Virus record (IMG/VR): IMGVR_UViG_3300008107_000057
Span: 1-58,578 of that record
Source: a virus
Lineage: Duplodnaviria; Caudoviricetes
Strand: one strand, 5' to 3'
Length of the DNA: 58,578 nucleotides
Positions 1 to 58,578 of this stretch are shown here, piece after piece. Within the stretch, counting starts at the first letter, position 1; each line of letters begins with the position of its first letter. Position numbers and translations under genes: made by a program. The notes beneath the pieces were generated by a model that searched no databases, was not told where the DNA came from, and saw only the letters and a list, made by a program, of their open reading frames with translations.

Positions 1-426
1 GGTCCTAAATTTGGTGGCGGTGGAAGTAGTGAAGGTCCTAAATTTGGCAGCGGTTCAGCAGCAACTTCGGGTGCTGCAAGTGCAGTAGACTTCACTAATA
101 TGAGCCCGGAACAAGTTGCAGCCTATGCCTACAAGAATCAAAACGGAAGTCCAGCTACCGGAGGCAACGAAGCTAGCAGACGCGAAATGGAAAATAAAGC
201 CAAAGCAGAAGCTGAAATAAAAGAAAAAGCCGCAGAAGAAATTAAAAAGAAAAATGAATCACAGAAGTCCGGCAAGCCGCCAGAAAGTGCAGAGACCTTG
301 CTAGCGAGCTTAAATACTAAGATGGATCAACTAATCGTAATTAATCGAGGCGTACACTCACTTAATGATAAACAACTTACAGTACAACAAGGTCTTGGCA
401 GTGACGTATTTTCGTCACCCGTATAA
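1..426 (+). CDS. 3' end of a gene that starts upstream of the window; possibly a tape-measure or baseplate-hub-type virion protein
   Basis: Frame 1 is open from base 1 (GPKFGGGGSSEGPKFGSGSAATSG...) into the listed 100..426 ORF. The C-terminus looks coiled-coil-like, and the gene lies directly before the portal. Function is inferred from position only. Confidence 0.45.
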   Translation, partial: GPKFGGGGSSEGPKFGSGSAATSGAASAVDFTNMSPEQVAAYAYKNQNGSPATGGNEASRREMENKAKAEAEIKEKAAEEIKKKNESQKSGKPPESAETLLASLNTKMDQLIVINRGVHSLNDKQLTVQQGLGSDVFSSPV

Positions 427-438
427 TTTGGAAAATAT

Positions 439-2160
439 ATGAGCTGGAAAAAGCATTTTACACCTGTAAAAATTGATGGTACAAGCGGCACTTTTAGCCC
501 GCTAGGTAACGGCGGTGGTAAACCCGGACCGGCCCGTACTAACTATTCAAACTATCTACCAGACGTATATGCAGGTACGCCAAATCGTGTTGAGCGTTAT
601 CAACAATACAACACCATGGACATGGACAGTGAGATTAATGCTGCCCTTGATATCCTAGCAGAATTCTGCAGCCAAAAGAATAAAGAGAATACTACATCGT
701 TTCAAATATTTTTTAAAGGTGCACCAACAGCAACTGAAGTTAAACTATTAAAAGAAAGTCTACAGAAGTGGAACAAGATACAACAATTTGAAAATAGAGT
801 TTTTAGAATTGTTCGTAATACCTTTAAGTATGGCGATTGCTTTTTTGTACGAGATCCAGAAACACTTAAATGGTTCTATGTTGATCCAGCAAAGGTTACT
901 AAAGTTATTGTAAATGAAAGTGAAGGTAAGACACCTGAGCAGTATGTTATCCAGGACTTTAATTTTAACTTTAAAGATCTAGTAGCAACATCAATTCACC
1001 CAAACAATAATAGCAGTCCAGCAGGAGGTGGCGGTTATGTCACCGGTGGCGCCTTAGGTCGCGGCATGGTTGGCGCCGCCCCACAACAAACTGGTTCACG
1101 CTTTACCACAGGCACCAACGAAATTGCCATCGATGCTAAAAACGTGGTTCATATTAGTTTAAGTGAAGGTCTTGATAATAACTATCCTTTTGGCAACAGC
1201 CTGCTAGAAAGTGTTTTTAAAGTATATAAACAGAAAGAATTACTAGAAGATGCGATTATTATCTATCGTATACAACGTGCGCCAGAGCGCCGTATCTTTT
1301 ATATTGACGTTGGTAATATGCCAGCGCACATGGCCATGGGCTTTGTTGAACGTGTAAAAAACGAAATTCATCAAAGACGTATTCCTAGCTCAACCGGCGG
1401 ATCTTCTGCAATCGATGCTAGCTACAATCCATTAAGCATCAACGAAGACTACTTCTTTCCGCAGACAGCAGAAGGTCGCGGTAGTAAAGTTGATACACTG
1501 CCCGGCGGCACTAACCTAGGCGAAATCGATGACTTGAAGTATTTTACCAACAAGTTATTCCGCGCCTTGCGTATTCCAAGCAGCTATCTACCAACAGGTG
1601 CAGATGATAGTCAGCAGTCATTTAACGATGGCAAAGTAGGTACTGCATATATTCAAGAGCTAAGATTCAACGAGTATTGCAAACGTCTACAAAGCTTAAT
1701 GGTTGAAGAATTTGACTTAGAATTTAAACTTTGGATTGTAAAGCAAGGCATTAATATTGATAACAGCTTGTTTGAATTGAAGTTTAATCCACCGCAAAAC
1801 TTTGCTGCGTATCGTCAAAGCGAGCTGGATAATGCACGTATTAGTTCGTTTACTAGTCTACAAGAAGCTCCTTACATCAGTAAGCGTTTTGCATTAAAAC
1901 GTTTCTTAGGGCTAACGCAAGAAGAGATCACAGAAAACGAACGTATGTGGAAAGAAGAGAACGGTGGCAAGCTAACACCAAGTAATGATGCAGCGGGCGA
2001 TATGCGCTCAATGGGCATTACACCGGGCGGTATGAGTTCAGACATGGCAGATCAATCAGCAGAAGCTCCTCTAGATATGGCAGCAGCAGCTGAACCGGGC
2101 GCAGAGGGCGGCGAACCTCCACTACCAGACAGTGGCGCAACAACACCTCCACCGGCTTGA
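439..2160 (+). CDS. gp20: T4-like portal vertex protein
   Basis: 573 aa with gp20 hallmarks LLEDAIIIYRIQRAPERRIFYIDVGNMP, EDYFFP..EGRGSKVDTLPGG.NLGEIDD and LFRALRIPSSYL; first gene of the head module. Confidence 0.95.
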   Translation: MSWKKHFTPVKIDGTSGTFSPLGNGGGKPGPARTNYSNYLPDVYAGTPNRVERYQQYNTMDMDSEINAALDILAEFCSQKNKENTTSFQIFFKGAPTATEVKLLKESLQKWNKIQQFENRVFRIVRNTFKYGDCFFVRDPETLKWFYVDPAKVTKVIVNESEGKTPEQYVIQDFNFNFKDLVATSIHPNNNSSPAGGGGYVTGGALGRGMVGAAPQQTGSRFTTGTNEIAIDAKNVVHISLSEGLDNNYPFGNSLLESVFKVYKQKELLEDAIIIYRIQRAPERRIFYIDVGNMPAHMAMGFVERVKNEIHQRRIPSSTGGSSAIDASYNPLSINEDYFFPQTAEGRGSKVDTLPGGTNLGEIDDLKYFTNKLFRALRIPSSYLPTGADDSQQSFNDGKVGTAYIQELRFNEYCKRLQSLMVEEFDLEFKLWIVKQGINIDNSLFELKFNPPQNFAAYRQSELDNARISSFTSLQEAPYISKRFALKRFLGLTQEEITENERMWKEENGGKLTPSNDAAGDMRSMGITPGGMSSDMADQSAEAPLDMAAAAEPGAEGGEPPLPDSGATTPPPA

Positions 2161-2171
2161 TACAAATTGGC

Positions 2172-2177
2172 TAAATA
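2172..2177 (+). promoter_or_regulatory. T4-type late promoter core (TAAATA)
   Basis: Intergenic TAAATA, 6 nt before ATG 2184, with no SD. Confidence 0.6.
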
Positions 2178-2183
2178 CAAGAT

Positions 2184-2429
2184 ATGAAATTATTAGAGTT
2201 TTTCTACTTTAACGACAAGAGCAACAACTATACTATCGATCGTCGCTACGAGTCGAGTAATGACGTGTCTATTTTAGATCAAGAAGATACCCGTAAGATT
2301 AGACTTACATTCAAGCAAATTAATATGTTGCGTATGCAAAGCGAAGCACACGAAGCAGAGCAAGAATCCGAACTTGGTTTTATTAGACAGATGTATGGCC
2401 AGCCACCCGCAGAACAACAACCCCAATAA
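2184..2429 (+). CDS. small hypothetical head-module protein
   Basis: 81-aa ORF between portal and scaffold genes, preceded by TAAATA. Confidence 0.7.
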   Translation: MKLLEFFYFNDKSNNYTIDRRYESSNDVSILDQEDTRKIRLTFKQINMLRMQSEAHEAEQESELGFIRQMYGQPPAEQQPQ

Positions 2430-3021
2430 ACCCGCATTTGTACTAGGAAACGGCATCAGCAGACTTGTAGTTGATATCGCCGAATTGCAGCCGCACGGCA
2501 CAATTTTTGCCTGCAATGCTGTGTACAGAGAAGCAGAAGTCGATCATTTAGTAGCAGTAGATGTTAAGATGGTCAATGAAATTATTGCTGCTGGATATCA
2601 TAATACCAATAATGTTTGGACAAATCCAAACAAGGGCGTTCTAGAAACTTCAAATATTAACTTCTTTGACCCACATAAAGGCTGGAGCAGTGGGCCTACA
2701 GCACTATGGCTTGCAGCATCAATGGGACATAAAGACATCTATATTCTAGGATTTGACTTTGAAGGAGTTCAAGGCAAGTTTAATAACGTCTACGCAGATA
2801 CCTTTAATTACAAGAAAAGCTATGAGCCTCCTACATTCTTTGGTAATTGGGTATCTCAAACTGAAAAGATAGTTAGAGATTTTCAAGATGTAAAGTTCCA
2901 CAGACTGGTCGGAAAAAAGTTTATGACCCCCCCTGCATTTAGTTCTGGACTAAATAATTACAAGAACATTTCATATAACGAGTTATCAGAAAGATTTGCA
3001 ATAAATCTTAAAAAAGCCTGA
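2395..3021 (+). CDS. Maf/DUF115 (MptE-like) or sialyltransferase-fold protein
   Basis: Motifs AFVLGNGISR, IFACNAVYRE, DHLVAVD, GWSSGPTALWLA and IYILGFDF. ATG 2395 is preferred over the TTG at 2374. Confidence 0.6.
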   Translation: MASHPQNNNPNKPAFVLGNGISRLVVDIAELQPHGTIFACNAVYREAEVDHLVAVDVKMVNEIIAAGYHNTNNVWTNPNKGVLETSNINFFDPHKGWSSGPTALWLAASMGHKDIYILGFDFEGVQGKFNNVYADTFNYKKSYEPPTFFGNWVSQTEKIVRDFQDVKFHRLVGKKFMTPPAFSSGLNNYKNISYNELSERFAINLKKA

Positions 3022-3068
3022 AAACGATCAAAAAACTACTATATAACACCGAATTGTAATAATAGTAG

Positions 3069-3074
3069 TAAATA
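3069..3074 (+). promoter_or_regulatory. late promoter core TAAATA for the prohead operon
   Basis: Intergenic TAAATA, followed by an AAGGAG SD and ATG 3111. Confidence 0.6.
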
Positions 3075-3110
3075 ACTCGACAGCCAAATTAATACCCTAA
3101 GGAGACCAAC

Positions 3111-3959
3111 ATGGCGGATAAAACCACTATTGAGCAAATGCTCGAGCACCTAGTTAATGGTGAACAAGATAAAGCGGAAGAACTATTCCACGAATACGTT
3201 GTTGCGCAGTCACGCGAAATTTACGAAGGACTAATTGAGTCCGAAATGAGCGATGAAGAAGAAGAAGAAGCAAAAAAGAAACAACAAGAAGCAGTTGAAG
3301 AAGACTTCGAAGTAGCCGAAGGCGACGACGATGAAGAAGGCGACGATGGCGAAGAGTCAGATTCAACAGATAACCTATTAGGTAATCTAGCAGGTGAAGA
3401 AGATAGCGAAGATGAAGAAGGCATGGACGAGCCAGCAACTAAGCAAGACGTAGTTGACGGGTTTGACGAACTAATGTCTAAGTTTGACGAATTAGCAGCA
3501 GGTCTAGGCGGCGATCACGAAGAGCCAGACATGGATAACATGGGCGGACCAAGCGACATGGACGCTGACAACACGGGCATGGGCATGAAAGATGCATTCG
3601 AACCACAAATGGCTACTGTACGTGAATACGTAGAGAAAGTTGGTGCGGGCCATGGTGCTGAGAAGAAAGGCTCTGCTGAACAAGGTGGCGGCAATACAAA
3701 ATCAACTATCGACAACATGAAAAATGATATGGGCGGTACTGTTGCTAACACTGCTAGAGGCGGTGAAGGCAACGACAAAGGCACAGCAGGTGGTCTAGCT
3801 GGTAACAAAGCTAAAGAAGACAATGCTGGCAATATTAATGTTCCAGGCGGTAAAGCAGGTAATGCTTTCAATACAAAACAGCCAGGACACGGCGCTGAAA
3901 AGAAAGGCGCAGGCGAACAAGGTGGAGCGAACACTACAAGTTTGTTCCGCAATAAGTAA
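3111..3959 (+). CDS. acidic, low-complexity prohead core/scaffold-associated protein
   Basis: 282 aa, very D/E-rich N-half and Gly-rich C-half with duplicated GHGAEKKG; strong SD; immediately upstream of gp21, where T4 has its small core genes. Confidence 0.6.
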   Translation: MADKTTIEQMLEHLVNGEQDKAEELFHEYVVAQSREIYEGLIESEMSDEEEEEAKKKQQEAVEEDFEVAEGDDDEEGDDGEESDSTDNLLGNLAGEEDSEDEEGMDEPATKQDVVDGFDELMSKFDELAAGLGGDHEEPDMDNMGGPSDMDADNTGMGMKDAFEPQMATVREYVEKVGAGHGAEKKGSAEQGGGNTKSTIDNMKNDMGGTVANTARGGEGNDKGTAGGLAGNKAKEDNAGNINVPGGKAGNAFNTKQPGHGAEKKGAGEQGGANTTSLFRNK

Positions 3960-3972
3960 TCGGAGCCTTTAG

Positions 3973-4605
3973 GTGAAAAATTTCCTTAGTGAGCATCTGA
4001 GTTTTGACCAAGCTGGGCTGGTCCTTGAATCCTCTGACATAGATGGGAAGAAGACTCTGCATTTGAACGGTATCTGCATTCAAGGGGATATCCGTAACGC
4101 AAATCAGAGAATTTACCCTGTCTCCGAAATAGGTAGGGCTGTCAAAACCGTCAATGAACAGATTGCAGGTGGTTACTCAGTACTAGGAGAAGTTGATCAT
4201 CCTGCGGATCTACGCATTAATTTGGATCGAGTCAGCCACATGCTAACAAAGATGTGGATGGATGGTCCAAATGGTTATGGAAAATTAAAGATTCTACCAA
4301 CTCCTATGGGACAACTTATTTCAACCATGTTGGAGAGTGGAGTCAAACTTGGCGTATCAAGCAGAGGTTCCGGTAATGTTTCCGATGATGGTAGTGGAAA
4401 GGTGAGCGAATTTGAAATTATCACAGTTGATATCGTAGCTCAACCTTCCGCCCCGGGAGCTTACCCAACACCAGTTTATGAACACATTATGAATCAAACA
4501 GGCGGATATAACGCATTTAAAATAGCACAGGAAGTACAAGGCGATCCAAAGGCACAGAAATACATAGCAGAAAGTCTCAAGAAAATCATCTTGGGACTCA
4601 AATAA
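3973..4605 (+). CDS. gp21: prohead core protein protease
   Basis: GICIQGDIRNANQRIYP, LGEVDHP, RVSH, LGVSSRGSG (catalytic Ser region) and DIVAQPSAPGAY; GTG start. Confidence 0.92.
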   Translation: MKNFLSEHLSFDQAGLVLESSDIDGKKTLHLNGICIQGDIRNANQRIYPVSEIGRAVKTVNEQIAGGYSVLGEVDHPADLRINLDRVSHMLTKMWMDGPNGYGKLKILPTPMGQLISTMLESGVKLGVSSRGSGNVSDDGSGKVSEFEIITVDIVAQPSAPGAYPTPVYEHIMNQTGGYNAFKIAQEVQGDPKAQKYIAESLKKIILGLK

Positions 4606-4620
4606 CAGTAGGAGAATCAC

Positions 4621-5712
4621 ATGCTAGATTTTGTAAAACAATTATTTGAAAACAATGTGATTTCCGAAGAGATGAAATCGGAAATTGAACAAGCTTGGCA
4701 GACGAGAATTCAAGAAAGCCGAGATCAAGTTACAGCAGAACTACGTGAAGAGTTTGCTCAGAAGTATGAGCATGACAAGTCAGCAATGGTTGAAGCAGTT
4801 GAGTCAATGTTGCAAGACCGGTTACACGCTGAGCTTTCAGAGCTTGCAGAAGATCGTCAAGGTCTAATCGAAGCAAAAGCACAGTATAAGAGAAAAATGA
4901 AAGACGATGCTAAGAAAATGGAAAGCTTTGTTCTCCAAAAATTAGTTTCTGAACTTTCTGAACTTCATGAAGATCGCAGAAGTGTCGCAGCAAACGTTGC
5001 CAAGTTAGAATCATTTATCGTGGATGCACTAGCCAAAGAAATAGCAGAATTCCACACCGATAAGAAAGATCTAGCTGAAACCAAAGTTAAATTAGTTCGC
5101 GAAAGCAGAGCTAAATTTGAAACAGTTAAGAAGCAATTCGTAACTCAATCAGCAACTTTAGTTAAAGAAGCCGTATCTAAAACGCTACGTGCCGAAATGG
5201 GACAACTAAAAGAAGACATTGAACTTGCTCGCAAAAACGACTTCGGTCGTCGTATCTTCGAATCATTTGCTAGCGAATATGCAGCAAGCCACCTAAACGA
5301 AAGAAGCGAAACTTCTAAACTATTAAAAGTAGTTAATCAGAAGCAAGTTGAACTCGAAGAGGCAGCTAAGATTGTTGCAGATCATCAAAAAATCGTTGAA
5401 AGTAAAGACAGAGAACTTCGCATTGCGAAAGATCTTGCGTCCCGTAAAGACATTATGAGTGAACTTTTAGGACCTCTAACTGGAGACAAGCGTACAGTAA
5501 TGAACGAGTTGCTAGAATCAGTGGCAACAGATAAACTTCGCGTAGCATACGACAAGTATGTGCCTGCTGTAATGGCCGGTGACGCACCAAAGAAAAAAGC
5601 ATTAACAGAATCAACAGAAATCACAGGCAATAAACAGGCACATCAAATCAGCAGTGGGGAAAAAACTGCTGAGATATTCACAATCCGCAAGCTTGCGGGA
5701 CTTAAAGTTTAA
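4621..5712 (+). CDS. gp22: prohead core scaffolding protein
   Basis: 363-aa Glu/Lys-rich coiled coil between gp21 and gp23, with GRRIFESF motif and AGGAG SD. Confidence 0.8.
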   Translation: MLDFVKQLFENNVISEEMKSEIEQAWQTRIQESRDQVTAELREEFAQKYEHDKSAMVEAVESMLQDRLHAELSELAEDRQGLIEAKAQYKRKMKDDAKKMESFVLQKLVSELSELHEDRRSVAANVAKLESFIVDALAKEIAEFHTDKKDLAETKVKLVRESRAKFETVKKQFVTQSATLVKEAVSKTLRAEMGQLKEDIELARKNDFGRRIFESFASEYAASHLNERSETSKLLKVVNQKQVELEEAAKIVADHQKIVESKDRELRIAKDLASRKDIMSELLGPLTGDKRTVMNELLESVATDKLRVAYDKYVPAVMAGDAPKKKALTESTEITGNKQAHQISSGEKTAEIFTIRKLAGLKV

Positions 5713-5723
5713 GGAGAACTAAT

Positions 5724-6893
5724 ATGTCAGAACTACTCGAATCGCGCTGGTCAGAAACCAAAGAGGCTCTATTAGAAGGCCTACAAGGTACAAAGCGCAC
5801 AGTAATGGCAACTACTCTTGAAAATACCCGTAAGTATTTGTCTGAGAGTGCCACAGCAGGTGCAACTTCCGCTGGAAACGTTGCAACATTAAACCGCGTA
5901 ATTTTACCGGTTATTCGTCGTGTCATGCCAACCGTTATTGCTAACGAATTGGTAGGTGTTCAGCCAATGACAGGACCAGTTGGTCAAATTCATACTCTAC
6001 GTGTTCGTTATGCAGATAGCGGAAACGGTGTTGTAGCTGGTGAAGAAGCATTCAGTCCATTCAAGATTGCTGCTGCTTACTCTGGTAACGATACAGATGC
6101 TACACCTAAAGCTAACTCAACAGCTAGCCTAGAAGGTCAAGCAGGTAAGCGTATGTCTATTCAAATCTTGAAACAGACAGTCGAAGCTAAGACACGTAAA
6201 TTGTCAGCTCGCTGGACGTTTGAAGCTGCTCAAGATGCACAAGCCCAACAAGGCATTGACATCGAAGCAGAAATCATGGCTGCTTTAGCACAAGAAATTA
6301 CTGCTGAAATCGACCAAGAAGTATTGGCTTCGTTGCGTTCGTTAGCTGGTACAGCTACACAAACTTACAACCAAGCTGCTGTATCTGGTACTGCTACATT
6401 CGTTGGTGACGAACACGCTGCTCTAGCTGTTCAAATCAATCGTGTTGCAAACTTGATCGCACAACGTACACGTCGTGGTGCAGGTAACTATGCTGTGGTT
6501 TCTCCACTAGCATTGACAATCCTACAATCCGCTACAACTTCTGCTTTTGCTCGCACTACAGAAGGTACTTTCGAAGCACCTACAAACACTAAGTTTGTTG
6601 GTACATTGAACAGTGCAATGCGTGTTTATGTTGACGGTTATGCTGCTGATAGCACATCCGTACTAGTTGGTTACAAAGGTTCTAGTGAATCTGATGCTCC
6701 AGCATTCTATTGCCCATACATTCCATTGATGAGCAGTGGTGTTGTATTGGACCCATCAACATTCGAACCAGTAGTTAGCTTCATGACACGTTATGGTTAT
6801 GTTGAGTTAACAAACACAGCTAGCTCATTGGGCAATGCTGCTGACTACCTAGGTAAGGTTGACATCACTGACGGTAACGTTAAATTCAGCTAA
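5724..6893 (+). CDS. gp23: major capsid protein
   Basis: VIRRVMPTVIANELVGVQPMTGPVGQI, VEAKTRKLSARWTFEAAQD, FYCPYIPL and SFMTRYG; strong codon bias; AAGGAG SD. Confidence 0.96.
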   Translation: MSELLESRWSETKEALLEGLQGTKRTVMATTLENTRKYLSESATAGATSAGNVATLNRVILPVIRRVMPTVIANELVGVQPMTGPVGQIHTLRVRYADSGNGVVAGEEAFSPFKIAAAYSGNDTDATPKANSTASLEGQAGKRMSIQILKQTVEAKTRKLSARWTFEAAQDAQAQQGIDIEAEIMAALAQEITAEIDQEVLASLRSLAGTATQTYNQAAVSGTATFVGDEHAALAVQINRVANLIAQRTRRGAGNYAVVSPLALTILQSATTSAFARTTEGTFEAPTNTKFVGTLNSAMRVYVDGYAADSTSVLVGYKGSSESDAPAFYCPYIPLMSSGVVLDPSTFEPVVSFMTRYGYVELTNTASSLGNAADYLGKVDITDGNVKFS

Positions 6894-6919
6894 TCAAATC
6901 TTTGGTTTAGAAGAAATTC

Positions 6920-6947
6920 AAAAAGGCCCTTTGGGGCCTTTTTGTTT
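6920..6947 (+). terminator. rho-independent terminator after the major capsid gene
   Basis: AAAAAGGCCC-TTTG-GGGCCTTTTT hairpin followed by a U-tract. Confidence 0.85.
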
Positions 6948-6961
6948 GACTTAAATATCCC

Positions 6962-7231
6962 ATGAAGGTTGAAACAGAACACGACTTTAAAGAATTAAGG
7001 AAACACCTAGATAGTTGGCGTAAAAAATTTCCTATGTTCAAACACGATGTGTATCAAATAGAACACATTGTAGAAAAGCATATTCAAAACTATAGCATTA
7101 TAATGGTGCAATACAGACAGACTAAAAGTCGAGCATGTATTGAAAAAGCGCAGCACGAGATAGATGAAATTAATCGAGTTTTAGAGCTTGTGGGTAAAAT
7201 GGAACTCATGGCATTACTTTCCCAAAGATAA
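6962..7231 (+). CDS. hypothetical helical protein (probably leaderless)
   Basis: 89-aa ORF; TAAATA at 6952-6957 is 4 nt before the ATG. Confidence 0.7.
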   Translation: MKVETEHDFKELRKHLDSWRKKFPMFKHDVYQIEHIVEKHIQNYSIIMVQYRQTKSRACIEKAQHEIDEINRVLELVGKMELMALLSQR

Positions 7232-7238
7232 ATACATT

Positions 7239-7305
7239 GTCTAAATGAGCGCCGCAGCCTGCGGACTTATGCTGTAACCCACAGCGTAGACCTAAAACGT
7301 CAAAT
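7239..7305 (+). ncRNA. candidate structured 5' leader RNA
   Basis: Follows TAAATA (7229-7234). Hairpins CCGCA-GCC-TGCGG (7252-7264) and TATGCTGT-AACCC-ACAGCGTA (7268-7288); GC-richer than other intergenic DNA. Confidence 0.4.
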
Positions 7306-7318
7306 TAAGGAGAATCAA

Positions 7319-7702
7319 ATGGGACGTCCATTAAGAACAGATATAAATGGTGTTGATGTACTAAACACCTACGCAGCAGCAAATACCGGTATTAGAATTG
7401 AATTCCATGACGGTACAGCACTAAGAACAGACGGTATTCTAATCAAACAACGCGGTGCAAAAACATTCGTAGTTGCAAGAATCGGAACTCCAACAGTACT
7501 AACTACCGCAGTTGTAAAAAACGGCGCACCGAGTGCCAATGGCGAAATGAGATTGTTTGGTTACATTGGTGGCAATGGTACATCTGCAACTAACATTGCT
7601 AAAATTACCAAACGTGTTGCAACTGACTTCAGTGGCAATCGCTACACATGGGTACTAGCAAACGATTCTTCAAACGACTACATCGTGCTAACAGCAATCT
7701 AA
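7319..7702 (+). CDS. small putative virion structural protein
   Basis: 127 aa, AAGGAG SD, first gene of the appendage cluster, beta-rich composition. Confidence 0.6.
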   Translation: MGRPLRTDINGVDVLNTYAAANTGIRIEFHDGTALRTDGILIKQRGAKTFVVARIGTPTVLTTAVVKNGAPSANGEMRLFGYIGGNGTSATNIAKITKRVATDFSGNRYTWVLANDSSNDYIVLTAI

Positions 7703-7714
7703 ACGAGATAAACT

Positions 7715-8686
7715 ATGTCACAAGTTGTTCAAACTAACGGCAATTACACACTTAAGACGGTCCGTGCTGGTGTTATTAGATTAGACACTGGCCCGGGCGT
7801 TGGTGAAACAAGAATCACTGGTAACTTAGTAGTTGACGGCGTTACTGTAACTGTTGATGCAGAAAACATCGACATTAAAGATAATGTTATCACGCTAAAC
7901 TACGGTGAACTTGCCAACGGCGTTAGTCTACAATATTCGGGCATAGAAATAGATCGGGGGTTTAGCGGTGGTATTGCTAACCCTCGAGCTTCTCTAGTTT
8001 TTAATGAGCTAACAGATACATTCGAAGTTGCTAAAAAAACAGGGTCAGGTGTTTATAATTTCTTTGACAGTGCTATTAAAACCAGATATGTCAAAACAGA
8101 CGGGGCGACTGATCGAGGCGACCTTGGATTAATTAATACCGGTATTGGTGTTGTTAAAGTCACAGGCACCACAGATTACCTCAACGAAATATTATTAAGA
8201 ACTGCTGAGAATTCAGTAACGGCCAGAGATATTTTAGCCAACAAAGCCTACGTTGATTATGCAGTATTGAATAACCCAACATACTTCGTTGAAGATGACG
8301 ATACTCGCGTAGTTGCAGCAGATACTACAATTCATGGTAATGGCGGCCCAAGTAGAGTATTGGTTCAGATTGATAACAACACAAGAGCAACATTCTATGA
8401 TGATAGAATGACATTGTTTAATATTGATATCAGTGATAGAAAAATTGCCGCACGAAATACAAACGATAGCATTGCCATTGAAGCCAATGGCACTGGCAAG
8501 GTTACAATTAATGCACCATTGCAAATGGAAAATCAAAGTTTTGTTCCAGCAGCAGTGTCGCTTAATACAATCGTATATTCAGGAACACCCGGCACAGGTA
8601 AATCGGGAGTGTTTTTTGTAAACACCACCGAGAGTGCAGAATTAACAAACAAAAACAGAGCATTGCTGTGGAGCATACTCTTTTAA
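7715..8686 (+). CDS. putative tail fibre/virion structural protein
   Basis: ITGNLVVDG.T....IKDNVITLN and SGIEIDRG motifs, NKAYVDY, and a hydrophobic C-terminus (ALLWSILF). Confidence 0.6.
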   Translation: MSQVVQTNGNYTLKTVRAGVIRLDTGPGVGETRITGNLVVDGVTVTVDAENIDIKDNVITLNYGELANGVSLQYSGIEIDRGFSGGIANPRASLVFNELTDTFEVAKKTGSGVYNFFDSAIKTRYVKTDGATDRGDLGLINTGIGVVKVTGTTDYLNEILLRTAENSVTARDILANKAYVDYAVLNNPTYFVEDDDTRVVAADTTIHGNGGPSRVLVQIDNNTRATFYDDRMTLFNIDISDRKIAARNTNDSIAIEANGTGKVTINAPLQMENQSFVPAAVSLNTIVYSGTPGTGKSGVFFVNTTESAELTNKNRALLWSILF

Positions 8687-8699
8687 CGGATAAAAACAA

Positions 8700-9284
8700 A
8701 TGATTCAATCTACATTGCTACTCGCTGGTTTCGACCAAACAATTTACACAAGTGCAAATACCAATGCAATTACAACCATGGTATTTTGTAATACTGCGAC
8801 ACCAGATGCTTCGGACGAATCAGTTAGAGCAGTTTCATTACAGGTGCATTTAGTTAAAGCGACTAAAACTAAAAACTTTTCAAATACTATTATTAAAAAT
8901 CTTGTTATTCCAGCAGGGGAAACATTATTCTTTGATACAGAACGTGTTGTTCTAGACAATGGTGATAGCATGATTGCAACCACCACTGGTGCAAACAGAA
9001 CAGCTTCGATTACCCTTATCACAACAGCCGCCCAGGCAGTAGTAACAGCAGCAGGTCATTTGTTAGAAGTTGGAAACTATATTAGTATTTCCGGAGTAAG
9101 TGGTATAGTAAACAATAGTAATCCTGCATTATCTATTAATGGCGGAACATATCAAGTTACTCAAATTAATAGTGGTAATGAATTTGTTATTAACTTTAAC
9201 AGCACAGGTTACACGCCATATACATCCGGTGGAATATTTGAGTCCGGGCATCTTGCTGCCACGGTGAGTACATTAACAGTATGA
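8700..9284 (+). CDS. virion beta-sandwich adaptor-like protein with an added HxL.xG domain
   Basis: N-half resembles 12934..13263 (TMVFCN...IIKNLVIPAGETL...ERVVL). C-half has GHLLEVGNYISISGV, like the repeats in 17066. Confidence 0.5.
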   Translation: MIQSTLLLAGFDQTIYTSANTNAITTMVFCNTATPDASDESVRAVSLQVHLVKATKTKNFSNTIIKNLVIPAGETLFFDTERVVLDNGDSMIATTTGANRTASITLITTAAQAVVTAAGHLLEVGNYISISGVSGIVNNSNPALSINGGTYQVTQINSGNEFVINFNSTGYTPYTSGGIFESGHLAATVSTLTV

Positions 9285-9799
9285 AATTCTTAAAAACTAA
9301 AAACATTTCTAAATTTAGTGTAAGCGATAATGCTTACATTCAATATCCATCTGGTAGAATTGTTATTGACTCTACTAATAGTTTAAAGGTTCCTAAAGGC
9401 ACTACTGCACAACAACCACAGAGTAGTCTAGTAACTGGTGGTATGGTTCGATACAACACCAGTTCTGGCACAGGTGCTAATCCTGCTGCTACTGCGATTG
9501 GTCTAGAAATATACCACGACGGTGCATGGAGAACAGTTCGTTTAAAAGGTCCGTCGACTATCACTAAACAAACACTCGGTCCTGGTAATAATTCTGAAAC
9601 TAAATTTGGTCCAATGACTTTTGTACCAGCTAGTGCTGACAATATTATTGTATTGGTTGAAAACGTTATTCAAATTTCAACTACAAACTTTACATTGGTT
9701 ACTAATCCAGTTGGCTATGCCACCGGAACATACATTAACTTTCTTTCATCGGTACCAACAGGCAAAGAGATCACAGTTTATTACGGCTTCGATCAGTAA
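9281..9799 (+). CDS. putative tail fibre-associated protein
   Basis: VPKGTTAQQP...GMVRYNT..LEIY.DG.W motif shared with the downstream fibre genes; ATGA-coupled to the upstream gene. Confidence 0.55.
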   Translation: MKFLKTKNISKFSVSDNAYIQYPSGRIVIDSTNSLKVPKGTTAQQPQSSLVTGGMVRYNTSSGTGANPAATAIGLEIYHDGAWRTVRLKGPSTITKQTLGPGNNSETKFGPMTFVPASADNIIVLVENVIQISTTNFTLVTNPVGYATGTYINFLSSVPTGKEITVYYGFDQ

Positions 9800-9817
9800 T
9801 AACTAACAGGAGCGGCA

Positions 9818-11302
9818 ATGGCAGAGTTGGGTAGAATTTCCGGGCAGATGCTAACTGCCAATCTTGAACGATTGGGTGTAGATCTTGCGTTCGAAACTGA
9901 TCAGCTTTATCTTGATGTTAGTGCTCGCGGTATTGGTATTAATACTGATGCATTTAGTCGTCGACTAGAAGTTAATGGTACTACACAAACTCAATCTCTA
10001 ATAACTCCTCGCGTTGATGTCAACGGGTTAACCATACAGACCAATCAGATTTCCAGTCTTAGTGGCCCAATTTATATTTCTGCCAGTGGCGGTGCAGCTG
10101 GTACTGTGCGATTTGACAGGAACGAGACAGATGGATTATTCTTTGACGGTAATGTAATTGGTAGTAAACTCTTAAACTCAAGCATAGAACTTCGTCCATC
10201 TGGTTCTGGGGTTGTTAACATTATCGATAATGCTGAGATTTATGCAAATCTTCGGGTAACTGGCAACATCCAAATCGACGGCGACCTAGGATTTAAAGGA
10301 CAGTTAATTGTTGGCGATTCTGCATCAGATACTGTTACCATTAATCCTGAGTTCACACAATCATTAACTCCATACACTGATAATACATATAATCTAGGAT
10401 CTGCTAGTAAGTCCTGGAATGGCATGTTTTTATCTCAAGACACGCAGTTAAACTTTGGTAACATTCGAGCACAGTTTAATACCATAGAAACTACTGTATC
10501 TAACTCAAATCTTGAACTCTACGGCAGTGCCACAGGCGGAGTATTAGTTGAGTCTTTAAAATTTAACGATAATGTAATTTCAAATACCAACGGAAGCATA
10601 GTATTAATTCCAAATGTAATTTTTGATAAAACAACTGCAATAGTTGCTCCAGTAGGAACTACTGTAAATCGCTCTACATTAACACAGGCTGATTTTAGAT
10701 ACAATACTACAATAGATACATTCGAAGGCTTTACGACTGCTAAAACACAGTTTAACGGAGTAGCAGATTCAGATGGCAATACTCGAGTCATTGCACCTAG
10801 ACCAAGGTCACTAAACAACGACACATTAAGTTTCTTTGTTAACGGAGCACTCACAGCTACTATTAGCCCAACTGCGGTTTCGACTGATATCTTTGAAGTA
10901 AATCAAACGCTGAGATTAGCATCGGTCGGTAACCTCATCACTACTGTGCAAAACAATTTAGATATTAATTTTTTAGTATCCGGCACAGCAAGAACAAACG
11001 TTGAAGATATTGCATTTAAAGAAAATACAATATTCGGCACCGCCAATAATATAGAATTTGCTGCTACTGGACAGGGGTATTATGTATTAGCAGGAGATAA
11101 TGGATTGGTTATTCCTAACGGTCCAACGCTGACTACTATCCCTCCAAATACGCAGCTTGGCGATTTTAGATTCAATACAACATTGGGCGAGTTTGAAGTC
11201 TATGACGGTGTAGCTTATGGCCAAATTACAGGCAGCGGGCAAACTGTTACTATTGACCAAATGGAAGAATATGTCGATATTTACAGCCTAATCCTAGGCT
11301 AA
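9818..11302 (+). CDS. tail fibre-like virion protein (paralog of 11422..12930)
   Basis: N-terminal GRISG..L.ANL.R.G.DLAFETD, repeated N.I....N..L...G.G units, P.GTT..R...FRYNT..FEG motif; ends SLILG. Confidence 0.65.
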   Translation: MAELGRISGQMLTANLERLGVDLAFETDQLYLDVSARGIGINTDAFSRRLEVNGTTQTQSLITPRVDVNGLTIQTNQISSLSGPIYISASGGAAGTVRFDRNETDGLFFDGNVIGSKLLNSSIELRPSGSGVVNIIDNAEIYANLRVTGNIQIDGDLGFKGQLIVGDSASDTVTINPEFTQSLTPYTDNTYNLGSASKSWNGMFLSQDTQLNFGNIRAQFNTIETTVSNSNLELYGSATGGVLVESLKFNDNVISNTNGSIVLIPNVIFDKTTAIVAPVGTTVNRSTLTQADFRYNTTIDTFEGFTTAKTQFNGVADSDGNTRVIAPRPRSLNNDTLSFFVNGALTATISPTAVSTDIFEVNQTLRLASVGNLITTVQNNLDINFLVSGTARTNVEDIAFKENTIFGTANNIEFAATGQGYYVLAGDNGLVIPNGPTLTTIPPNTQLGDFRFNTTLGEFEVYDGVAYGQITGSGQTVTIDQMEEYVDIYSLILG

Positions 11303-11326
11303 TTCCAAAATCACATAAATAACTTA

Positions 11327-11404
11327 GTAGAAGTGTTGACCAAATGCTTCTACAATCAAACTGTGGTAAACCCGCAACGTAAGGTGGTTAACCGTGAAAC
11401 ACGG
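11327..11404 (+). ncRNA. candidate structured cis-regulatory leader RNA with a possible pseudoknot
   Basis: Starts 5 nt after TAAATA (11316-11321). Stems 11327-11337/11343-11353, 11362-11366/11372-11376 and 11392-11396/11400-11404; TGACCA (11337-11342) is complementary to TGGTTA (11385-11390). Confidence 0.5.
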
Positions 11405-11421
11405 GGTATTGAGGAGAGCAC

Positions 11422-12930
11422 ATGGCTGTTGGTCGTATTTCTGGGCCGCTCTTAAAAGCAAACCTGCTACGTAGCGGCACGGATCTGGCTTTTGAGACCG
11501 ACTTACTATTCCTGAAGGTAGCTTCGCCTACCAACACTACTCCACGAGTGGGCATCAACACGAATAATCCTCAATACGATCTAGATGTCATTGGTACAAC
11601 CCGAACAACAAATTTAGAAGTTACAAACCAAGCTAACATTGCAGGTGTTACTTTTAACGGCAATAATATTAGTTCAGATACAAACGTTCTATCGTTTTAT
11701 CCAGGTGCTAATGACTTTACTGTTTATCAATCTAAAATACAGATTGATGACATTCAAATTCAACAAAATAAAATATCAACCACTGTTTCTAACGCAAATT
11801 TAGAACTAAGAGCCAACGGTGCCGGCACAGTTGACATTTATTCAAACACAGTTATCAATGGCAATCTGCACACCACTGGCAGTATTAATGCAGATGGCAA
11901 TATTACCATTGGTGGCAATATCACTATTGGCGACGAAACCACTGATTCTATTGTTATCAACGCTGGTATTAAAAGCGACTTATTACCCGAAGTAACAAAT
12001 ACATACAATTTGGGTTCGTCAACACTGCGTTGGAAAGATTTATTTGTTGCTAAATTAAATCTTGCAGACATTGAAATCTTTGACAACGTTATTCGAAGCA
12101 TTAGCAGTAATGCTAACCTAGAATTAAGAGCCAGCGGCACTGGTGCAATTAGATTAGAGCGCATTGACATCAACGAAAATGTTATTTCTACTTGGAATAA
12201 CAACGAAGATTTAATTGTAAGACCTAGCGGCACTGGTGTTGTGCGATTTGATACCACCCAAGCAATTACATTACCAAAAGGTACAACTTCACAACGTCCA
12301 ACTGGTTCGACAGGTATGATGAGATTTAACACTGAGTTAAATCGTTACGAAGGTTTTGATGGTACTAATTGGTTTAATCTAGCAGGCGTAGAAGATATTG
12401 ACGGTAATACAAAAATTACAGCAGAATTAACACCTGGTGCGAACGATAATACTATTAGATTTTATGCGGGCGGATCAGTAGTTGCCGATATTAATACATC
12501 AAGATTTAATATTGCTAACAAATTAAGAGTTGGTAGCATTGAATTAGAAAATAATACAATTCAGTCAACAGTTACCAACACTGATCTAAGTATTCAAGCC
12601 AACGGATCCGGTAGAGTCCTTGTTGAAAATTTTGCATTTCGTGACAACACAATTACAAATACTGCAAATAATGCAGTAGTTACATTTCAACCATCTGGCA
12701 ACGGATATTTTAAAATTGCCGGTTCGAATGGATTTGTATTGCCATTTGGATCTAGCACCGGTAGACCAACTGCGTATGCAGTGGTTGGTATGACACGATA
12801 CAATACTGATACAGGAGCCATTGAAGTATGGAATGGAGCAGCCTGGGCTAACCCGTCCGGCCTGCAAGGTGCTGTAAATGAAATTACTGCAATTGATATT
12901 GCAATTGAAAAAGTTCTACAACTAGGATAA
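11422..12930 (+). CDS. tail fibre-like virion protein
   Basis: MAVGRISGPLLKANLLRSGTDLAFETD, repeated SNANLELRA.G.G units, LPKGTTSQRP..GMMRFNT..YEG; GAGGAG SD; ends VLQLG. Confidence 0.65.
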   Translation: MAVGRISGPLLKANLLRSGTDLAFETDLLFLKVASPTNTTPRVGINTNNPQYDLDVIGTTRTTNLEVTNQANIAGVTFNGNNISSDTNVLSFYPGANDFTVYQSKIQIDDIQIQQNKISTTVSNANLELRANGAGTVDIYSNTVINGNLHTTGSINADGNITIGGNITIGDETTDSIVINAGIKSDLLPEVTNTYNLGSSTLRWKDLFVAKLNLADIEIFDNVIRSISSNANLELRASGTGAIRLERIDINENVISTWNNNEDLIVRPSGTGVVRFDTTQAITLPKGTTSQRPTGSTGMMRFNTELNRYEGFDGTNWFNLAGVEDIDGNTKITAELTPGANDNTIRFYAGGSVVADINTSRFNIANKLRVGSIELENNTIQSTVTNTDLSIQANGSGRVLVENFAFRDNTITNTANNAVVTFQPSGNGYFKIAGSNGFVLPFGSSTGRPTAYAVVGMTRYNTDTGAIEVWNGAAWANPSGLQGAVNEITAIDIAIEKVLQLG

Positions 12931-12933
12931 GAT

Positions 12934-13263
12934 ATGGCAACCTTTTTTAGAAATATAGTTATACCACAAGTCGGAATTACACCGACACAGATAATTCAAA
13001 CTGGTCCTGGTAACAGAGCAACGATCATTGGTTTTAGTTTGGCTAATCTGTTAGAAGAAGCAATTCAAATTAGTATTTTGTTAACTGACTCAGCTAGTAC
13101 CACAGGGTATTATTTAAAAGACATTATTATTCCGCCATTCCAGACTCTTAGAGCAGTTAACGGTGGCGAGAAATTGATTATGACAACAGAAAATGAATTA
13201 AAAGTAGTAAGCAGCAAACCAGATTCGGTAGATGTACTAGTAAGTTTCGTGGAGATTACATAA
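12934..13263 (+). CDS. small virion beta-sandwich adaptor-like protein
   Basis: 109 aa, similar to the N-half of 8700..9284. Confidence 0.55.
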   Translation: MATFFRNIVIPQVGITPTQIIQTGPGNRATIIGFSLANLLEEAIQISILLTDSASTTGYYLKDIIIPPFQTLRAVNGGEKLIMTTENELKVVSSKPDSVDVLVSFVEIT

Positions 13264-13264
13264 T

Positions 13265-13636
13265 ATGAGTCAAACCAATTACGTCGGAGCTCCGGACCTT
13301 AGCTCATTATTGGGCGAAGGCAATATTAGATATTTCTACGCATTAAGACGAGACGACGAAGGCTTTGTATATCTTACAAAAGTTGATCAGGTACTCGGCG
13401 ATGATGTTGTTCAAGTTAACAAAGCTGGTGACGCAGCCGACGACTTTGATAACTTTGAATTTGGAATTGACTTTTTTGATGGTATTTTGGACGACAAAAG
13501 TCGCCCATTTGCAAACTTGACATTTGATCAATATAAATGGGACGAACGAAACATCTATTATTATATCAATGACGAAGGCGAACTAGTAGCTAGGATCAAC
13601 AAGAAGTATGAGTATCCAGCAGATCAGATAGTGTAA
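13265..13636 (+). CDS. hypothetical virion protein
   Basis: 123-aa acidic/aromatic ORF inside the structural operon (YFYALRRDDEG, YYYINDEGELVARIN). Confidence 0.6.
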   Translation: MSQTNYVGAPDLSSLLGEGNIRYFYALRRDDEGFVYLTKVDQVLGDDVVQVNKAGDAADDFDNFEFGIDFFDGILDDKSRPFANLTFDQYKWDERNIYYYINDEGELVARINKKYEYPADQIV

Positions 13637-13677
13637 TAAATATAAGAATAGAGAAATAATTATAAGGAATAGCAACT

Positions 13678-16600
13678 ATGGCAGAGTTTAAATTAGGTAG
13701 ATTGCGCTTTGTTTGGAAAAACATTTGGGCGATTTCTACCGCATACGTTAAAGATGACGTTATTAGATATGGTGGTAAAGTTTATGTTTGTTCGATAAGT
13801 CATACATCGAGCGCAACCGCTAATGGTGGATTTTATACTGACCTAACAGCCGCAAAATGGCAGTTAATGACCGACGGTATTCAATGGGCACAGGCGTGGA
13901 ATGTTAGCACATACTACAAAGTAGCTGACGTTGTTCGCTGGGGTGGACGTTCATATATTTGTAATACAGGTCACGTGTCAAACGCATCTGCTACCAGCGA
14001 AGCAGGCGGTCTAGAAGCCGATATTGCAAAATGGGATCTGTTAAACGATGGTATTGCATTTGCCGGAAGTTGGTCTAGTGCTGTACGTTACAAATTAAAT
14101 GATGTTGTCAGCTACGGTGGACAACTTTATATCTGCCAATTATTTCACTTATCTATTGGTTCTTTTGAACCTGCTAACTGGACATTATTTGCATCTGGTC
14201 TTCAATTTGAAGGTGCCTACAGCGGCGCAACTGCATATCAACCAGGTGACGTGGTAACCTACGGTTCAAACTCTTACGTTGCTATTCAAACCACAACTGG
14301 TAATTTACCAACTGACACAAACAATTGGACTGCTATTACCAGCGGTGTACAATTCCGTGGTGCATACGCAGGTGGTACTGCTTATAGAAAAGGCGACATC
14401 GTTAGCTTTGGTGGTTACAGCTACGTAGCTAAACAAGACTCAACCGGTAATGCTCCAAGTAATGCAACATTCTGGGATGTATTAAACGGCGGTATCAAAT
14501 ACAGCGCCACAGCATATGCTGGTGGAACAACCTACAACATCGGTGATGCAATTACCTATGGTGGGTATACTTACCTTGCCAAGCAGACAACAACTGGCAA
14601 CAGCCCAACTAATGCAACATACTGGGACGTTCTTAATAAAGGCTATACCTTTATTGGAACATATAATTCAGCAAACACATACAAGCCAGGCGAATTAGTA
14701 GCCTACGGTGGCAATTACTACGCTGCTAAAACTGATGTACTTGCTACACAAACTCCAGCTAATGCCACATACTGGGATACATTTAGTGTTGGATTCAAAT
14801 ATGAAGGTGTGTGGGCTTCACGCACAGCACCTAACAGCTATAAGAAAGGCGATGTTGTTAAACATGGTGGTCACTTATACCTCAACGTATTAGAGTCAAA
14901 CACAGAACTTCCAACCAATGCAACATACTTTTCAAAGCTAGTTGATGGATTTTCTTTTGTTGGAGCATATGCTAATGCAACAGCATACAAACCAGGTGAA
15001 GTTGTAAGATACGGTGGTCGTTCATATCTATGTATTCTAGCACATACTTCAAACACAGCCACAAATATTGAACCACCAAATGCCACATATTGGGAACTAT
15101 TAGTTGCCGGTATGAAATGGCAAGGTACATGGAGTATCTCTACAGAGTATGAAATTGATGATGTTGTATCCTTTGCATCTAGCTCATGGATTTCTGTTGT
15201 CAGCGACAACGTTGGTAATCAACCAGATTCAAGTCCAGGTAGCTGGGACTTAGTTGCACAAACAGGTGACCTAGGTCCAGTATTAACTACCACAGGCGAT
15301 ACATATTTTAGAAACTCAAGCGGTGCAGTTGCAAGATTACCAATTGGCACTAATGGTCAACAATTAGTTGTTTCCGCAGCAGGTATTCCCGGCTACGAAA
15401 ATAATAATCAAACAGCTAACGTATTCTATGTTACTCCAGAAGGTAGTAACAGCAACAACGGTCGTACAATGAATCGTGCATTTGCCACGATTAGATATGC
15501 ATGTTCACAGGTTAGTTCGGGTGCAACAATTTATGTTAAGTCCGGAACATACGCAGAATTATTACCGATCGTTGTTCCAGTAAACGTAAGTATTGTTGGC
15601 GACGGTCTTCGTACAACCAGCATCGGTCCAGCAGCAGGTACAAGTGCAGACGGCAGTACATTAAACAATAGAACAACCATGTTCTTGATGAGTGACGGCT
15701 CACAGGTTTCTAGAATAAACGTAACTGGTATGACTGGATTTGTCAAGAGTGTAGGTAGTCCTACTAACATCGAACTTGCCACTAGAGGTGGTGTGTTCTT
15801 TGGATTTAATGACGCTAGCCCAGTTGTTAACAAGAGTCCATACATTCAAGACGTGACAACATTTAGTACCGGTGGTGTGGGCGCACTCATTGACGGTGGC
15901 GTTCATGCTAGTGGTAACAGATCAATGATCTTAAACAACTTTACATGTATCAATGACAATGGAGTTGGAGTTTGGGTAAGACATGCCGGCAAAGCAGAAT
16001 TAGTTTCTTGCTTTACCTACTATTGCGTATTTGGTTTTGCAGCCAGCGATGGCGGACAGATTCGTTCATTGAACGGTAACAACAGTTACGGTACATACGG
16101 ATCATCTAGTCAAGGATTCGACACCGGCGAAACTCCACCAAACGGAACATTATATGGTAGCGATTTAGTTTGGACATTGGGTTCATTAAGTGGCGGTTCG
16201 TTTAGTCCAGGTAATACAATTACAAGTTCGGGTGGCGCAACAGGTACAGTATTGAGTGTGCAAGACAGCACTGAACGAATAATTTATAAACTTGTATCTG
16301 GCACTTTTGTTGCAGGTCAAACTATTAGCAATGGTTCAGGAGTTACTGCAACGATTGCTACCAGCGGTGTAACTGGACAGAAAGGGTTTGTATTAGCAGT
16401 CAGTGGATTCGTAGCTGAACCAATTCCGGGCGGCAGCGTTTCAATTACTGGAGATTCAACTCCATATATTATTCAAGCAGTAAGTGAATATACATCCGGT
16501 CCAGCTGGATTTAAACCAGCAGGCTTTGCATTATTGGTATTAACTACTGAAAAACTAACAGCCAGTGCTGACGGTACAGCAACTATTATTAGATACAGAT

Positions 16601-17043
16601 ATAGTAAATTGCGTTTAACTGGACACGATTTCTTAAATATTGGTACTGGTGGTATTAGTACTACAAATTATCCAGGTACTCCTACACAGGCAGCATCACA
16701 GGCAAATGAAGTAATTGAACTATTCCCAGGTCGTGTTTATTATGTAACCACTGACCAAGACGGTAATTTTAGAGTTGGTGAATATTTCAAGGTTGATCAA
16801 GCAACTGGTCGAGCAACACTGAACGCTAGTGCGTTTGACTTGAGCGGTTTGACATCATTAAGACTGGGTTCAATCGGTGCTCAAATTGGAGAACTAATTA
16901 ACGAATTTAGTTCAGACGGAACACTAAGCGGCAACTCAAACGCTGCTGTGCCAACTGAACAAGCAACAAAGACATATGTGGATAGCAACATTAATCAAAC
17001 ACAAATTAGTGGAATTGCGTTCTCCATTGCGTTGGGATCATAA
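13678..17043 (+). CDS. tail fibre/spike with 10 CBM5/12-like repeats and a beta-helix (pectate-lyase-like) domain
   Basis: Ten Y..GDVV.YGG..Y repeats (about 13740-15250), then VFYVTPEGSNSNNG...AFATIRYA...IYVKSGTYAE, typical of a beta-helix start; ends TKTYVD...IAFSIALGS. TAAATA at 13637-13642. Confidence 0.7.
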   Translation: MAEFKLGRLRFVWKNIWAISTAYVKDDVIRYGGKVYVCSISHTSSATANGGFYTDLTAAKWQLMTDGIQWAQAWNVSTYYKVADVVRWGGRSYICNTGHVSNASATSEAGGLEADIAKWDLLNDGIAFAGSWSSAVRYKLNDVVSYGGQLYICQLFHLSIGSFEPANWTLFASGLQFEGAYSGATAYQPGDVVTYGSNSYVAIQTTTGNLPTDTNNWTAITSGVQFRGAYAGGTAYRKGDIVSFGGYSYVAKQDSTGNAPSNATFWDVLNGGIKYSATAYAGGTTYNIGDAITYGGYTYLAKQTTTGNSPTNATYWDVLNKGYTFIGTYNSANTYKPGELVAYGGNYYAAKTDVLATQTPANATYWDTFSVGFKYEGVWASRTAPNSYKKGDVVKHGGHLYLNVLESNTELPTNATYFSKLVDGFSFVGAYANATAYKPGEVVRYGGRSYLCILAHTSNTATNIEPPNATYWELLVAGMKWQGTWSISTEYEIDDVVSFASSSWISVVSDNVGNQPDSSPGSWDLVAQTGDLGPVLTTTGDTYFRNSSGAVARLPIGTNGQQLVVSAAGIPGYENNNQTANVFYVTPEGSNSNNGRTMNRAFATIRYACSQVSSGATIYVKSGTYAELLPIVVPVNVSIVGDGLRTTSIGPAAGTSADGSTLNNRTTMFLMSDGSQVSRINVTGMTGFVKSVGSPTNIELATRGGVFFGFNDASPVVNKSPYIQDVTTFSTGGVGALIDGGVHASGNRSMILNNFTCINDNGVGVWVRHAGKAELVSCFTYYCVFGFAASDGGQIRSLNGNNSYGTYGSSSQGFDTGETPPNGTLYGSDLVWTLGSLSGGSFSPGNTITSSGGATGTVLSVQDSTERIIYKLVSGTFVAGQTISNGSGVTATIATSGVTGQKGFVLAVSGFVAEPIPGGSVSITGDSTPYIIQAVSEYTSGPAGFKPAGFALLVLTTEKLTASADGTATIIRYRYSKLRLTGHDFLNIGTGGISTTNYPGTPTQAASQANEVIELFPGRVYYVTTDQDGNFRVGEYFKVDQATGRATLNASAFDLSGLTSLRLGSIGAQIGELINEFSSDGTLSGNSNAAVPTEQATKTYVDSNINQTQISGIAFSIALGS

Positions 17044-17065
17044 ATATAACAAAGGATAGAAATAC

Positions 17066-20000
17066 ATGGCTAAGTCACTAATATTTAATTACACATTTTC
17101 TCCATCAACAGATTCAATTGCTGTCGACGGAAATGTGTCACAAAAGAGAGTATTGTTAGTTACTAATTTAACTGACAACATTATTTTATATAACTTTGCA
17201 GATACTTCGAAAAAGATTATCAGCAGAAGTTACAATGCGTCAACTGATGAAACTACATTCGTATTCCAATACGACTGTTCTGCAATGTCTGCTACGGACA
17301 CCTTGCAGATTTTTATTGAGCAAGATGCAACAAAGTTTGAACCGTCGGATACTTATCAAGATCCGGTGTCTAAATTCCGTGTATCTCAGCCTAATACGCT
17401 GATCGACACTGACTTTGAATACGGTCTACAAGCAACTAAATGGGAAACAGTCGAGCGTCTAAACGACGTCCCAGCATTTCACAGCATTGCCAACGATACC
17501 CCATTAACTGGTATTGTATCTATTACCACAGTTGGTACTAAGATTGTTACAGTGACCACTTCCACATCACACGGATTTGTAACAGGTACTCCGATTGATG
17601 TTCGCGGAGTTGATAGTGCATCGGCAGAAGGCACATTTATTGTTAAACGTACAACTGATACAGCATTTAGCTATGAAGCCAAAGCCGTTCAAGGTGGTAA
17701 CACAACAACTCCAGTTAATCTGTTAAGTCCATACACCACTATCACCGGTGGACGTTTTTATGTTGGTGCTCAGGTATTATTAGATAACACTGCGGCAAAC
17801 ACCGACGGTCCTATTACAACCAATGCAGGAGCTCCTGCACAGTTAACTGTAAGAACTGAACAACAACACGGTTTTGCTAATAACAGTCAATTTTATCTTG
17901 TAAACACTTTATCAAATACTTTCTTAAACTTTAATCCAGTTACTATTAGTAACTCCAGCGGTGAAGTTGACGATCGTCAAACATTGGCCGGCACAGGTGC
18001 TGTGTTTACAGCCACTATTGCTACAACTAACTTGACAATTTCTGCAATGACATCCGGTGTTGTATCGGTTGGTATGCTAGTTAGAGGTGCAGGCGTAACT
18101 GAAGGTACAATTATTACTGGTTTTACATCCGGTACATTTGGTGGTGCTGGTGTTTACACATTAAGTAAAACTAGTACTGTTGGCTCAGGTGTAACAATGA
18201 CAGGTACTAATTACAGTACTGGTTATTTCCTACCAAGCGAACCGTTCCACGTAGGTACTGTTAGACGTGAAATTACACAAGCCGGTATTAACATTTCCAC
18301 ACACGTTATTACTGTACCAGCACACGGACTAGCGTTAGGTGACAGAATTGCATACGTAGGTACAAGTTCCGGCGGATCTGCTCCGCAGGTCAACGCCAAC
18401 GTAAGTGCTAACTTTGCATTCGGTGCAGGTCCTTTGCCATCATATAGTACAACAAATGGTAGATTCTTGTATGTTGGTAACATTACCACTGATACATTTA
18501 AGTTGTTCTCAAGTCCAAAAGATGCATATGCTACAACTAACCCAATGCAGTTTAACGGTATTGGCTCTGGAACACATACATTTGTGTTCTACAAGCGCGG
18601 TGTTGATTTTATCACTGGTATTTCAAGCATTGCCAGCACCAGTGGAAGTCCAGACTATACAGTATCATTAAGCGGTAACAATACAAATATTAGTTTGAAC
18701 ATTTGGCCCAAGCAACAAATTACAATCAGTGGATCAGATGTTAGTAGCTTAAACGGTGTGTACATTGTTTCTTCTACAAGCTATTCACCAACTGGTACTA
18801 GCTTTGTAATGACTGGCCCAACTGACACCAGCGGTATTAACGTTAACGCCGGCAGTACACAAACCTATAGTATTGTAAACTCTGGCGGCAACGGGTCAAC
18901 AACGTTTAATCGTTGGGATTATATTACCACTATTGGTATCAGAGCACAGTTACATAACGACCCTGCAGTCAATGCAACTCGTGTTGCATACCATGACTGG
19001 AAGGCCAAGACTACTAAGTTCTTTGGATTACAAGATGTGCCAACCGGTAGTGACAGAATCTACATTAAAAATCACGGATTAGTAACAGGTGAGCCAGTGG
19101 TATTTGGCTTTAACGGTCAAGCGTGGTCTGGCGGTACAAACCCTCCAGTTGCCAATGCTATCTATTTCGTAAGCAGAATCAATGCAGACGAAATTGAATT
19201 GTATACCAACGAAACTGCAACAGGTTCTGGTCCATACAGTCCTGCGATAGCTAACTTGAAGATTAACTTTAGTGCAGTTACAACCCTAGCAGGCGGATTG
19301 TTTTCACTACACCCAGGTATGACCGTTGCTACCTTTACATCTCAGACAGTTGGAGCAACTGGTCAAGCACGTGACAGAGTTATTTGCTTATTCCAAAACG
19401 TCCCAGCCTGGGTGCGTGAAGGTCAAGCAATCATCCTAAGAGCAGGTTCGGGTTCAACACTGCCAACTCCAGTGGTTAACACTCCAGATACATTTACTTC
19501 ATACCAGAAGTATTATATCCGTAATGTGTTTAATCAAAACTCAACCACTGAATTCTCTCTAAGTATTACGCCAACTGGTCCTTTATTAGACTTTACTGGT
19601 GCTACTACTGCAGGTTCGGCAGGTACAACTACTGCAGGTGGTGGTAGATTCTTTGTTACAGCCATCGATGAGAATCTATATTCAAACAGTTTCTACTTAG
19701 AAAATCATGGCGGATTTGCCACAAACAGACGTGTTGGCGGAACGGTTATTACTGGCCTAACAACTGCGTATACTGGTCAGGGCGTGTATCCACAAACTCC
19801 AGACTATCCAGGTCCATTGTTTGACAAAATTACAGATGCAACTGGCCAAAACTGGCCACGTGTTAGAACATACCTATCGCAACAATCGGCAGCTCAGTTG
19901 ATTCAGGGTCTGACATTGAACGCACAGTATTATATGGTGCCAATTGATAACAACACTTTCAAATTACAGGCATACAGCACATCAGTTTTACCGTCCGGTA

Positions 20001-23000
20001 ACCCAACTGTGCAAATCACTGGTATTGTTCCGGGTGCAGCCGCAGGCGAAGTTGCATTCTCAAGCCCATTTGTGCAAAATCAATATGCCAACAGAATCGT
20101 TGTAGCTACCCAAAATCAGCTTTTCACCGAAAATGCTGTGGTACGTTACGAAAATAGAGGCGGTGTTGATATTGGCTCTGGTACTGTTGGTTTCCCAGGT
20201 TTAGTCAATAACAAGAGTTATATTGTTAGAAACGTAGTAAACGATATTGCATGGTCCGTTAGTGGATTACTATCGGCTGCTACATCAACTGCTACTTCAT
20301 TGACCATTACCACAGCAGTTGGTCTAAATATCGGCGATACTATTAAAGTTGGCAACGAGTACATTTATATTAGCAACATTGTCAGTCAAACACTAACAGT
20401 GATTAGAGGTTTTAGAGGAACTACAGCCGGTGACATACAAGAAGCAACCGCAGTTGAAAAATTATACGGTAGCTTCCAGTTGTTTGATACCACACAGGGC
20501 GCACAACGTACATTCTCGACTGGTGCAGCTGATGCAACCAACGATTTCTTTACGTTAGTTAATCATAATCTAAGAACCGGTGATACAGTTGCAATTTCTA
20601 GCACCGCAGCTGGTACAATTGCTGCCTTCGGTGGTGTGGCAATTTCATTAGTTGGTGCCTCAGTTTACTATGCGTTGGTGTATAACAACAACGAATTTGC
20701 CTTGGCATTTACACCTGCACTAGCATATGCACAATATCCATTGGATATTACAGCAGCAGGTACAGCATGGACATTTGTTCACTACTACAGTTCGATTCCG
20801 TTACAGGGCCTAGCATCTAGCACAGTAGGTAATCACACACTAGAGGACGTTTCTTCAACAGGCACACTGGACGGCGGGTATCAAGTTGTATCTACTACAG
20901 CTACTACCTTTAATCTAGCAACAAATACTACAGTTCCTGTAAGAGAGTTTAAATTTGAACCCGCTGATTATCTAAACATGTTAACTGGCGAATTTATAAT
21001 TCCTAATCATGGTTATATCACTGGTGGCAAAGTAACATACAGCAAAGGTGCATTGGTATATGCAATCGGTGAAGGCCTTGCTGCTGATGTTCCACCTAGC
21101 GGATACAATGCTCTTACAAACAACGCCGCATACTATACTATTAGAACTGGTATTGATTCCTTCCAGTTAGCTACTACCAAAGCTAACGCATTGGCAAATA
21201 TTCCAATTCGTAGATATGCCACATTAGGCAGTACTGGTGCTCATACATTTACTAGTTCATTGGTATATGGAGAAAGTCTAGCACAAGGTCTAGCAACAAT
21301 TGTTGCACGTGACGTTGTTGTCAACGGTTCTTTAAACACTGTTGTTTCAGCAGCTTCGGATAGAATTATTTCTACTGCACACGGTCTAATTACTGGTGAC
21401 CGCGTAACATATCGCGTATGGGCCGGTGGTCGTGTAATTAACGGTCTAGTTGACGGGCGTCAATACTTTGTTAACAACTCCGTAAACACAGGCCCTCGTG
21501 GCGGTGCACAAACCGGCCAATCAGCCAACCAATTCTCCTTGCATAACAGCTGGGTTGGTTCATATACCAACTCTGACCTAGTTGACATGTCCGGAGTAGG
21601 TTCAGGCACTGTTCACCAATTTAAAGTATCGAACCCAACATTAGTTGGTACGTTCTTCAAAGGCGAATGGAATGCAGCAGATACATATGTCTACGGTGAC
21701 ATGGTTATCTATAACGGTATGTATTGGATGAGTTTAGTTAATGCTAACGTTAACTTTGTTCCGGTGGCACTAACAACTGGACTCGATAACCTAGCTTGGA
21801 TGCGAGCTCCAACACTGCAAAACTACAGTACTAGATTCCTAGTCAGCTATAGAGGTGGTGATAACATTAAGTTAAGCAATCAGCTTATTCGCAGAACACT
21901 GATCATTGACGGTTCAAGTGCATCTCGTGTTATTACAGTAGATAACCGTATTAACTTTGCCACAGCACACAACCTAAAAACAGGTGATGCAGTTCGTTAT
22001 AACATTAGTGCTCCGGGTGGTAGTCATCAAGGTGCGACACCAGCAACTGGTGCTTATTCCAACTTTGTTGGAACCACTGGGGTTCCTCAGACACCTATTG
22101 GTGGTCTAGTAGCCAACAGAACTTACTATGTTAACGTACAAGGTTCTACAGATATTACTCTGCATGACACACTAGCAGGCGCTATCGAAGGCGGTTCTGG
22201 TGATACAGGTAACTTTGTAACTGCTGTTAACTTGACCGCAGTTGGTACTGGTACTATACATAGATTTGACTTGATAGAAAATGTTACCTACACAATGAAC
22301 ATCTTGTCGGTGACCAATGACAGAGAAATGATCGTCAGTGATCCATATCCAGCTAAGTCAATTCAATTCAACCCACAAGGTAGTTTTACAACAGTAGCCA
22401 ACCTGATAACAGACACTGTAGATATTCCAGAAAACGAAATTTACATTGCGAATCACGGTCTAGATACCTGCGTTAAGGTATACTACTCAGTGGGTCCAGT
22501 TGGTTCTGGTACTGCTATGGGCGGTTTAGTTGACGGTACTGCATACTATGTTATCAAGTCCGACGAAGACAGTTTTGCACTAGCAACAACAGTTACCAAC
22601 GCATTGTTAAACATTAGAATTGATATCACCTCAACTGGTACTGGTTTCCAACACTACTTTATCGCAGCAACAGCGGCCGGTTCAAGTCAGCTACGCTATG
22701 ATAACGCCGGAGCATTTACGACTACTGCTCCAAGTGGTACATTGTACTACACCGGTCAAATTGGTGCTAACATCCGTGACGGTGTATTAACAGCATTGCC
22801 AATTATCCAAGAAACACAGGTATATGTTCGTCCAGATTGTATCAACGTTCACAGACCGTTTGACGGCGGTGTTGAAATTAACGCTTCGACTAGTCCGGGA
22901 GTTTCGATTACTAGACAGACTCGTAAGTATTTCCGTTATCAATCTGGTAAAGGTCTACAATACTCAACCGGTATTAACTTTAGCCCAAGTATTGACGTTG

Positions 23001-25371
23001 CTAGAATCACACACGATGGCACAACTTATGCCACAGTTAAGACACGTAGACCACATAGATTAACTGTAAACAGCAAGATTATGATTGAGAATGTAGAAGC
23101 CAAAGACGAGTACACAGCAGTCAAATGTGAGCGTGACTTAGCTTACTTCATTGATGGTGTGCGTTATGACATTACATTGGGAACTAACTACAATGCAGTG
23201 TTCTTGGGTCTAGCAGAAGTTAATACTCTAGATTTTAGTGCTACTGTTGTGACAGCAATCAATAATACAAAAACATTGGTTGCAGCATTACCAAACGTTG
23301 CAGCAAGTGCAACAGCTACTAGCCGTTCAAATGCTTTCTTTACAGAAGTGTTAGACATTGCTACTAACGGTCGTGCTAATGCAGATGCGGTAACATTCAC
23401 AAATCCAGGCACAGCAACAGCAAGTCAAATTGCTGCCAAAGACAGAATTGCAGCCAACAAGGCGTTTATTGCAGCTGAAATTAATGCTTGGATTGCAGGC
23501 ACATACCCAACTGCAACCCACGATGTTGCTAAATGTACTCGTGACGTAGGTTATGCATTAAATGCACTAGCATACGACATATTGTATGGCGGCAATAGTG
23601 CAACAGTCAACAGGCAGCATTCTTCTTCTACTTTGATAGTTCTGGTGTATCCGGCATTTATACCCAGGATAAGACACAAACTGTTGCAGCCTATAACAGA
23701 TTGCAGGCAATTATCAGTCAAGTTGTTCAGAACCAAGCTATTACTGGCGGCTTTGGAAATCCAAGTGGAAAGTCAACAGGCAATGCATTGACACAAGACA
23801 CAACCGGCACAGCAGCAAGTGCAGGAGATGGCAGCATATTACAGACACTGGTACAGATTACAGAAGATGTAATTAATTCAGACAGCCAGTTAATTGCAAT
23901 CAGCGGATTACCGGCCATTGTTTATCCAAACGTAGCATGGGCACTTGATGAGTTAGAAACTGCAAAAACTGCTATCGAAGCAGCGAAAGACTCAATTATC
24001 GCCAACGTTGTACGCGGTGCACCATACTCACAGCCAGCAGGAGGCGGCGAGTACTTTGTTATAAACAACATCATCGATGACTTTACTTTCCGTTATGCAA
24101 CGAACGGTGTGCCAATTAATCTAGCACCAAGTGGATTCCCTAGCTTGTTTGTACATAGCTGGACTGATGCTGTGGTACGTGCTGGTGTATTTGATGATCA
24201 AAACGGTATTTTCTATGAATATGACGGCAAGCATCTAAATGCTGTTCGTAGAAGTTCAACAGCACAATTGGGCGGAACAGCGTCATCAACAAGCGGTTCT
24301 AGAAAGCTAACTGGTACAGATACTAACTGGACTAAGCAGCTACGTGCAGGTGATAGAATTGTTGTTCGCGGTCAACCACTAAAAGTTGTAGCGGTAATCA
24401 GCGACACAGAAATACACTTCCAGCCAACATATAGAGGTTCGTCAAGAAGTGGTATCGTTATTACTAAGACGTTGGATCTAAAAATTCCAAGTTATAGATG
24501 GAACAAGGATACCTGCGACGGCAACGGACCAACTGGCTTTAACCTAAACATTCACAGAATGCAGATGGCCTATGTTGATTATAGCTGGTACGGTGCAGGT
24601 AAAGTACGCTATGGTTTCAAGGGACCTGACGGTAAGGTATTCTATGCACATGAGTTAATTCATAACAACGTTGAAATCGAAGCCTACATGCGTTCTGGTA
24701 ACTTGCCAGCTCGCTATCAGATCGAAAACGGCGCGGCCCCAACATTTGCTCCAAGCTTGTACCACTGGGGTGCTTCGATGATCATGGACGGCGGATTTGA
24801 AGACGACAAGGCATATTTGTTCACTGTTGCTTCTGGTTCTGCTGGTAACGACACTGTTACAATTAACCAGGCATTAGCTGGAAGTCCAGTTCCAATCTTA
24901 AGCCTACGTTTAGCTCCTTCCGTAGATAGCGGCCTAGTTGGCGCATTGGGCGATCGTGACATTATCAACCGTATGCAGATTGCACTTGACTCTGTTGGTG
25001 TTGTGGTTTCTAACGCAACTTCTAGACCAGCTTCGTTTAGACTTGTACTAAACGGTGCTCTAGCACAACAAGCATACTTTGCTAACTATGGTAGTCCATC
25101 GTTGACACAGATTATCAAGCACACCGGTGCAGCCAATGACACAGTTGTTGGCGGTACAACACTGTTTGAATTCCGTGCGCTAGCAACAGTTACAGGTAAC
25201 GTGACAGCGCAAGATTTGTCACAGTTGGTCGAAATTGGTAACAGTTTACTTGGTGGTGATTATGTATTCCCGAACGGGCCAGACGTAATTACACTAGTTT
25301 GTGTGCCAAGAGATACTACAGCAGCGACAGCAGTAACTGCTCGATTTACCTGGAAAGAATCACAGGCTTAA
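17066..25371 (+). CDS. giant virion appendage protein (about 2768 aa if joined), interrupted by a -1 frameshift near 23599-23615
   Basis: ORFs 17066..23791 and 23701..25371 together align end to end with paralog 26534..32083 (DFEYGLQ.TKW, HRPFDGGV, KY.RYQSGKG, VRAG.FDDQNGIF.EY, YSWYGAG, EAYMR.GNLP.RY, FPNGPDV, W.E.QA). The second frame is open from 23599. Confidence 0.75.
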
Positions 25372-25381
25372 TGGTAAGATT

Positions 25382-25413
25382 AAAAAGCCCCACAGAAATG
25401 TGGGGTTTTTTTT
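25382..25413 (+). terminator. rho-independent terminator
   Basis: CCCCACA-GAAA-TGTGGGG hairpin with a long T-tract, directly after the giant gene. Confidence 0.85.
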
Positions 25414-25456
25414 ATTTTCTTGTTCGATAAATAATACGACAAGGTAAAAACTCATT

Positions 25457-26521
25457 ATGGCACAACGGGAAGTAATAACATCACGACTTAGAATTTTGCC
25501 GGTTGGTTTAAAAGACCTCCGACAGGGATTCCGCGGCGAAATCACCTACGATTACGAGAAGGACACTCTCAGACTATATAACGGTGAAGATCGCGGAGGA
25601 TTTGAACTTCTAAGAGCAGATCTATCAAACATTGGTGGCGGTTCCACATCGCTGACCCTAGGTACAATTACTGCACTTACTGCGTTTCAAGGTAAATTAA
25701 TTACCAATCAAACGCAGGGCATTGATTTCAATAATCTTGCAGGCCTAGCTACCCGATTGTCTGTAGATGCAACTAATTTTAAAATTCAGTCAACTGCAAA
25801 TGTGCAGAGTATTCGCATTGAAAATTCCACAGGCCTAGGCAAGCTTGAAATAACACAATCAGGTAATATCGATATTCAAGCCACTGATAAAGTTACCATT
25901 GAAGGTATTAGTTTCAAAGGCACTGAAATCGACACCACCGACTCGACCACGCTAAATATTGTTCCAGTAGCTAATTTTAGATCAAATATTACTTTTGCAG
26001 GAACGTTACTGCCTGCAATAACCAATACTGTATCTTTAGGATCTAGTTCAAAGAAATTTACCAAAGCGTGGATTGGCACAGGCGGTATTGACATTGACTC
26101 AGCACAGCTTTTAAAAGCTGCAAGTGGAAAGATTTTTTCATCAACAGGTTTTGAAACTGCAATTGGATTTGATGTAAGTGGTGGTATTAACATTAGAGAA
26201 ACAACGTACAATGGAACAACAGTTACAGGTAACACTTTCTTATCAACATCATCGGCTGCTACTAGCGGCGGAGCCGGTCAGTTGATTATTCAAACCTCTA
26301 ATCCACTATCAGTTGACAGACGATATGCGTTAGTTCCAGCGGTAAACAATCAATATACTTCAGGTAGCCCGTCGTTTAGATGGAAGGCTACATATACCAC
26401 AGAAGTAAAATACAATGACGGTACTACACAAACAACAGCACCTGAAACAAATCCTTTAGTTTCAACTAAGGTATACACAAACAGAAGAGCAACTGCATTG
26501 GCAATTGCATTAGGTGGATAA
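25457..26521 (+). CDS. tail fibre-like virion protein
   Basis: GEITYD..KDTLRLYNG...GGFELLRADLSN fibre N-terminal motif, LG.SS..F/W repeats, DGTTQTTA; ends ALAIALGG. TAAATA at 25428-25433. Confidence 0.6.
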   Translation: MAQREVITSRLRILPVGLKDLRQGFRGEITYDYEKDTLRLYNGEDRGGFELLRADLSNIGGGSTSLTLGTITALTAFQGKLITNQTQGIDFNNLAGLATRLSVDATNFKIQSTANVQSIRIENSTGLGKLEITQSGNIDIQATDKVTIEGISFKGTEIDTTDSTTLNIVPVANFRSNITFAGTLLPAITNTVSLGSSSKKFTKAWIGTGGIDIDSAQLLKAASGKIFSSTGFETAIGFDVSGGINIRETTYNGTTVTGNTFLSTSSAATSGGAGQLIIQTSNPLSVDRRYALVPAVNNQYTSGSPSFRWKATYTTEVKYNDGTTQTTAPETNPLVSTKVYTNRRATALAIALGG

Positions 26522-26533
26522 CGGAATAATAAA

Positions 26534-29500
26534 ATGGCAAAACAACTACTAAAAAAATATAGCTTTAAACCCGGAGTTTCATATCTAGGTAATTTAAAGC
26601 CTAATGCTTACGAGTTAATCCTCGCAAATAAAACATATCTTAAAAAAGAAGTAACTGCATTTTTAAATGCTCAAGTTTTAGCCGGCGCAAACGGATTTGT
26701 AGGGTACACATTCAGTGATGTAAAATGTGAAAGAGATACTAATTATGTTCTTGATGCATATTTGTTTGATCTACGATACGGCGGCAATGAAGAGACTCGT
26801 CGTGTAGCAAGCAAGTACTGGGATGGTGATGTTCCTCAAATCGACGGCGATCGAATTGCAGAAGTTGTAGGACATACTTTTTTACGTAATCTAATCAACA
26901 ATTATATCTTAACTAACACAGCAGCACCTTCTTATCAAGCTGTTGTTCCGCAGGTAATCGATTTAACTAAAACAAGAGAAACAGATGCAGTGTCCCGAAT
27001 TACTGCACTTTCTGGAATTCTTATTCAGGTTATCCAGTCCGGCACATCAGTTTTGCCAGCAGAAGTAACAGGCGTTAGTCGTATTAAGATTCCAAAGAGA
27101 TACGAGCAGGCAAATGTTTTATTAATTACCAATACAACTAAAAATGAAATTATCTACGATTTTAGTGATCCAGCAGCCGGCGCAACTATTGCATTCTTCC
27201 GCGAAACAACCGCCGAGTTTCCAAGACTATTAGAGTGGGCGCAGGGTTATACTGTATTAACATTGTATTACGATACACGCACCATGTTAGCCACAGACGA
27301 TATTCAAATCTTTGTGGACGAAGAATATCAAATCACTAGACCTTATAAATTTGGCACAGATGCCATGGAACGTATGAGAGTTGGCATACCACAGGCCATG
27401 CTTGATGCTGACTTTGAATATGGCCTACAACCAACTAAGTGGCAGGCTATTGCAACATCTAGGGGATATCCGTCGACCTACGAAATCCCAGGCAGTGATT
27501 TAATTGTTAGTCTTTGCGTCACTGACGCATCGACTGGTACAGCAGGTGTCGGTCCTAGTTTGATTACAGTAACCACAGTGTCTCCGCACTTTTTATCAGC
27601 AGGTACTCCGATTAGCATCAAGGCGTTGGCTAGCTCAGTATCGGGATTTAGCCGAGCAGAAGGAACATTCTTGGTTAATTCCGTTCCTTCTGAAAACACA
27701 TTTACATATTATGCAAAGTCTAGAGTAGGAACCATTAGCGGTTCACCGATTGCTACATCATATACTCAATTACGTTTGGCAGGATTTTACACTGGTGCTG
27801 CCCTAGGAAGTCCAACATTTTCAGTTGCAAGTCAAGGGTCGGCTGGTACAATCACAGCACTACTATCGAGCCCAACGGGTACAACTACTGTTGCATTTAG
27901 TGGAACCGCACCATTAGTAAGTAACCCAATTGCAACTGTTACTGCAAGATTTACAGGTAACTGTACAACTAGTACTGTATTAACCGTTACTGCAATTGCC
28001 ACAGGGGTGATTGTCAATGATCTAACTTTATCTGGCACCGGTGTTGCTAACGGTACAAAAATTACAAGTCAGTTAACTAGTACGGAAATTGGAAATACGC
28101 TAGGTGGTCGTGGAACTTATCAAATGAGCGGTTCTGCTCAGACTATTGCAAGTACTACTATTAGCGGTTCTTCGATTAACTTAGGCACACAGATTGCCAG
28201 CGTTACAGGCCCTGGTGGTACTATTGCTACTGTATATGCAAGCGTTAATGTGGAAATTGGTGCAACGGAAATCCCAGTAGTAAATGCAACTGGAGTTGTA
28301 CCTGGAGCAGTCATTGATAACGGCAGCGGAGCACCTATGGAAGTTAGCTCAGTTGTCGGTAATACAATTTACTTTCTAAGTCCACGCACAACAAGACTCA
28401 TTGGCGATGGCGGAATATACAATAATGTCGTTGGTACAAACGTTGTCCAAACGATCGATGACACTGCGGTGTTTAGTTTTACCAGCGGCGGTGGTTCGTA
28501 CAGTTTGTTATCAATCGATCAAACTGGTCAAGGATATAATATTAATGATACCATAGTTATTCCCGGATCGGATGTTACCTACTACACAACTACTGTACTA
28601 TTAGTACATTTTGATCAAAATCCAACTGGACCATACGCTCTTAGTGGTTTCTTAGATATTGCCAACGGAATCCAACCCACTATAACCGGTGCAGGAACAG
28701 ATGCCTTACTGAGTGAAAACATCAAAAGATTTGGACGCTCAAGTTTATTCTTAAATAATCCAACTACACTTGCAGCAACAGCCACTGGATATCTCGATTA
28801 TGCTATTAACAATAATTTTTTGTTTGTCTCCGGCGATTTTGAAATTGAAGCTCAGTTTTATCCAACAACACTAGGCACTGCAACATCTAAAACACTATTT
28901 GATTTTAGAGAGCAATCACCAGATGCAGCTATTACATTACGAATTAATTCGAGCAATAACCTAGTAATTACCATTGACGGTGTTGAAGTCATTGTCGGCG
29001 ATACTGTGTTAACTACTAATCAATGGTATCATATTGCTATTTCTAGAACCACTAATACACTAAGATTGTTTGTCAACGGTAGTCAAGAAGGCGCAAATTA
29101 TACTGACAACGTATCTTATCAGGCGCATACTAAAGTGCGTCTTGGTGCAGATTTTACAGGTGCTAGAGGCTTTGCCGGATATATTGACGAGTTTAGAATT
29201 AGAACAGTATCGACGCTTTACACTGGTTCATACACAGTACCGACAGTGCCTTACACACACGATGCACAGGGTAGTAGCGGCAACTCGATTACTCTGCGAG
29301 TAACAGCTACATTTAGTACGGGTGGTATTCAATCAGCAGCAGTTATTAGCGGAACACCTCCAGTAAATGGAGAAGCATACAGACAGTTGTCGACTGGTAT
29401 AGTTCAAATTCCGACTGGTATCAATGCTTCGTTCAATATTACTAGATCTGCCGGTACGTACTCTGGAATAGCTGTTTCATCTGGCGGGACTGGATACCTT

Positions 29501-32083
29501 GCTGGTAATTTAATTAACATATCAAACACCTTATTAGATGGTGGCGGAGATGGCAATAAAGACTTATTATTGATTGTAGTTTCGACTGGTTCTAACGGTG
29601 TTATACAAACAGTATCGGGTGTATCAGGTGTTGCAACACTTAGTGGTACTCCGATTCCAGTATTATCAGCCATTGATTTTAACGAAGTGCTTCAAGCGCC
29701 ATTACCATCGGGGCGCACATTAGAGTATAGTGCAATTGCATCCATTAATGTGACATTCCCTAATGCACACGGATTGGTCCCGGGACAAGGTATATCAGTA
29801 GTTATAGGTTCAGCAGGCACTAATCAATCTTTATTAAACGGTCCGTTCGTGGTTGAACAAGTACCGACATTGCAGACATTTAGATTTTCTGCAAGGTCAT
29901 CTGGAACTATTGGAACTTCGCCAACGATTACTGGAATAGTGTATCCAAGAACAGATGCATTCTTCTTGCATCGCCCGTTTGACGGCGGTGTATTACTAAG
30001 TACCGGTACTCCGGCACATGGTGCACAGGCAGTTCGTATGAGCAAGAAGTATATTCGTTATCAATCTGGTAAAGGTGCCATGTATACCACTGGTGCATTA
30101 TTTGCACCAAGTTATGACCTACGTAGCCTAACAGCAGAAAGTACGGCCTCAAATTCATTAATCACTATCACAGTCGACGACAACGACCACGGTCTTCAAA
30201 TTGGTGCAACTGTTAGGATTACCGGAGTTATAACCACTGGATATAACAATGATTACTCCGCCGTTGAAATAGTAGACGAGCGTATTTTTAAAGTACGGGC
30301 TAAGACACAGCTAGGCAATGTTACTGCTACTATTGGCTCTAGTTGTCAAATGGCCCACATTGGATGGCATGGCGCGGTAGTACGTGCAGGTGCGTTTGAT
30401 GATCAAAACGGTATTTTCTTTGAATACAATGGTCGTGAACTTGCTGTAGTAAGACGCTCTAGTACTTTCCAACTTGCAGGTACTGTGTCAATTAATGCAG
30501 ATTCAAATCTATGCTCTGGTACAAATACGAGATTTTTAGACCAAGTTGTTGCAGGTGATAGAATTATTATCAAGGGAATGACTCACGTTGTTACTGGTAT
30601 TACCAACAACACAACATTGACAGTTAACCCTGACTTCCGTGGTGTAAGCAATGTTGTTAATGCAAAGGTCTGTTTAATTCAAGATTATAGAATTCCACAA
30701 GACGAATGGAATCAAGATGCCTGCGACGGTACCGGACCTAGTGGTTACATTATCGACATTACAAAAATGCAGATGATTGGTATGCAGTATAGCTGGTACG
30801 GTGCTGGTTTTATCGACTGGATGTTCCGTGGTCCAAACGGTGACTATGTATTTGCACATAGATTAAAAGGTAATAATTTAAACACAGAAGCTTATATGCG
30901 TACTGGTAACTTACCAGTTCGTTACGAAGTGTTAAATGAAAGTGCTAGAAATAAATTAAGTGTCACATTAACAGCAATTGCAACGAGTATGACATTAATT
31001 GACGGTAACCAATTCCCAGATTTTGGTACAGTGTATGTTGATAATGAACTTATTTCATATACTTCTAAGACTGGTAATGTGCTTGGCGGACTATCGAGAG
31101 CAGTTGCATTGAGTAACTTTAATTCTGGATCACAAAGAACATATACAGCAGGCGCCGCCGCAATACACACTGCTGGTACTGGTGTCAACTTAGTATCGGT
31201 GCTGTCAAGTCCATTAATTAGCCACTGGGGTTCTGCCTATCTAATTGACGGTCAGTTTGACACTGATCGCGGTTATATTTTTAACTACCAAATTACTAAC
31301 TTTGCAGTTACAACTGTTAAGTCAACAGCATTTGCTATTCGACTAGCACCTAGTGTTTCAAACGCTATTACTGGTGACTTAGGCGAACGTGAATTGTTAA
31401 ACAGAGCGCAGTTATTATTGAACTCGCTGGAGATTGTGGGAGGTACTGCAAGTGCTAACTCGTTCGTTATTGAGGGTGTATTGAATCCACTTAACTATCC
31501 AGTTACAACTACTGATATTAATTGGTTTGGTCTTACATCAACAGCGCAGGGCGGTCAACCAAGTTTTGCACAGATTGCCAACGGTTCTAGCATTTTGTGG
31601 CTGAACACAGGATCTGCAGCAGCTACTGCAATTCAAGGCTACACTACCACACCTAGCTCTAGAATTAGAGTAGCTACTTTTACTTCGACCGAAGTTAGTG
31701 CAGTTCGACTAGGTTATGTTGTATCAGCTGCTGCTAGCATACAGCCAGGTACTGTTGTTGAAAAGATCGAATTTAACGTGCCTAGTGCAGGACAGACTAG
31801 AATCACAATCTCAAAAGACGTTACCGCTGCGGTAACTGGTGCAGTAACATTTAGTGCACCGGCATACGCACAACCGGGTGAACAGGTTTTTGCGTTCGTT
31901 GCTCCACTAGGTACTCGAGAAGTTATTGACTTGTCTGGATTGAAAGAATTAACGTCTACAGCAATTGGTGGTAGAGGTACATTTCCAAATGGTCCAGACG
32001 TGTTAGCAATTAACATTTACGTTACTGGTGGTGCTGCAACCAGTGCTAACTTGATTCTACGTTGGGGTGAAGCGCAGGCTTAA
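26534..32083 (+). CDS. large virion appendage protein (1849 aa) with a LamG/concanavalin-A-like lectin domain
   Basis: Paralog of 17066..25371. LamG-like segment (LLVHFD...GDFEIEAQFYP...NQWYHIAISR....LRLFVNG...GYIDEFRI) at about 28590-29270. Confidence 0.72.
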   Translation: MAKQLLKKYSFKPGVSYLGNLKPNAYELILANKTYLKKEVTAFLNAQVLAGANGFVGYTFSDVKCERDTNYVLDAYLFDLRYGGNEETRRVASKYWDGDVPQIDGDRIAEVVGHTFLRNLINNYILTNTAAPSYQAVVPQVIDLTKTRETDAVSRITALSGILIQVIQSGTSVLPAEVTGVSRIKIPKRYEQANVLLITNTTKNEIIYDFSDPAAGATIAFFRETTAEFPRLLEWAQGYTVLTLYYDTRTMLATDDIQIFVDEEYQITRPYKFGTDAMERMRVGIPQAMLDADFEYGLQPTKWQAIATSRGYPSTYEIPGSDLIVSLCVTDASTGTAGVGPSLITVTTVSPHFLSAGTPISIKALASSVSGFSRAEGTFLVNSVPSENTFTYYAKSRVGTISGSPIATSYTQLRLAGFYTGAALGSPTFSVASQGSAGTITALLSSPTGTTTVAFSGTAPLVSNPIATVTARFTGNCTTSTVLTVTAIATGVIVNDLTLSGTGVANGTKITSQLTSTEIGNTLGGRGTYQMSGSAQTIASTTISGSSINLGTQIASVTGPGGTIATVYASVNVEIGATEIPVVNATGVVPGAVIDNGSGAPMEVSSVVGNTIYFLSPRTTRLIGDGGIYNNVVGTNVVQTIDDTAVFSFTSGGGSYSLLSIDQTGQGYNINDTIVIPGSDVTYYTTTVLLVHFDQNPTGPYALSGFLDIANGIQPTITGAGTDALLSENIKRFGRSSLFLNNPTTLAATATGYLDYAINNNFLFVSGDFEIEAQFYPTTLGTATSKTLFDFREQSPDAAITLRINSSNNLVITIDGVEVIVGDTVLTTNQWYHIAISRTTNTLRLFVNGSQEGANYTDNVSYQAHTKVRLGADFTGARGFAGYIDEFRIRTVSTLYTGSYTVPTVPYTHDAQGSSGNSITLRVTATFSTGGIQSAAVISGTPPVNGEAYRQLSTGIVQIPTGINASFNITRSAGTYSGIAVSSGGTGYLAGNLINISNTLLDGGGDGNKDLLLIVVSTGSNGVIQTVSGVSGVATLSGTPIPVLSAIDFNEVLQAPLPSGRTLEYSAIASINVTFPNAHGLVPGQGISVVIGSAGTNQSLLNGPFVVEQVPTLQTFRFSARSSGTIGTSPTITGIVYPRTDAFFLHRPFDGGVLLSTGTPAHGAQAVRMSKKYIRYQSGKGAMYTTGALFAPSYDLRSLTAESTASNSLITITVDDNDHGLQIGATVRITGVITTGYNNDYSAVEIVDERIFKVRAKTQLGNVTATIGSSCQMAHIGWHGAVVRAGAFDDQNGIFFEYNGRELAVVRRSSTFQLAGTVSINADSNLCSGTNTRFLDQVVAGDRIIIKGMTHVVTGITNNTTLTVNPDFRGVSNVVNAKVCLIQDYRIPQDEWNQDACDGTGPSGYIIDITKMQMIGMQYSWYGAGFIDWMFRGPNGDYVFAHRLKGNNLNTEAYMRTGNLPVRYEVLNESARNKLSVTLTAIATSMTLIDGNQFPDFGTVYVDNELISYTSKTGNVLGGLSRAVALSNFNSGSQRTYTAGAAAIHTAGTGVNLVSVLSSPLISHWGSAYLIDGQFDTDRGYIFNYQITNFAVTTVKSTAFAIRLAPSVSNAITGDLGERELLNRAQLLLNSLEIVGGTASANSFVIEGVLNPLNYPVTTTDINWFGLTSTAQGGQPSFAQIANGSSILWLNTGSAAATAIQGYTTTPSSRIRVATFTSTEVSAVRLGYVVSAAASIQPGTVVEKIEFNVPSAGQTRITISKDVTAAVTGAVTFSAPAYAQPGEQVFAFVAPLGTREVIDLSGLKELTSTAIGGRGTFPNGPDVLAINIYVTGGAATSANLILRWGEAQA

Positions 32084-32340
32084 TTAGAAATAGACTCTAG
32101 CTTGAGTCTAATTTCTTTAACGATCAAAGAGTTATGTCGCTGTTGTGACATAACTCTTTTTACATCTTCGTAAAAGATATTTTCTAGTCCGGTGTCTATC
32201 TTGTGGACTTGATTTTTATAATCGCGTAGCAGGCTTTGATATTGTAGGCGATCTTGTGGATCAGCTAATTTATCAATTGCTTGTTGATAGCGTTTAATAT
32301 CGCTGTGGTATTGTTCTAAATCACTTATTTTCAAAGTCAT
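32080..32340 (-). CDS. hypothetical helical protein
   Basis: 86-aa ORF, last gene of the minus-strand block. Confidence 0.6.
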   Translation of the reverse strand: MTLKISDLEQYHSDIKRYQQAIDKLADPQDRLQYQSLLRDYKNQVHKIDTGLENIFYEDVKRVMSQQRHNSLIVKEIRLKLESISN

Positions 32341-32722
32341 AATCTTGGCTCATTATTAATACAGTATCAATTTTTGTTTTGATCAACGGATTAGTAATTG
32401 TAGATTTTAATCCAGTATGTAAATGTTTGGGTAATTCATCTAAATCACTCCAACATATAGTACGTGCTTCGGTAGTTAAGAATTCATCTTCCACTAAACA
32501 GATATATGTTCCATATTCAAAGCCCTTGTCTTCAGAAAGATAAAGTTCAATTGGTAGTATTTTACCTTCTGAGTTCTTATATTTTTTGATTAGAGTTTGA
32601 GCATCTTCGAAAATGTTACTTTCTATTTCAAAGGTAGGCACTGTCCACTTGGTATTTTCGTGGACTAATAAAATGCGTTTAGTTAACGATGATAAGAATA
32701 AGATGCCGGCACGTTTTTGCAT
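32321..32722 (-). CDS. degenerate NUDIX-fold protein
   Basis: RAGILFLS..TKRILL...WTVP, F.Y.TYICLVEDEF and W.DLDELP..LH resemble a NUDIX scaffold, but the GX5EX7REUXEE box is not intact. TAAGTA lies 4 nt upstream. Confidence 0.5.
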   Translation of the reverse strand: MQKRAGILFLSSLTKRILLVHENTKWTVPTFEIESNIFEDAQTLIKKYKNSEGKILPIELYLSEDKGFEYGTYICLVEDEFLTTEARTICWSDLDELPKHLHTGLKSTITNPLIKTKIDTVLIMSQDYDFENK

Positions 32723-32732
32723 CTAATACTTA

Positions 32733-34172
32733 TTAGGCATCCATCCTAAAGCGCCAGTAACCTGACTTGTACTCGCCTTCAAAACTCTTAAGCCACTGTG
32801 TACCATCCCAACGATATTGGATACCTGTCTTAAGATTCTGCGTGTATACTGGAGTCGATCCGTTGTTAGTACTAGCATCGAATACCACAGTCCACCCAGT
32901 GCCTGTGTATTCGATAATATCATAGGCACCGGCAGAGAAATCATCCCATGCCCATACACCAGATTTTATTATTCCAGTAGTTGGATTACTATCGTGTTCA
33001 GCATCATAGGTTCTATTTGTAGTAACAATATCATCCAGTATTAAATATCTTGCACCAGCAGTAACAGGTTTTGGATTAAATTTAACTGGATCAATGATTG
33101 CATCAATTGTTGTACGACCGGCAATAATTGTATTAGAAGGTTTTTCGTCAATGCTCACTAACAAGTACGTAGAGTCAACTTCGTTGACAACAAAGGTACC
33201 ACGCAATTCATAGCCGTTCGGCTGCATTAGGTAAATTTTGCTAATACCTGGCTGATAACCTTCGTGTTGTTGTAATATAATGTTCCAGTCAATGCGCTTA
33301 CCTAACTTAGCAGGTACATCGTCGGCTAGTGTTTGTAACGCTTCGCCCGGACTTAGAATGCTTAAATCGTAGTCGTTGCCCATTTGATTGTTACTCTTTA
33401 ACAATAGCACACCAAAATTACCCGGAGTGGTGTTATACTTCAACGGTGCATCGCCATTATACACAAGACTGTTAATATCTTGTACATCGCCCGAGTTGTT
33501 AAAAATGTTCATAATAATATTTTTAACAACGCCAAGACGTTTAACTTTGGCTGGCGGTGTAATATAAACCGGCATTGAACATTCGATCGTGCATATATCA
33601 ATATCTGATTCTGTGCCCATTGGAATACTTCGAGAACTAAAGTTAACTGATGATAAATCAACAACACTCAAACTTGTCCAATCTATGTAGTTGTCAGTGG
33701 TTTGAACTTCTAAACTAGGATTAAACAACACAAGTATTTGTTCTAATAGTTGTAATTTTTGATCAGTATTAGAAGTCCATATATCGCACTTCATAGTTAA
33801 CTTGTATGGCGTTGGCATTAACCGTTCAACAGTATAAGATGCACCTTGAGTTTCCTGATATATAGGATCGCCAAAGCTATCGTATTCGTTGTAGCCACGT
33901 TCTCTAATATTCATCTTACTGACAAAGCTAGCATCTGCTAGTCTTGTAGTATCTAGTTCTAATCCACTGATATAACAACTGATTCTAGGTACAGTCATCA
34001 TTTTATTTTCAGAGTTTTCTTTGATAATCGAAGCAACAGAACGACTCATGTCGCCATACATAACTGGCACATGTCGATGTTCCCCATCTCCTGATTGATA
34101 TTTAAATCCAATAAAGATACGCATAAATTGGGTTACATATCTTCTTATCTGGCCATCATAGAAAAAGTCCAT
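32733..34172 (-). CDS. gp15: tail sheath stabiliser / tail terminator
   Basis: MDFFYDGQIRRY..QF..IF, VPVMYG, PRIS, MPTPYKL...DIW.SNTDQKLQLLEQILVLFNP; extra C-terminal domain. Confidence 0.75.
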   Translation of the reverse strand: MDFFYDGQIRRYVTQFMRIFIGFKYQSGDGEHRHVPVMYGDMSRSVASIIKENSENKMMTVPRISCYISGLELDTTRLADASFVSKMNIRERGYNEYDSFGDPIYQETQGASYTVERLMPTPYKLTMKCDIWTSNTDQKLQLLEQILVLFNPSLEVQTTDNYIDWTSLSVVDLSSVNFSSRSIPMGTESDIDICTIECSMPVYITPPAKVKRLGVVKNIIMNIFNNSGDVQDINSLVYNGDAPLKYNTTPGNFGVLLLKSNNQMGNDYDLSILSPGEALQTLADDVPAKLGKRIDWNIILQQHEGYQPGISKIYLMQPNGYELRGTFVVNEVDSTYLLVSIDEKPSNTIIAGRTTIDAIIDPVKFNPKPVTAGARYLILDDIVTTNRTYDAEHDSNPTTGIIKSGVWAWDDFSAGAYDIIEYTGTGWTVVFDASTNNGSTPVYTQNLKTGIQYRWDGTQWLKSFEGEYKSGYWRFRMDA

Positions 34173-34330
34173 TAATTATATCCTTTGCTGTCACTGACGT
34201 TTTTGCAGTCCGGGCACTCACAGTCTGGACAGTATTCGCAATCTTGGCAGCTATGGCCGCAATGTTTCTTACAGCCGCATTTACAGTTAGTTGCGGCTGT
34301 ATATCGTTTGTAATCGTTGTAGTCGTCCAT
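34172..34330 (-). CDS. 52-aa Cys-rich metallothionein-like peptide (not in the ORF track)
   Basis: Manual translation: MDDYNDYKRYTAATNCKCGCKKHCGHSCQDCEYCPDCECPDCKNVSDSKGYN (10 Cys, 2 His). GGAGG SD at 34340-34336; the stop overlaps the gp15 start (TAATG). Confidence 0.75.
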   Translation of the reverse strand: MDDYNDYKRYTAATNCKCGCKKHCGHSCQDCEYCPDCECPDCKNVSDSKGYN

Positions 34331-34341
34331 ATAAGCCTCCA

Positions 34342-35538
34342 TTAATTATCTGCCTTTGGACGTAATGCTTTTGTAAGACTTTGACGTTCTTCAACAACAT
34401 GACCGTTGATAGTTGTCGTTGCTTCATTATTGATAAAAGTTGATTTCTGATTATTTCTAACAGACTTGCCTTCAAAGGGTTGACCGGAAGTTACGTCACT
34501 TGGTCCTAGATTACTCATAGTTGCTCTAGTAACATCTTCAACTCGTGCCCAATACTTTCCTGTGTATCTAAACAATCTGTTTGGTTTATAATCTGTTCTA
34601 AGATGATATTGTCCTTCTTGCATATTAAGTGGAAATGCAATGCCGCTGGTAAATGGAGCACCGTTAGGAGCAATGCCTTGACCTAATAGATAACCGTCAT
34701 AGCCTAGCTTGTCTGCGGTCTGTAACACCAAGCTAACATCAATTGCAGTATTAGAACTTGCAACGGTATCGCTGTCAACAGTGATTAATTCTGGAGTTCC
34801 ATCTTCTCTAACCTGTACAGTATAGAATGCAGCAGTTTCGTAGCCACTATATGGCGCATCTGCTTCGGCTTGATCAAGCACAGCAGACGTAATTTGCATT
34901 TCTTTTTCGTAAGTCGACATAACATCGCGCAGTGTAAGATTAGTATCTTCGCCGGCAACGCCGTCAAGAATATCTTTAAATTCCTGACTGTCGACTAGTG
35001 GTTTACACTTTGCACGATATAGATGAGGATACCAAGTTACAGAAAATCCTTCAGCAGCTCTAGTTACTTCTTCAATGACATAAAATCGTTTCAATGCAAA
35101 ACTCAGATCATTAAGCGCATATTCGTCTTTTAGATGCGGAAGTTCAATAACATCACCGGACATTATTTTTCTTCCAACTTTTTCTACAGTATCATTAATA
35201 TGGAATGTAACAAAGATAGTATCATTTTGAAGAAATAATCCAAACTGTGATAAGTTAAAATCTAAATCTTGAAGATTATAATGACCTCTAAGAAGATATA
35301 TGTCCGGATCATACTTACGGTCTCTATTTTCAAGGAATAACATATCCTGAATCTGTGTAGGATTTGTAGAACTATACGCAGGTGTACTGGGAGTATCGCC
35401 CTGTACGGAAGCTCCTGGTCCTAGATATTTGTGAACAAGGATATCTGTACCGCCAATTTGGAACATCTCCCATATATTGCGGTCTATAAATCTGTAATCG
35501 TTGCCCTTTTCAGGGCGGTATAAACTGAGTCTTGGCAT
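34342..35538 (-). CDS. gp14: neck / head-completion protein
   Basis: Starts MPRLSLYRPEKG at 35538; LSQFGLFL.ND and GDVIELP motifs; located beside gp13 and gp15. Confidence 0.7.
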   Translation of the reverse strand: MPRLSLYRPEKGNDYRFIDRNIWEMFQIGGTDILVHKYLGPGASVQGDTPSTPAYSSTNPTQIQDMLFLENRDRKYDPDIYLLRGHYNLQDLDFNLSQFGLFLQNDTIFVTFHINDTVEKVGRKIMSGDVIELPHLKDEYALNDLSFALKRFYVIEEVTRAAEGFSVTWYPHLYRAKCKPLVDSQEFKDILDGVAGEDTNLTLRDVMSTYEKEMQITSAVLDQAEADAPYSGYETAAFYTVQVREDGTPELITVDSDTVASSNTAIDVSLVLQTADKLGYDGYLLGQGIAPNGAPFTSGIAFPLNMQEGQYHLRTDYKPNRLFRYTGKYWARVEDVTRATMSNLGPSDVTSGQPFEGKSVRNNQKSTFINNEATTTINGHVVEERQSLTKALRPKADN

Positions 35539-35571
35539 AGTAGTATATTTACCGTTGTAATAAATAACAGT
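35539..35571. promoter_or_regulatory. back-to-back divergent late promoters (two TAAATA) in 33 bp
   Basis: Minus-strand TAAATA at 35551-35546 (7 nt from the gp14 ATG) and plus-strand TAAATA at 35561-35566 (5 nt from the gp13 ATG). Confidence 0.65.
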
Positions 35572-36330
35572 ATGAGCCAAATTAATCCAGACAAACAAGC
35601 CGTTTATGACTATTGCCGCACCATGCTAGGTGACGGAATGATTGACATCGAACTTGATCCAAAACATTACGAAACTGCATTAGACAGAGCATTGGCTGTA
35701 TTTCGCCAGCGCAGTGATAACTCCGTTGAAGAAAGCATGGCATTTTTGATCACTACAATTGATCAGAATGAATATTTTCTTCCAAAAGAAATTCAACAAG
35801 TTCGTCAAATTTTTAGACGTAGTGTTGGTTCACGTAGTGGCGGTGGTACTGGCGGCAGCGTATTTGAACCATTCAACCTAGCCTACACAAACACCTATCT
35901 ATTAAGTTCTACTAACATGGGCGGCCTAGCTACCTATGAACTGTTTGCTGGCTATCAAGAAATGGTAGGCAAAATGTTTGGTTCCTACATTAACTTTAAT
36001 TGGGTACCGCAGAGCCGCAAGATTGTTCTACAGCAACGCCCAAGAGCAGAAGAAGAACTCATGCTATGGGTATACAATACTCGCCCAGACAGTGCAATCA
36101 TCAATGACACCTATGCCGGGCAGTGGATCAAAGACTATTCTCTAGCTAACTGTAAAATGATGTTAGGTCAAGCTCGCGAAAAGTTTGCACAACTAGCAGG
36201 ACCACAAGGTGGATCAAGCCTTAACGGTGCAGCTATGAAGTCCGAAGCAGCGGCTGAAATTGAAAAACTTACAACAGATTTAACAATGTTGGTACCCGGT
36301 GGCCACGGCTACTCGTTTATAATCGGCTAA
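35572..36330 (+). CDS. gp13: neck protein
   Basis: DYCRTMLG.G.IDIEL, WIKDYSLA.CK.MLG..R.KF..L.GP.GG..LNG and a C-terminal FIIG match the gp13 pattern. Confidence 0.85.
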   Translation: MSQINPDKQAVYDYCRTMLGDGMIDIELDPKHYETALDRALAVFRQRSDNSVEESMAFLITTIDQNEYFLPKEIQQVRQIFRRSVGSRSGGGTGGSVFEPFNLAYTNTYLLSSTNMGGLATYELFAGYQEMVGKMFGSYINFNWVPQSRKIVLQQRPRAEEELMLWVYNTRPDSAIINDTYAGQWIKDYSLANCKMMLGQAREKFAQLAGPQGGSSLNGAAMKSEAAAEIEKLTTDLTMLVPGGHGYSFIIG

Positions 36331-36337
36331 GAAATAT

Positions 36338-36366
36338 TTGACTGTATTACAGATTTGCTACATAAT
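36338..36366 (+). promoter_or_regulatory. sigma70-like (early) promoter
   Basis: TTGACT-N17-CATAAT upstream of the dNMP kinase SD (GAGGA). Confidence 0.6.
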
Positions 36367-36387
36367 AGCATATCTAGAGGACAGTTT

Positions 36388-37071
36388 ATGATTATAGGCG
36401 TGTGCGGTTTTATTGGTTCAGGTAAAGATACAATAGCAGATTACCTTACAAACTTTCATGAATTTAGACGTGAAAGTTTTGCTAATACTTTAAAAGACGC
36501 AGTGGGTTATGTCTTTGGATGGGACAGAACCATGTTAGAAGGGCGCACAAAGCAAGCCCGAGAATGGCGTGAACAAGTGGATCCATGGTGGGCAGAACGA
36601 TTAGATATGCCTAACTTAACTCCTAGACTAATGCTTCAACTATGGGGCACTGAAGTGTGTCGCAGAGGTTTCCATGATGATATATGGATTGCTAGCCTAG
36701 AAAATAAACTCCGATCAAGTACAGACAATATTGTTATTAGTGACTGTCGCTTTCCTAACGAAATCAAATCAATTAAAGACGCCGGTGGTATCATTGTATG
36801 GGTTAGACGCGGTGAGCTACCTGAATGGTATGAAGATGCAGTTAATGCAAATCGTGGAGAAAATGGTAACTTCTCATGGTCCACTAGTAGAAGCAAACTT
36901 GAAAAATTAGGAATTCATGCCAGCGAAACGGCTTGGGTTGGCACTAAGTTTGATCATGTACTAGAGAATAGTGGCAGTATAGACGACTTGTTTACCCAAG
37001 TTAAAAGTCTGGTACAAGATCCCCTTGTCTCCATTGGATCCCTTCCTTATGAAGAATCCGTTGGCAGTTAG
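36388..37071 (+). CDS. deoxynucleoside monophosphate kinase (T4 gp1-like)
   Basis: MIIGVCGFIGSGKDT P-loop, SFANTLKD, TPR.MLQ.WGTE..R, VISDCRFPNE, HASE. ATG 36388 has an SD. Confidence 0.9.
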   Translation: MIIGVCGFIGSGKDTIADYLTNFHEFRRESFANTLKDAVGYVFGWDRTMLEGRTKQAREWREQVDPWWAERLDMPNLTPRLMLQLWGTEVCRRGFHDDIWIASLENKLRSSTDNIVISDCRFPNEIKSIKDAGGIIVWVRRGELPEWYEDAVNANRGENGNFSWSTSRSKLEKLGIHASETAWVGTKFDHVLENSGSIDDLFTQVKSLVQDPLVSIGSLPYEESVGS

Positions 37072-37333
37072 AACACACTGTTTTTAAGTTAGTGGGACGG
37101 CAGTTATTCAAGTCGCCGTCTACATGAAACACATTAAACACCTCCTTGTGTGGACTTTTAAATCCACATTTGTCGCAGGTGTTTTTCATTTTGTAGCCAG
37201 CACGATACCATCTAGGTATTGAACTATCATTACCATATAAGCAGCTTTCGCACTTACTTCTATAAAATGTTTTACCATTTTTATGGTAATTAATTGCAGC
37301 TGGCCTTAAACCGCACTTGCATAATGGTCTCAT
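37001..37333 (-). CDS. Zn-finger HNH endonuclease-like protein
   Basis: CxC and CxxC motifs plus HVDGDLNNCRPTNLKTVCSNC; TAAATA 5 nt upstream (37344-37339). Confidence 0.75.
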   Translation of the reverse strand: MRPLCKCGLRPAAINYHKNGKTFYRSKCESCLYGNDSSIPRWYRAGYKMKNTCDKCGFKSPHKEVFNVFHVDGDLNNCRPTNLKTVCSNCQRILHKEGIQWRQGDLVPDF

Positions 37334-37439
37334 GCAAATATTTAACCTTTTTGGCCCCTTTTGATACCGGTGTAAGCGACCCTTTTTTCAAATTAACAAT
37401 AAATATATTGAGTATATTAATACCGGGAGATTTATCAAG

Positions 37440-40400
37440 ATGGCAACATTAAATTCACCAGGCGCAGAAGTAACCGTTATCGACGAGAGCTTCTATACGC
37501 CAGCAGAGCCAGGGACAGTACCACTGATCGTAGTGGCTACAGGCCAGAATAAGAAAAACGGTGCAGGCACAGGAACAGCGGCTGCAACGACAAAGGCTAA
37601 TGCAGGAAAAGCATTTAAAATTACAAGTCAACGAGATTTAGTTGACAACTACGGCGTACCGTTATTTGAAAAGACAGTAAGCGGTACACCAGTTCACGGC
37701 TCAGAAAGAAACGAATACGGTCTGCTATCAGCATACAGTTTGCTAGGTGTTTCTAATGCAGCATTTATTGTTCGTGCAGATATTAATCTAGACGAACTAG
37801 CAGGTACAACAACAGCCCCGGGAGCGAATCCAGATGATGGCGATTGGTGGTTAGACACCAAGAACACTGCTTGGGGTATTTTCGAATGGAACGGCAATGC
37901 CAGTTCTACAACAGGTGGTCAAAAGTTCGCAACAAAGACTCCTATTGTATTAACATCCGACGATGCTACTAAAGTAGAAAACAGCGCAACATACGGCCGC
38001 GCACCTAAGGCCAGTGTTGGTGTTCCAGGAGACTATGCAGTGGTTGCTGAAGCTAATGCAACATACTCAGAAACAACCGAGCCTGTAAGAATGTTCTATA
38101 AGCGCGATGTAACACTACTAGGTGGTGATGCGTGGGTGCTTCTAGGCTCAAACGATTGGACTGCAAGCCATGCAGCAGTTAAAGGTACAGTAACAAGTCC
38201 TACAATTACAGTTGGTCAAACTTTCTTAATCAATGGTGTTACTGTTACTGCTAACGGTACAACAGCAGCAAGTTTAGTTACTGCTATCAATGCATTAAAT
38301 ATCAACGGTGTTAAAGCAGCAAGATTCTTTGACAGAGTGCAGTTGTATACAGACGGCACTAACGATTTAGTTGGTGATTCTTCACTGTCAAATGCGATTG
38401 TTATTGCTAGTGGTGGTGGTAATCCAGGAACAATTTTGACAGCCGTGGGATTTACCGCAGGCACATATTATGGTCCTCAACTACAAATGAGCCCACATAC
38501 TTCTGTTCCAGAGTTTAAGTCTACTGATGCAGCACCTCGTCCAAGCGGCAGCGTATGGATCAAGACAACTGAAGCAAATATTGGTTCTCGTTGGAGATTG
38601 AAGGCATGGTCAACAGCTACAGCATTATGGACAGCCGTTGATGCATCACTATATGCAACACCACACGCAGCTATCTATTATCTAGATAGAACAGGTGGCG
38701 GTGCTAAAATTCCTAAAAATGCTGCATTTGTTCAATACAACTTTGAAGAAGATTTTGGTTACGATTCAACCCCGCAAACCGCAACATTTAGAGTTTGGAA
38801 AAGAAAACAAGTTGGACAAACAAGTATTGCTTCTACTGTAGTAACCGCAAGTACATTTACTGCTGGTCTAAACACATTCACAATACGTGAAATGAAGTTA
38901 GGCACCTTAGCATTAGATTCAGCTAAAACAGTGCAATTTACAGCAGCAGGTACAGCAGCCGATGCTGATAGACTAGCAACAGCAATTAACGCACTAGCAT
39001 TAACTCAAGTTGAAGCCAGTGTTACATCTAACAATGAAATTGTTATTGTTCATAAAACAGGCGGCGACATTAGATTCACTGACGGTACCAACGTACCATT
39101 AAGCAAGGTGTTTAGCGCATTTAATTTGTCAACACTAACTGGTACTGCTAATTTATATGAAATGCCTGCAGGTGATGGCGGAACATTCCTAGCATCTAAT
39201 TGGGTTCCAATGGCAACTGCGGATACCGACTTTAAAGTAAAAGCAAGTGCTCCATTAAACGAAGCAGCAGATGGCCAGTTATGGTTTAATCCAAGCTTTA
39301 GCGATGTTGATATTATGGTTCATAATGGTACAGTATGGAAAGGATACAAATCTGTATTCCCTACTACTGATCCAGCAGGTCCTATTGTTGCAGCATCTAA
39401 GCCAACAACACAAAGCGATGGAACAGCACTAGTAGATAATGACTTATGGATTAGCACAGCAGATCCAGAAAATTATCCAGTGATGTATAGATACAACAAC
39501 AGTGCAAAAGAGTGGACACTGATTGACAAAGCCGACGACCAAGGCGACGAAGGTGTAGTCTTTGGTGATGCACGTTATGGTTCAACTGGCGCAACAGGTA
39601 ACACAGCAGCAAGTATTGTTGATTTGTTAACCAGTGACTTTGTTGACCCAGATAGTCCTGATCCAGCACTTTACCCACGTGGCATTTTATTGTTTAACAC
39701 AAGACGCAGCAGCGGTAACGTTAAGAAATATAGAAACAACTACATCAATGTTAATACAGATAACACTAGATATCTAGGTCAATCAATGGCAGCATACGCA
39801 ACTGATCGTTGGGTAACTGCTAGCGGTAACCAAGAAGACGGTTCCGGTACATTTGGTCGTATTGCACAACGTCAAGTAGTTATTCAAGCATTGAAATCAG
39901 TGGTTGATACAAGCACAGAGATTCGTGACGAAGAGCGCCGTAACTTTAACTTGATTGCTTGCCCAGGTTATCCAGAGTTGTTGAGCAACTTGAATAACTT
40001 AAACTTGAATCGCGGTGTTACATCGTTTGTTGTTGGTGACACTCCATTCCGTTTACCAGCTAATGCAACTGCATTAACTAACTGGGGAACAAATGCCAAT
40101 GGCGCACTAGACAACGGTGACAAAGGTATTGTTACATACGACGAGTATTGTGCAGTGTTTTATCCAAACGGATTTACAACTGACCTAAGTGGTACAAACG
40201 CAGTAGTTCCAGCATCACACATGATGTTGCGTACAATTGCATTAAGCGACCAAGTTAGCTATCCATGGTTTGCACCAGCAGGTACAAGACGTGGTGGTAT
40301 TACTAACGCTACCGCAGTTGGTTATCTAGATGCTTCTACTGGTGAATTCCAAACAGTGGCATTGAACGAAGGCCAACGTGATACATTATATGATATCAAA

Positions 40401-40790
40401 GTAAACCCAATTGCATTCTTTAACGGTGTAGGCCATGTTAACTATGGTCAAAAAACTCGTGCTAAGAATGCCAGTGCTTTAGATCGCATTAACGTTGCAC
40501 GTTTAGTAGTTTACTTACGTAGTCAATTATCTAAGTTAGCTCGCCCATATGTGTTTGAACCAAACGATAAAATTACTCGTGACGAAATCAAACAGGCATG
40601 TGACAGTTTGCTATTAGAATTAGTAGGCTTACGAGCTATCTATGACTTTGCAGTTGTTTGTGACGAAAGTAACAACACAGCAAGCAGAATTGATAGAAAC
40701 GAGCTTTATGTGGATATTGCGATTGAACCAGTGAAAGCCATTGAGTTTATCTACATCCCATTAAGACTAAAGAATACAGGGGAGATTTAA
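37440..40790 (+). CDS. gp18: contractile tail sheath protein with large insertions (1116 aa)
   Basis: SPGAEVTVIDES, PWFAPAGTRRG, RDTLY..KVNPI, GQKT...SALDRINVARL, FEPND..TR, VVCDESNN...IDRNEL.VDI.IEP.K.IEFI. TAAATA at 37400-37405. Confidence 0.95.
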   Translation: MATLNSPGAEVTVIDESFYTPAEPGTVPLIVVATGQNKKNGAGTGTAAATTKANAGKAFKITSQRDLVDNYGVPLFEKTVSGTPVHGSERNEYGLLSAYSLLGVSNAAFIVRADINLDELAGTTTAPGANPDDGDWWLDTKNTAWGIFEWNGNASSTTGGQKFATKTPIVLTSDDATKVENSATYGRAPKASVGVPGDYAVVAEANATYSETTEPVRMFYKRDVTLLGGDAWVLLGSNDWTASHAAVKGTVTSPTITVGQTFLINGVTVTANGTTAASLVTAINALNINGVKAARFFDRVQLYTDGTNDLVGDSSLSNAIVIASGGGNPGTILTAVGFTAGTYYGPQLQMSPHTSVPEFKSTDAAPRPSGSVWIKTTEANIGSRWRLKAWSTATALWTAVDASLYATPHAAIYYLDRTGGGAKIPKNAAFVQYNFEEDFGYDSTPQTATFRVWKRKQVGQTSIASTVVTASTFTAGLNTFTIREMKLGTLALDSAKTVQFTAAGTAADADRLATAINALALTQVEASVTSNNEIVIVHKTGGDIRFTDGTNVPLSKVFSAFNLSTLTGTANLYEMPAGDGGTFLASNWVPMATADTDFKVKASAPLNEAADGQLWFNPSFSDVDIMVHNGTVWKGYKSVFPTTDPAGPIVAASKPTTQSDGTALVDNDLWISTADPENYPVMYRYNNSAKEWTLIDKADDQGDEGVVFGDARYGSTGATGNTAASIVDLLTSDFVDPDSPDPALYPRGILLFNTRRSSGNVKKYRNNYINVNTDNTRYLGQSMAAYATDRWVTASGNQEDGSGTFGRIAQRQVVIQALKSVVDTSTEIRDEERRNFNLIACPGYPELLSNLNNLNLNRGVTSFVVGDTPFRLPANATALTNWGTNANGALDNGDKGIVTYDEYCAVFYPNGFTTDLSGTNAVVPASHMMLRTIALSDQVSYPWFAPAGTRRGGITNATAVGYLDASTGEFQTVALNEGQRDTLYDIKVNPIAFFNGVGHVNYGQKTRAKNASALDRINVARLVVYLRSQLSKLARPYVFEPNDKITRDEIKQACDSLLLELVGLRAIYDFAVVCDESNNTASRIDRNELYVDIAIEPVKAIEFIYIPLRLKNTGEI

Positions 40791-40793
40791 TAA

Positions 40794-41441
40794 ATGGCTA
40801 TTACTTCATTAAACAAGTACACAGTACCGCTAGCTAGTAACCAATCTAGCTCAACACAAGGTCTGTTAATGCCAAAACTAAAGTACCGCTTCAGAGTGGT
40901 ACTACAAGGTTTTGGTGCAAACGGTTCAATCTCTACAGAACTAACTAAACAAGTTAGCGATGTTACAAGACCAAAAGTATCGTTTGAAGAAATCGAAATC
41001 CCTGTTTACAACAGTAAGGTTTACCTAGCTGGCAAGTACACATGGGAAACTATGACGCTTAACCTACGTGACGATGCTTCCGGCAACGTACAACGTTTGG
41101 TTGGCGAGCAAGTTCAAAAGCAGTTCGACTTCATGGAACAAGCTGCTGCACGTTCAGGCATTGATTATAAGTTTACAACTAAGATCGAAATCCTAGACGG
41201 TGGCAATGGCGCACAAACTCCAAGCATTTTAGAAACATTTGAAGTGTATGGTTGTTTCATTCAAAATGCTGACTACGGCGAAATGAACTATGCAACAAAC
41301 GAGCCAGCAACAGTGGCATTAACAATTCGCTTCGATAACGCTATCCAGTACAAAGGTGGCGCAATTGACGGTATTGGTCGTTCTATTGGTACTAGAATTG
41401 CAGCAGGTGCAGGAAGCACAGGCGGCGGCGCTACAAACTAA
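40794..41441 (+). CDS. gp19: tail tube protein
   Basis: Directly follows the sheath; PKLKYRFRV, V.RP..SFEEI, AGK.TWE...L.LRDD, YGCF...DYG, LTIRFD. Confidence 0.85.
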   Translation: MAITSLNKYTVPLASNQSSSTQGLLMPKLKYRFRVVLQGFGANGSISTELTKQVSDVTRPKVSFEEIEIPVYNSKVYLAGKYTWETMTLNLRDDASGNVQRLVGEQVQKQFDFMEQAAARSGIDYKFTTKIEILDGGNGAQTPSILETFEVYGCFIQNADYGEMNYATNEPATVALTIRFDNAIQYKGGAIDGIGRSIGTRIAAGAGSTGGGATN

Positions 41442-41457
41442 TCAATATTGGTTTAAG

Positions 41458-41486
41458 AAAAAAGCTCGGGAAACCGAGCTTTTTTT
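41458..41486 (+). terminator. rho-independent terminator after the tail tube gene
   Basis: AAAAAAGCTCGG-GAAA-CCGAGCTTTTTT. Confidence 0.85.
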
Positions 41487-41502
41487 ATCGGTAAATAAAT
41501 GT

Positions 41503-42579
41503 ATGGCAGATAAATTTACAAGATTCCTAACCGGCGTTGTTAACGGCGCAACAAATCCTAAAGGTCAAATGGGCAACTTCCGCCATGCGACTCGCATGTT
41601 TGTGGATAACAACTATGCATTGGCACCAAGAACTAAGTTTATGTTCTACGTGCAATTTGACATTGATAGTCTAGCAGCTGGTGCAACAGTATTCAAAATG
41701 AAACACGCTAGAGAAGTTGGCATACTTTGTAAGTCAGCAGATCTACCAAAATTTACCTTTGATCAAATTACAAAAAATCAGTATAACAGAAAAAAGATTA
41801 TCTATAAGCAGATCAATTACGATCCGATTAATCTAACTTTTCACGACGATAATACTGGTGTTATTAACGCTCTTTGGGCTTTGTACTACGGTGCATATGT
41901 AGTTGATAGACAACTACCCAACGCAGCATACAAGGCTAATCATTATCGACCAGCTGGTCAGATTATGAACAATTATGCCTACGGTCTAGATAATAATGTA
42001 ACAGTTCCGTTTATTAAAAGTATTTCGATTTACACAATGAGTCGTCGTAGATACAACGGATACACTTTAGTTAATCCAAAAATTATTAATTGGAATCACG
42101 GTAGTATGTCGTATGCAGAAGGTGGTACTGCAGAAAGTACCATGCAGGTTGCTTACGAATCTGTACAATATAGTACAGGCAAAGTGTATCAAAACAATCC
42201 TAAAGGATTTGCCAATCAAGCCTACTACGATTTATTGCCAAGTCCATTGAGTGTAGCGGGTGGCGGTACTGTTAGTCTGTTAGGTGAAGGCGGAGTGTTA
42301 GCAGGTGCAGATCAAGTATTCCAAAATTTTGCAGACGGTACTGCATTTGGTAGCATCGGTGGTTTCTTAAATACAGCCATTGCCGCAGTTAACACCGCGC
42401 AGAACATAGCATCACTAACTAAAGAAGGACTTGCATCGGAAGCATTAAATTTGCTTACTAGTGATTCTGGTATTGACGTTGGCAATGTAGTCAGCGGCGT
42501 TCAAGGAGCATTTTTTCCAAAGAATGACGCAGCTCAAGCAGCCACACAAGCATCACAACGAAATCTTACAGGACAATAA
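41503..42579 (+). CDS. tube-fold baseplate / tail tube initiator (gp48/gp54-like)
   Basis: Tube-like motifs CKSADLPKF, NQYNRK, YDPI.LTFHDD. True start is probably ATG 41503, after the terminator and 5 nt after TAAATA (41492-41497). Confidence 0.65.
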   Translation: MADKFTRFLTGVVNGATNPKGQMGNFRHATRMFVDNNYALAPRTKFMFYVQFDIDSLAAGATVFKMKHAREVGILCKSADLPKFTFDQITKNQYNRKKIIYKQINYDPINLTFHDDNTGVINALWALYYGAYVVDRQLPNAAYKANHYRPAGQIMNNYAYGLDNNVTVPFIKSISIYTMSRRRYNGYTLVNPKIINWNHGSMSYAEGGTAESTMQVAYESVQYSTGKVYQNNPKGFANQAYYDLLPSPLSVAGGGTVSLLGEGGVLAGADQVFQNFADGTAFGSIGGFLNTAIAAVNTAQNIASLTKEGLASEALNLLTSDSGIDVGNVVSGVQGAFFPKNDAAQAATQASQRNLTGQ

Positions 42580-42948
42580 ATGAGCACGAATCTACCCCCA
42601 CGCGATAATAACGACAGCGCACGGGCTACTAAACTATTCTTTGATAGTTATGGTAAAGTACCCCTTCAGTTTAATGCAAATGAAGTTGGAGCAGCTCAGG
42701 CATTTTTTGAAACTAAGGGATTTGACCTAGATGCATCGGCCTTGACTTCTGCTGTTCTATTAAAGCAAGCAAAATTAGATAACATGAATGTTTTTGAAAT
42801 ACTCGATACATTAAAGGGTTTCAGCAACATTCAACTAAGCGCACTAGTAGCAGAAATTATTAATAATAATCGCCCAGCAACATCTACACTAGGTTATAGA
42901 AGAACCAGAGTAAACAACGAAACCGTTAACAGGAATATTATACCGTAA
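42580..42948 (+). CDS. hypothetical protein
   Basis: 122-aa ORF abutting both neighbours. Confidence 0.65.
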   Translation: MSTNLPPRDNNDSARATKLFFDSYGKVPLQFNANEVGAAQAFFETKGFDLDASALTSAVLLKQAKLDNMNVFEILDTLKGFSNIQLSALVAEIINNNRPATSTLGYRRTRVNNETVNRNIIP

Positions 42949-43388
42949 TGGGACGTTTTGCACAAGGTAAATTCGAAATGAAAAATCCCGAGAAGTATAT
43001 TGGGAAGAAAACACCGTTGGCAAGAAGTAGCTGGGAGTTTGTGTTTATGAGAATGCTCGACGAGCATCCCAGCGTAGAGAAATGGGCCAGCGAAGCAATT
43101 CAAATTCCATATCGTGATCCGCTAACTGGTAAACACACAATATATGTTCCGGACTTCTTTGTTAATTATATTGACAAAGGCGGAAAACGCCACGCAGAAG
43201 TAGTAGAAGTAAAACCAGAAAGTCAAACTCTCCGAGAAAAGACTGGCAAGAGTCAATACAATCAACAACAGTATGTAAAGAATCTAGCTAAATGGGAAGC
43301 AGCCCAAGCATGGTGCAAACAACAAGGTATTAGGTTTAGGGTCGTAAACGAAGGTGATATTTTTCATCAAGGCTCAAAACGTAGATAA
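42948..43388 (+). CDS. gp4: head completion nuclease (TnsA-like PD-(D/E)xK)
   Basis: NPEKY.G, RSSWE, WASE...IPY, YVPDF, EVKP and N.AKWEAA..WC. Confidence 0.88.
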   Translation: MGRFAQGKFEMKNPEKYIGKKTPLARSSWEFVFMRMLDEHPSVEKWASEAIQIPYRDPLTGKHTIYVPDFFVNYIDKGGKRHAEVVEVKPESQTLREKTGKSQYNQQQYVKNLAKWEAAQAWCKQQGIRFRVVNEGDIFHQGSKRR

Positions 43389-43395
43389 GTACTGT

Positions 43396-43869
43396 ATGAC
43401 AAAAAAATTGGAAGAACTCTTTAATTTAGCTGATACAGATCCGGAAACGGATGTGGCTCTTCCGGTTGAGCATCAAGAAGTTATGGACATAGAACGCAGT
43501 TATAAAGAAGCAGAAGCAATTGCTGCTACTTTGCCAACTATCACAGAACTAAACAATCTTGACGAACAAGAATTAGATGCGCTTTCTAAAAAAGCAGAAA
43601 CAGCATATGACGATTTAATGGATTTAGGCATGAATGTAGAAGTGCGATATGCCAGTCGAATTTTTGAAGTTGCTAGTAGTATGTTAGGTCATGCAATTAC
43701 TGCTAAATCTAACAAAGTCGAAAAGAAGCTAAAAGCCATTGATATACAACTAAAAAAATACAAAATCGATAAAGATAACAATGAAGACCCAAATAATGTC
43801 CTAAACGGGCAGGGCTACATTATTACAGATCGCAACGAATTGATCAAAAAACTCGGTGGAAAGGAATAA
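43396..43869 (+). CDS. putative terminase small subunit
   Basis: Helical ORF upstream of terminase, with RIFEVA..ML and a C-terminal ITDRNELIK segment reminiscent of gp16. ATG 43396 follows TAAGTA. Confidence 0.5.
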   Translation: MTKKLEELFNLADTDPETDVALPVEHQEVMDIERSYKEAEAIAATLPTITELNNLDEQELDALSKKAETAYDDLMDLGMNVEVRYASRIFEVASSMLGHAITAKSNKVEKKLKAIDIQLKKYKIDKDNNEDPNNVLNGQGYIITDRNELIKKLGGKE

Positions 43870-43877
43870 ATATTACT

Positions 43878-44447
43878 ATGAAAACTTTTAAAGAATACCT
43901 ATCTGAAAGCAAAAAAGTTTGGTCTTTTAGGATCAAAGTTGCTGGCGAATTGCCAGAGGGCTTTCAAGCAACTGTCAAAGACAGACTACAAAAATTTGGT
44001 GTAACTCGTTTCGAAAAATCATCTCAATCTCCAATTCAAAAAACTGCACTTGATTTTCCGCAGTTAGAGAATGTTGAAGTTGCAGTGTTTGAAATAGAAA
44101 CTGCTTATCCAACTACACCACCAGAATTACTAAATGTAATTAAGACATGTAATCTAATCAAAGAAGAATATATTCTTGTTAGATATACATCCGAAGAAAT
44201 GGATATCATCGATGATGCAAAAGCAGATTCGTTGTTGGCCGATTCAACATATAGTGAAGTTGCTAAAATCAAACACAAAGATTATTTTGGTGACGAATTT
44301 AATACAGCATTTCTAAAAGACTTAGAAAAGACTGCTAAACAACGCAGAAAAGATTTGGGACATGACAGTAAAAAAGTAGATGTTCTAGCAACAGCTCCCA
44401 AAGTAAAAACTGATAAAACTGGCTCTAAGAGTCCTATGGGGAGTTAA
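43878..44447 (+). CDS. hypothetical protein, probable internal head protein
   Basis: N-terminus MKTFKEYLSE resembles the T4 capsid-targeting sequence; TAAATA 5 nt upstream. Confidence 0.6.
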   Translation: MKTFKEYLSESKKVWSFRIKVAGELPEGFQATVKDRLQKFGVTRFEKSSQSPIQKTALDFPQLENVEVAVFEIETAYPTTPPELLNVIKTCNLIKEEYILVRYTSEEMDIIDDAKADSLLADSTYSEVAKIKHKDYFGDEFNTAFLKDLEKTAKQRRKDLGHDSKKVDVLATAPKVKTDKTGSKSPMGS

Positions 44448-44448
44448 T

Positions 44449-45264
44449 ATGAATTTCAATGAATTATACAAAAGAATTAATAATATCGATAAAGGTTTAA
44501 CCGAGTGCGGGGAACCAATGGGTGCAATGATGGGCAATCAGCCTACTACACCACCTCCAACTATGAGCGTTAATTTTAATGCTCAAGGCATGGACAATAT
44601 TAAAAGCATGATGGATCTATGGACCAAGGTCAATCCAGATATGATGCCAGCAGGCGGTTTGCCACCTACTCCATCGTTATCAGATCCTTCAATGTCAAAA
44701 ACACCAACACTACAACTAACACCTCCAATGGGCGCAAGTTCAGATGACATCGATGATTTATCTCCAAGTGATATGGGAGATAACGATTTAGACATCGACA
44801 TCGATGGCGACGATACTCCAGACATTGCAATTGGTTCAGACGACCGTGATGACGTTTCTACAGCAATGGGCGACATCGACGGTGATGGCGATCACGACAT
44901 GGACGACCATGATGCTGAGAAAACAGGTTTTGCTAACAAGCCAGACGAAAAGTATGCAGACATCGATGACATTACTACCAAAGCCGGCGGCGGCATGAAT
45001 GGTCCTAAGAATCCTAAAGACCTACGTGTAAAAGATCCTTCACCGTATGAAAACGAAGAGTATGCAAATTCACCAGACGAGCATACAGATGATCATTTAC
45101 GAATCATCAAACACCTAGCAGGTGGCATGAACAAAGAAAAACCTATGGTCAAGCACAGCTACAAGCAAGGTGATAATCCAATGGCAATGCCAGAGAGCGA
45201 AGATCCGTTAGCGAGTATTAAACATGATCTACGTTCAAGACTACAAAACTACAAAGCACAGTAA
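44449..45264 (+). CDS. acidic low-complexity protein with DxDxDG motifs
   Basis: DIDIDGDDTPD, DIDGDGDHDMDD, duplicated (F/Y)AN.PDE; Pro/Met/Asp-rich. Confidence 0.65.
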   Translation: MNFNELYKRINNIDKGLTECGEPMGAMMGNQPTTPPPTMSVNFNAQGMDNIKSMMDLWTKVNPDMMPAGGLPPTPSLSDPSMSKTPTLQLTPPMGASSDDIDDLSPSDMGDNDLDIDIDGDDTPDIAIGSDDRDDVSTAMGDIDGDGDHDMDDHDAEKTGFANKPDEKYADIDDITTKAGGGMNGPKNPKDLRVKDPSPYENEEYANSPDEHTDDHLRIIKHLAGGMNKEKPMVKHSYKQGDNPMAMPESEDPLASIKHDLRSRLQNYKAQ

Positions 45265-45279
45265 TAAGGATACGACCCC

Positions 45280-46866
45280 ATGAGTAAAAGTCTCGACGGG
45301 GTCTTAATCAAAAAGGCCCATGCACCACAACGGTATACGCTTGAAGAAGTAAGACATCTCGAAGCTTGTATGGATCCTGTTACAGGACCGTTGTATTTCT
45401 GCAAAACTTTTTTAAAGATTCAGCACCCAGTACGTGGATCGATTCCATTTGTACCCTACGAATACCAAGAGCGATTAATTAATTCCTACCATACTCATAA
45501 GCAGTCGATTGGTATGTTACCGCGTCAGATGGGTAAAACTACGTGTGCAACTGGTTACCTATTATGGTACACGATGTTTGTTCCAGAAGCGCAGGTTCTG
45601 ATAGCGGCCCACAAATACGAAGGCGCACAGGATATTATGAATCGATATCGATTCGGCTACGAGAACTTGCCAGACTTTATTCGTGCAGGTGTTTATTCTT
45701 ATAATCGTAATACAATCGAATACGATAATGGCGCACGTATTCAAGCAACTACTACAACAGAAAACACAGGTCGTGGTAAATCTCTTTCATTAATTTACTG
45801 CGATGAGTTCGCATTCGTTCAACCTCCAGAGAAAGCCAAAGAGTTTTGGACTGCGTTATCACCAACCCTATCAACGGGTGGTAAATGTATTATTACATCA
45901 ACACCCAACAGTGACGAGGATCAGTTTGCTCTTATCTGGACTGAAGCTAACAAGAAGTTTGATGAGTTTGGTAACGAACAAGAGTTAGGTTCAAACGGAT
46001 TTTACAGTTTCTTTGCACATTGGAGCGAGCATCCAGATCGTGACGAAGCATGGGCAGCAGTTGAACGTAGTAAAATTGGTGCAGAGCGTTTCCGCAGAGA
46101 GTTTGATTGTGAATTTTTGATCTTTGACGAAACATTAATCAACGCAGTACGTCTTGCAGAAATGAAAGGTGTTGAGCCCACAATGACTATGGGACAAACA
46201 CGCTGGTATAAAGATATTAACCCGCAGGCAACATATTTGATTGCACTTGATCCTAGCCTAGGAACAGGCGGTGACTACGGTGCTATTCAAGTCTACGAAA
46301 TGCCAAGCATGGTTCAAGTTGCAGAATGGCATCATAACTTAACTCCTATTCAAAAGCAAGTTAGACACATGCGTGAAATTTGCAAATACATTTCTGATCG
46401 CGGCGAGGAATTAGGCGGCGTTCCGCAGATATATTATTCGGTCGAAAATAACACAATCGGCGAAGCAGCATTAATGGTAATCAGTGATATTGGTGAAGAA
46501 AACTTTCCTGGATTGTTCCTAAGCGAACCGATACGCAAGGGTCATGTACGTAAGTTCCGCAAGGGATTTAACACAACACATAAGACCAAAATCACTGCTT
46601 GTAGCCAATTAAAGAATCTAATCGAAACACAAAAAATGACTATTAAGTCAAAACCCTTGATGTCAGAACTAAAAACCTTTGTTGCACACGGTGTAGGATA
46701 TGGTGCAAAATCTGGAGAACACGACGATTTAGTATCTTCTACTTTACTATGCGTTAGAATGGCTAACGTGCTAGCAGATTGGGATCCTAAAATCTACGAT
46801 AAAATGACGGAAAAACTCAACGAGGATCAGTTGCCTATGCCAATCTTCATTAGCACAGGCTATTAA
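45280..46866 (+). CDS. gp17: terminase large subunit
   Basis: PRQMGKTT Walker A, IYCDEFAF Walker B, TSTPN, FRREF.CEF, and nuclease motifs ALDPSLG and HDDLV. Confidence 0.96.
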   Translation: MSKSLDGVLIKKAHAPQRYTLEEVRHLEACMDPVTGPLYFCKTFLKIQHPVRGSIPFVPYEYQERLINSYHTHKQSIGMLPRQMGKTTCATGYLLWYTMFVPEAQVLIAAHKYEGAQDIMNRYRFGYENLPDFIRAGVYSYNRNTIEYDNGARIQATTTTENTGRGKSLSLIYCDEFAFVQPPEKAKEFWTALSPTLSTGGKCIITSTPNSDEDQFALIWTEANKKFDEFGNEQELGSNGFYSFFAHWSEHPDRDEAWAAVERSKIGAERFRREFDCEFLIFDETLINAVRLAEMKGVEPTMTMGQTRWYKDINPQATYLIALDPSLGTGGDYGAIQVYEMPSMVQVAEWHHNLTPIQKQVRHMREICKYISDRGEELGGVPQIYYSVENNTIGEAALMVISDIGEENFPGLFLSEPIRKGHVRKFRKGFNTTHKTKITACSQLKNLIETQKMTIKSKPLMSELKTFVAHGVGYGAKSGEHDDLVSSTLLCVRMANVLADWDPKIYDKMTEKLNEDQLPMPIFISTGY

Positions 46867-46877
46867 CTAAATATACT

Positions 46878-49241
46878 ATGGACTCACAAAAAAGCATCGC
46901 TACAGACTTATTTTACAAAATTAGAAGCCGTTTCACAGGACTGAAACTTGGTGAAAGCGCAGGTGCGGTTACTATTAACCCGGAATCTGCTGTGTTTTTT
47001 GATTTTGATTATATCGATGAAGATATTGCTCTTGGGCATGTTAGCATTAGTCTAGCAGAACCTACATCGATGAAAGTATATTTCAGTAATGGTATTACTG
47101 AACAAATGAATATCGTACAAAAAGAAAAATGGTATGGTTTTCTAAGAGAATTGCGCCAGTTTGCAAAACGCAGATTGCTTACCTTTGATACTAGAGATGT
47201 TGCCAAAGACAATCTTGATCAAAGAGACTTTGCTTTTTTGAGTCAGTATAATAAGCCACAGAATATCGGAGAATCAGTTATGAATGGAAACGGTCTATAT
47301 GGATCAAAGACTGTTAGCTATCAAAAGCTAATGGACACACGCTTGATCATCAAGCACGTTAATGCGCTTACAGATGATCAGCAGCCAGGAGCACGAAGCA
47401 GAAATATTGGTGCTTTATTTATTGAGAACCAACACGGTGAACGTTTTAAATATCCGTTCATTCATCTAGCAGGTGCTCGTGCTATGCAACGTCACGTCGC
47501 AAATGGCGGAGTTCCATACGATGACCTTGGCAAAAGTATAGTTGGTATGAGTGAGCAAATTGCTCAATTGAAAGGGTTTGGCAACTATGTTGTTAGAAAC
47601 GATTTACTTAACTCTGATACAAACAGTATCTACGAACGCAGTGCAGATGCACTAAATGGATTACGCGAGCAAATCGCAAAATTATCTAAACAGGCTTACT
47701 ACGAGCAATATAAAGAATCATTCCAGGCTCCGGATAGTTTCGAGATTCCCGAAGACGTTGTAGAAGACTTCACAGAAAAATTCACTGTCAAAAATTTCAA
47801 AGAGGACATTAAGTCCGTATTTCCAATTCTATACAGACTTATGAAGGAAGAGTCCAGATTAGGCTATGACGACATAGTCGCCATGACAGGGCAAGAACAA
47901 GCAGACGAACAAATTGAATCTGCACAAGTTGATCCGTTTGCACAATTTGAAAGTTGGGCAATGACATTAGGTGAAGCAAGTGCTGTTCAAAGTCAAGATC
48001 CACAAGAACGTACACTAGCAATTCAAAAATTAAACGAATTAACATTACAATCATTTCCGGCTGGTGAAAGCGGACTGAATGCTATTACAAGTCTTGAGGG
48101 AATCATCGAAGATAAAGAATTATATGATGCATTTAAGGCAGCAGGCGTAGAGGAATCAAACACAGATGTTCGTCCATTCATTCAAGTATGGTTGCAACAG
48201 AATGCTCCAGACGTATTGTCAGAAGTTGATTTTGGTGATTTAGCAAATGCAGATGCTAGTACACAACAAGAGGGCTCCGGCGACCAACAAATTAAACCCG
48301 GCATGAAAACTCAATACGGAACTGTAGTGTCTGTAGAAGGAAATACAGTAACAGTAGATGCCGGCAATGGTGATTTAACCACGGTTAATATTCACGATAT
48401 AGAGCAAGGCATTGACGAAGCAGCCGAAGGTAAGCCGGCATTTCCAAAAAACACCGACTATGGCTACGATGGCAATAACTGGGATGAGTGGAAGAGCTCC
48501 CCAGGATATGCAGAATATCGTGCTGCTACAGATGCGTGGAGTAAAGCTGACAAAGCATGGCGAGCAAAAGAAGCACGTAAGTATGACACAACAATGTGGA
48601 TCTCAAATCCGCACTTTGACGTAAACGGTCCCGAAGACGAAGAAGATCCTGACTTCCAAGCAGAAGAACTTGAAGTAGGAGTAGATTATTCTAGCGAAAC
48701 AACGGGCGAATATCGTGCAGCAACATGGGGATATCATGGTGGTGAGCCAGAAGAGCATCCAGAAACCGAATACGAAATTACAAAAATTGTTGATATTGAC
48801 ACAGGTAAGGATCTTACCGATGACAGCTCAGTATTTGATCTAGTATATGAAAAACTCGACGATGAACAATACGAATCGATCGATCCTAAGAACAAACAAG
48901 ACTACGAACGTCCGGCAATAGATCGTAAAAAAGCAGGACAGCCGCCTTTGACTATGAAAGACGTTAAGGACAAAGATGAAAAATCCGAACGTGATCGTAA
49001 ATCTCGTGCAGGCGTTAACGTACAAGAAGTAGCAGAATTTATCTACAGTTTTTATGATAAAAAGACCAACACTTTCCCTAAAGGTCCAGAAAGCGTAGCT
49101 ACAATGACCGGAAAGAAGTTTGGTGAACAGGCAGAAGCAATGGCGAGAAAACTAGCAGAAAGACTAGCACCACAGCAAAGTCCACAGGCAGATCCAAGAC
49201 TTGCAGAAATTGCAAGAATTAAACAATTGTCAGGCATGTAA
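46878..49241 (+). CDS. large modular hypothetical protein, possibly packaged in the head
   Basis: 787 aa; TAAATA 4 nt upstream; C-terminal IARIKQLSGM resembles the gp22 C-terminus. Confidence 0.7.
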   Translation: MDSQKSIATDLFYKIRSRFTGLKLGESAGAVTINPESAVFFDFDYIDEDIALGHVSISLAEPTSMKVYFSNGITEQMNIVQKEKWYGFLRELRQFAKRRLLTFDTRDVAKDNLDQRDFAFLSQYNKPQNIGESVMNGNGLYGSKTVSYQKLMDTRLIIKHVNALTDDQQPGARSRNIGALFIENQHGERFKYPFIHLAGARAMQRHVANGGVPYDDLGKSIVGMSEQIAQLKGFGNYVVRNDLLNSDTNSIYERSADALNGLREQIAKLSKQAYYEQYKESFQAPDSFEIPEDVVEDFTEKFTVKNFKEDIKSVFPILYRLMKEESRLGYDDIVAMTGQEQADEQIESAQVDPFAQFESWAMTLGEASAVQSQDPQERTLAIQKLNELTLQSFPAGESGLNAITSLEGIIEDKELYDAFKAAGVEESNTDVRPFIQVWLQQNAPDVLSEVDFGDLANADASTQQEGSGDQQIKPGMKTQYGTVVSVEGNTVTVDAGNGDLTTVNIHDIEQGIDEAAEGKPAFPKNTDYGYDGNNWDEWKSSPGYAEYRAATDAWSKADKAWRAKEARKYDTTMWISNPHFDVNGPEDEEDPDFQAEELEVGVDYSSETTGEYRAATWGYHGGEPEEHPETEYEITKIVDIDTGKDLTDDSSVFDLVYEKLDDEQYESIDPKNKQDYERPAIDRKKAGQPPLTMKDVKDKDEKSERDRKSRAGVNVQEVAEFIYSFYDKKTNTFPKGPESVATMTGKKFGEQAEAMARKLAERLAPQQSPQADPRLAEIARIKQLSGM

Positions 49242-49258
49242 CATTTTAATGTAAAAAG

Positions 49259-49283
49259 AAAAAGCTACTTCGGTAGCTTTTTT
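49259..49283 (+). terminator. rho-independent terminator
   Basis: AAAAAGCTAC-TTCG-GTAGCTTTTT (cUUCGg tetraloop). Confidence 0.88.
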
Positions 49284-49330
49284 CTTGACATAGTTTTGGT
49301 AAAAAAAAGCCAATTATATGTTGTTTTTAT

Positions 49331-49359
49331 TTGACACTGATAAATAAAAAGCGCATAAT
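49331..49359 (+). promoter_or_regulatory. nested sigma70-like and late promoters for gp32
   Basis: TTGACA (49331-36), 17-nt spacer, CATAAT (49354-59); TAAATA (49341-46) lies inside the spacer. Confidence 0.65.
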
Positions 49360-49417
49360 AACACATGTGCATAAGGCATAAAATACATTTTAAGGCATAA
49401 CATAGGAGGCATCTAAA

Positions 49418-50410
49418 ATGGCATCATTAGCAGAAATTCGTGCAAAACTTCAAGACGCACAAAACAAGGGTCCTAGCGGCTCACAACAAGGCGGCGGCGA
49501 CAACGCAATTTACCCCCACTGGAACATGCAAGAAGGCAAAGAAGCGACCATTCGCTTGTTAGCTGACGGCGACACTAATAACACTTTCTTCTGGGTAGAA
49601 CGTGCTATGATCAAACTAGAATTCAACGGCATCAAGGGTGAGACTGATTCTAGAAAAGTTCAAGTACAAGTACCATGTGTAGAAATGTATGGTCCAAACG
49701 AAGTTTGTCCAATCCTAAGCGAAGTTCGCGGTTGGTTCAAGGACAAGTCGTTGGAAGACATGGGTCGTAAATATTGGAAAAAGCGTAGTTACATTTTCCA
49801 AGGCTTTGTAGTAGATGATCCAATTGGTGAAGACAAAACACCAGAGAATCCAATCCGTAGATTCATCATCGGACCTCAAATTTATCAAATCATCCGTTCA
49901 GCATTAATGGATCCAGAGTTGGACGAATTGCCAACCGATGCACTAAAAGGTGTTGACTTCCGTATTGCTAAAACTAGCAAAGGCGGATTTGCTGACTATT
50001 CAACTTCTAAGTGGTCACGTCGCGAACGTGCTCTTAATGAAGCTGAACAAGCAGCAATTGCACAGCATGGTTTGTTTGATTTGAAAAGCTTCTTACCTAA
50101 GAAGCCAGGTGAAGTTGAACTCAAAGTAATCAAAGAAATGTTTGAAGCTAGCGTTGATGGTGAGGCATACGATCCAGCACGTTGGAGTCAATATTACAGA
50201 CCAGCAGGCGTGAGCCAAGCTACCGGCGATCCTTTGAAGCCGTCAGCACCACGTCATGACGAAGAGGAAGCAATGGCTGCACCAGCAGCATCATCTGCAC
50301 CAGTTACACCATCAGCACCAGCGGCTGCACCAGTTGAATCAGCTGGTTCGACAGATGGCGCAAGTCGTGCGCAAGACATTCTTGCCATGATTCGTAACCG
50401 TCAAAAGTAA
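49418..50410 (+). CDS. gp32: single-stranded DNA-binding protein
   Basis: A.IRLL.DGD...FFW, CVEM....CPI, YWKKRSY, G.DFRI.K..KGGFADYSTS; flexible C-tail; AGGAGG SD. Confidence 0.85.
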   Translation: MASLAEIRAKLQDAQNKGPSGSQQGGGDNAIYPHWNMQEGKEATIRLLADGDTNNTFFWVERAMIKLEFNGIKGETDSRKVQVQVPCVEMYGPNEVCPILSEVRGWFKDKSLEDMGRKYWKKRSYIFQGFVVDDPIGEDKTPENPIRRFIIGPQIYQIIRSALMDPELDELPTDALKGVDFRIAKTSKGGFADYSTSKWSRRERALNEAEQAAIAQHGLFDLKSFLPKKPGEVELKVIKEMFEASVDGEAYDPARWSQYYRPAGVSQATGDPLKPSAPRHDEEEAMAAPAASSAPVTPSAPAAAPVESAGSTDGASRAQDILAMIRNRQK

Positions 50411-50423
50411 TTGTAATAAACAA

Positions 50424-50452
50424 AGAGTATGGGCCAGTCCCATACTCTCTTT
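50424..50452 (+). terminator. hairpin / weak terminator or processing site after gp32
   Basis: AGAGTATGGG-CCAGT-CCCATACTCT perfect 10-bp stem with only a short U-tract. Confidence 0.5.
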
Positions 50453-50470
50453 GATTCTAGGAGAATAATA

Positions 50471-50665
50471 ATGGCAAAGAAACTAGCTAAATTAGCAAAA
50501 GTAAATGAATCATTTACTGTTAATCGTTATGATAACGGATTTATGATTGAAGTCGGCGGACGTGATTCTGAAAGTGAATGGAAGACCGCTAAAGTAATGT
50601 GTTCAACTGAAGCAGAGCTTTTTGAAGTAATTAAAGAAGCATTGGCAATGGAAGTGGACACCTAA
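50471..50665 (+). CDS. small hypothetical protein
   Basis: Start moved to ATG 50471 (AGGAG SD); 64 aa. Confidence 0.7.
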   Translation: MAKKLAKLAKVNESFTVNRYDNGFMIEVGGRDSESEWKTAKVMCSTEAELFEVIKEALAMEVDT

Positions 50666-50666
50666 T

Positions 50667-51746
50667 ATGACAAAAGCATTTGATATTTCAAAATTTCGTA
50701 AGACTCTAACAAAGAGTATCGAAGGTCTTGGTGTTGGATTTAACGATCCAACTGATTGGGTAGGCACGGGCAGTTATGCTCTTAACTATTTGATTAGTTC
50801 GGATTTCCATAAAGGTATTCCTTTGGGCAAAGTAACTGTATTTGCAGGCGAGTCAGGTGCAGGTAAGAGTTATTTTTGTTCAGGAAATATTATTAAAAAT
50901 GCACAAGCTCAGGGAATTTTTGTTGTCTTAGTTGACAGCGAAAACGCACTTGACGAAGCATGGCTCAAAGCATTAGGCGTTGATACAGCCGAAGATAAGT
51001 TGTTGAAACTTAATATGGCTATGATCGATGACGTTGCTCGTACTATTAGTGAGTTTATGAAAGAATACAAAACAATGGATGAAACTACTCGTCCTAAGGT
51101 ATTGTTTGTCATTGACTCTTTAGGTATGTTGTTAACACCGACTGATGTTAATCAATTCGAAGCAGGCGAAATGAAAGGTGATATGGGTCGTAAGCCTAAA
51201 GCACTTACAAGTCTTGTTCGTAATTCTGTTAACATGTTTGGCAGTTATAATGTCGGAATGATCTGTACTAATCACACATACGCAAGTCAAGATATGTTTG
51301 ATCCAGACGATAAAATTTCAGGTGGCCAAGGCTTTATCTATGCATCATCGATAGTAGTTGCTATGCGTAAACTAAAGTTGAAGACTGATGCAGACGGTAA
51401 TAAGACTACAACTGTAAACGGTATTCGTGCAGCCTGTAAAATTATGAAAACACGATATGCAAAACCGTTTGAAAGTGTGCAAGTTGAAATTCCTTATGAG
51501 ACAGGTATGAACCCGTATAGCGGTTTGACAGACTTGTTCGAAGCAAGAGGGTTGCTCAAGAAAGAAGGAAATAGTCTTGTATACACCACAGCCGACGGCG
51601 AAATTATCAAACAATTCCGCAAGGCCTGGGAACGCAACGAATCCGGAAGTCTTGATACAGTGATGGCTGACATTATTAAAAATGGTGAATCAGCACCAAT
51701 TGTGATAACTAATAATGAAGAAGTTGAAACGGAGATTACTGAATGA
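50667..51746 (+). CDS. uvsX: RecA-like recombinase
   Basis: TGSYALN..IS, GESGAGKS Walker A, DSENA, VIDSLG, TNHTY, SGG.G..YASS. Confidence 0.93.
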   Translation: MTKAFDISKFRKTLTKSIEGLGVGFNDPTDWVGTGSYALNYLISSDFHKGIPLGKVTVFAGESGAGKSYFCSGNIIKNAQAQGIFVVLVDSENALDEAWLKALGVDTAEDKLLKLNMAMIDDVARTISEFMKEYKTMDETTRPKVLFVIDSLGMLLTPTDVNQFEAGEMKGDMGRKPKALTSLVRNSVNMFGSYNVGMICTNHTYASQDMFDPDDKISGGQGFIYASSIVVAMRKLKLKTDADGNKTTTVNGIRAACKIMKTRYAKPFESVQVEIPYETGMNPYSGLTDLFEARGLLKKEGNSLVYTTADGEIIKQFRKAWERNESGSLDTVMADIIKNGESAPIVITNNEEVETEITE

Positions 51747-51982
51747 AAGAAGATTTAATTGCAGACATCTGGAACTTAATGATTGAGCATATTCCAGAGA
51801 AATCTAGAAAAGATGTTGCCAGTGATTTTGTAAACACATTACTTGACTATGGTATTAAAGATTCTGTTATAGAAAGCCTATTGGGAATCGATCCATACTT
51901 GGATGATGCTATCAGTTATGCAATTGACGGTGACACCATCATTGACAGCAACGACGAAGAATACTACGAAGACGAAGAATGA
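51743..51982 (+). CDS. hypothetical acidic protein
   Basis: 79 aa, ATGA-coupled on both sides between uvsX and uvsY. Confidence 0.7.
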   Translation: MKEDLIADIWNLMIEHIPEKSRKDVASDFVNTLLDYGIKDSVIESLLGIDPYLDDAISYAIDGDTIIDSNDEEYYEDEE

Positions 51983-52434
51983 ATTGGTACGACAAAGTTT
52001 CTAAGGATATCAGCCACATACCTGATGCAGTAGCTTACTATGAGGCTGAACTTTTAGAAGCAAAGTTGGAATGTAGAATCTATGGCAACATAGAAAAAAA
52101 CAGTTCAGTAATGCCCGGTATTGTTGAGAATAGATTTAATCAACTACAAGAGATTGAAGCTGTTCTTGAATATCTAAACATAGAACTTCGTAGATTAAAG
52201 AGTCAGCACTTTCGTAAATATCTCGAAAGTTATCAGCGAGCATTGTCGTCTAGAGACTGTGAAAAGTTTGTAGACGGCGAAGCAGATGTTGTAGACTTTG
52301 AGAAAATTATTAATGAAGTTGCCTTACTACGTAATAAGTGGTTAGGCATTATTAAGTCATTGGATCAGAAGCAATGGCACTTAACTAATATTATTAAGTT
52401 AAGGGTCGCTGGATTGGAAGACGCCACTCTTTAA
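51979..52434 (+). CDS. uvsY: recombination mediator
   Basis: Helical 151-aa protein with ...KFVDGEADV...IIKSLDQKQW.L.NIIKLR.AG C-terminus typical of UvsY; next to uvsX. Confidence 0.78.
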   Translation: MNWYDKVSKDISHIPDAVAYYEAELLEAKLECRIYGNIEKNSSVMPGIVENRFNQLQEIEAVLEYLNIELRRLKSQHFRKYLESYQRALSSRDCEKFVDGEADVVDFEKIINEVALLRNKWLGIIKSLDQKQWHLTNIIKLRVAGLEDATL

Positions 52435-53263
52435 ATAAATCATCGTGCGGTACCTCACATGGATGGCCCTGGTAATACAGGGTCATCTCTTGAGCACTGC
52501 CATCAAACCATTCGTTGTGATTAAATTGCACCCATGCAACATGTTCGTGCCATGCATGTCGATTAACTGGCTCTGTGGGATCATTCCAATTATCTAGTGT
52601 GTGTTCACAGGCTACCCAAGTTGGACACGGTCCTAGACTAATTACTTTCTTTCCGTACCAAAATGCTTCAGCAGTAATTGCAGAACTGTAACTAACGACT
52701 AGATCGGCCCATTCAAAATCACCGTCGTCACCGAATACTCCTTTAAAGAGTCCGTTACCGTAATGTTGTATACCCTTCTTGCCTATCTTCAATCGAACCT
52801 TTACATTAGCACCCTGTGATTCAAAAAACTCTTTGAGCTGATTAGACCATACCACTGGATCAACTGTTGTAAAGATGCCTTGACTTTTTTTGCTAGGCGC
52901 AATCAATACATTCTTAATCTCCTTTACCTTCCATGGTTGGATGTCCAATCTAGTTGTATTCCATCTTTGGTAAGACGCATTACCAAATCGTGTACATGCA
53001 AATGAGTTAACTGCAACTCTAGCAGCAAATCTTTTTGTTTCTAACCACGACCCTATATAAGGTCGATTAATGGCAATATATGGACGTTTTGCAGCCATCC
53101 ATTCTCCAATAAGTCCCAATGGATTTGCAGGCACAACTAATGGTATTTCTGGGTTCGCTAGTGCTATATCGTCAACTACTATCAATTGATGAGTAAACCG
53201 TTTCCATCCGTTAATGAACTGTTCGTCGAATTCTCTAGATAGTATTTGAAACTGTTTCGTCAT
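52394..53263 (-). CDS. KpsC/KpsS-like (GT-B) capsule-modifying or glycosyltransferase-like protein
   Basis: ADLVVSYSS...AEAFWYGK and R.AW..HVAWVQF...E..DG.A, shared with 54726 and 56193. Start moved to ATG 53263, 5 nt after TAAATA. Confidence 0.55.
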   Translation of the reverse strand: MTKQFQILSREFDEQFINGWKRFTHQLIVVDDIALANPEIPLVVPANPLGLIGEWMAAKRPYIAINRPYIGSWLETKRFAARVAVNSFACTRFGNASYQRWNTTRLDIQPWKVKEIKNVLIAPSKKSQGIFTTVDPVVWSNQLKEFFESQGANVKVRLKIGKKGIQHYGNGLFKGVFGDDGDFEWADLVVSYSSAITAEAFWYGKKVISLGPCPTWVACEHTLDNWNDPTEPVNRHAWHEHVAWVQFNHNEWFDGSAQEMTLYYQGHPCEVPHDDLFKEWRLPIQRPLT

Positions 53264-53302
53264 ATCAGTATTTACTAGAAAACTGACCACATAAATAACA
53301 GC
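53264..53302. promoter_or_regulatory. back-to-back divergent late promoters
   Basis: Minus-strand TAAATA at 53274-53269 and plus-strand TAAATA at 53292-53297, each 5 nt from an ATG. Confidence 0.6.
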
Positions 53303-54055
53303 ATGAAACGTATTGTACTAATCACAGGCGGATTCGATCCCCTACACTCAGGTCACATTGCTTACTTTAAAGCAGCCAAAGAACTCGGTGATATGCTTAT
53401 TGTTGGCGTTAACTCTGACGAATGGCTTCGTCGAAAGAAAGGGCAAGAATTTATGCCCTGGGAAGAACGAGCAACTATAATTGCAGCTCTACAAGACGTT
53501 GATAGAGTTATTAACTTTGACGACAGCGATAATAGTGCTAAAGATGCTATTAGAAAAGTTAGAAAGATTCATCCACAATCTCATATTATCTTTGCCAATG
53601 GTGGAGATCGAACAAAGACAAATATTCCAGAAATGGATGTACTTAAGGAAATGCTTCATGTAGAATTTGTCTTTGGCGTCGGCGGAGAGGACAAAAAGAA
53701 TTCAAGCAGTTGGATCTTACAAGAGTGGAAAGCACCTAAGACTATTCGTCCTTGGGGATATTATAGAGTACTGCATACGGTAGGCGATAATGTTAAAGTC
53801 AAAGAATTAACAGTCGATCCTGGAAAAACTCTAAGTATGCAGAGACATAAACATCGAGCCGAACTTTGGTTTGTTGCTGAAGGCCAAGCTGCATTAAATT
53901 GGGAATATGGCGGTGAAAGAATTGACGTATACAAACAAGAAACTATTAATGTTGGCGAATGGCATCAATTACAGAACCCAACAGATAAACCGCTGCGGGT
54001 TATTGAAATACAATACGGTGAACAATGCGACGAAGAGGACATTGAAAGAAAATGA
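53303..54055 (+). CDS. cytidylyltransferase-family nucleotidyltransferase fused to a mannose-6-phosphate-isomerase-type cupin
   Basis: TGGFDPLHSGH (HxGH), GVNSD.WL.RKK, FANGGDR; then RPWGYY...LSMQRH.HRAE.W...IEIQYG...EEDIER. Confidence 0.85.
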   Translation: MKRIVLITGGFDPLHSGHIAYFKAAKELGDMLIVGVNSDEWLRRKKGQEFMPWEERATIIAALQDVDRVINFDDSDNSAKDAIRKVRKIHPQSHIIFANGGDRTKTNIPEMDVLKEMLHVEFVFGVGGEDKKNSSSWILQEWKAPKTIRPWGYYRVLHTVGDNVKVKELTVDPGKTLSMQRHKHRAELWFVAEGQAALNWEYGGERIDVYKQETINVGEWHQLQNPTDKPLRVIEIQYGEQCDEEDIERK

Positions 54056-54729
54056 TTAAAGTTTTTATTGGATACGATCCTCGAGAGGCCATTGCATTTC
54101 ATGTGTGCTCTAACAGTATTATTAGACATGCGACCAGACCAGTTAGTATTACTCCACTAGCTCTTAATAATTTTAAAGATTATAAAGAAACACACATGGA
54201 TGGAAGTAACCAGTTTATCTATTCTAGATTTTTAACACCTGTATTATCTGACTTTATGGGATGGACATTGTTTATAGATGGTGATATGATTTTACGTGAG
54301 GATATTGTAAAACTTTGGGAATTACGAGACGACTCTAAAGCAGTTATGGTTGTCAAACACGATTATAAAACTAAGATGAATGAAAAATATCTTGGCAGTA
54401 AAAATGAAGATTATCCACGCAAGAATTGGTCAAGCGTTATTATGTGGAACTGCGGTCATCCTAAGAATAGAGTACTTACTCCGACATTTGTTGAACAAGC
54501 AACAGGAGCACAGTTACATAGATTTACATGGTTAGATGATTCCGATATTGGCCAATTGCCAACTGAATGGAATTGGTTAGATGTTGAATATGATCACAAT
54601 CCTAATGCGAATCTAGTTCACTATACCTTAGGTACTCCTTGTTTTCACGAGTTTGCTGACCAAGGTAGCTTTGCCGATGAATGGCACCGCGAGCGAATTT
54701 TAACTGAGTATTGTCAACAACGTCTATGA
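54052..54729 (+). CDS. GT-A glycosyltransferase (GT8-like)
   Basis: VFIGYDPRE, F.YSRFL.P, FIDGDM, YPRKNWSSV, LP.EWN, HYTLGTP. Confidence 0.8.
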   Translation: MIKVFIGYDPREAIAFHVCSNSIIRHATRPVSITPLALNNFKDYKETHMDGSNQFIYSRFLTPVLSDFMGWTLFIDGDMILREDIVKLWELRDDSKAVMVVKHDYKTKMNEKYLGSKNEDYPRKNWSSVIMWNCGHPKNRVLTPTFVEQATGAQLHRFTWLDDSDIGQLPTEWNWLDVEYDHNPNANLVHYTLGTPCFHEFADQGSFADEWHRERILTEYCQQRL

Positions 54730-55529
54730 ATTGGATCTTTTTAAATAATACCAAAAAATCACAGTACGTTGATATTTTTGCAGAAGGTAGTGGTTCTACT
54801 ATTACAAGTTATGATGACTTTGTCTATGAGTCTAGTAACAATCCCATTGTACTAAGAGGCATACTAAAAAAGAAAATAATACAGCAGTGTTGGGAAGATC
54901 GGCGAGATTTCTACTACATGGATACTGGTTATTTTGGAAACGAGATGTCAATTACTAATCCTAATGGTTATAAATTTTGGCATCGTATTGTTAAAAATAA
55001 TCTACAGCACGGTGAAATTATTACTAGACCTGATGACAGATGGTTACGATTAGGCAAAACTATTTCTAAATGGAAGCCACCTGGAAGAAAGATTATAATT
55101 GCTGCACCGGACGAAAAGCCATGCAAATTTTACGGTATTGATTTAGAGCAATGGTTAGAACAAACTGTAAACACAATCAAACAACATACTGATAGACCTA
55201 TTGTTATTCGACAGCGACCTGCAGACAGAATTGATAGAAAACAAAATATCCCCTTAACAGTAGCTCTTCAAGATGATGTGTTTGCATTGGTAACTTTTAA
55301 TAGTGTAGCATCAACTGAAGCAATTTTAAATGGAATTCCGGCATTTACATTGGCTCCAACAAATGCATCAAGTCCAGTGAGTCTGCAAGATTTAACCAAG
55401 ATAGAAACACCGTACTATCCAGACCGTGATAAATTATATGCATGGGCCTGTCATCTTGCATACGGGCAATTTCACACCGAAGAATTGCGTAATGGAATCG
55501 CAAAACATATATTAGAAGAATTAACATGA
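54726..55529 (+). CDS. KpsC/KpsS-like (GT-B) protein
   Basis: YMDTGYF, TDRPIVIR, LVTFNS....EAILNGIPAF, WACHLAYGQF..EELRNG; ATGA coupling at 54726. Confidence 0.6.
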   Translation: MNWIFLNNTKKSQYVDIFAEGSGSTITSYDDFVYESSNNPIVLRGILKKKIIQQCWEDRRDFYYMDTGYFGNEMSITNPNGYKFWHRIVKNNLQHGEIITRPDDRWLRLGKTISKWKPPGRKIIIAAPDEKPCKFYGIDLEQWLEQTVNTIKQHTDRPIVIRQRPADRIDRKQNIPLTVALQDDVFALVTFNSVASTEAILNGIPAFTLAPTNASSPVSLQDLTKIETPYYPDRDKLYAWACHLAYGQFHTEELRNGIAKHILEELT

Positions 55530-56233
55530 AACTACACTTTGTAACAAGTATCTCAAAAAATTATTGGAACTCTACCGCCAAGTATTGTATCCCTACTTGG
55601 CAGTTACCTGGAGACGTAACAATCTTTGTCGATCAATCCGGGGGTGATTTAGATTGGATCTACGATGTTCCCTTCCATAAAGAACTGTTACATGTTCCAG
55701 AGTTAAAAACTCGGGGCGCGGAACGCTCAAAGGTAAGAAAATTTTGGGGTAAAGCATCAGCACAATTAGAGGCAGTGCGTAACAGGGGTGTAGATGAACG
55801 CATTATTTGGATTGATGCAGATGTCGAACAAACGGGGGTGTTAACTGCTGATATGTTTGATTTTGAATTCAGCGAACCGTTAGCAATGATGTACTCTGGT
55901 GATAAGGAAGATTGTTGGGAAACCGGTATTGTTATCTTTAATCAGCGATTTGGAAAAATAAACATTGTTGCTAGGCAGTACGAACGTATATGGAATGATG
56001 ATGATGAATTAATGGCTCTATTTCGCCCCTATGATGCGCAGGTACTGGGTCATGTAGCTGAATCACGCACGTTTTTAAATTTATGTAATTCACCCTGTGA
56101 AAACATAGATGCGCTGAAAAATACTAGGTTTAACGGCCTCTTAACGCATTGGATTAACAAAGATAACAAGCAAAAACTTCGAGAATTAAAAGATGGCTCT
56201 AAAAGTAGCGATATACCACAAGTCGATTCCTAA
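55526..56233 (+). CDS. putative GT-A nucleotide-diphospho-sugar transferase
   Basis: KFWGK, IWIDAD (DxD), ETG.V.FN, YDAQV and a late His (LTHW). Confidence 0.6.
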   Translation: MKLHFVTSISKNYWNSTAKYCIPTWQLPGDVTIFVDQSGGDLDWIYDVPFHKELLHVPELKTRGAERSKVRKFWGKASAQLEAVRNRGVDERIIWIDADVEQTGVLTADMFDFEFSEPLAMMYSGDKEDCWETGIVIFNQRFGKINIVARQYERIWNDDDELMALFRPYDAQVLGHVAESRTFLNLCNSPCENIDALKNTRFNGLLTHWINKDNKQKLRELKDGSKSSDIPQVDS

Positions 56234-57125
56234 CAGTAAGAACCAAGAAAAAATTGATATCCTAGTTAATTATTCACAGGGTGTCAAGGTTTCTGGTGAT
56301 CATGCCGTTGATGTGTATGATCATAATGTCGTGCAGGCCGATGTAGGTGTTATACAGGGATGGTGCGTTCCGGGTGTTCCTCCGTCATCTCTTCATACAC
56401 AGTTACGAACTAATGTTATTCAAAGAATTACTAACAAGCACTCAGTAGGTGTTGACAGTAATTTATTCCTTTATGCTACACCAAATAATCCTCAACATTA
56501 TCTACGCTACAGCTTTAACGATGTTTTTCCAACTCACGGCATTTATTGCGATACAGAGATTGACCCTAATCGTTGGAATAAACTTTCAAGCAATCTAGGC
56601 ATACAGCTAAAAGATTACAGAACTACCGGCGACCATATACTGTTATTACTTCAGCGTAATGGCGGTTGGAGTATGGGAGGGTATGATGTTCAGGACTGGG
56701 CAATTTCAACTATAGACGCTATTAGACAGTTTACAGATAGGCCCATTGTTATTAGACCTCACCCAGGGGATAAAGCAGCAAGGACTTATCTTAATCCTAA
56801 CAGTCATCATTGCAAAATTAAATTTTCTAAGCGTGTACGATTAAGTACTAATCCTAATTTAGTAGACGACTTACATAATTGCTGGGCCGCAGTTAACTAT
56901 AATTCTAGTCCAGTAGTCGGTGCAGCAATTGAAGGATACCCAATATTTGTGTCTGATCCATTAAACAGTCAATGTGCCGAAATTGCTAATACTGACTTTT
57001 CACAAATAGAAAACCCACAATTGCTAGATAGGCAACCGTGGGTTGAACGTCTTGCTATGTTTCACTGGAACTTTGACGAACTGAGATCCGGTGAGTGCTG
57101 GCAACACATGAAGAAGTTTATTTAA
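56193..57125 (+). CDS. KpsC/KpsS-like (GT-B) capsule polysaccharide protein
   Basis: ILLLLQ, TDRPIVIRPHP, AVNYNSS..V.AAIEGYPIF, RQPW..RLA..HW..DELRSG. Confidence 0.62.
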   Translation: MALKVAIYHKSIPNSKNQEKIDILVNYSQGVKVSGDHAVDVYDHNVVQADVGVIQGWCVPGVPPSSLHTQLRTNVIQRITNKHSVGVDSNLFLYATPNNPQHYLRYSFNDVFPTHGIYCDTEIDPNRWNKLSSNLGIQLKDYRTTGDHILLLLQRNGGWSMGGYDVQDWAISTIDAIRQFTDRPIVIRPHPGDKAARTYLNPNSHHCKIKFSKRVRLSTNPNLVDDLHNCWAAVNYNSSPVVGAAIEGYPIFVSDPLNSQCAEIANTDFSQIENPQLLDRQPWVERLAMFHWNFDELRSGECWQHMKKFI

Positions 57126-57936
57126 AGTTCTTCATTTCCTTAATCATACTATCGTAATCGAGAATTTCAAAATCAAAATCTTTTCTAGTATCTACTAGAA
57201 TTTTATTAACTGGTTTTGGTCCTTGTGTTCTTACAATAGTCTTACCTAATTGATATATGTCGTTAATTTTCGACAATAAATCATACTTGCTAATTTTATT
57301 TGTATTGTTAACAACATGATATACTCCTATAATTGTAGGAGCACTCATATATTTTTCAATGCACTTTGCAAGTTCTAAAGTAGTAATTCCATTCCACCAT
57401 GCATTGTCCCAACCTTGTAATTCTTGTTGGGGATTTGTTGATAACCAATGAAACAAACCAGTTCCACTTGACTTGATCTCTGGCCCAATAATACTCATTC
57501 TAAAGGTAATATCTTTGGTATTGTTTAACTCACCTAGCGATTTTGATTTACCGTAGGAATTAATTTCTGTATGAGTATCTGATTCGATGTAGTTACCTTT
57601 CTTACCATCAAATACACAATCTGTTGAAAGATGTACTATTCTTGTTTTACTATTTGAAAATGTATGCTCTAAGAAGTGCGGGAACCAGCCATTAATCAAT
57701 GCAGCTCGATCTGGTCGATCATTGCTATCTTTGACTAGCAATCCCACACAATTGATTACAAAATCAAATGCAGTAGCGACTTCACTAAGGCGCTGTACTT
57801 CTGCAAAATTCTCTATATTCATAACAACATCTGCATTGGATCTTGCTAAGGTAGTTACAATATGACCTTGTTGTTTAAGGTATCGTGTAATAACATGCCC
57901 TGCCATTCCATTGGCACCAATTACTAAAACTTTCAT
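57118..57936 (-). CDS. RmlD-like NAD(P)-dependent nucleotide-sugar 4-reductase
   Basis: VLVIGANGMAG, VINCVG, HLSTDCVFDGKKGNY.E.D, YGKSK (YxxxK), R.SIIG. Confidence 0.85.
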   Translation of the reverse strand: MKVLVIGANGMAGHVITRYLKQQGHIVTTLARSNADVVMNIENFAEVQRLSEVATAFDFVINCVGLLVKDSNDRPDRAALINGWFPHFLEHTFSNSKTRIVHLSTDCVFDGKKGNYIESDTHTEINSYGKSKSLGELNNTKDITFRMSIIGPEIKSSGTGLFHWLSTNPQQELQGWDNAWWNGITTLELAKCIEKYMSAPTIIGVYHVVNNTNKISKYDLLSKINDIYQLGKTIVRTQGPKPVNKILVDTRKDFDFEILDYDSMIKEMKNFK

Positions 57937-58578
57937 ATAAACTTACCCTTCTTAAGCATTTCTTTAATTTCTTGCTTGTTCATTATTTTAGTTACAGACG
58001 AAAACTCGTTGTATGGAAATGGAGCGCAATGCTGTTGATAACGAGTAGCTAGTGCTTGATTATATCCGGCTGGTAATGTTAAGAAATAATTGTTGTCGTA
58101 ACAAAATGACAACTGCGATTCGTGATGTGAAATTAACATTTCATCTAACTTTTCACCTGGACGCATGCCTGTTTCTTTGACTTCAACAACACCGTATTCG
58201 TCCATTAACACTTCTGCAAGATCTTTAATATAACATGCAGGCATGTTCATTACAAAGGTTTCTCCACCTATACTGTCAATGCTTGCTTTGAATAGTAATT
58301 CTATGGCTTCTTCTAATGTCAAAAAGAATCGTGTCATTTTTACATCAGTGATTGTAATTGGTCCACCTGCTTTAATTTGCTCAATGAAAAACGGAATAAC
58401 TGATCCGCTAGAACCCATGACATTGCCACCGCGGATACAAACAAATTTAGTATAGTCAGTTAGGTCGTTTGCCTGTACGATGATCTTTTCACCCACTGCC
58501 TTTGTCATACCATATAAGTTAATTGGCTCAACTGCTTTATCTGACGAAACATCAATGACTTTCTTTACACGATTTTCA
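57933..58578 (-). CDS. UDP-GlcNAc 4,6-dehydratase/epimerase (CapD/FnlA/PseB family), 5'-truncated by the window edge
   Basis: The frame stays open to the window end: SSDKAVEPINLYGMTKA, RGGNVMGSSGSVIP.F, TD..MTRFF, G.RPGEKL.E. Confidence 0.88.
   Translation of the reverse strand, partial: ENRVKKVIDVSSDKAVEPINLYGMTKAVGEKIIVQANDLTDYTKFVCIRGGNVMGSSGSVIPFFIEQIKAGGPITITDVKMTRFFLTLEEAIELLFKASIDSIGGETFVMNMPACYIKDLAEVLMDEYGVVEVKETGMRPGEKLDEMLISHHESQLSFCYDNNYFLTLPAGYNQALATRYQQHCAPFPYNEFSSVTKIMNKQEIKEMLKKGKFI

Follow-up and report, generated by a model that had tools for sequence, protein, structure and literature searches.

Leaders with RNA structure that controls the translation of the gene behind them are, to our knowledge, few among the dsDNA phages. 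One is the mRNA leader of gene 32 in phages T4, T2 and RB69, which serves as an autogenous translational operator; its 5′ H-type pseudoknot lies ahead of the ribosome site, and a 2010 review names this element as possibly the sole viral pseudoknot in translational autoregulation (PMC3014915). In the 5′ UTR of the MS2 maturation gene, a long-distance interaction over about 100 nt with the initiation region restricts translation (PMC4615214), and in the leader of the E. coli alpha operon (rpsM) the S4-bound RNA is a complex pseudoknot with the ribosome-binding region that represses by trapping and not by mere occlusion of the Shine-Dalgarno sequence (PMC10931766).

The leader that we describe here belongs to none of these three systems. 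Like the gene 32 leader, it belongs to a T4-type phage mRNA and contains a predicted H-type pseudoknot, but it precedes a fibre-like late gene and not the gene of a ssDNA-binding protein, whose homologue lies elsewhere (49418–50410); moreover, the A+U-rich unstructured tract of UUAA(A) repeats that in gene 32 reaches from the knot across the ribosome site is absent, a hairpin (P3) and a G-rich 17-nt linker standing instead, and there is an extra 5′ hairpin (P1) with a loop complementary to codons 3–5. MS2 likewise has a leader of several hairpins, which precedes the gene of a low-copy virion protein; there, however, the 5′ element pairs with the Shine-Dalgarno (SD) sequence, and control is kinetic, by a metastable hairpin in a replicating RNA genome, whereas here the partner is codons 3–5, the SD is unpaired and the genome is that of a dsDNA jumbo phage. 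With the alpha-operon leader our proposal shares a complex pseudoknot that closes in the ribosome-binding region of the first cistron, yet that leader belongs to a host ribosomal-protein operon, has S4 as its ligand and is unrelated in sequence. Small H-type pseudoknots with an A-rich third loop, located in the 5′ UTR near the start codon, are also known from the preQ1-II, SAM-II and SAM-V riboswitches, in which the 3′ strand of the knot includes the SD; in the present leader some 20 nt and another hairpin separate the knot from the SD. A conserved core with covarying stems in a 5′ UTR, a generic riboswitch trait, is found at this locus.

The phage, the gene and its probable late promoter

The stretch of DNA analysed, hereafter the window, is a 58.6-kb fragment (58,578 nt) from an IMG/VR virus record, rated 16% complete by CheckV. 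It encodes T4-type homologues of the portal, prohead protease, major head protein, sheath, tube, terminase, ssb, UvsX and UvsY, and its major head protein shares 69–74% identity with that of Sinorhizobium phage Phosso, Vibrio phage 2.275.O and the GAP32/CBB/BF group, all of them jumbo myoviruses. Since related contigs of 210–270 kb receive completeness ratings of 60–71%, we infer that the source is an uncultured freshwater jumbo myovirus with a genome of roughly 350 kb. Near-identical DNA of positions 10800–12400 (0.99–1.00 of the sampled words) was found in 14 DNA runs from at least 13 studies, labelled as freshwater, lake water, crustacean or fungus metagenomes, so that the phage can be called widespread; six metatranscriptome runs contain 27–59% of the words of the same segment.

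The leader occupies an intergenic gap of 119 nt (11303–11421) between ORFs 9818–11302 (494 aa) and 11422–12930 (502 aa), and the elements discussed below are collected in Table 1. The product of the downstream ORF matches PHROG 6005 (virion structural protein, E 4e-33) and PHROG 32294 (baseplate wedge). Its homologues range from 350 to more than 2187 aa and all have the N-terminus in common; this domain gives weak matches (E 1e-4 to 2e-3) to tail fibre proteins of Prochlorococcus phages, and tblastn of the whole protein against cultured phages yielded matches confined to the central repeats of cyanophage proteins. The upstream neighbour, 9818–11302, is a paralogue with an N-terminal domain 47% identical over residues 3–85; it follows the preceding ORF after 18 nt, without a leader, and uses GGU-AGA, the leader-bearing gene GGU-CGU. 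Further downstream, the 1121-aa product of ORF 13678–17043 is a tail fibre protein (PHROG 9851, E 1.6e-296) in which the carbohydrate-binding CBM_5_12 repeat occurs six times. The 2241-aa ORF 17066–23791 overlaps the next listed ORF, 23701–25371 (TTG start), by 91 nt, and both match PHROG 5838; the start may be set wrongly, or the gene may be frameshifted or split.

Table 1. Elements of the leader and the gene that follows it (window positions, all on the + strand)
Element	Position	Strand	Remarks
T4-type late promoter core (CATAAATA)	11314..11321	+	predicted transcript start 11327
P1, 5′-terminal hairpin, 11 bp with two G-U	11327..11353	+	apical loop GACCA 11338–11342
S1, pseudoknot stem (stem 2 of the preliminary description)	11362..11376	+	pairs 11362:11376, 11363:11375, 11364:11374, 11365:11373; loop includes box 1
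Box 1, 5′ strand of S2, UAAACC	11367..11372	+	covaries with box 2
Loop L3, 9 nt	11377..11385	+	A-rich; insertion point for one or two extra hairpins in relatives
Box 2, 3′ strand of S2, GGUUAA (TGGTTA box of the preliminary description)	11386..11391	+	covaries with box 1
P3, hairpin CCGUG AAA CACGG	11392..11404	+	compensatory changes in both leader forms
Shine-Dalgarno GAGGAG	11411..11416	+	read from sequence; position conserved in alignment A4
Codons 3–5 site, UUGGUC	11429..11434	+	complementary to the P1 loop plus one base, 11338–11343
Fibre-like virion gene	11422..12930	+	502 aa; conserved N-terminal domain of about 60 aa, variable remainder

The gap, its TAAATA (11316–11321), the stems, the loop and the SD are all present in the sequence as the preliminary description of this locus had placed them. 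ATAAATA occurs 11 times in the window against 19.05 ± 4.03 expected; ten copies are on the + strand, and every one of these ends 5–100 nt ahead of an ORF start. The + strand copies, at 7228, 11315, 13636, 17040, 25427, 35560, 37399, 43866, 49340 and 53291, chart the probable late promoters of the window. Those at 35560, 43866 and 53291 end just 5 nt before a listed ATG, and by T4 spacing their transcripts would start at the ATG itself, which points to leaderless mRNAs or to mis-set start codons. The gene 32-type ssDNA-binding protein gene at 49418–50410 has a 71-nt leader after its ATAAATA, long for this window, that could hold an operator in the style of gene 32.

Late promoters of T4 have their core at −13 to −6. 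Applied to the core at this locus, the rule puts the start at the first base of P1, so transcription probably starts at 11327, six bases after the core, and with that start the leader would be the whole 5′ untranslated region, of about 95 nt. TAAATA is found upstream of the leader in all related loci except those cut by a contig end, and a T4-like late motif ahead of structural genes has been described for the Rak2-like jumbo phages CBB and GAP32 (PMC5259590). RNA-library contigs from three studies that are identical to the window begin at 11341, 11345 and 11347 and extend into the gene, and one 50-nt RNA-library piece begins at 11327; such starts are a weak hint in favour of 11327, as contigs cannot show ends. 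Positions 11002–11326 are covered by none of the RNA contigs in four runs, a lack of cover that carries no weight, and the RNA contigs of relatives match the conserved core at about 11355–11408 only, their flanks being unlike.

Taken alone, the leader sequence does not fold better than chance. Its minimum free energy is −30.9 kcal/mol, dinucleotide shuffles average −25.84 ± 3.67 (z = −1.38), and 20 of the 200 shuffled sequences reach a fold at least as stable, so the case for a structured leader rests on comparison. Two other explanations of the gap were set aside. An intrinsic terminator, already dismissed in the preliminary description, finds neither a terminator-like site on the + strand of 11303–11421 nor a U-tract after 11404; and a small upstream ORF, the GTG ORF 11333–11455 that is open in the core, would be broken in frame by the inserts of 13, 16, 17, 22 and 23 nt that relatives carry.

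Conservation and distribution of the leader

The same leader stands at five loci whose protein is 69–71% identical. A search pattern of two 10-mers from the leader core, which fixes 20 core bases, matched at least 118 viral contigs; of 123 occurrences, 118 have TAAATA upstream and an ATG downstream, and the remaining five are cut by contig ends. As 82 leaders were found by this pattern, the invariance of the core is partly forced. A search with the protein only, using an alignment of the N-terminal domain of about 60 aa, returned at least 598 stretches; at least 584 of these are relatives of the gene, and the best 80 were kept. Direct parsing found the leader in 78 of these 80 loci, a proportion that should not be extended to the gene family as a whole, since selection of the best 80 favours close relatives of the query; the other two are a locus cut by a contig end and one with a deletion (L160). 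The deletion in L160, of about 70 nt, has taken away the promoter core, P1 and box 1, and has kept an inserted hairpin, box 2, P3, the SD and GGUC. A covariance model built from 79 unique leaders (R1) matches just upstream of the gene in 74 of the 80 protein-found loci at E ≤ 0.1, a number that falls to 65 at E ≤ 0.01. The leader is single copy, with one R1 match in the window and one in each of five contigs of 210–270 kb. On this basis it appears to precede one tail-fibre-like gene in at least several hundred uncultured phage contigs, the gene having at least 584 relatives.

Within the leader, mean identity of the core is 0.95 in one of the two leader forms introduced below (form A), where the search pattern has partly forced it, and 0.87 over the 141 leaders of the alignment. 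Three nearby synonymous third positions show identities of 0.37–0.65, below the core block, and conservation above the level of synonymous sites suggests that the core makes tertiary contacts or is recognised by a bound factor.

Outside the uncultured phages the leader was met nowhere in the collections searched. Megablast and blastn found no similar DNA among 50,697 records of cultured phages. The exact pattern of two 10-mers had eight matches in 185,579 prokaryote genomes, about the number expected by chance on our own estimate, and none is a leader; R1 gave a single match, of E 0.054, on the opposite strand. Rfam 15 contains no model that matches the leader in a search of positions 10800–11900 at E ≤ 10, the sole match being an unrelated snoRNA model on the other strand (10878–10942, 16.4 bits against a gathering score of 40), and eight divergent leader copies gave no Rfam match at E ≤ 1. 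A literature search outside subscription journals and supplements found no account of the motif. The preliminary description had proposed an undescribed, structured, cis-acting RNA in the leader of a fibre-type gene, to be checked by conservation upstream of homologous genes, by covariation and against Rfam; this proposal is sustained on each count, as the leader is conserved upstream of the homologous gene, its helices covary and no existing family was matched.

Hairpins and pseudoknot of the leader

The 143 unique leaders fall into two forms, A (n = 107, including the window) and D (n = 36), and 141 of the leaders make up the alignment, A4, in which double-sided changes of the pseudoknot were counted. 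RNAfold places a hairpin in the P1 segment in 78 of 79 unique leaders; in the exception, L052, it picks two other small hairpins although the arms of P1 are present. All 11 pairs of P1 show double-sided changes, with 217 double-change cells against 71 ± 8.7 in column shuffles, a number reached by none of 500 shuffles, and 27–71 cells in slid controls. G-U pairs are common in P1, e.g. U.G at one pair in 38 leaders, and they mark the mRNA as the relevant strand, because the other strand would carry A-C mismatches; the preliminary argument from G-U pairs, that the structure is one of RNA and not a DNA palindrome, was thus well founded. RNAalifold on a raw MAFFT alignment recovered stem 2 and a shifted stem 3 only, P1 being missed through misalignment.

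The 5′ arm of P1 is richer in purines and the 3′ arm in pyrimidines (purine fraction 0.65 vs 0.35; 116 of 141 leaders). As a candidate anti-SD the 3′ arm was rejected: its duplex with the SD region has a mean energy of −3.7 kcal/mol against −4.1 for reversed arms, and it pairs better than the reversed arm in 56 leaders and worse in 79. No specific anti-SD partner for GAGGAG was found.

Downstream of P1, five bases of box 1, those after GUGGU, change together with five bases of box 2 just before P3. The combination AAACC/GGUUA occurs in 107 leaders, UAGCC/GGCUA in 12, CAACC/GGUUG in 10 and UAACC/GGUUA in three, with CAGUC/GACUG, UCGCC/GGUGA and UAUCC/GGGUA in one each; UAACC/GGCUA, which has a central A.C mismatch, is found in eight. 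In A4, four of the six pairs of S2 and one of the four pairs of S1 show double-sided changes. The outer pair of S1 is U:A in 130 leaders, A:U in eight and C:G in three, and its third pair U.G in 136, U:A in four and C:G in one. The fourth pair is G:C in the window and persists in just 102 of 141. S1, S2 and the helix between the P1 loop and the codons, described below, jointly contain 37 double-change cells against 3.7 ± 1.7 in shuffles, none of 500 reaching this number, and against 2–22 in slid controls. Taken together, S1, a linker of one or two bases, S2 and an L3 of 9 nt form a predicted pseudoknot of the classical H-type, and S2 abuts P3, so that the two helices could stack.

This pseudoknot differs from the one in the preliminary description, which had paired the loop of stem 1 with TGGTTA. 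TGACCA and TGGTTA are indeed complementary, with one G-U pair, but the stem-1 loop shows no matching change when box 2 varies. In the 23 unique leaders with a variant box (first four bases), the stem-1 loop/TGGTTA pairing retains only two or three of four core pairs; 22 of them keep GACC in the loop, and the stem-2 loop and the box keep four or five of five pairs. The earlier pairing was rejected because box 2 changes with box 1 and not with the P1 loop. As for the three stems drawn originally, stem 1, stem 3 and the outer pairs of stem 2 have covariation behind them, whereas the overall fold is not supported; the fifth pair of stem 2 would compete with S2.

P3 also carries compensatory changes. 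Among form A leaders, the second pair is C:G in 103, G:C in three and A.C in one, and the fourth is U:A in 98, U.U in eight and U.G in one; in the 36 leaders of form D, GGGA..UCCC replaces P3 in place and becomes GGCA..UGCC in three. L3 is 9 nt long in 89 of 143 unique leaders and carries an insert in the other 54, of which 52 fold as one or two hairpins with varied stems, many of them GNRA-capped. The label ‘three-stem’ understates a motif to which 54 of 143 unique leaders add one or two hairpins.

These patterns bear on whether the conserved block acts as DNA, i.e. as a recombination linker for the swapping of fibre modules or as a promoter-proximal protein site. It does sit at the 5′ edge of a gene with a highly variable C-terminal part, and it contains two similar 10-mers 21 bp apart. 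An element of DNA would however not account for pairing preserved by compensatory changes in four helices, for the frequent G-U pairs that leave A-C mismatches on the other strand, for inserts of 9–32 nt between the 10-mers that ignore helical phase and fold as hairpins, or for a block more conserved than the three neighbouring synonymous third positions, and we find this explanation hardly credible.

P1 loop, codons 3–5 and a possible brake on initiation

The P1 loop with its following base, GACCAA, is a perfect complement of UUGGUC in codons 3–5. GACC is kept in the loop though the stem of P1 is otherwise free to vary. At the Gly-Arg junction, 135 of 143 unique leaders have GGUC, and 122 of these 135 have GACC in P1; the eight leaders without GGUC (seven with GGAA, one with GGAC) all lack GACC. 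The GGAC leader, L189, has the loop GUCC, a clean compensatory swap of A:U to U:A, and in two leaders with the loops GACU and GAUC the pairing is kept by wobble. Among the 13 GGUC leaders that lack a GACC loop, some keep three or four pairs by wobble and others break the helix. The fifth pair between loop and codons is A:U in 101, U:A in six and G.U in two, and is mismatched in 13 of 122. It should be noted that the compensatory events in this helix are few and may stem from only about three lineages.

A comparison with paralogues, i.e. genes of the same phages that have the same G-R-I-S-G start and no leader, provides a control. GGUC is present in 108 of 113 leader-bearing genes (unique sequences) and in four of 46 paralogues that lack the leader but share the G-R residues (Fisher p about 4e-28, with no correction for relatedness). 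Arg is encoded by CGN in 109 of the 113 and in 11 of the 46, the paralogues mostly using AGA. That a synonymous constraint goes with the leader is difficult to account for unless it acts at the level of RNA. We infer that the P1 loop pairs with codons 3–5 in the mRNA, and ideas of translational control gain indirect support from this constraint, tied as it is to the leader. In the alpha-operon leader, a hairpin loop pairs just after the start codon.

The conservation, the helices and the leader-linked codon constraint are established at the level of sequence comparison; what the leader does with them is put forward here as a proposal. We propose as the likeliest explanation, though with somewhat less than even confidence, that the gap is the 5′ leader of a late fibre-protein mRNA and acts in cis as a brake on translation initiation. 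The late transcript from 11327 would fold in the 5′ to 3′ direction into P1, the H-type pseudoknot and P3 abutting S2, leaving a free SD; GACCAA of the P1 loop would then pair with UUGGUC of codons 3–5, creating a second pseudoknot with the ribosome-binding site inside a closed loop. Such a closed, knotted domain would lower initiation although the SD itself is unpaired, and the brake would set how much fibre protein a strong late promoter yields. The pseudoknot core, close to invariant, may serve as a scaffold that places the P1 loop, or as the docking site of a factor.

A role in mRNA stability or processing would leave initiation unaffected: the 5′ hairpin and the knot would block decay that depends on the 5′ end, or mark a site at which read-through transcripts are processed. 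P1 begins at the predicted first transcribed base, transcripts of the upstream paralogue would read through the gap, and the RNA contigs that begin within P1 are a weak hint in the same direction. Yet neither the leader-specific GGUC constraint in codons 4–5 nor the conserved GACC loop on a freely varying P1 stem would be explained in this way, and the leaders of the window's other late genes are short (5–35 nt). To our minds a role of this kind, on its own, is clearly improbable.

If the brake were purely structural, there would be no obvious need for a core conserved to this degree, which favours the involvement of a trans factor or a ligand. If the factor is a protein, the leader would be a translational operator whose pseudoknot core is bound by a phage protein (the fibre itself, an assembly partner or a dedicated repressor) or by a host protein, and the bound protein would stabilise the closed form so that initiation is repressed or trapped, as gp32 or S4 do. 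This would fit with the high conservation of the core sequence itself beyond pairing (S1, the GGU linker and the A-rich ends of L3) and with the tie between the leader and a gene whose N-terminal domain is equally conserved, and it has precedents in the gene 32 pseudoknot (PMC3014915) and in the ‘entrapment’ pseudoknot of S4, of which the rpsM ribosome site is a part (PMC10931766). The binding protein is, however, purely hypothetical, and since leaderless paralogues possess the same N-terminal domain, self-binding would have to discriminate by RNA alone; we rate an operator of this type as doubtful.

If instead the core is an aptamer for a small molecule or an ion, the leader would be a riboswitch in which the ligand shifts the pairing between P1 loop and codons according to the host's condition. 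A location in the 5′ UTR, a core that hardly varies between stems that covary, optional hairpins of variable length at one site, many of them GNRA-capped, and an H-type pseudoknot with an A-rich L3 are all features in its favour. Against it, the controlled gene encodes a virion protein, with no metabolic link to hint at a ligand, the SD is outside the pseudoknot, and no Rfam riboswitch model matches (E ≤ 10 for the window, E ≤ 1 for the eight divergent copies), so that we judge a riboswitch quite unlikely.

The leader may be regarded as a candidate orphan riboswitch or operator, and the motif is a complex one, with three to five hairpins, probably two pseudoknots and a core close to invariant. 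In a broader and more speculative reading, which we hold to be rather unlikely, it would represent a new class of sensor RNA, i.e. a double-pseudoknot aptamer for a small molecule or for a phage or host protein that gates a single receptor-binding fibre. If this were true, a large clade of freshwater jumbo phages would tune the set of fibres it makes, and perhaps also its host range, to the condition of the infected cell. We believe that this RNA of about 120 nt, for which nature has supplied compensatory variants, could offer a handle on how giant phages dose individual tail fibres.

Follow-up and report, generated by a model that had tools for sequence, protein, structure and literature searches.

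A conserved ten-cysteine mini-protein gene at a phage neck-gene junction may encode a metal–thiolate protein

In the window (the whole stretch of viral DNA analysed here, 58,578 nt) we identified a 56-codon gene, encoding a protein with ten cysteines, that is a real gene under strong purifying selection, far beyond chance. Sequence comparison places its product in what appears to be an undescribed family of proteins of 36–66 residues, found here in viral records only. On balance, we think it probable that the product is a soluble metal–thiolate mini-protein, carried as a passenger at an insertion hotspot among the neck genes and possibly linked to iron or Fe–S metabolism.

Position of the mini-gene and identity of its neighbours

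The mini-gene, encoded on the minus strand, takes up precisely the space left between two longer genes, beyond which a further neck gene is found:

32733..34172, minus strand: T4 gp15-like tail terminator/sheath stabiliser gene (PF16724, 1.7e-27; T4 gp15 chains, E 1e-4)
34172..34342, minus strand: ten-cysteine mini-protein gene, 56 codons plus stop (34174–34172), with homologues and under purifying selection
34342..35538, minus strand: gp14-position gene, 398 aa from the ATG at 35538 (TTG at 35598 in the ORF list), phrog_11591
35572..36330, plus strand: T4 gp13-like neck protein gene, divergently transcribed (phrog_211, 2.2e-32; T4 gp13 chains, E 2e-5)

A sequence-only reading had proposed a minus-strand ORF filling a gap between gp14 and gp15, and this ORF is indeed present. 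The name gp15 is borne out by PF16724 and by the T4 gp15 chains, whereas gp14 is a name by position only: the protein in question matched phrog_11591 ('virion structural protein', 1.3e-85) and gave no match against the PDB. Its homologues begin MPRLSLYRPEKG, and the one from phage PA5oct is annotated as detected by ESI-MS/MS.

As that reading had also noted, TAATG overlaps are present at both ends of the mini-gene, with the TAA stop (34174–34172) having one base in common with the ATG of the gp15-like gene and the ATG at 34342 having one base in common with the stop codon of the upstream gp14-position gene. From these overlaps, the mini-gene is probably co-transcribed and co-translated with the late neck and tail genes. 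Fusion to a flanking gene was considered and rejected, as the frame differs and a stop codon separates the ORF from each neighbour.

Evidence for a selected coding sequence

Relatives were collected from viral contigs by locus scans queried with six sub-family alignments; these scans overlap and gave 59, 24, 9, 11 and 58 relatives and, for one, the best 80 of 144. The window protein matches relatives at E-values from 1e-13 to 4e-20, and the family occupies at least 126 distinct neighbourhoods in freshwater and marine viral contigs. Among 1.84 billion proteins, 26 family representatives were found at E ≤ 1e-3, 25 of them 45–88 aa long and the remaining one a weak repetitive match within a 1594-aa protein. 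No match was obtained by tblastn of the peptide, a check put forward in the sequence-only reading, against 50,697 GenBank phage records, a result to which the BLAST low-complexity filter may contribute. A pattern search of 185,579 species genomes likewise found no cellular members, its sole match (L225) being a chance one with stops around it; as a single pattern was used, absence from cellular genomes is only weakly tested.

Across 27 distinct DNA versions of the mini-gene (351 pairs), mean pS was 0.88, mean pN 0.15 and median pN/pS 0.17, with synonymous change saturated and both TGT and TGC used in each of the ten Cys columns. Conserved cysteines and synonymous-biased change, the signs by which a true micro-gene was to be recognized in relatives, are thus both found, and together with the 59 related viral loci of the first scan they uphold the claim that the ORF is coding. 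In addition, contigs from three metatranscriptome libraries of three separate studies are identical to the window over 34154–34366, 34183–34406 and 34289–34432. We regard these as weak evidence of expression, given that contigs in RNA libraries can stem from carried-over DNA; within the 1.4-kb stretch compared with these libraries, parts lacking RNA-contig cover carry no meaning.

Conserved residues of the family

The cysteines of the window protein are concentrated in one segment:

34205..34285, minus strand: Cys-rich core, C20–C46, C-x-C-x-C-x2-H-C-x3-C-x2-C-x2-C-x2-C-x-C-x2-C

As had been claimed, the 27 residues of this core include 10 Cys and 2 His, spaced as CxC, CxxC and CxxxC. In an alignment of 70 family sequences, nine Cys and His27 are invariant, while position C24 is Cys in at least 90 % of sequences and otherwise only His (P0023, P0029, L093) or Asp (P0034, L192, L194), a restriction that points to metal ligands. 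The spacing is less rigid: one sub-family has shifted spacing with an unchanged number of Cys, and the CxxCxxC element, which reads C-x2-C-x2-C-P-x-C in the window, is C-x4-C-x-C in one sub-family. Preceding the core is an N-terminal segment, YMDDYxxYKR[FY], which probably forms a helix; a short sub-family has the core and lacks this helix. Within the close family D40 and E42 are invariant, Y11 and Y37 nearly so, and Y11 and K12 strongly conserved. The family can be defined by a length of 36–66 aa and a core of the form C-x(1,2)-C-x-[CHD]-x2-H-C-x3-C-...-C-x2-C-x-C-x2-C, and the window protein agrees with this definition and carries all invariant positions.

The start codon

The reading frame offers 56 aa from the ATG at 34342 or 52 aa from an in-frame ATG at 34330, and the following elements bear on the choice:

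34336..34340, minus strand: GGAGG, inside codons 1–3 of the 56-aa form and 5 nt before the ATG at 34330
34328..34330, minus strand: internal in-frame ATG (Met5), where some relatives have Ile or Val

Comparison of relatives indicates that the true start is probably the ATG at 34342. As Ile or Val replaces Met5 in a number of relatives, the internal ATG cannot be the start for the family. Moreover, the prefix M-E-x-Y is coding in relatives, with Glu specified by GAA or GAG and Tyr by TAT or TAC, and in several relatives the first ATG is preceded by an AGGAG of their own. The second ATG is missing from the closest phage relatives (L058, L060 and L062), whose first one likewise lies within a TAATG overlap. 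The start at 34330, which the sequence-only reading preferred and to which it assigned a perfect Shine–Dalgarno sequence, is therefore probably off by four codons. The GGAGG does exist, but given the family-conserved start it simply represents codons 1–3 (ATG GAG GCT), and in most relatives codon 2 is GAA, so that no GGAGG occurs there.

The neck junction as an insertion hotspot

Of the 80 gp15-like loci closest to that of the window, 67 have the gp14-position and gp15-like genes abutting, ten carry other inserts and two are without an upstream gp14-position homologue, leaving a single locus, the window's twin, with the mini-gene. By this inspection of gp14–gp15 gaps in related phages, the gene is not a conserved part of the T4-type neck/tail-terminator module. 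The ten other inserts comprise six Lys-rich ORFs of ∼58 aa, three GIY-YIG endonucleases and one gap of 44 nt. Elsewhere, an endolysin occupies the same junction in phage Atu_ph07, the two genes abut in PA5oct, which lacks the mini-gene, and in L068 and L095 the mini-gene stands directly downstream of a GIY-YIG gene. Phage G006 belongs to the same lineage, with a gp15-like protein 53 % identical to that of the L018 group; its neck junction is empty and its mini-gene adjoins IscA.

These observations bear on the proposal that the peptide is a late, metal-bound component of the neck, or an assembly chaperone dedicated to the interface of gp14 and gp15. The exact placement of the gene between the two structural genes, with overlaps on both sides, speaks for such a role, as does its occurrence at the same position in 28 of the 59 first-scan loci, where the flanks have diverged to 41–56 % identity. 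Such a role is nonetheless very hard to reconcile with closest junctions that are mostly empty or hold unrelated genes, with a sister phage that keeps the gene beside IscA, and with the many small phage contigs in which family members have no neck genes nearby; we consider it highly improbable, and the suggested tie to virion assembly is likewise not supported. Instead, the mini-gene is probably a passenger in a recurrent insertion hotspot.

Genomic neighbours and a possible link to iron

Of the 31 first-scan loci away from the neck, 30 encode a homologue of IscA or IscU no further than ∼700 nt from the mini-gene, in at least six different gene orders, and in three of them (L042, L047 and L051) a TAATG overlap joins the gene to the start of IscU. 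The gene is also found between nrdA and nrdB, accompanied by thioredoxin in L090 and L091 (nrdA-gene-Trx-nrdB) and by ICL in L072 (nrdA-gene-ICL-nrdB), and a Dps-like ferritin lies 1–3 kb away in L068, L069, L089, L095 and L104. Other members sit beside nucleases, PolB or methyltransferases. When the 126 distinct neighbourhoods are considered together, only 19 have IscU, IscA, NrdA, NrdB or ferritin within 700 nt; the neighbour is an FkbM-type methyltransferase in 52 and an SNase-like nuclease in nine, and 20 are at the neck junction. The iron link is thus a minority pattern, and a single ancestral arrangement may account for most of the IscA/IscU loci. Among the five neck-type records (the window and four others), all of them fragments that are 16–43 % complete, IscU was found in none and IscA in one, far from the mini-gene.

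The association with IscU, IscA, nrdA/nrdB with thioredoxin and Dps-like ferritin makes iron or Fe–S supply our leading guess for the metal carried. The Zn/Cu specificity proposed from sequence is not supported by these neighbours, which point, if anywhere, to iron. One specific form of the idea is a mini-ferredoxin or carrier that binds an Fe–S cluster or Fe(II) and acts as a donor to IscU/IscA, radical-SAM enzymes or class I ribonucleotide reductase, in a role like that of YfaE or Fdx. In its favour are the adjacency to IscU/IscA and the nrdA–nrdB placements described above, and phage IscU and A-type carriers are described in PMC5332604 as auxiliary genes that co-occur with Fe–S client enzymes. 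We hold this form to be doubtful, however, as the CxxCxxCxxxCP motif is absent, no Fer4-type model was matched by the 31 members searched even at E ≤ 10, one sub-family is without the CxxCxxC element and most distinct neighbourhoods have no iron-related neighbour. A complex prediction for L047, pairing its mini-protein with the adjacent IscU in the presence of four Zn, scored 0.00, which, in a run without controls, counts neither for nor against. More broadly, the family could be an iron- or Fe–S-handling metallopeptide of phages, a dedicated metal or electron donor for IscU/IscA, radical-SAM enzymes and the di-iron ribonucleotide reductase in an iron-limited host, although we can put this forward only tentatively and think it rather unlikely.

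Nature of the product

Metallothioneins can be defined operationally as small, Cys-rich proteins with CxC and CxxC motifs and few or no aromatic residues that hold several metal ions in thiolate clusters. In size and Cys content the window protein conforms (56 aa, 10 Cys or 18 %, all within 27 residues), whilst its six Tyr depart from the low aromatic content. Database searches gave no assignment to any known family. When 31 members were compared with Pfam-A at E ≤ 10, only Lipase3_N (0.035, one member) and DDE_Tnp_IS66 (3.1, one member) appeared, both spurious sub-threshold matches; no NCBIfam model was matched by any of the 31, a profile search against PDB sequences gave no match at E ≤ 10, and none of the metallothionein, ferredoxin or zinc-finger models was matched even at that threshold. 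AlphaFold2 yielded no usable fold (mean pLDDT 52.8 with a 31-row and 54.8 with a 70-row alignment), so the cluster topology is pure inference, and the ESM Atlas returned unnamed clusters only, at 0.78–0.79, below a meaningful level. The earlier likening of the peptide to SmtA/BmtA and MymT accordingly survives in part: metallothionein-like is the best structural interpretation, suggested by 11 conserved ligand positions, whereas membership of those families is not seen at the sequence level. A disulfide-rich secreted peptide was rejected, there being no signal peptide and the Cys-to-His/Asp swaps fitting ligands.

In the arrangement that we favour, the N-terminal helix would be followed by the 27-residue core, whose 11 conserved ligands may wrap a small metal–thiolate cluster of perhaps three to four ions, working like a His-containing metallothionein. 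The protein would then be soluble and would store metal or deliver it to metalloproteins of the phage or the host. Its gene, presumably inserted precisely where the stop codon of the gp14-position gene meets the start codon of the gp15-like gene, is likely to be expressed with the late neck and tail genes. We infer metal binding, cluster type, donor role, iron link and late expression alike. The six Tyr and the conserved non-Cys scaffold are more in keeping with a defined surface for interaction than with a simple metal sponge.

Such a surface leads to another possibility, namely a zinc-structured adaptor in which two or three structural Zn form a zinc-finger-like knot, with the helix and an acidic surface binding or modulating a host or phage macromolecule (an enzyme, a regulator or nucleic acid), and in which the metal is structural rather than cargo. 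The strong conservation of many non-ligand residues (Y11 and K12, with D40 and E42 invariant in the close family) is consistent with this, the very diverse contexts (nucleases, PolB, methyltransferases) suit a general-purpose modulator, and a short sub-family that keeps the core without the helix is what a modular fold would lead one to expect. Independent Cys4 sites, however, are usually less dense than CxC triplets or 10 Cys per 27 residues. Together with the lack of a zinc-finger or zinc-ribbon match at E ≤ 10, the tolerance of shifts in Cys spacing and a binding partner that is itself putative, this leaves the adaptor possible, if unlikely.

Far less probable is a RiPP precursor, matured as in ranthipeptides or SCIFF by a radical-SAM enzyme that would cross-link the Cys core, with the N-terminal helix serving as leader. 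The layout of a Cys-rich core behind a conserved N-terminal segment is suggestive, and radical-SAM genes occur within 4 kb in 13 of the 126 neighbourhoods; only one neighbourhood, though, has such a gene within 700 nt, so that an adjacent maturase is not a feature of the family, and a scan of 47 window proteins revealed none. A leader is absent from the short sub-family, and the swaps of Cys to His or Asp fit metal ligation and not thioether chemistry.

Significance of the family

A literature search found no paper on a phage metallothionein, on a T4-like cysteine-rich metal protein or on the mini-protein motif; the relevance of one article (PMC10694778) was limited to a reference-list entry on the cyanobacterial metallothionein repression complex (SmtB). 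Should the product bind metal as proposed, it would represent, as far as our searches show, the first metallothionein-like family specific to phages, and if the iron or Fe–S donor reading were true, an auxiliary gene class not yet described that is carried by very different phages. The adjacency to IscU/IscA and nrdAB offers a concrete, testable clue to the supply of metal cofactors by large phages. Genes of this size escape ORF callers because of length cut-offs and have no entry in Pfam, NCBIfam or PHROGs; the present family, however, is strongly selected. The junction itself is documented here as an exact site of recurrent insertion, at a conserved overlap of stop and start codons within the neck module of a large T4-core jumbo phage group, and is a caution against inferring function from position.

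Comparison with known systems

The mini-gene resembles phage 'morons' and cargo associated with homing endonucleases in its insertion exactly at the stop/start overlap of two conserved structural genes, a site occupied in other phages by a GIY-YIG endonuclease, an endolysin or a small Lys-rich ORF; it differs in having no nuclease features of its own, and its mechanism of mobility is putative. With ferredoxins (2×[4Fe-4S] or [2Fe-2S]; Fdx, YfaE), the window protein shares small size, Cys richness, a CxxCxxC-P element and, in relatives, a place beside IscU/IscA or between nrdA and nrdB. It differs from them in its far denser cysteines (10 in 27 residues), in matching neither their motif nor their families, and in that not all members of the mini-protein family retain the CxxCxxC element. 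From the His-containing SmtA/BmtA metallothioneins of bacteria (PF02069) it is set apart by ligand order, by the absence of a detectable sequence relation, by its six Tyr and conserved N-terminal helix, by its occurrence in viral records only and by metal binding that is predicted. The likeness to these proteins lies in the CxC and CxxC motifs of a Cys-rich chain, in an apparently cytoplasmic location, with no signal peptide evident, and in length, SmtA also being 56 aa long. Finally, the 11 conserved Cys/His positions of the mini-protein equal the number of ligands in the Zn4Cys9His2 core of SmtA, as given in PMC10119931.

Organization of the locus and its flanking genes

The ten-Cys mini-gene lies between a relative of T4 gp15 and a gene that is called 'gp14' by position only, because its family is described as 'virion structural protein' and a PDB search with its product gave no match.

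Features of the mini-gene region
32733..34172, minus strand: T4 gp15 relative (PF16724 at 1.7e-27; T4 gp15 chains at E 1e-4)
34174-34172, minus strand: mini-gene stop TAA, overlapping by one base the ATG of the gp15 relative downstream (32733..34172)
34172..34342, minus strand: mini-gene, 56 codons from ATG 34342
Start at ATG 35538, minus strand: gp14-position gene, 398 aa (phrog_11591, 'virion structural protein'); homologues begin at the same ATG
35572..36330, plus strand: gene resembling T4 gp13, divergent from the gp14-position gene

ATG 34342 likewise has one base in common with the TAA stop of the upstream gene. The sequence-only reading described this ORF accurately in its coordinates, in both stop/start overlaps and in the 10 Cys and 2 His held within 27 residues (C20–C46). 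It quoted the 52-residue form that begins at the internal ATG 34330, with GGAGG as its Shine–Dalgarno sequence, and here comparison with relatives favours a different start. ATG 34342 is the most likely start: in relatives the prefix M-E-x-Y ahead of Met5 is coding sequence (GAA or, less often, GAG as codon 2; TAT or TAC as codon 4), some relatives have Ile or Val in place of Met5, the closest phage relatives (L058, L060 and L062) possess the first ATG only, again as a TAATG overlap, and AGGAG stands 6–8 nt ahead of the first ATG in several relatives. The GGAGG of the window would then be simply part of the coding sequence ATG GAG GCT. For the gp14-position gene, the start at ATG 35538 leaves only 33 nt (35539-35571) before the divergent gp13-like gene at 35572, which the TTG start at 35598 in the ORF list would overlap.

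The window is a 58.6-kb viral fragment (completeness estimate 16 %) with a T4-type core comprising portal, prohead protease, gp23, sheath, terminase, and gp32-like and UvsX-like proteins; the jumbo phages PA5oct, Atu_ph07 and SCTP-2 are distant relatives. Four further features were recorded.

Other features of the window
13678-32083, plus strand: very large fibre-like proteins in a row (1121, 2241, 556, 354 and 1849 aa), with three CBM_5_12 carbohydrate-binding stretches in the first and a Laminin_G_3 domain in the last
37001-37333, minus strand: 110-aa ORF with 9 Cys, weakly matching HNH endonucleases (phrog_2255 at 5.9e-06); it lies immediately upstream of the sheath gene and overlaps by ~70 nt, on the opposite strand, the 3' end of a dNMP kinase gene (36355-37071, plus strand)
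42948-43388, plus strand: 146-aa protein with a TnsA-like endonuclease N-terminal domain (PF08722 at 1.2e-23), encoded within the structural module, with the sheath region on one side and the terminase on the other
53303-58508 (window's end): sugar-nucleotide and polysaccharide gene cluster (cytidylyltransferase/mannose-6-P isomerase-like, family 8 glycosyltransferase, RmlD-like reductase, Polysacc_synt_2 fragment)

Conservation, selection and expression

A profile search of 1.84 billion representative proteins returned 26 matches at E ≤ 1e-3, 25 of them 45–88 aa long and the last a weak repetitive match in a 1594-aa protein; no fused form of the mini-protein was present among the 26. The protein database held four further clusters of relatives (52–66 residues, E 2e-13 to 4e-20), and the first scan of viral contigs yielded 59 loci, with many more following from scans with sub-family alignments; the locus scans give E-values that refer only to the candidate stretches, and the relatives are all metagenomic fragments. 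For the 27-codon core, 27 distinct DNA versions (351 pairs) gave a mean pS of 0.88 (saturated), a mean pN of 0.15 and a median pN/pS of 0.17, and both TGT and TGC were used in all ten Cys columns with the residue constant throughout. On this comparative evidence the mini-gene is genuine.

Lake and freshwater metagenome runs contain near-identical DNA (14 rows with ≥ 0.94 of sampled words, nine of them flagged as possible sources). Contigs from three metatranscriptome libraries, each of a different study, match the window exactly over 34154-34366 (the entire ORF), 34183-34406 and 34289-34432; these are a weak sign of transcription, as such contigs could be carried-over DNA.

The junction as an insertion site

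The sequence-only reading had proposed a role as a neck component or in virion assembly. The gp14-position/gp15-like junction accounts for 28 of the 59 first-scan loci, the other 31 lying elsewhere. In a survey blind to the mini-gene, which drew the best 80 from a set of at least 590 gp15-like loci, 67 loci have the two genes abutting (overlapping or ≤ 11 nt apart), including relatives with 72, 68 and 67 % gp15-like identity; ten hold another insert, two lack an upstream gp14-position homologue in the locus, and only one, the window's near-identical twin (L226), holds the mini-gene. The ten inserts comprise one 44-nt gap, three GIY-YIG-type homing endonuclease genes (L264, L272 and L295; 530–550 nt) and six conserved Lys-rich ORFs of ~55–60 aa, typically ~58 aa (L259, L263, L269, L276, L290 and L298; ~166–181 nt), which contain no Cys, start MRIEEIFGFA or similar and, in the loci examined in detail, have their start and stop only a few bases away from the stop and start, respectively, of the neighbouring genes. 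The same junction holds an endolysin in Atu_ph07, and the two genes abut in PA5oct. In G006, a record of the same lineage whose gp15-like protein shares 53 % identity with the L018 group and 42 % with that of the window, the junction is empty and the mini-gene lies ~70 kb away, adjoining IscA. The survey, these two jumbo phages and G006 show that the junction is an insertion hotspot, and from this we infer that the mini-gene is a passenger that keeps the overlap design on both sides. Its location there is uninformative about function, and a neck or assembly role is left unsupported. As GIY-YIG genes occur both at the junction and directly upstream of the ten-Cys gene (L068 and L095), there are hints that endonuclease-driven insertion brings small cargo genes into this site.

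Other genomic contexts

Of the 31 first-scan loci outside the neck, 30 have an IscA (PF01521) or IscU (PF01592) homologue within ~700 nt; the remaining locus ends too soon for judging. At least six gene orders occur, among them divergent from IscA, upstream of IscU-IscA, upstream of IscU-radical SAM-IscA and between two IscA genes, and in L042, L047 and L051 the mini-gene stop overlaps the IscU ATG. Elsewhere the mini-gene sits between nrdA and thioredoxin-nrdB (L090 and L091) or nrdA and isocitrate lyase-nrdB (L072), directly upstream of an SNase-like nuclease (L070, L073 and L083), or 1–3 kb from a Dps-like ferritin near PolB (L068, L069, L089, L095 and L104); further neighbours are GH19-like, QueD and ClpB genes.

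Neighbours in 126 distinct neighbourhoods
FkbM-type methyltransferase (short sub-family): 52
Neck junction: 20
IscA within 700 nt: 13
SNase within 700 nt: 9
IscU within 700 nt: 3
NrdA/NrdB within 700 nt: 3
Radical SAM within 700 nt: 1

With an iron-related neighbour within 700 nt in 19 of the 126 in total, the iron/Fe-S link is real but a minority pattern, and common descent may account for part of it. IscU and A-type carriers have been described before as auxiliary genes of phages (PMC5332604), with no Cys-rich partner named in the portions consulted.

Phage isocitrate lyase (PF00463, E ~1e-100) adjoins the mini-gene in two unrelated contexts (L072:3590-4816, within the nrdA-nrdB operon, and L096:4289-5500). 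In L064:1218-1809, of the neck-type relative G001, an IscA-like gene precedes, in the same orientation, a 108-aa ORF for a candidate acyl-carrier-protein-like protein with a DSLS motif, which recalls the ACP of the mitochondrial ISC machinery. The short sub-family (36–41 residues) has 144 relatives, of which 80 were kept. Two divergent ten-Cys paralogues, 40 aa then ~38–46 aa, stand in tandem in L223:3861-4102 (also in L205, L209, L211, L214 and L224), followed by an overlapping FkbM-type methyltransferase gene.

Ligand pattern, proposed function and known families

In a 70-sequence alignment C20, C22, H27, C28, C32, C35, C38, C41, C43 and C46 are invariant, and position 24 is Cys in at least 90 % of members, with His in P0023, P0029 and L093 and Asp in P0034, L192 and L194. 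A metal ligand would be expected to show such replacements; a disulfide or cross-link site would not. His30, the second His of the sequence-only reading, is freely variable; one sub-family changes C-x2-C-x2-C to C-x4-C-x-C and keeps its Cys count.

The best mechanism is a putative soluble metal-thiolate cluster protein that would store or donate metal; supply of iron or Fe-S is the leading guess for its role. Chief among the alternatives are a Zn-structured adaptor and a mini-ferredoxin; counting against both, none of 31 members matched a zinc-finger or ferredoxin model in Pfam or NCBIfam at E ≤ 10. Metallothionein models were equally without a match, so that 'metallothionein-like' survives as a statement of likely, putative working and fails as one of family membership. 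PHROGs has no family for the mini-protein, the PDB no sequence match and the ESM Atlas only unnamed clusters scoring below a meaningful level; two AlphaFold2 runs yielded no usable model (pLDDT 52.8 and 54.8). By sequence the family is unrelated to anything described. It has 11 ligand positions, the same number as the Zn4Cys9His2 core reported for SmtA (PMC10119931).
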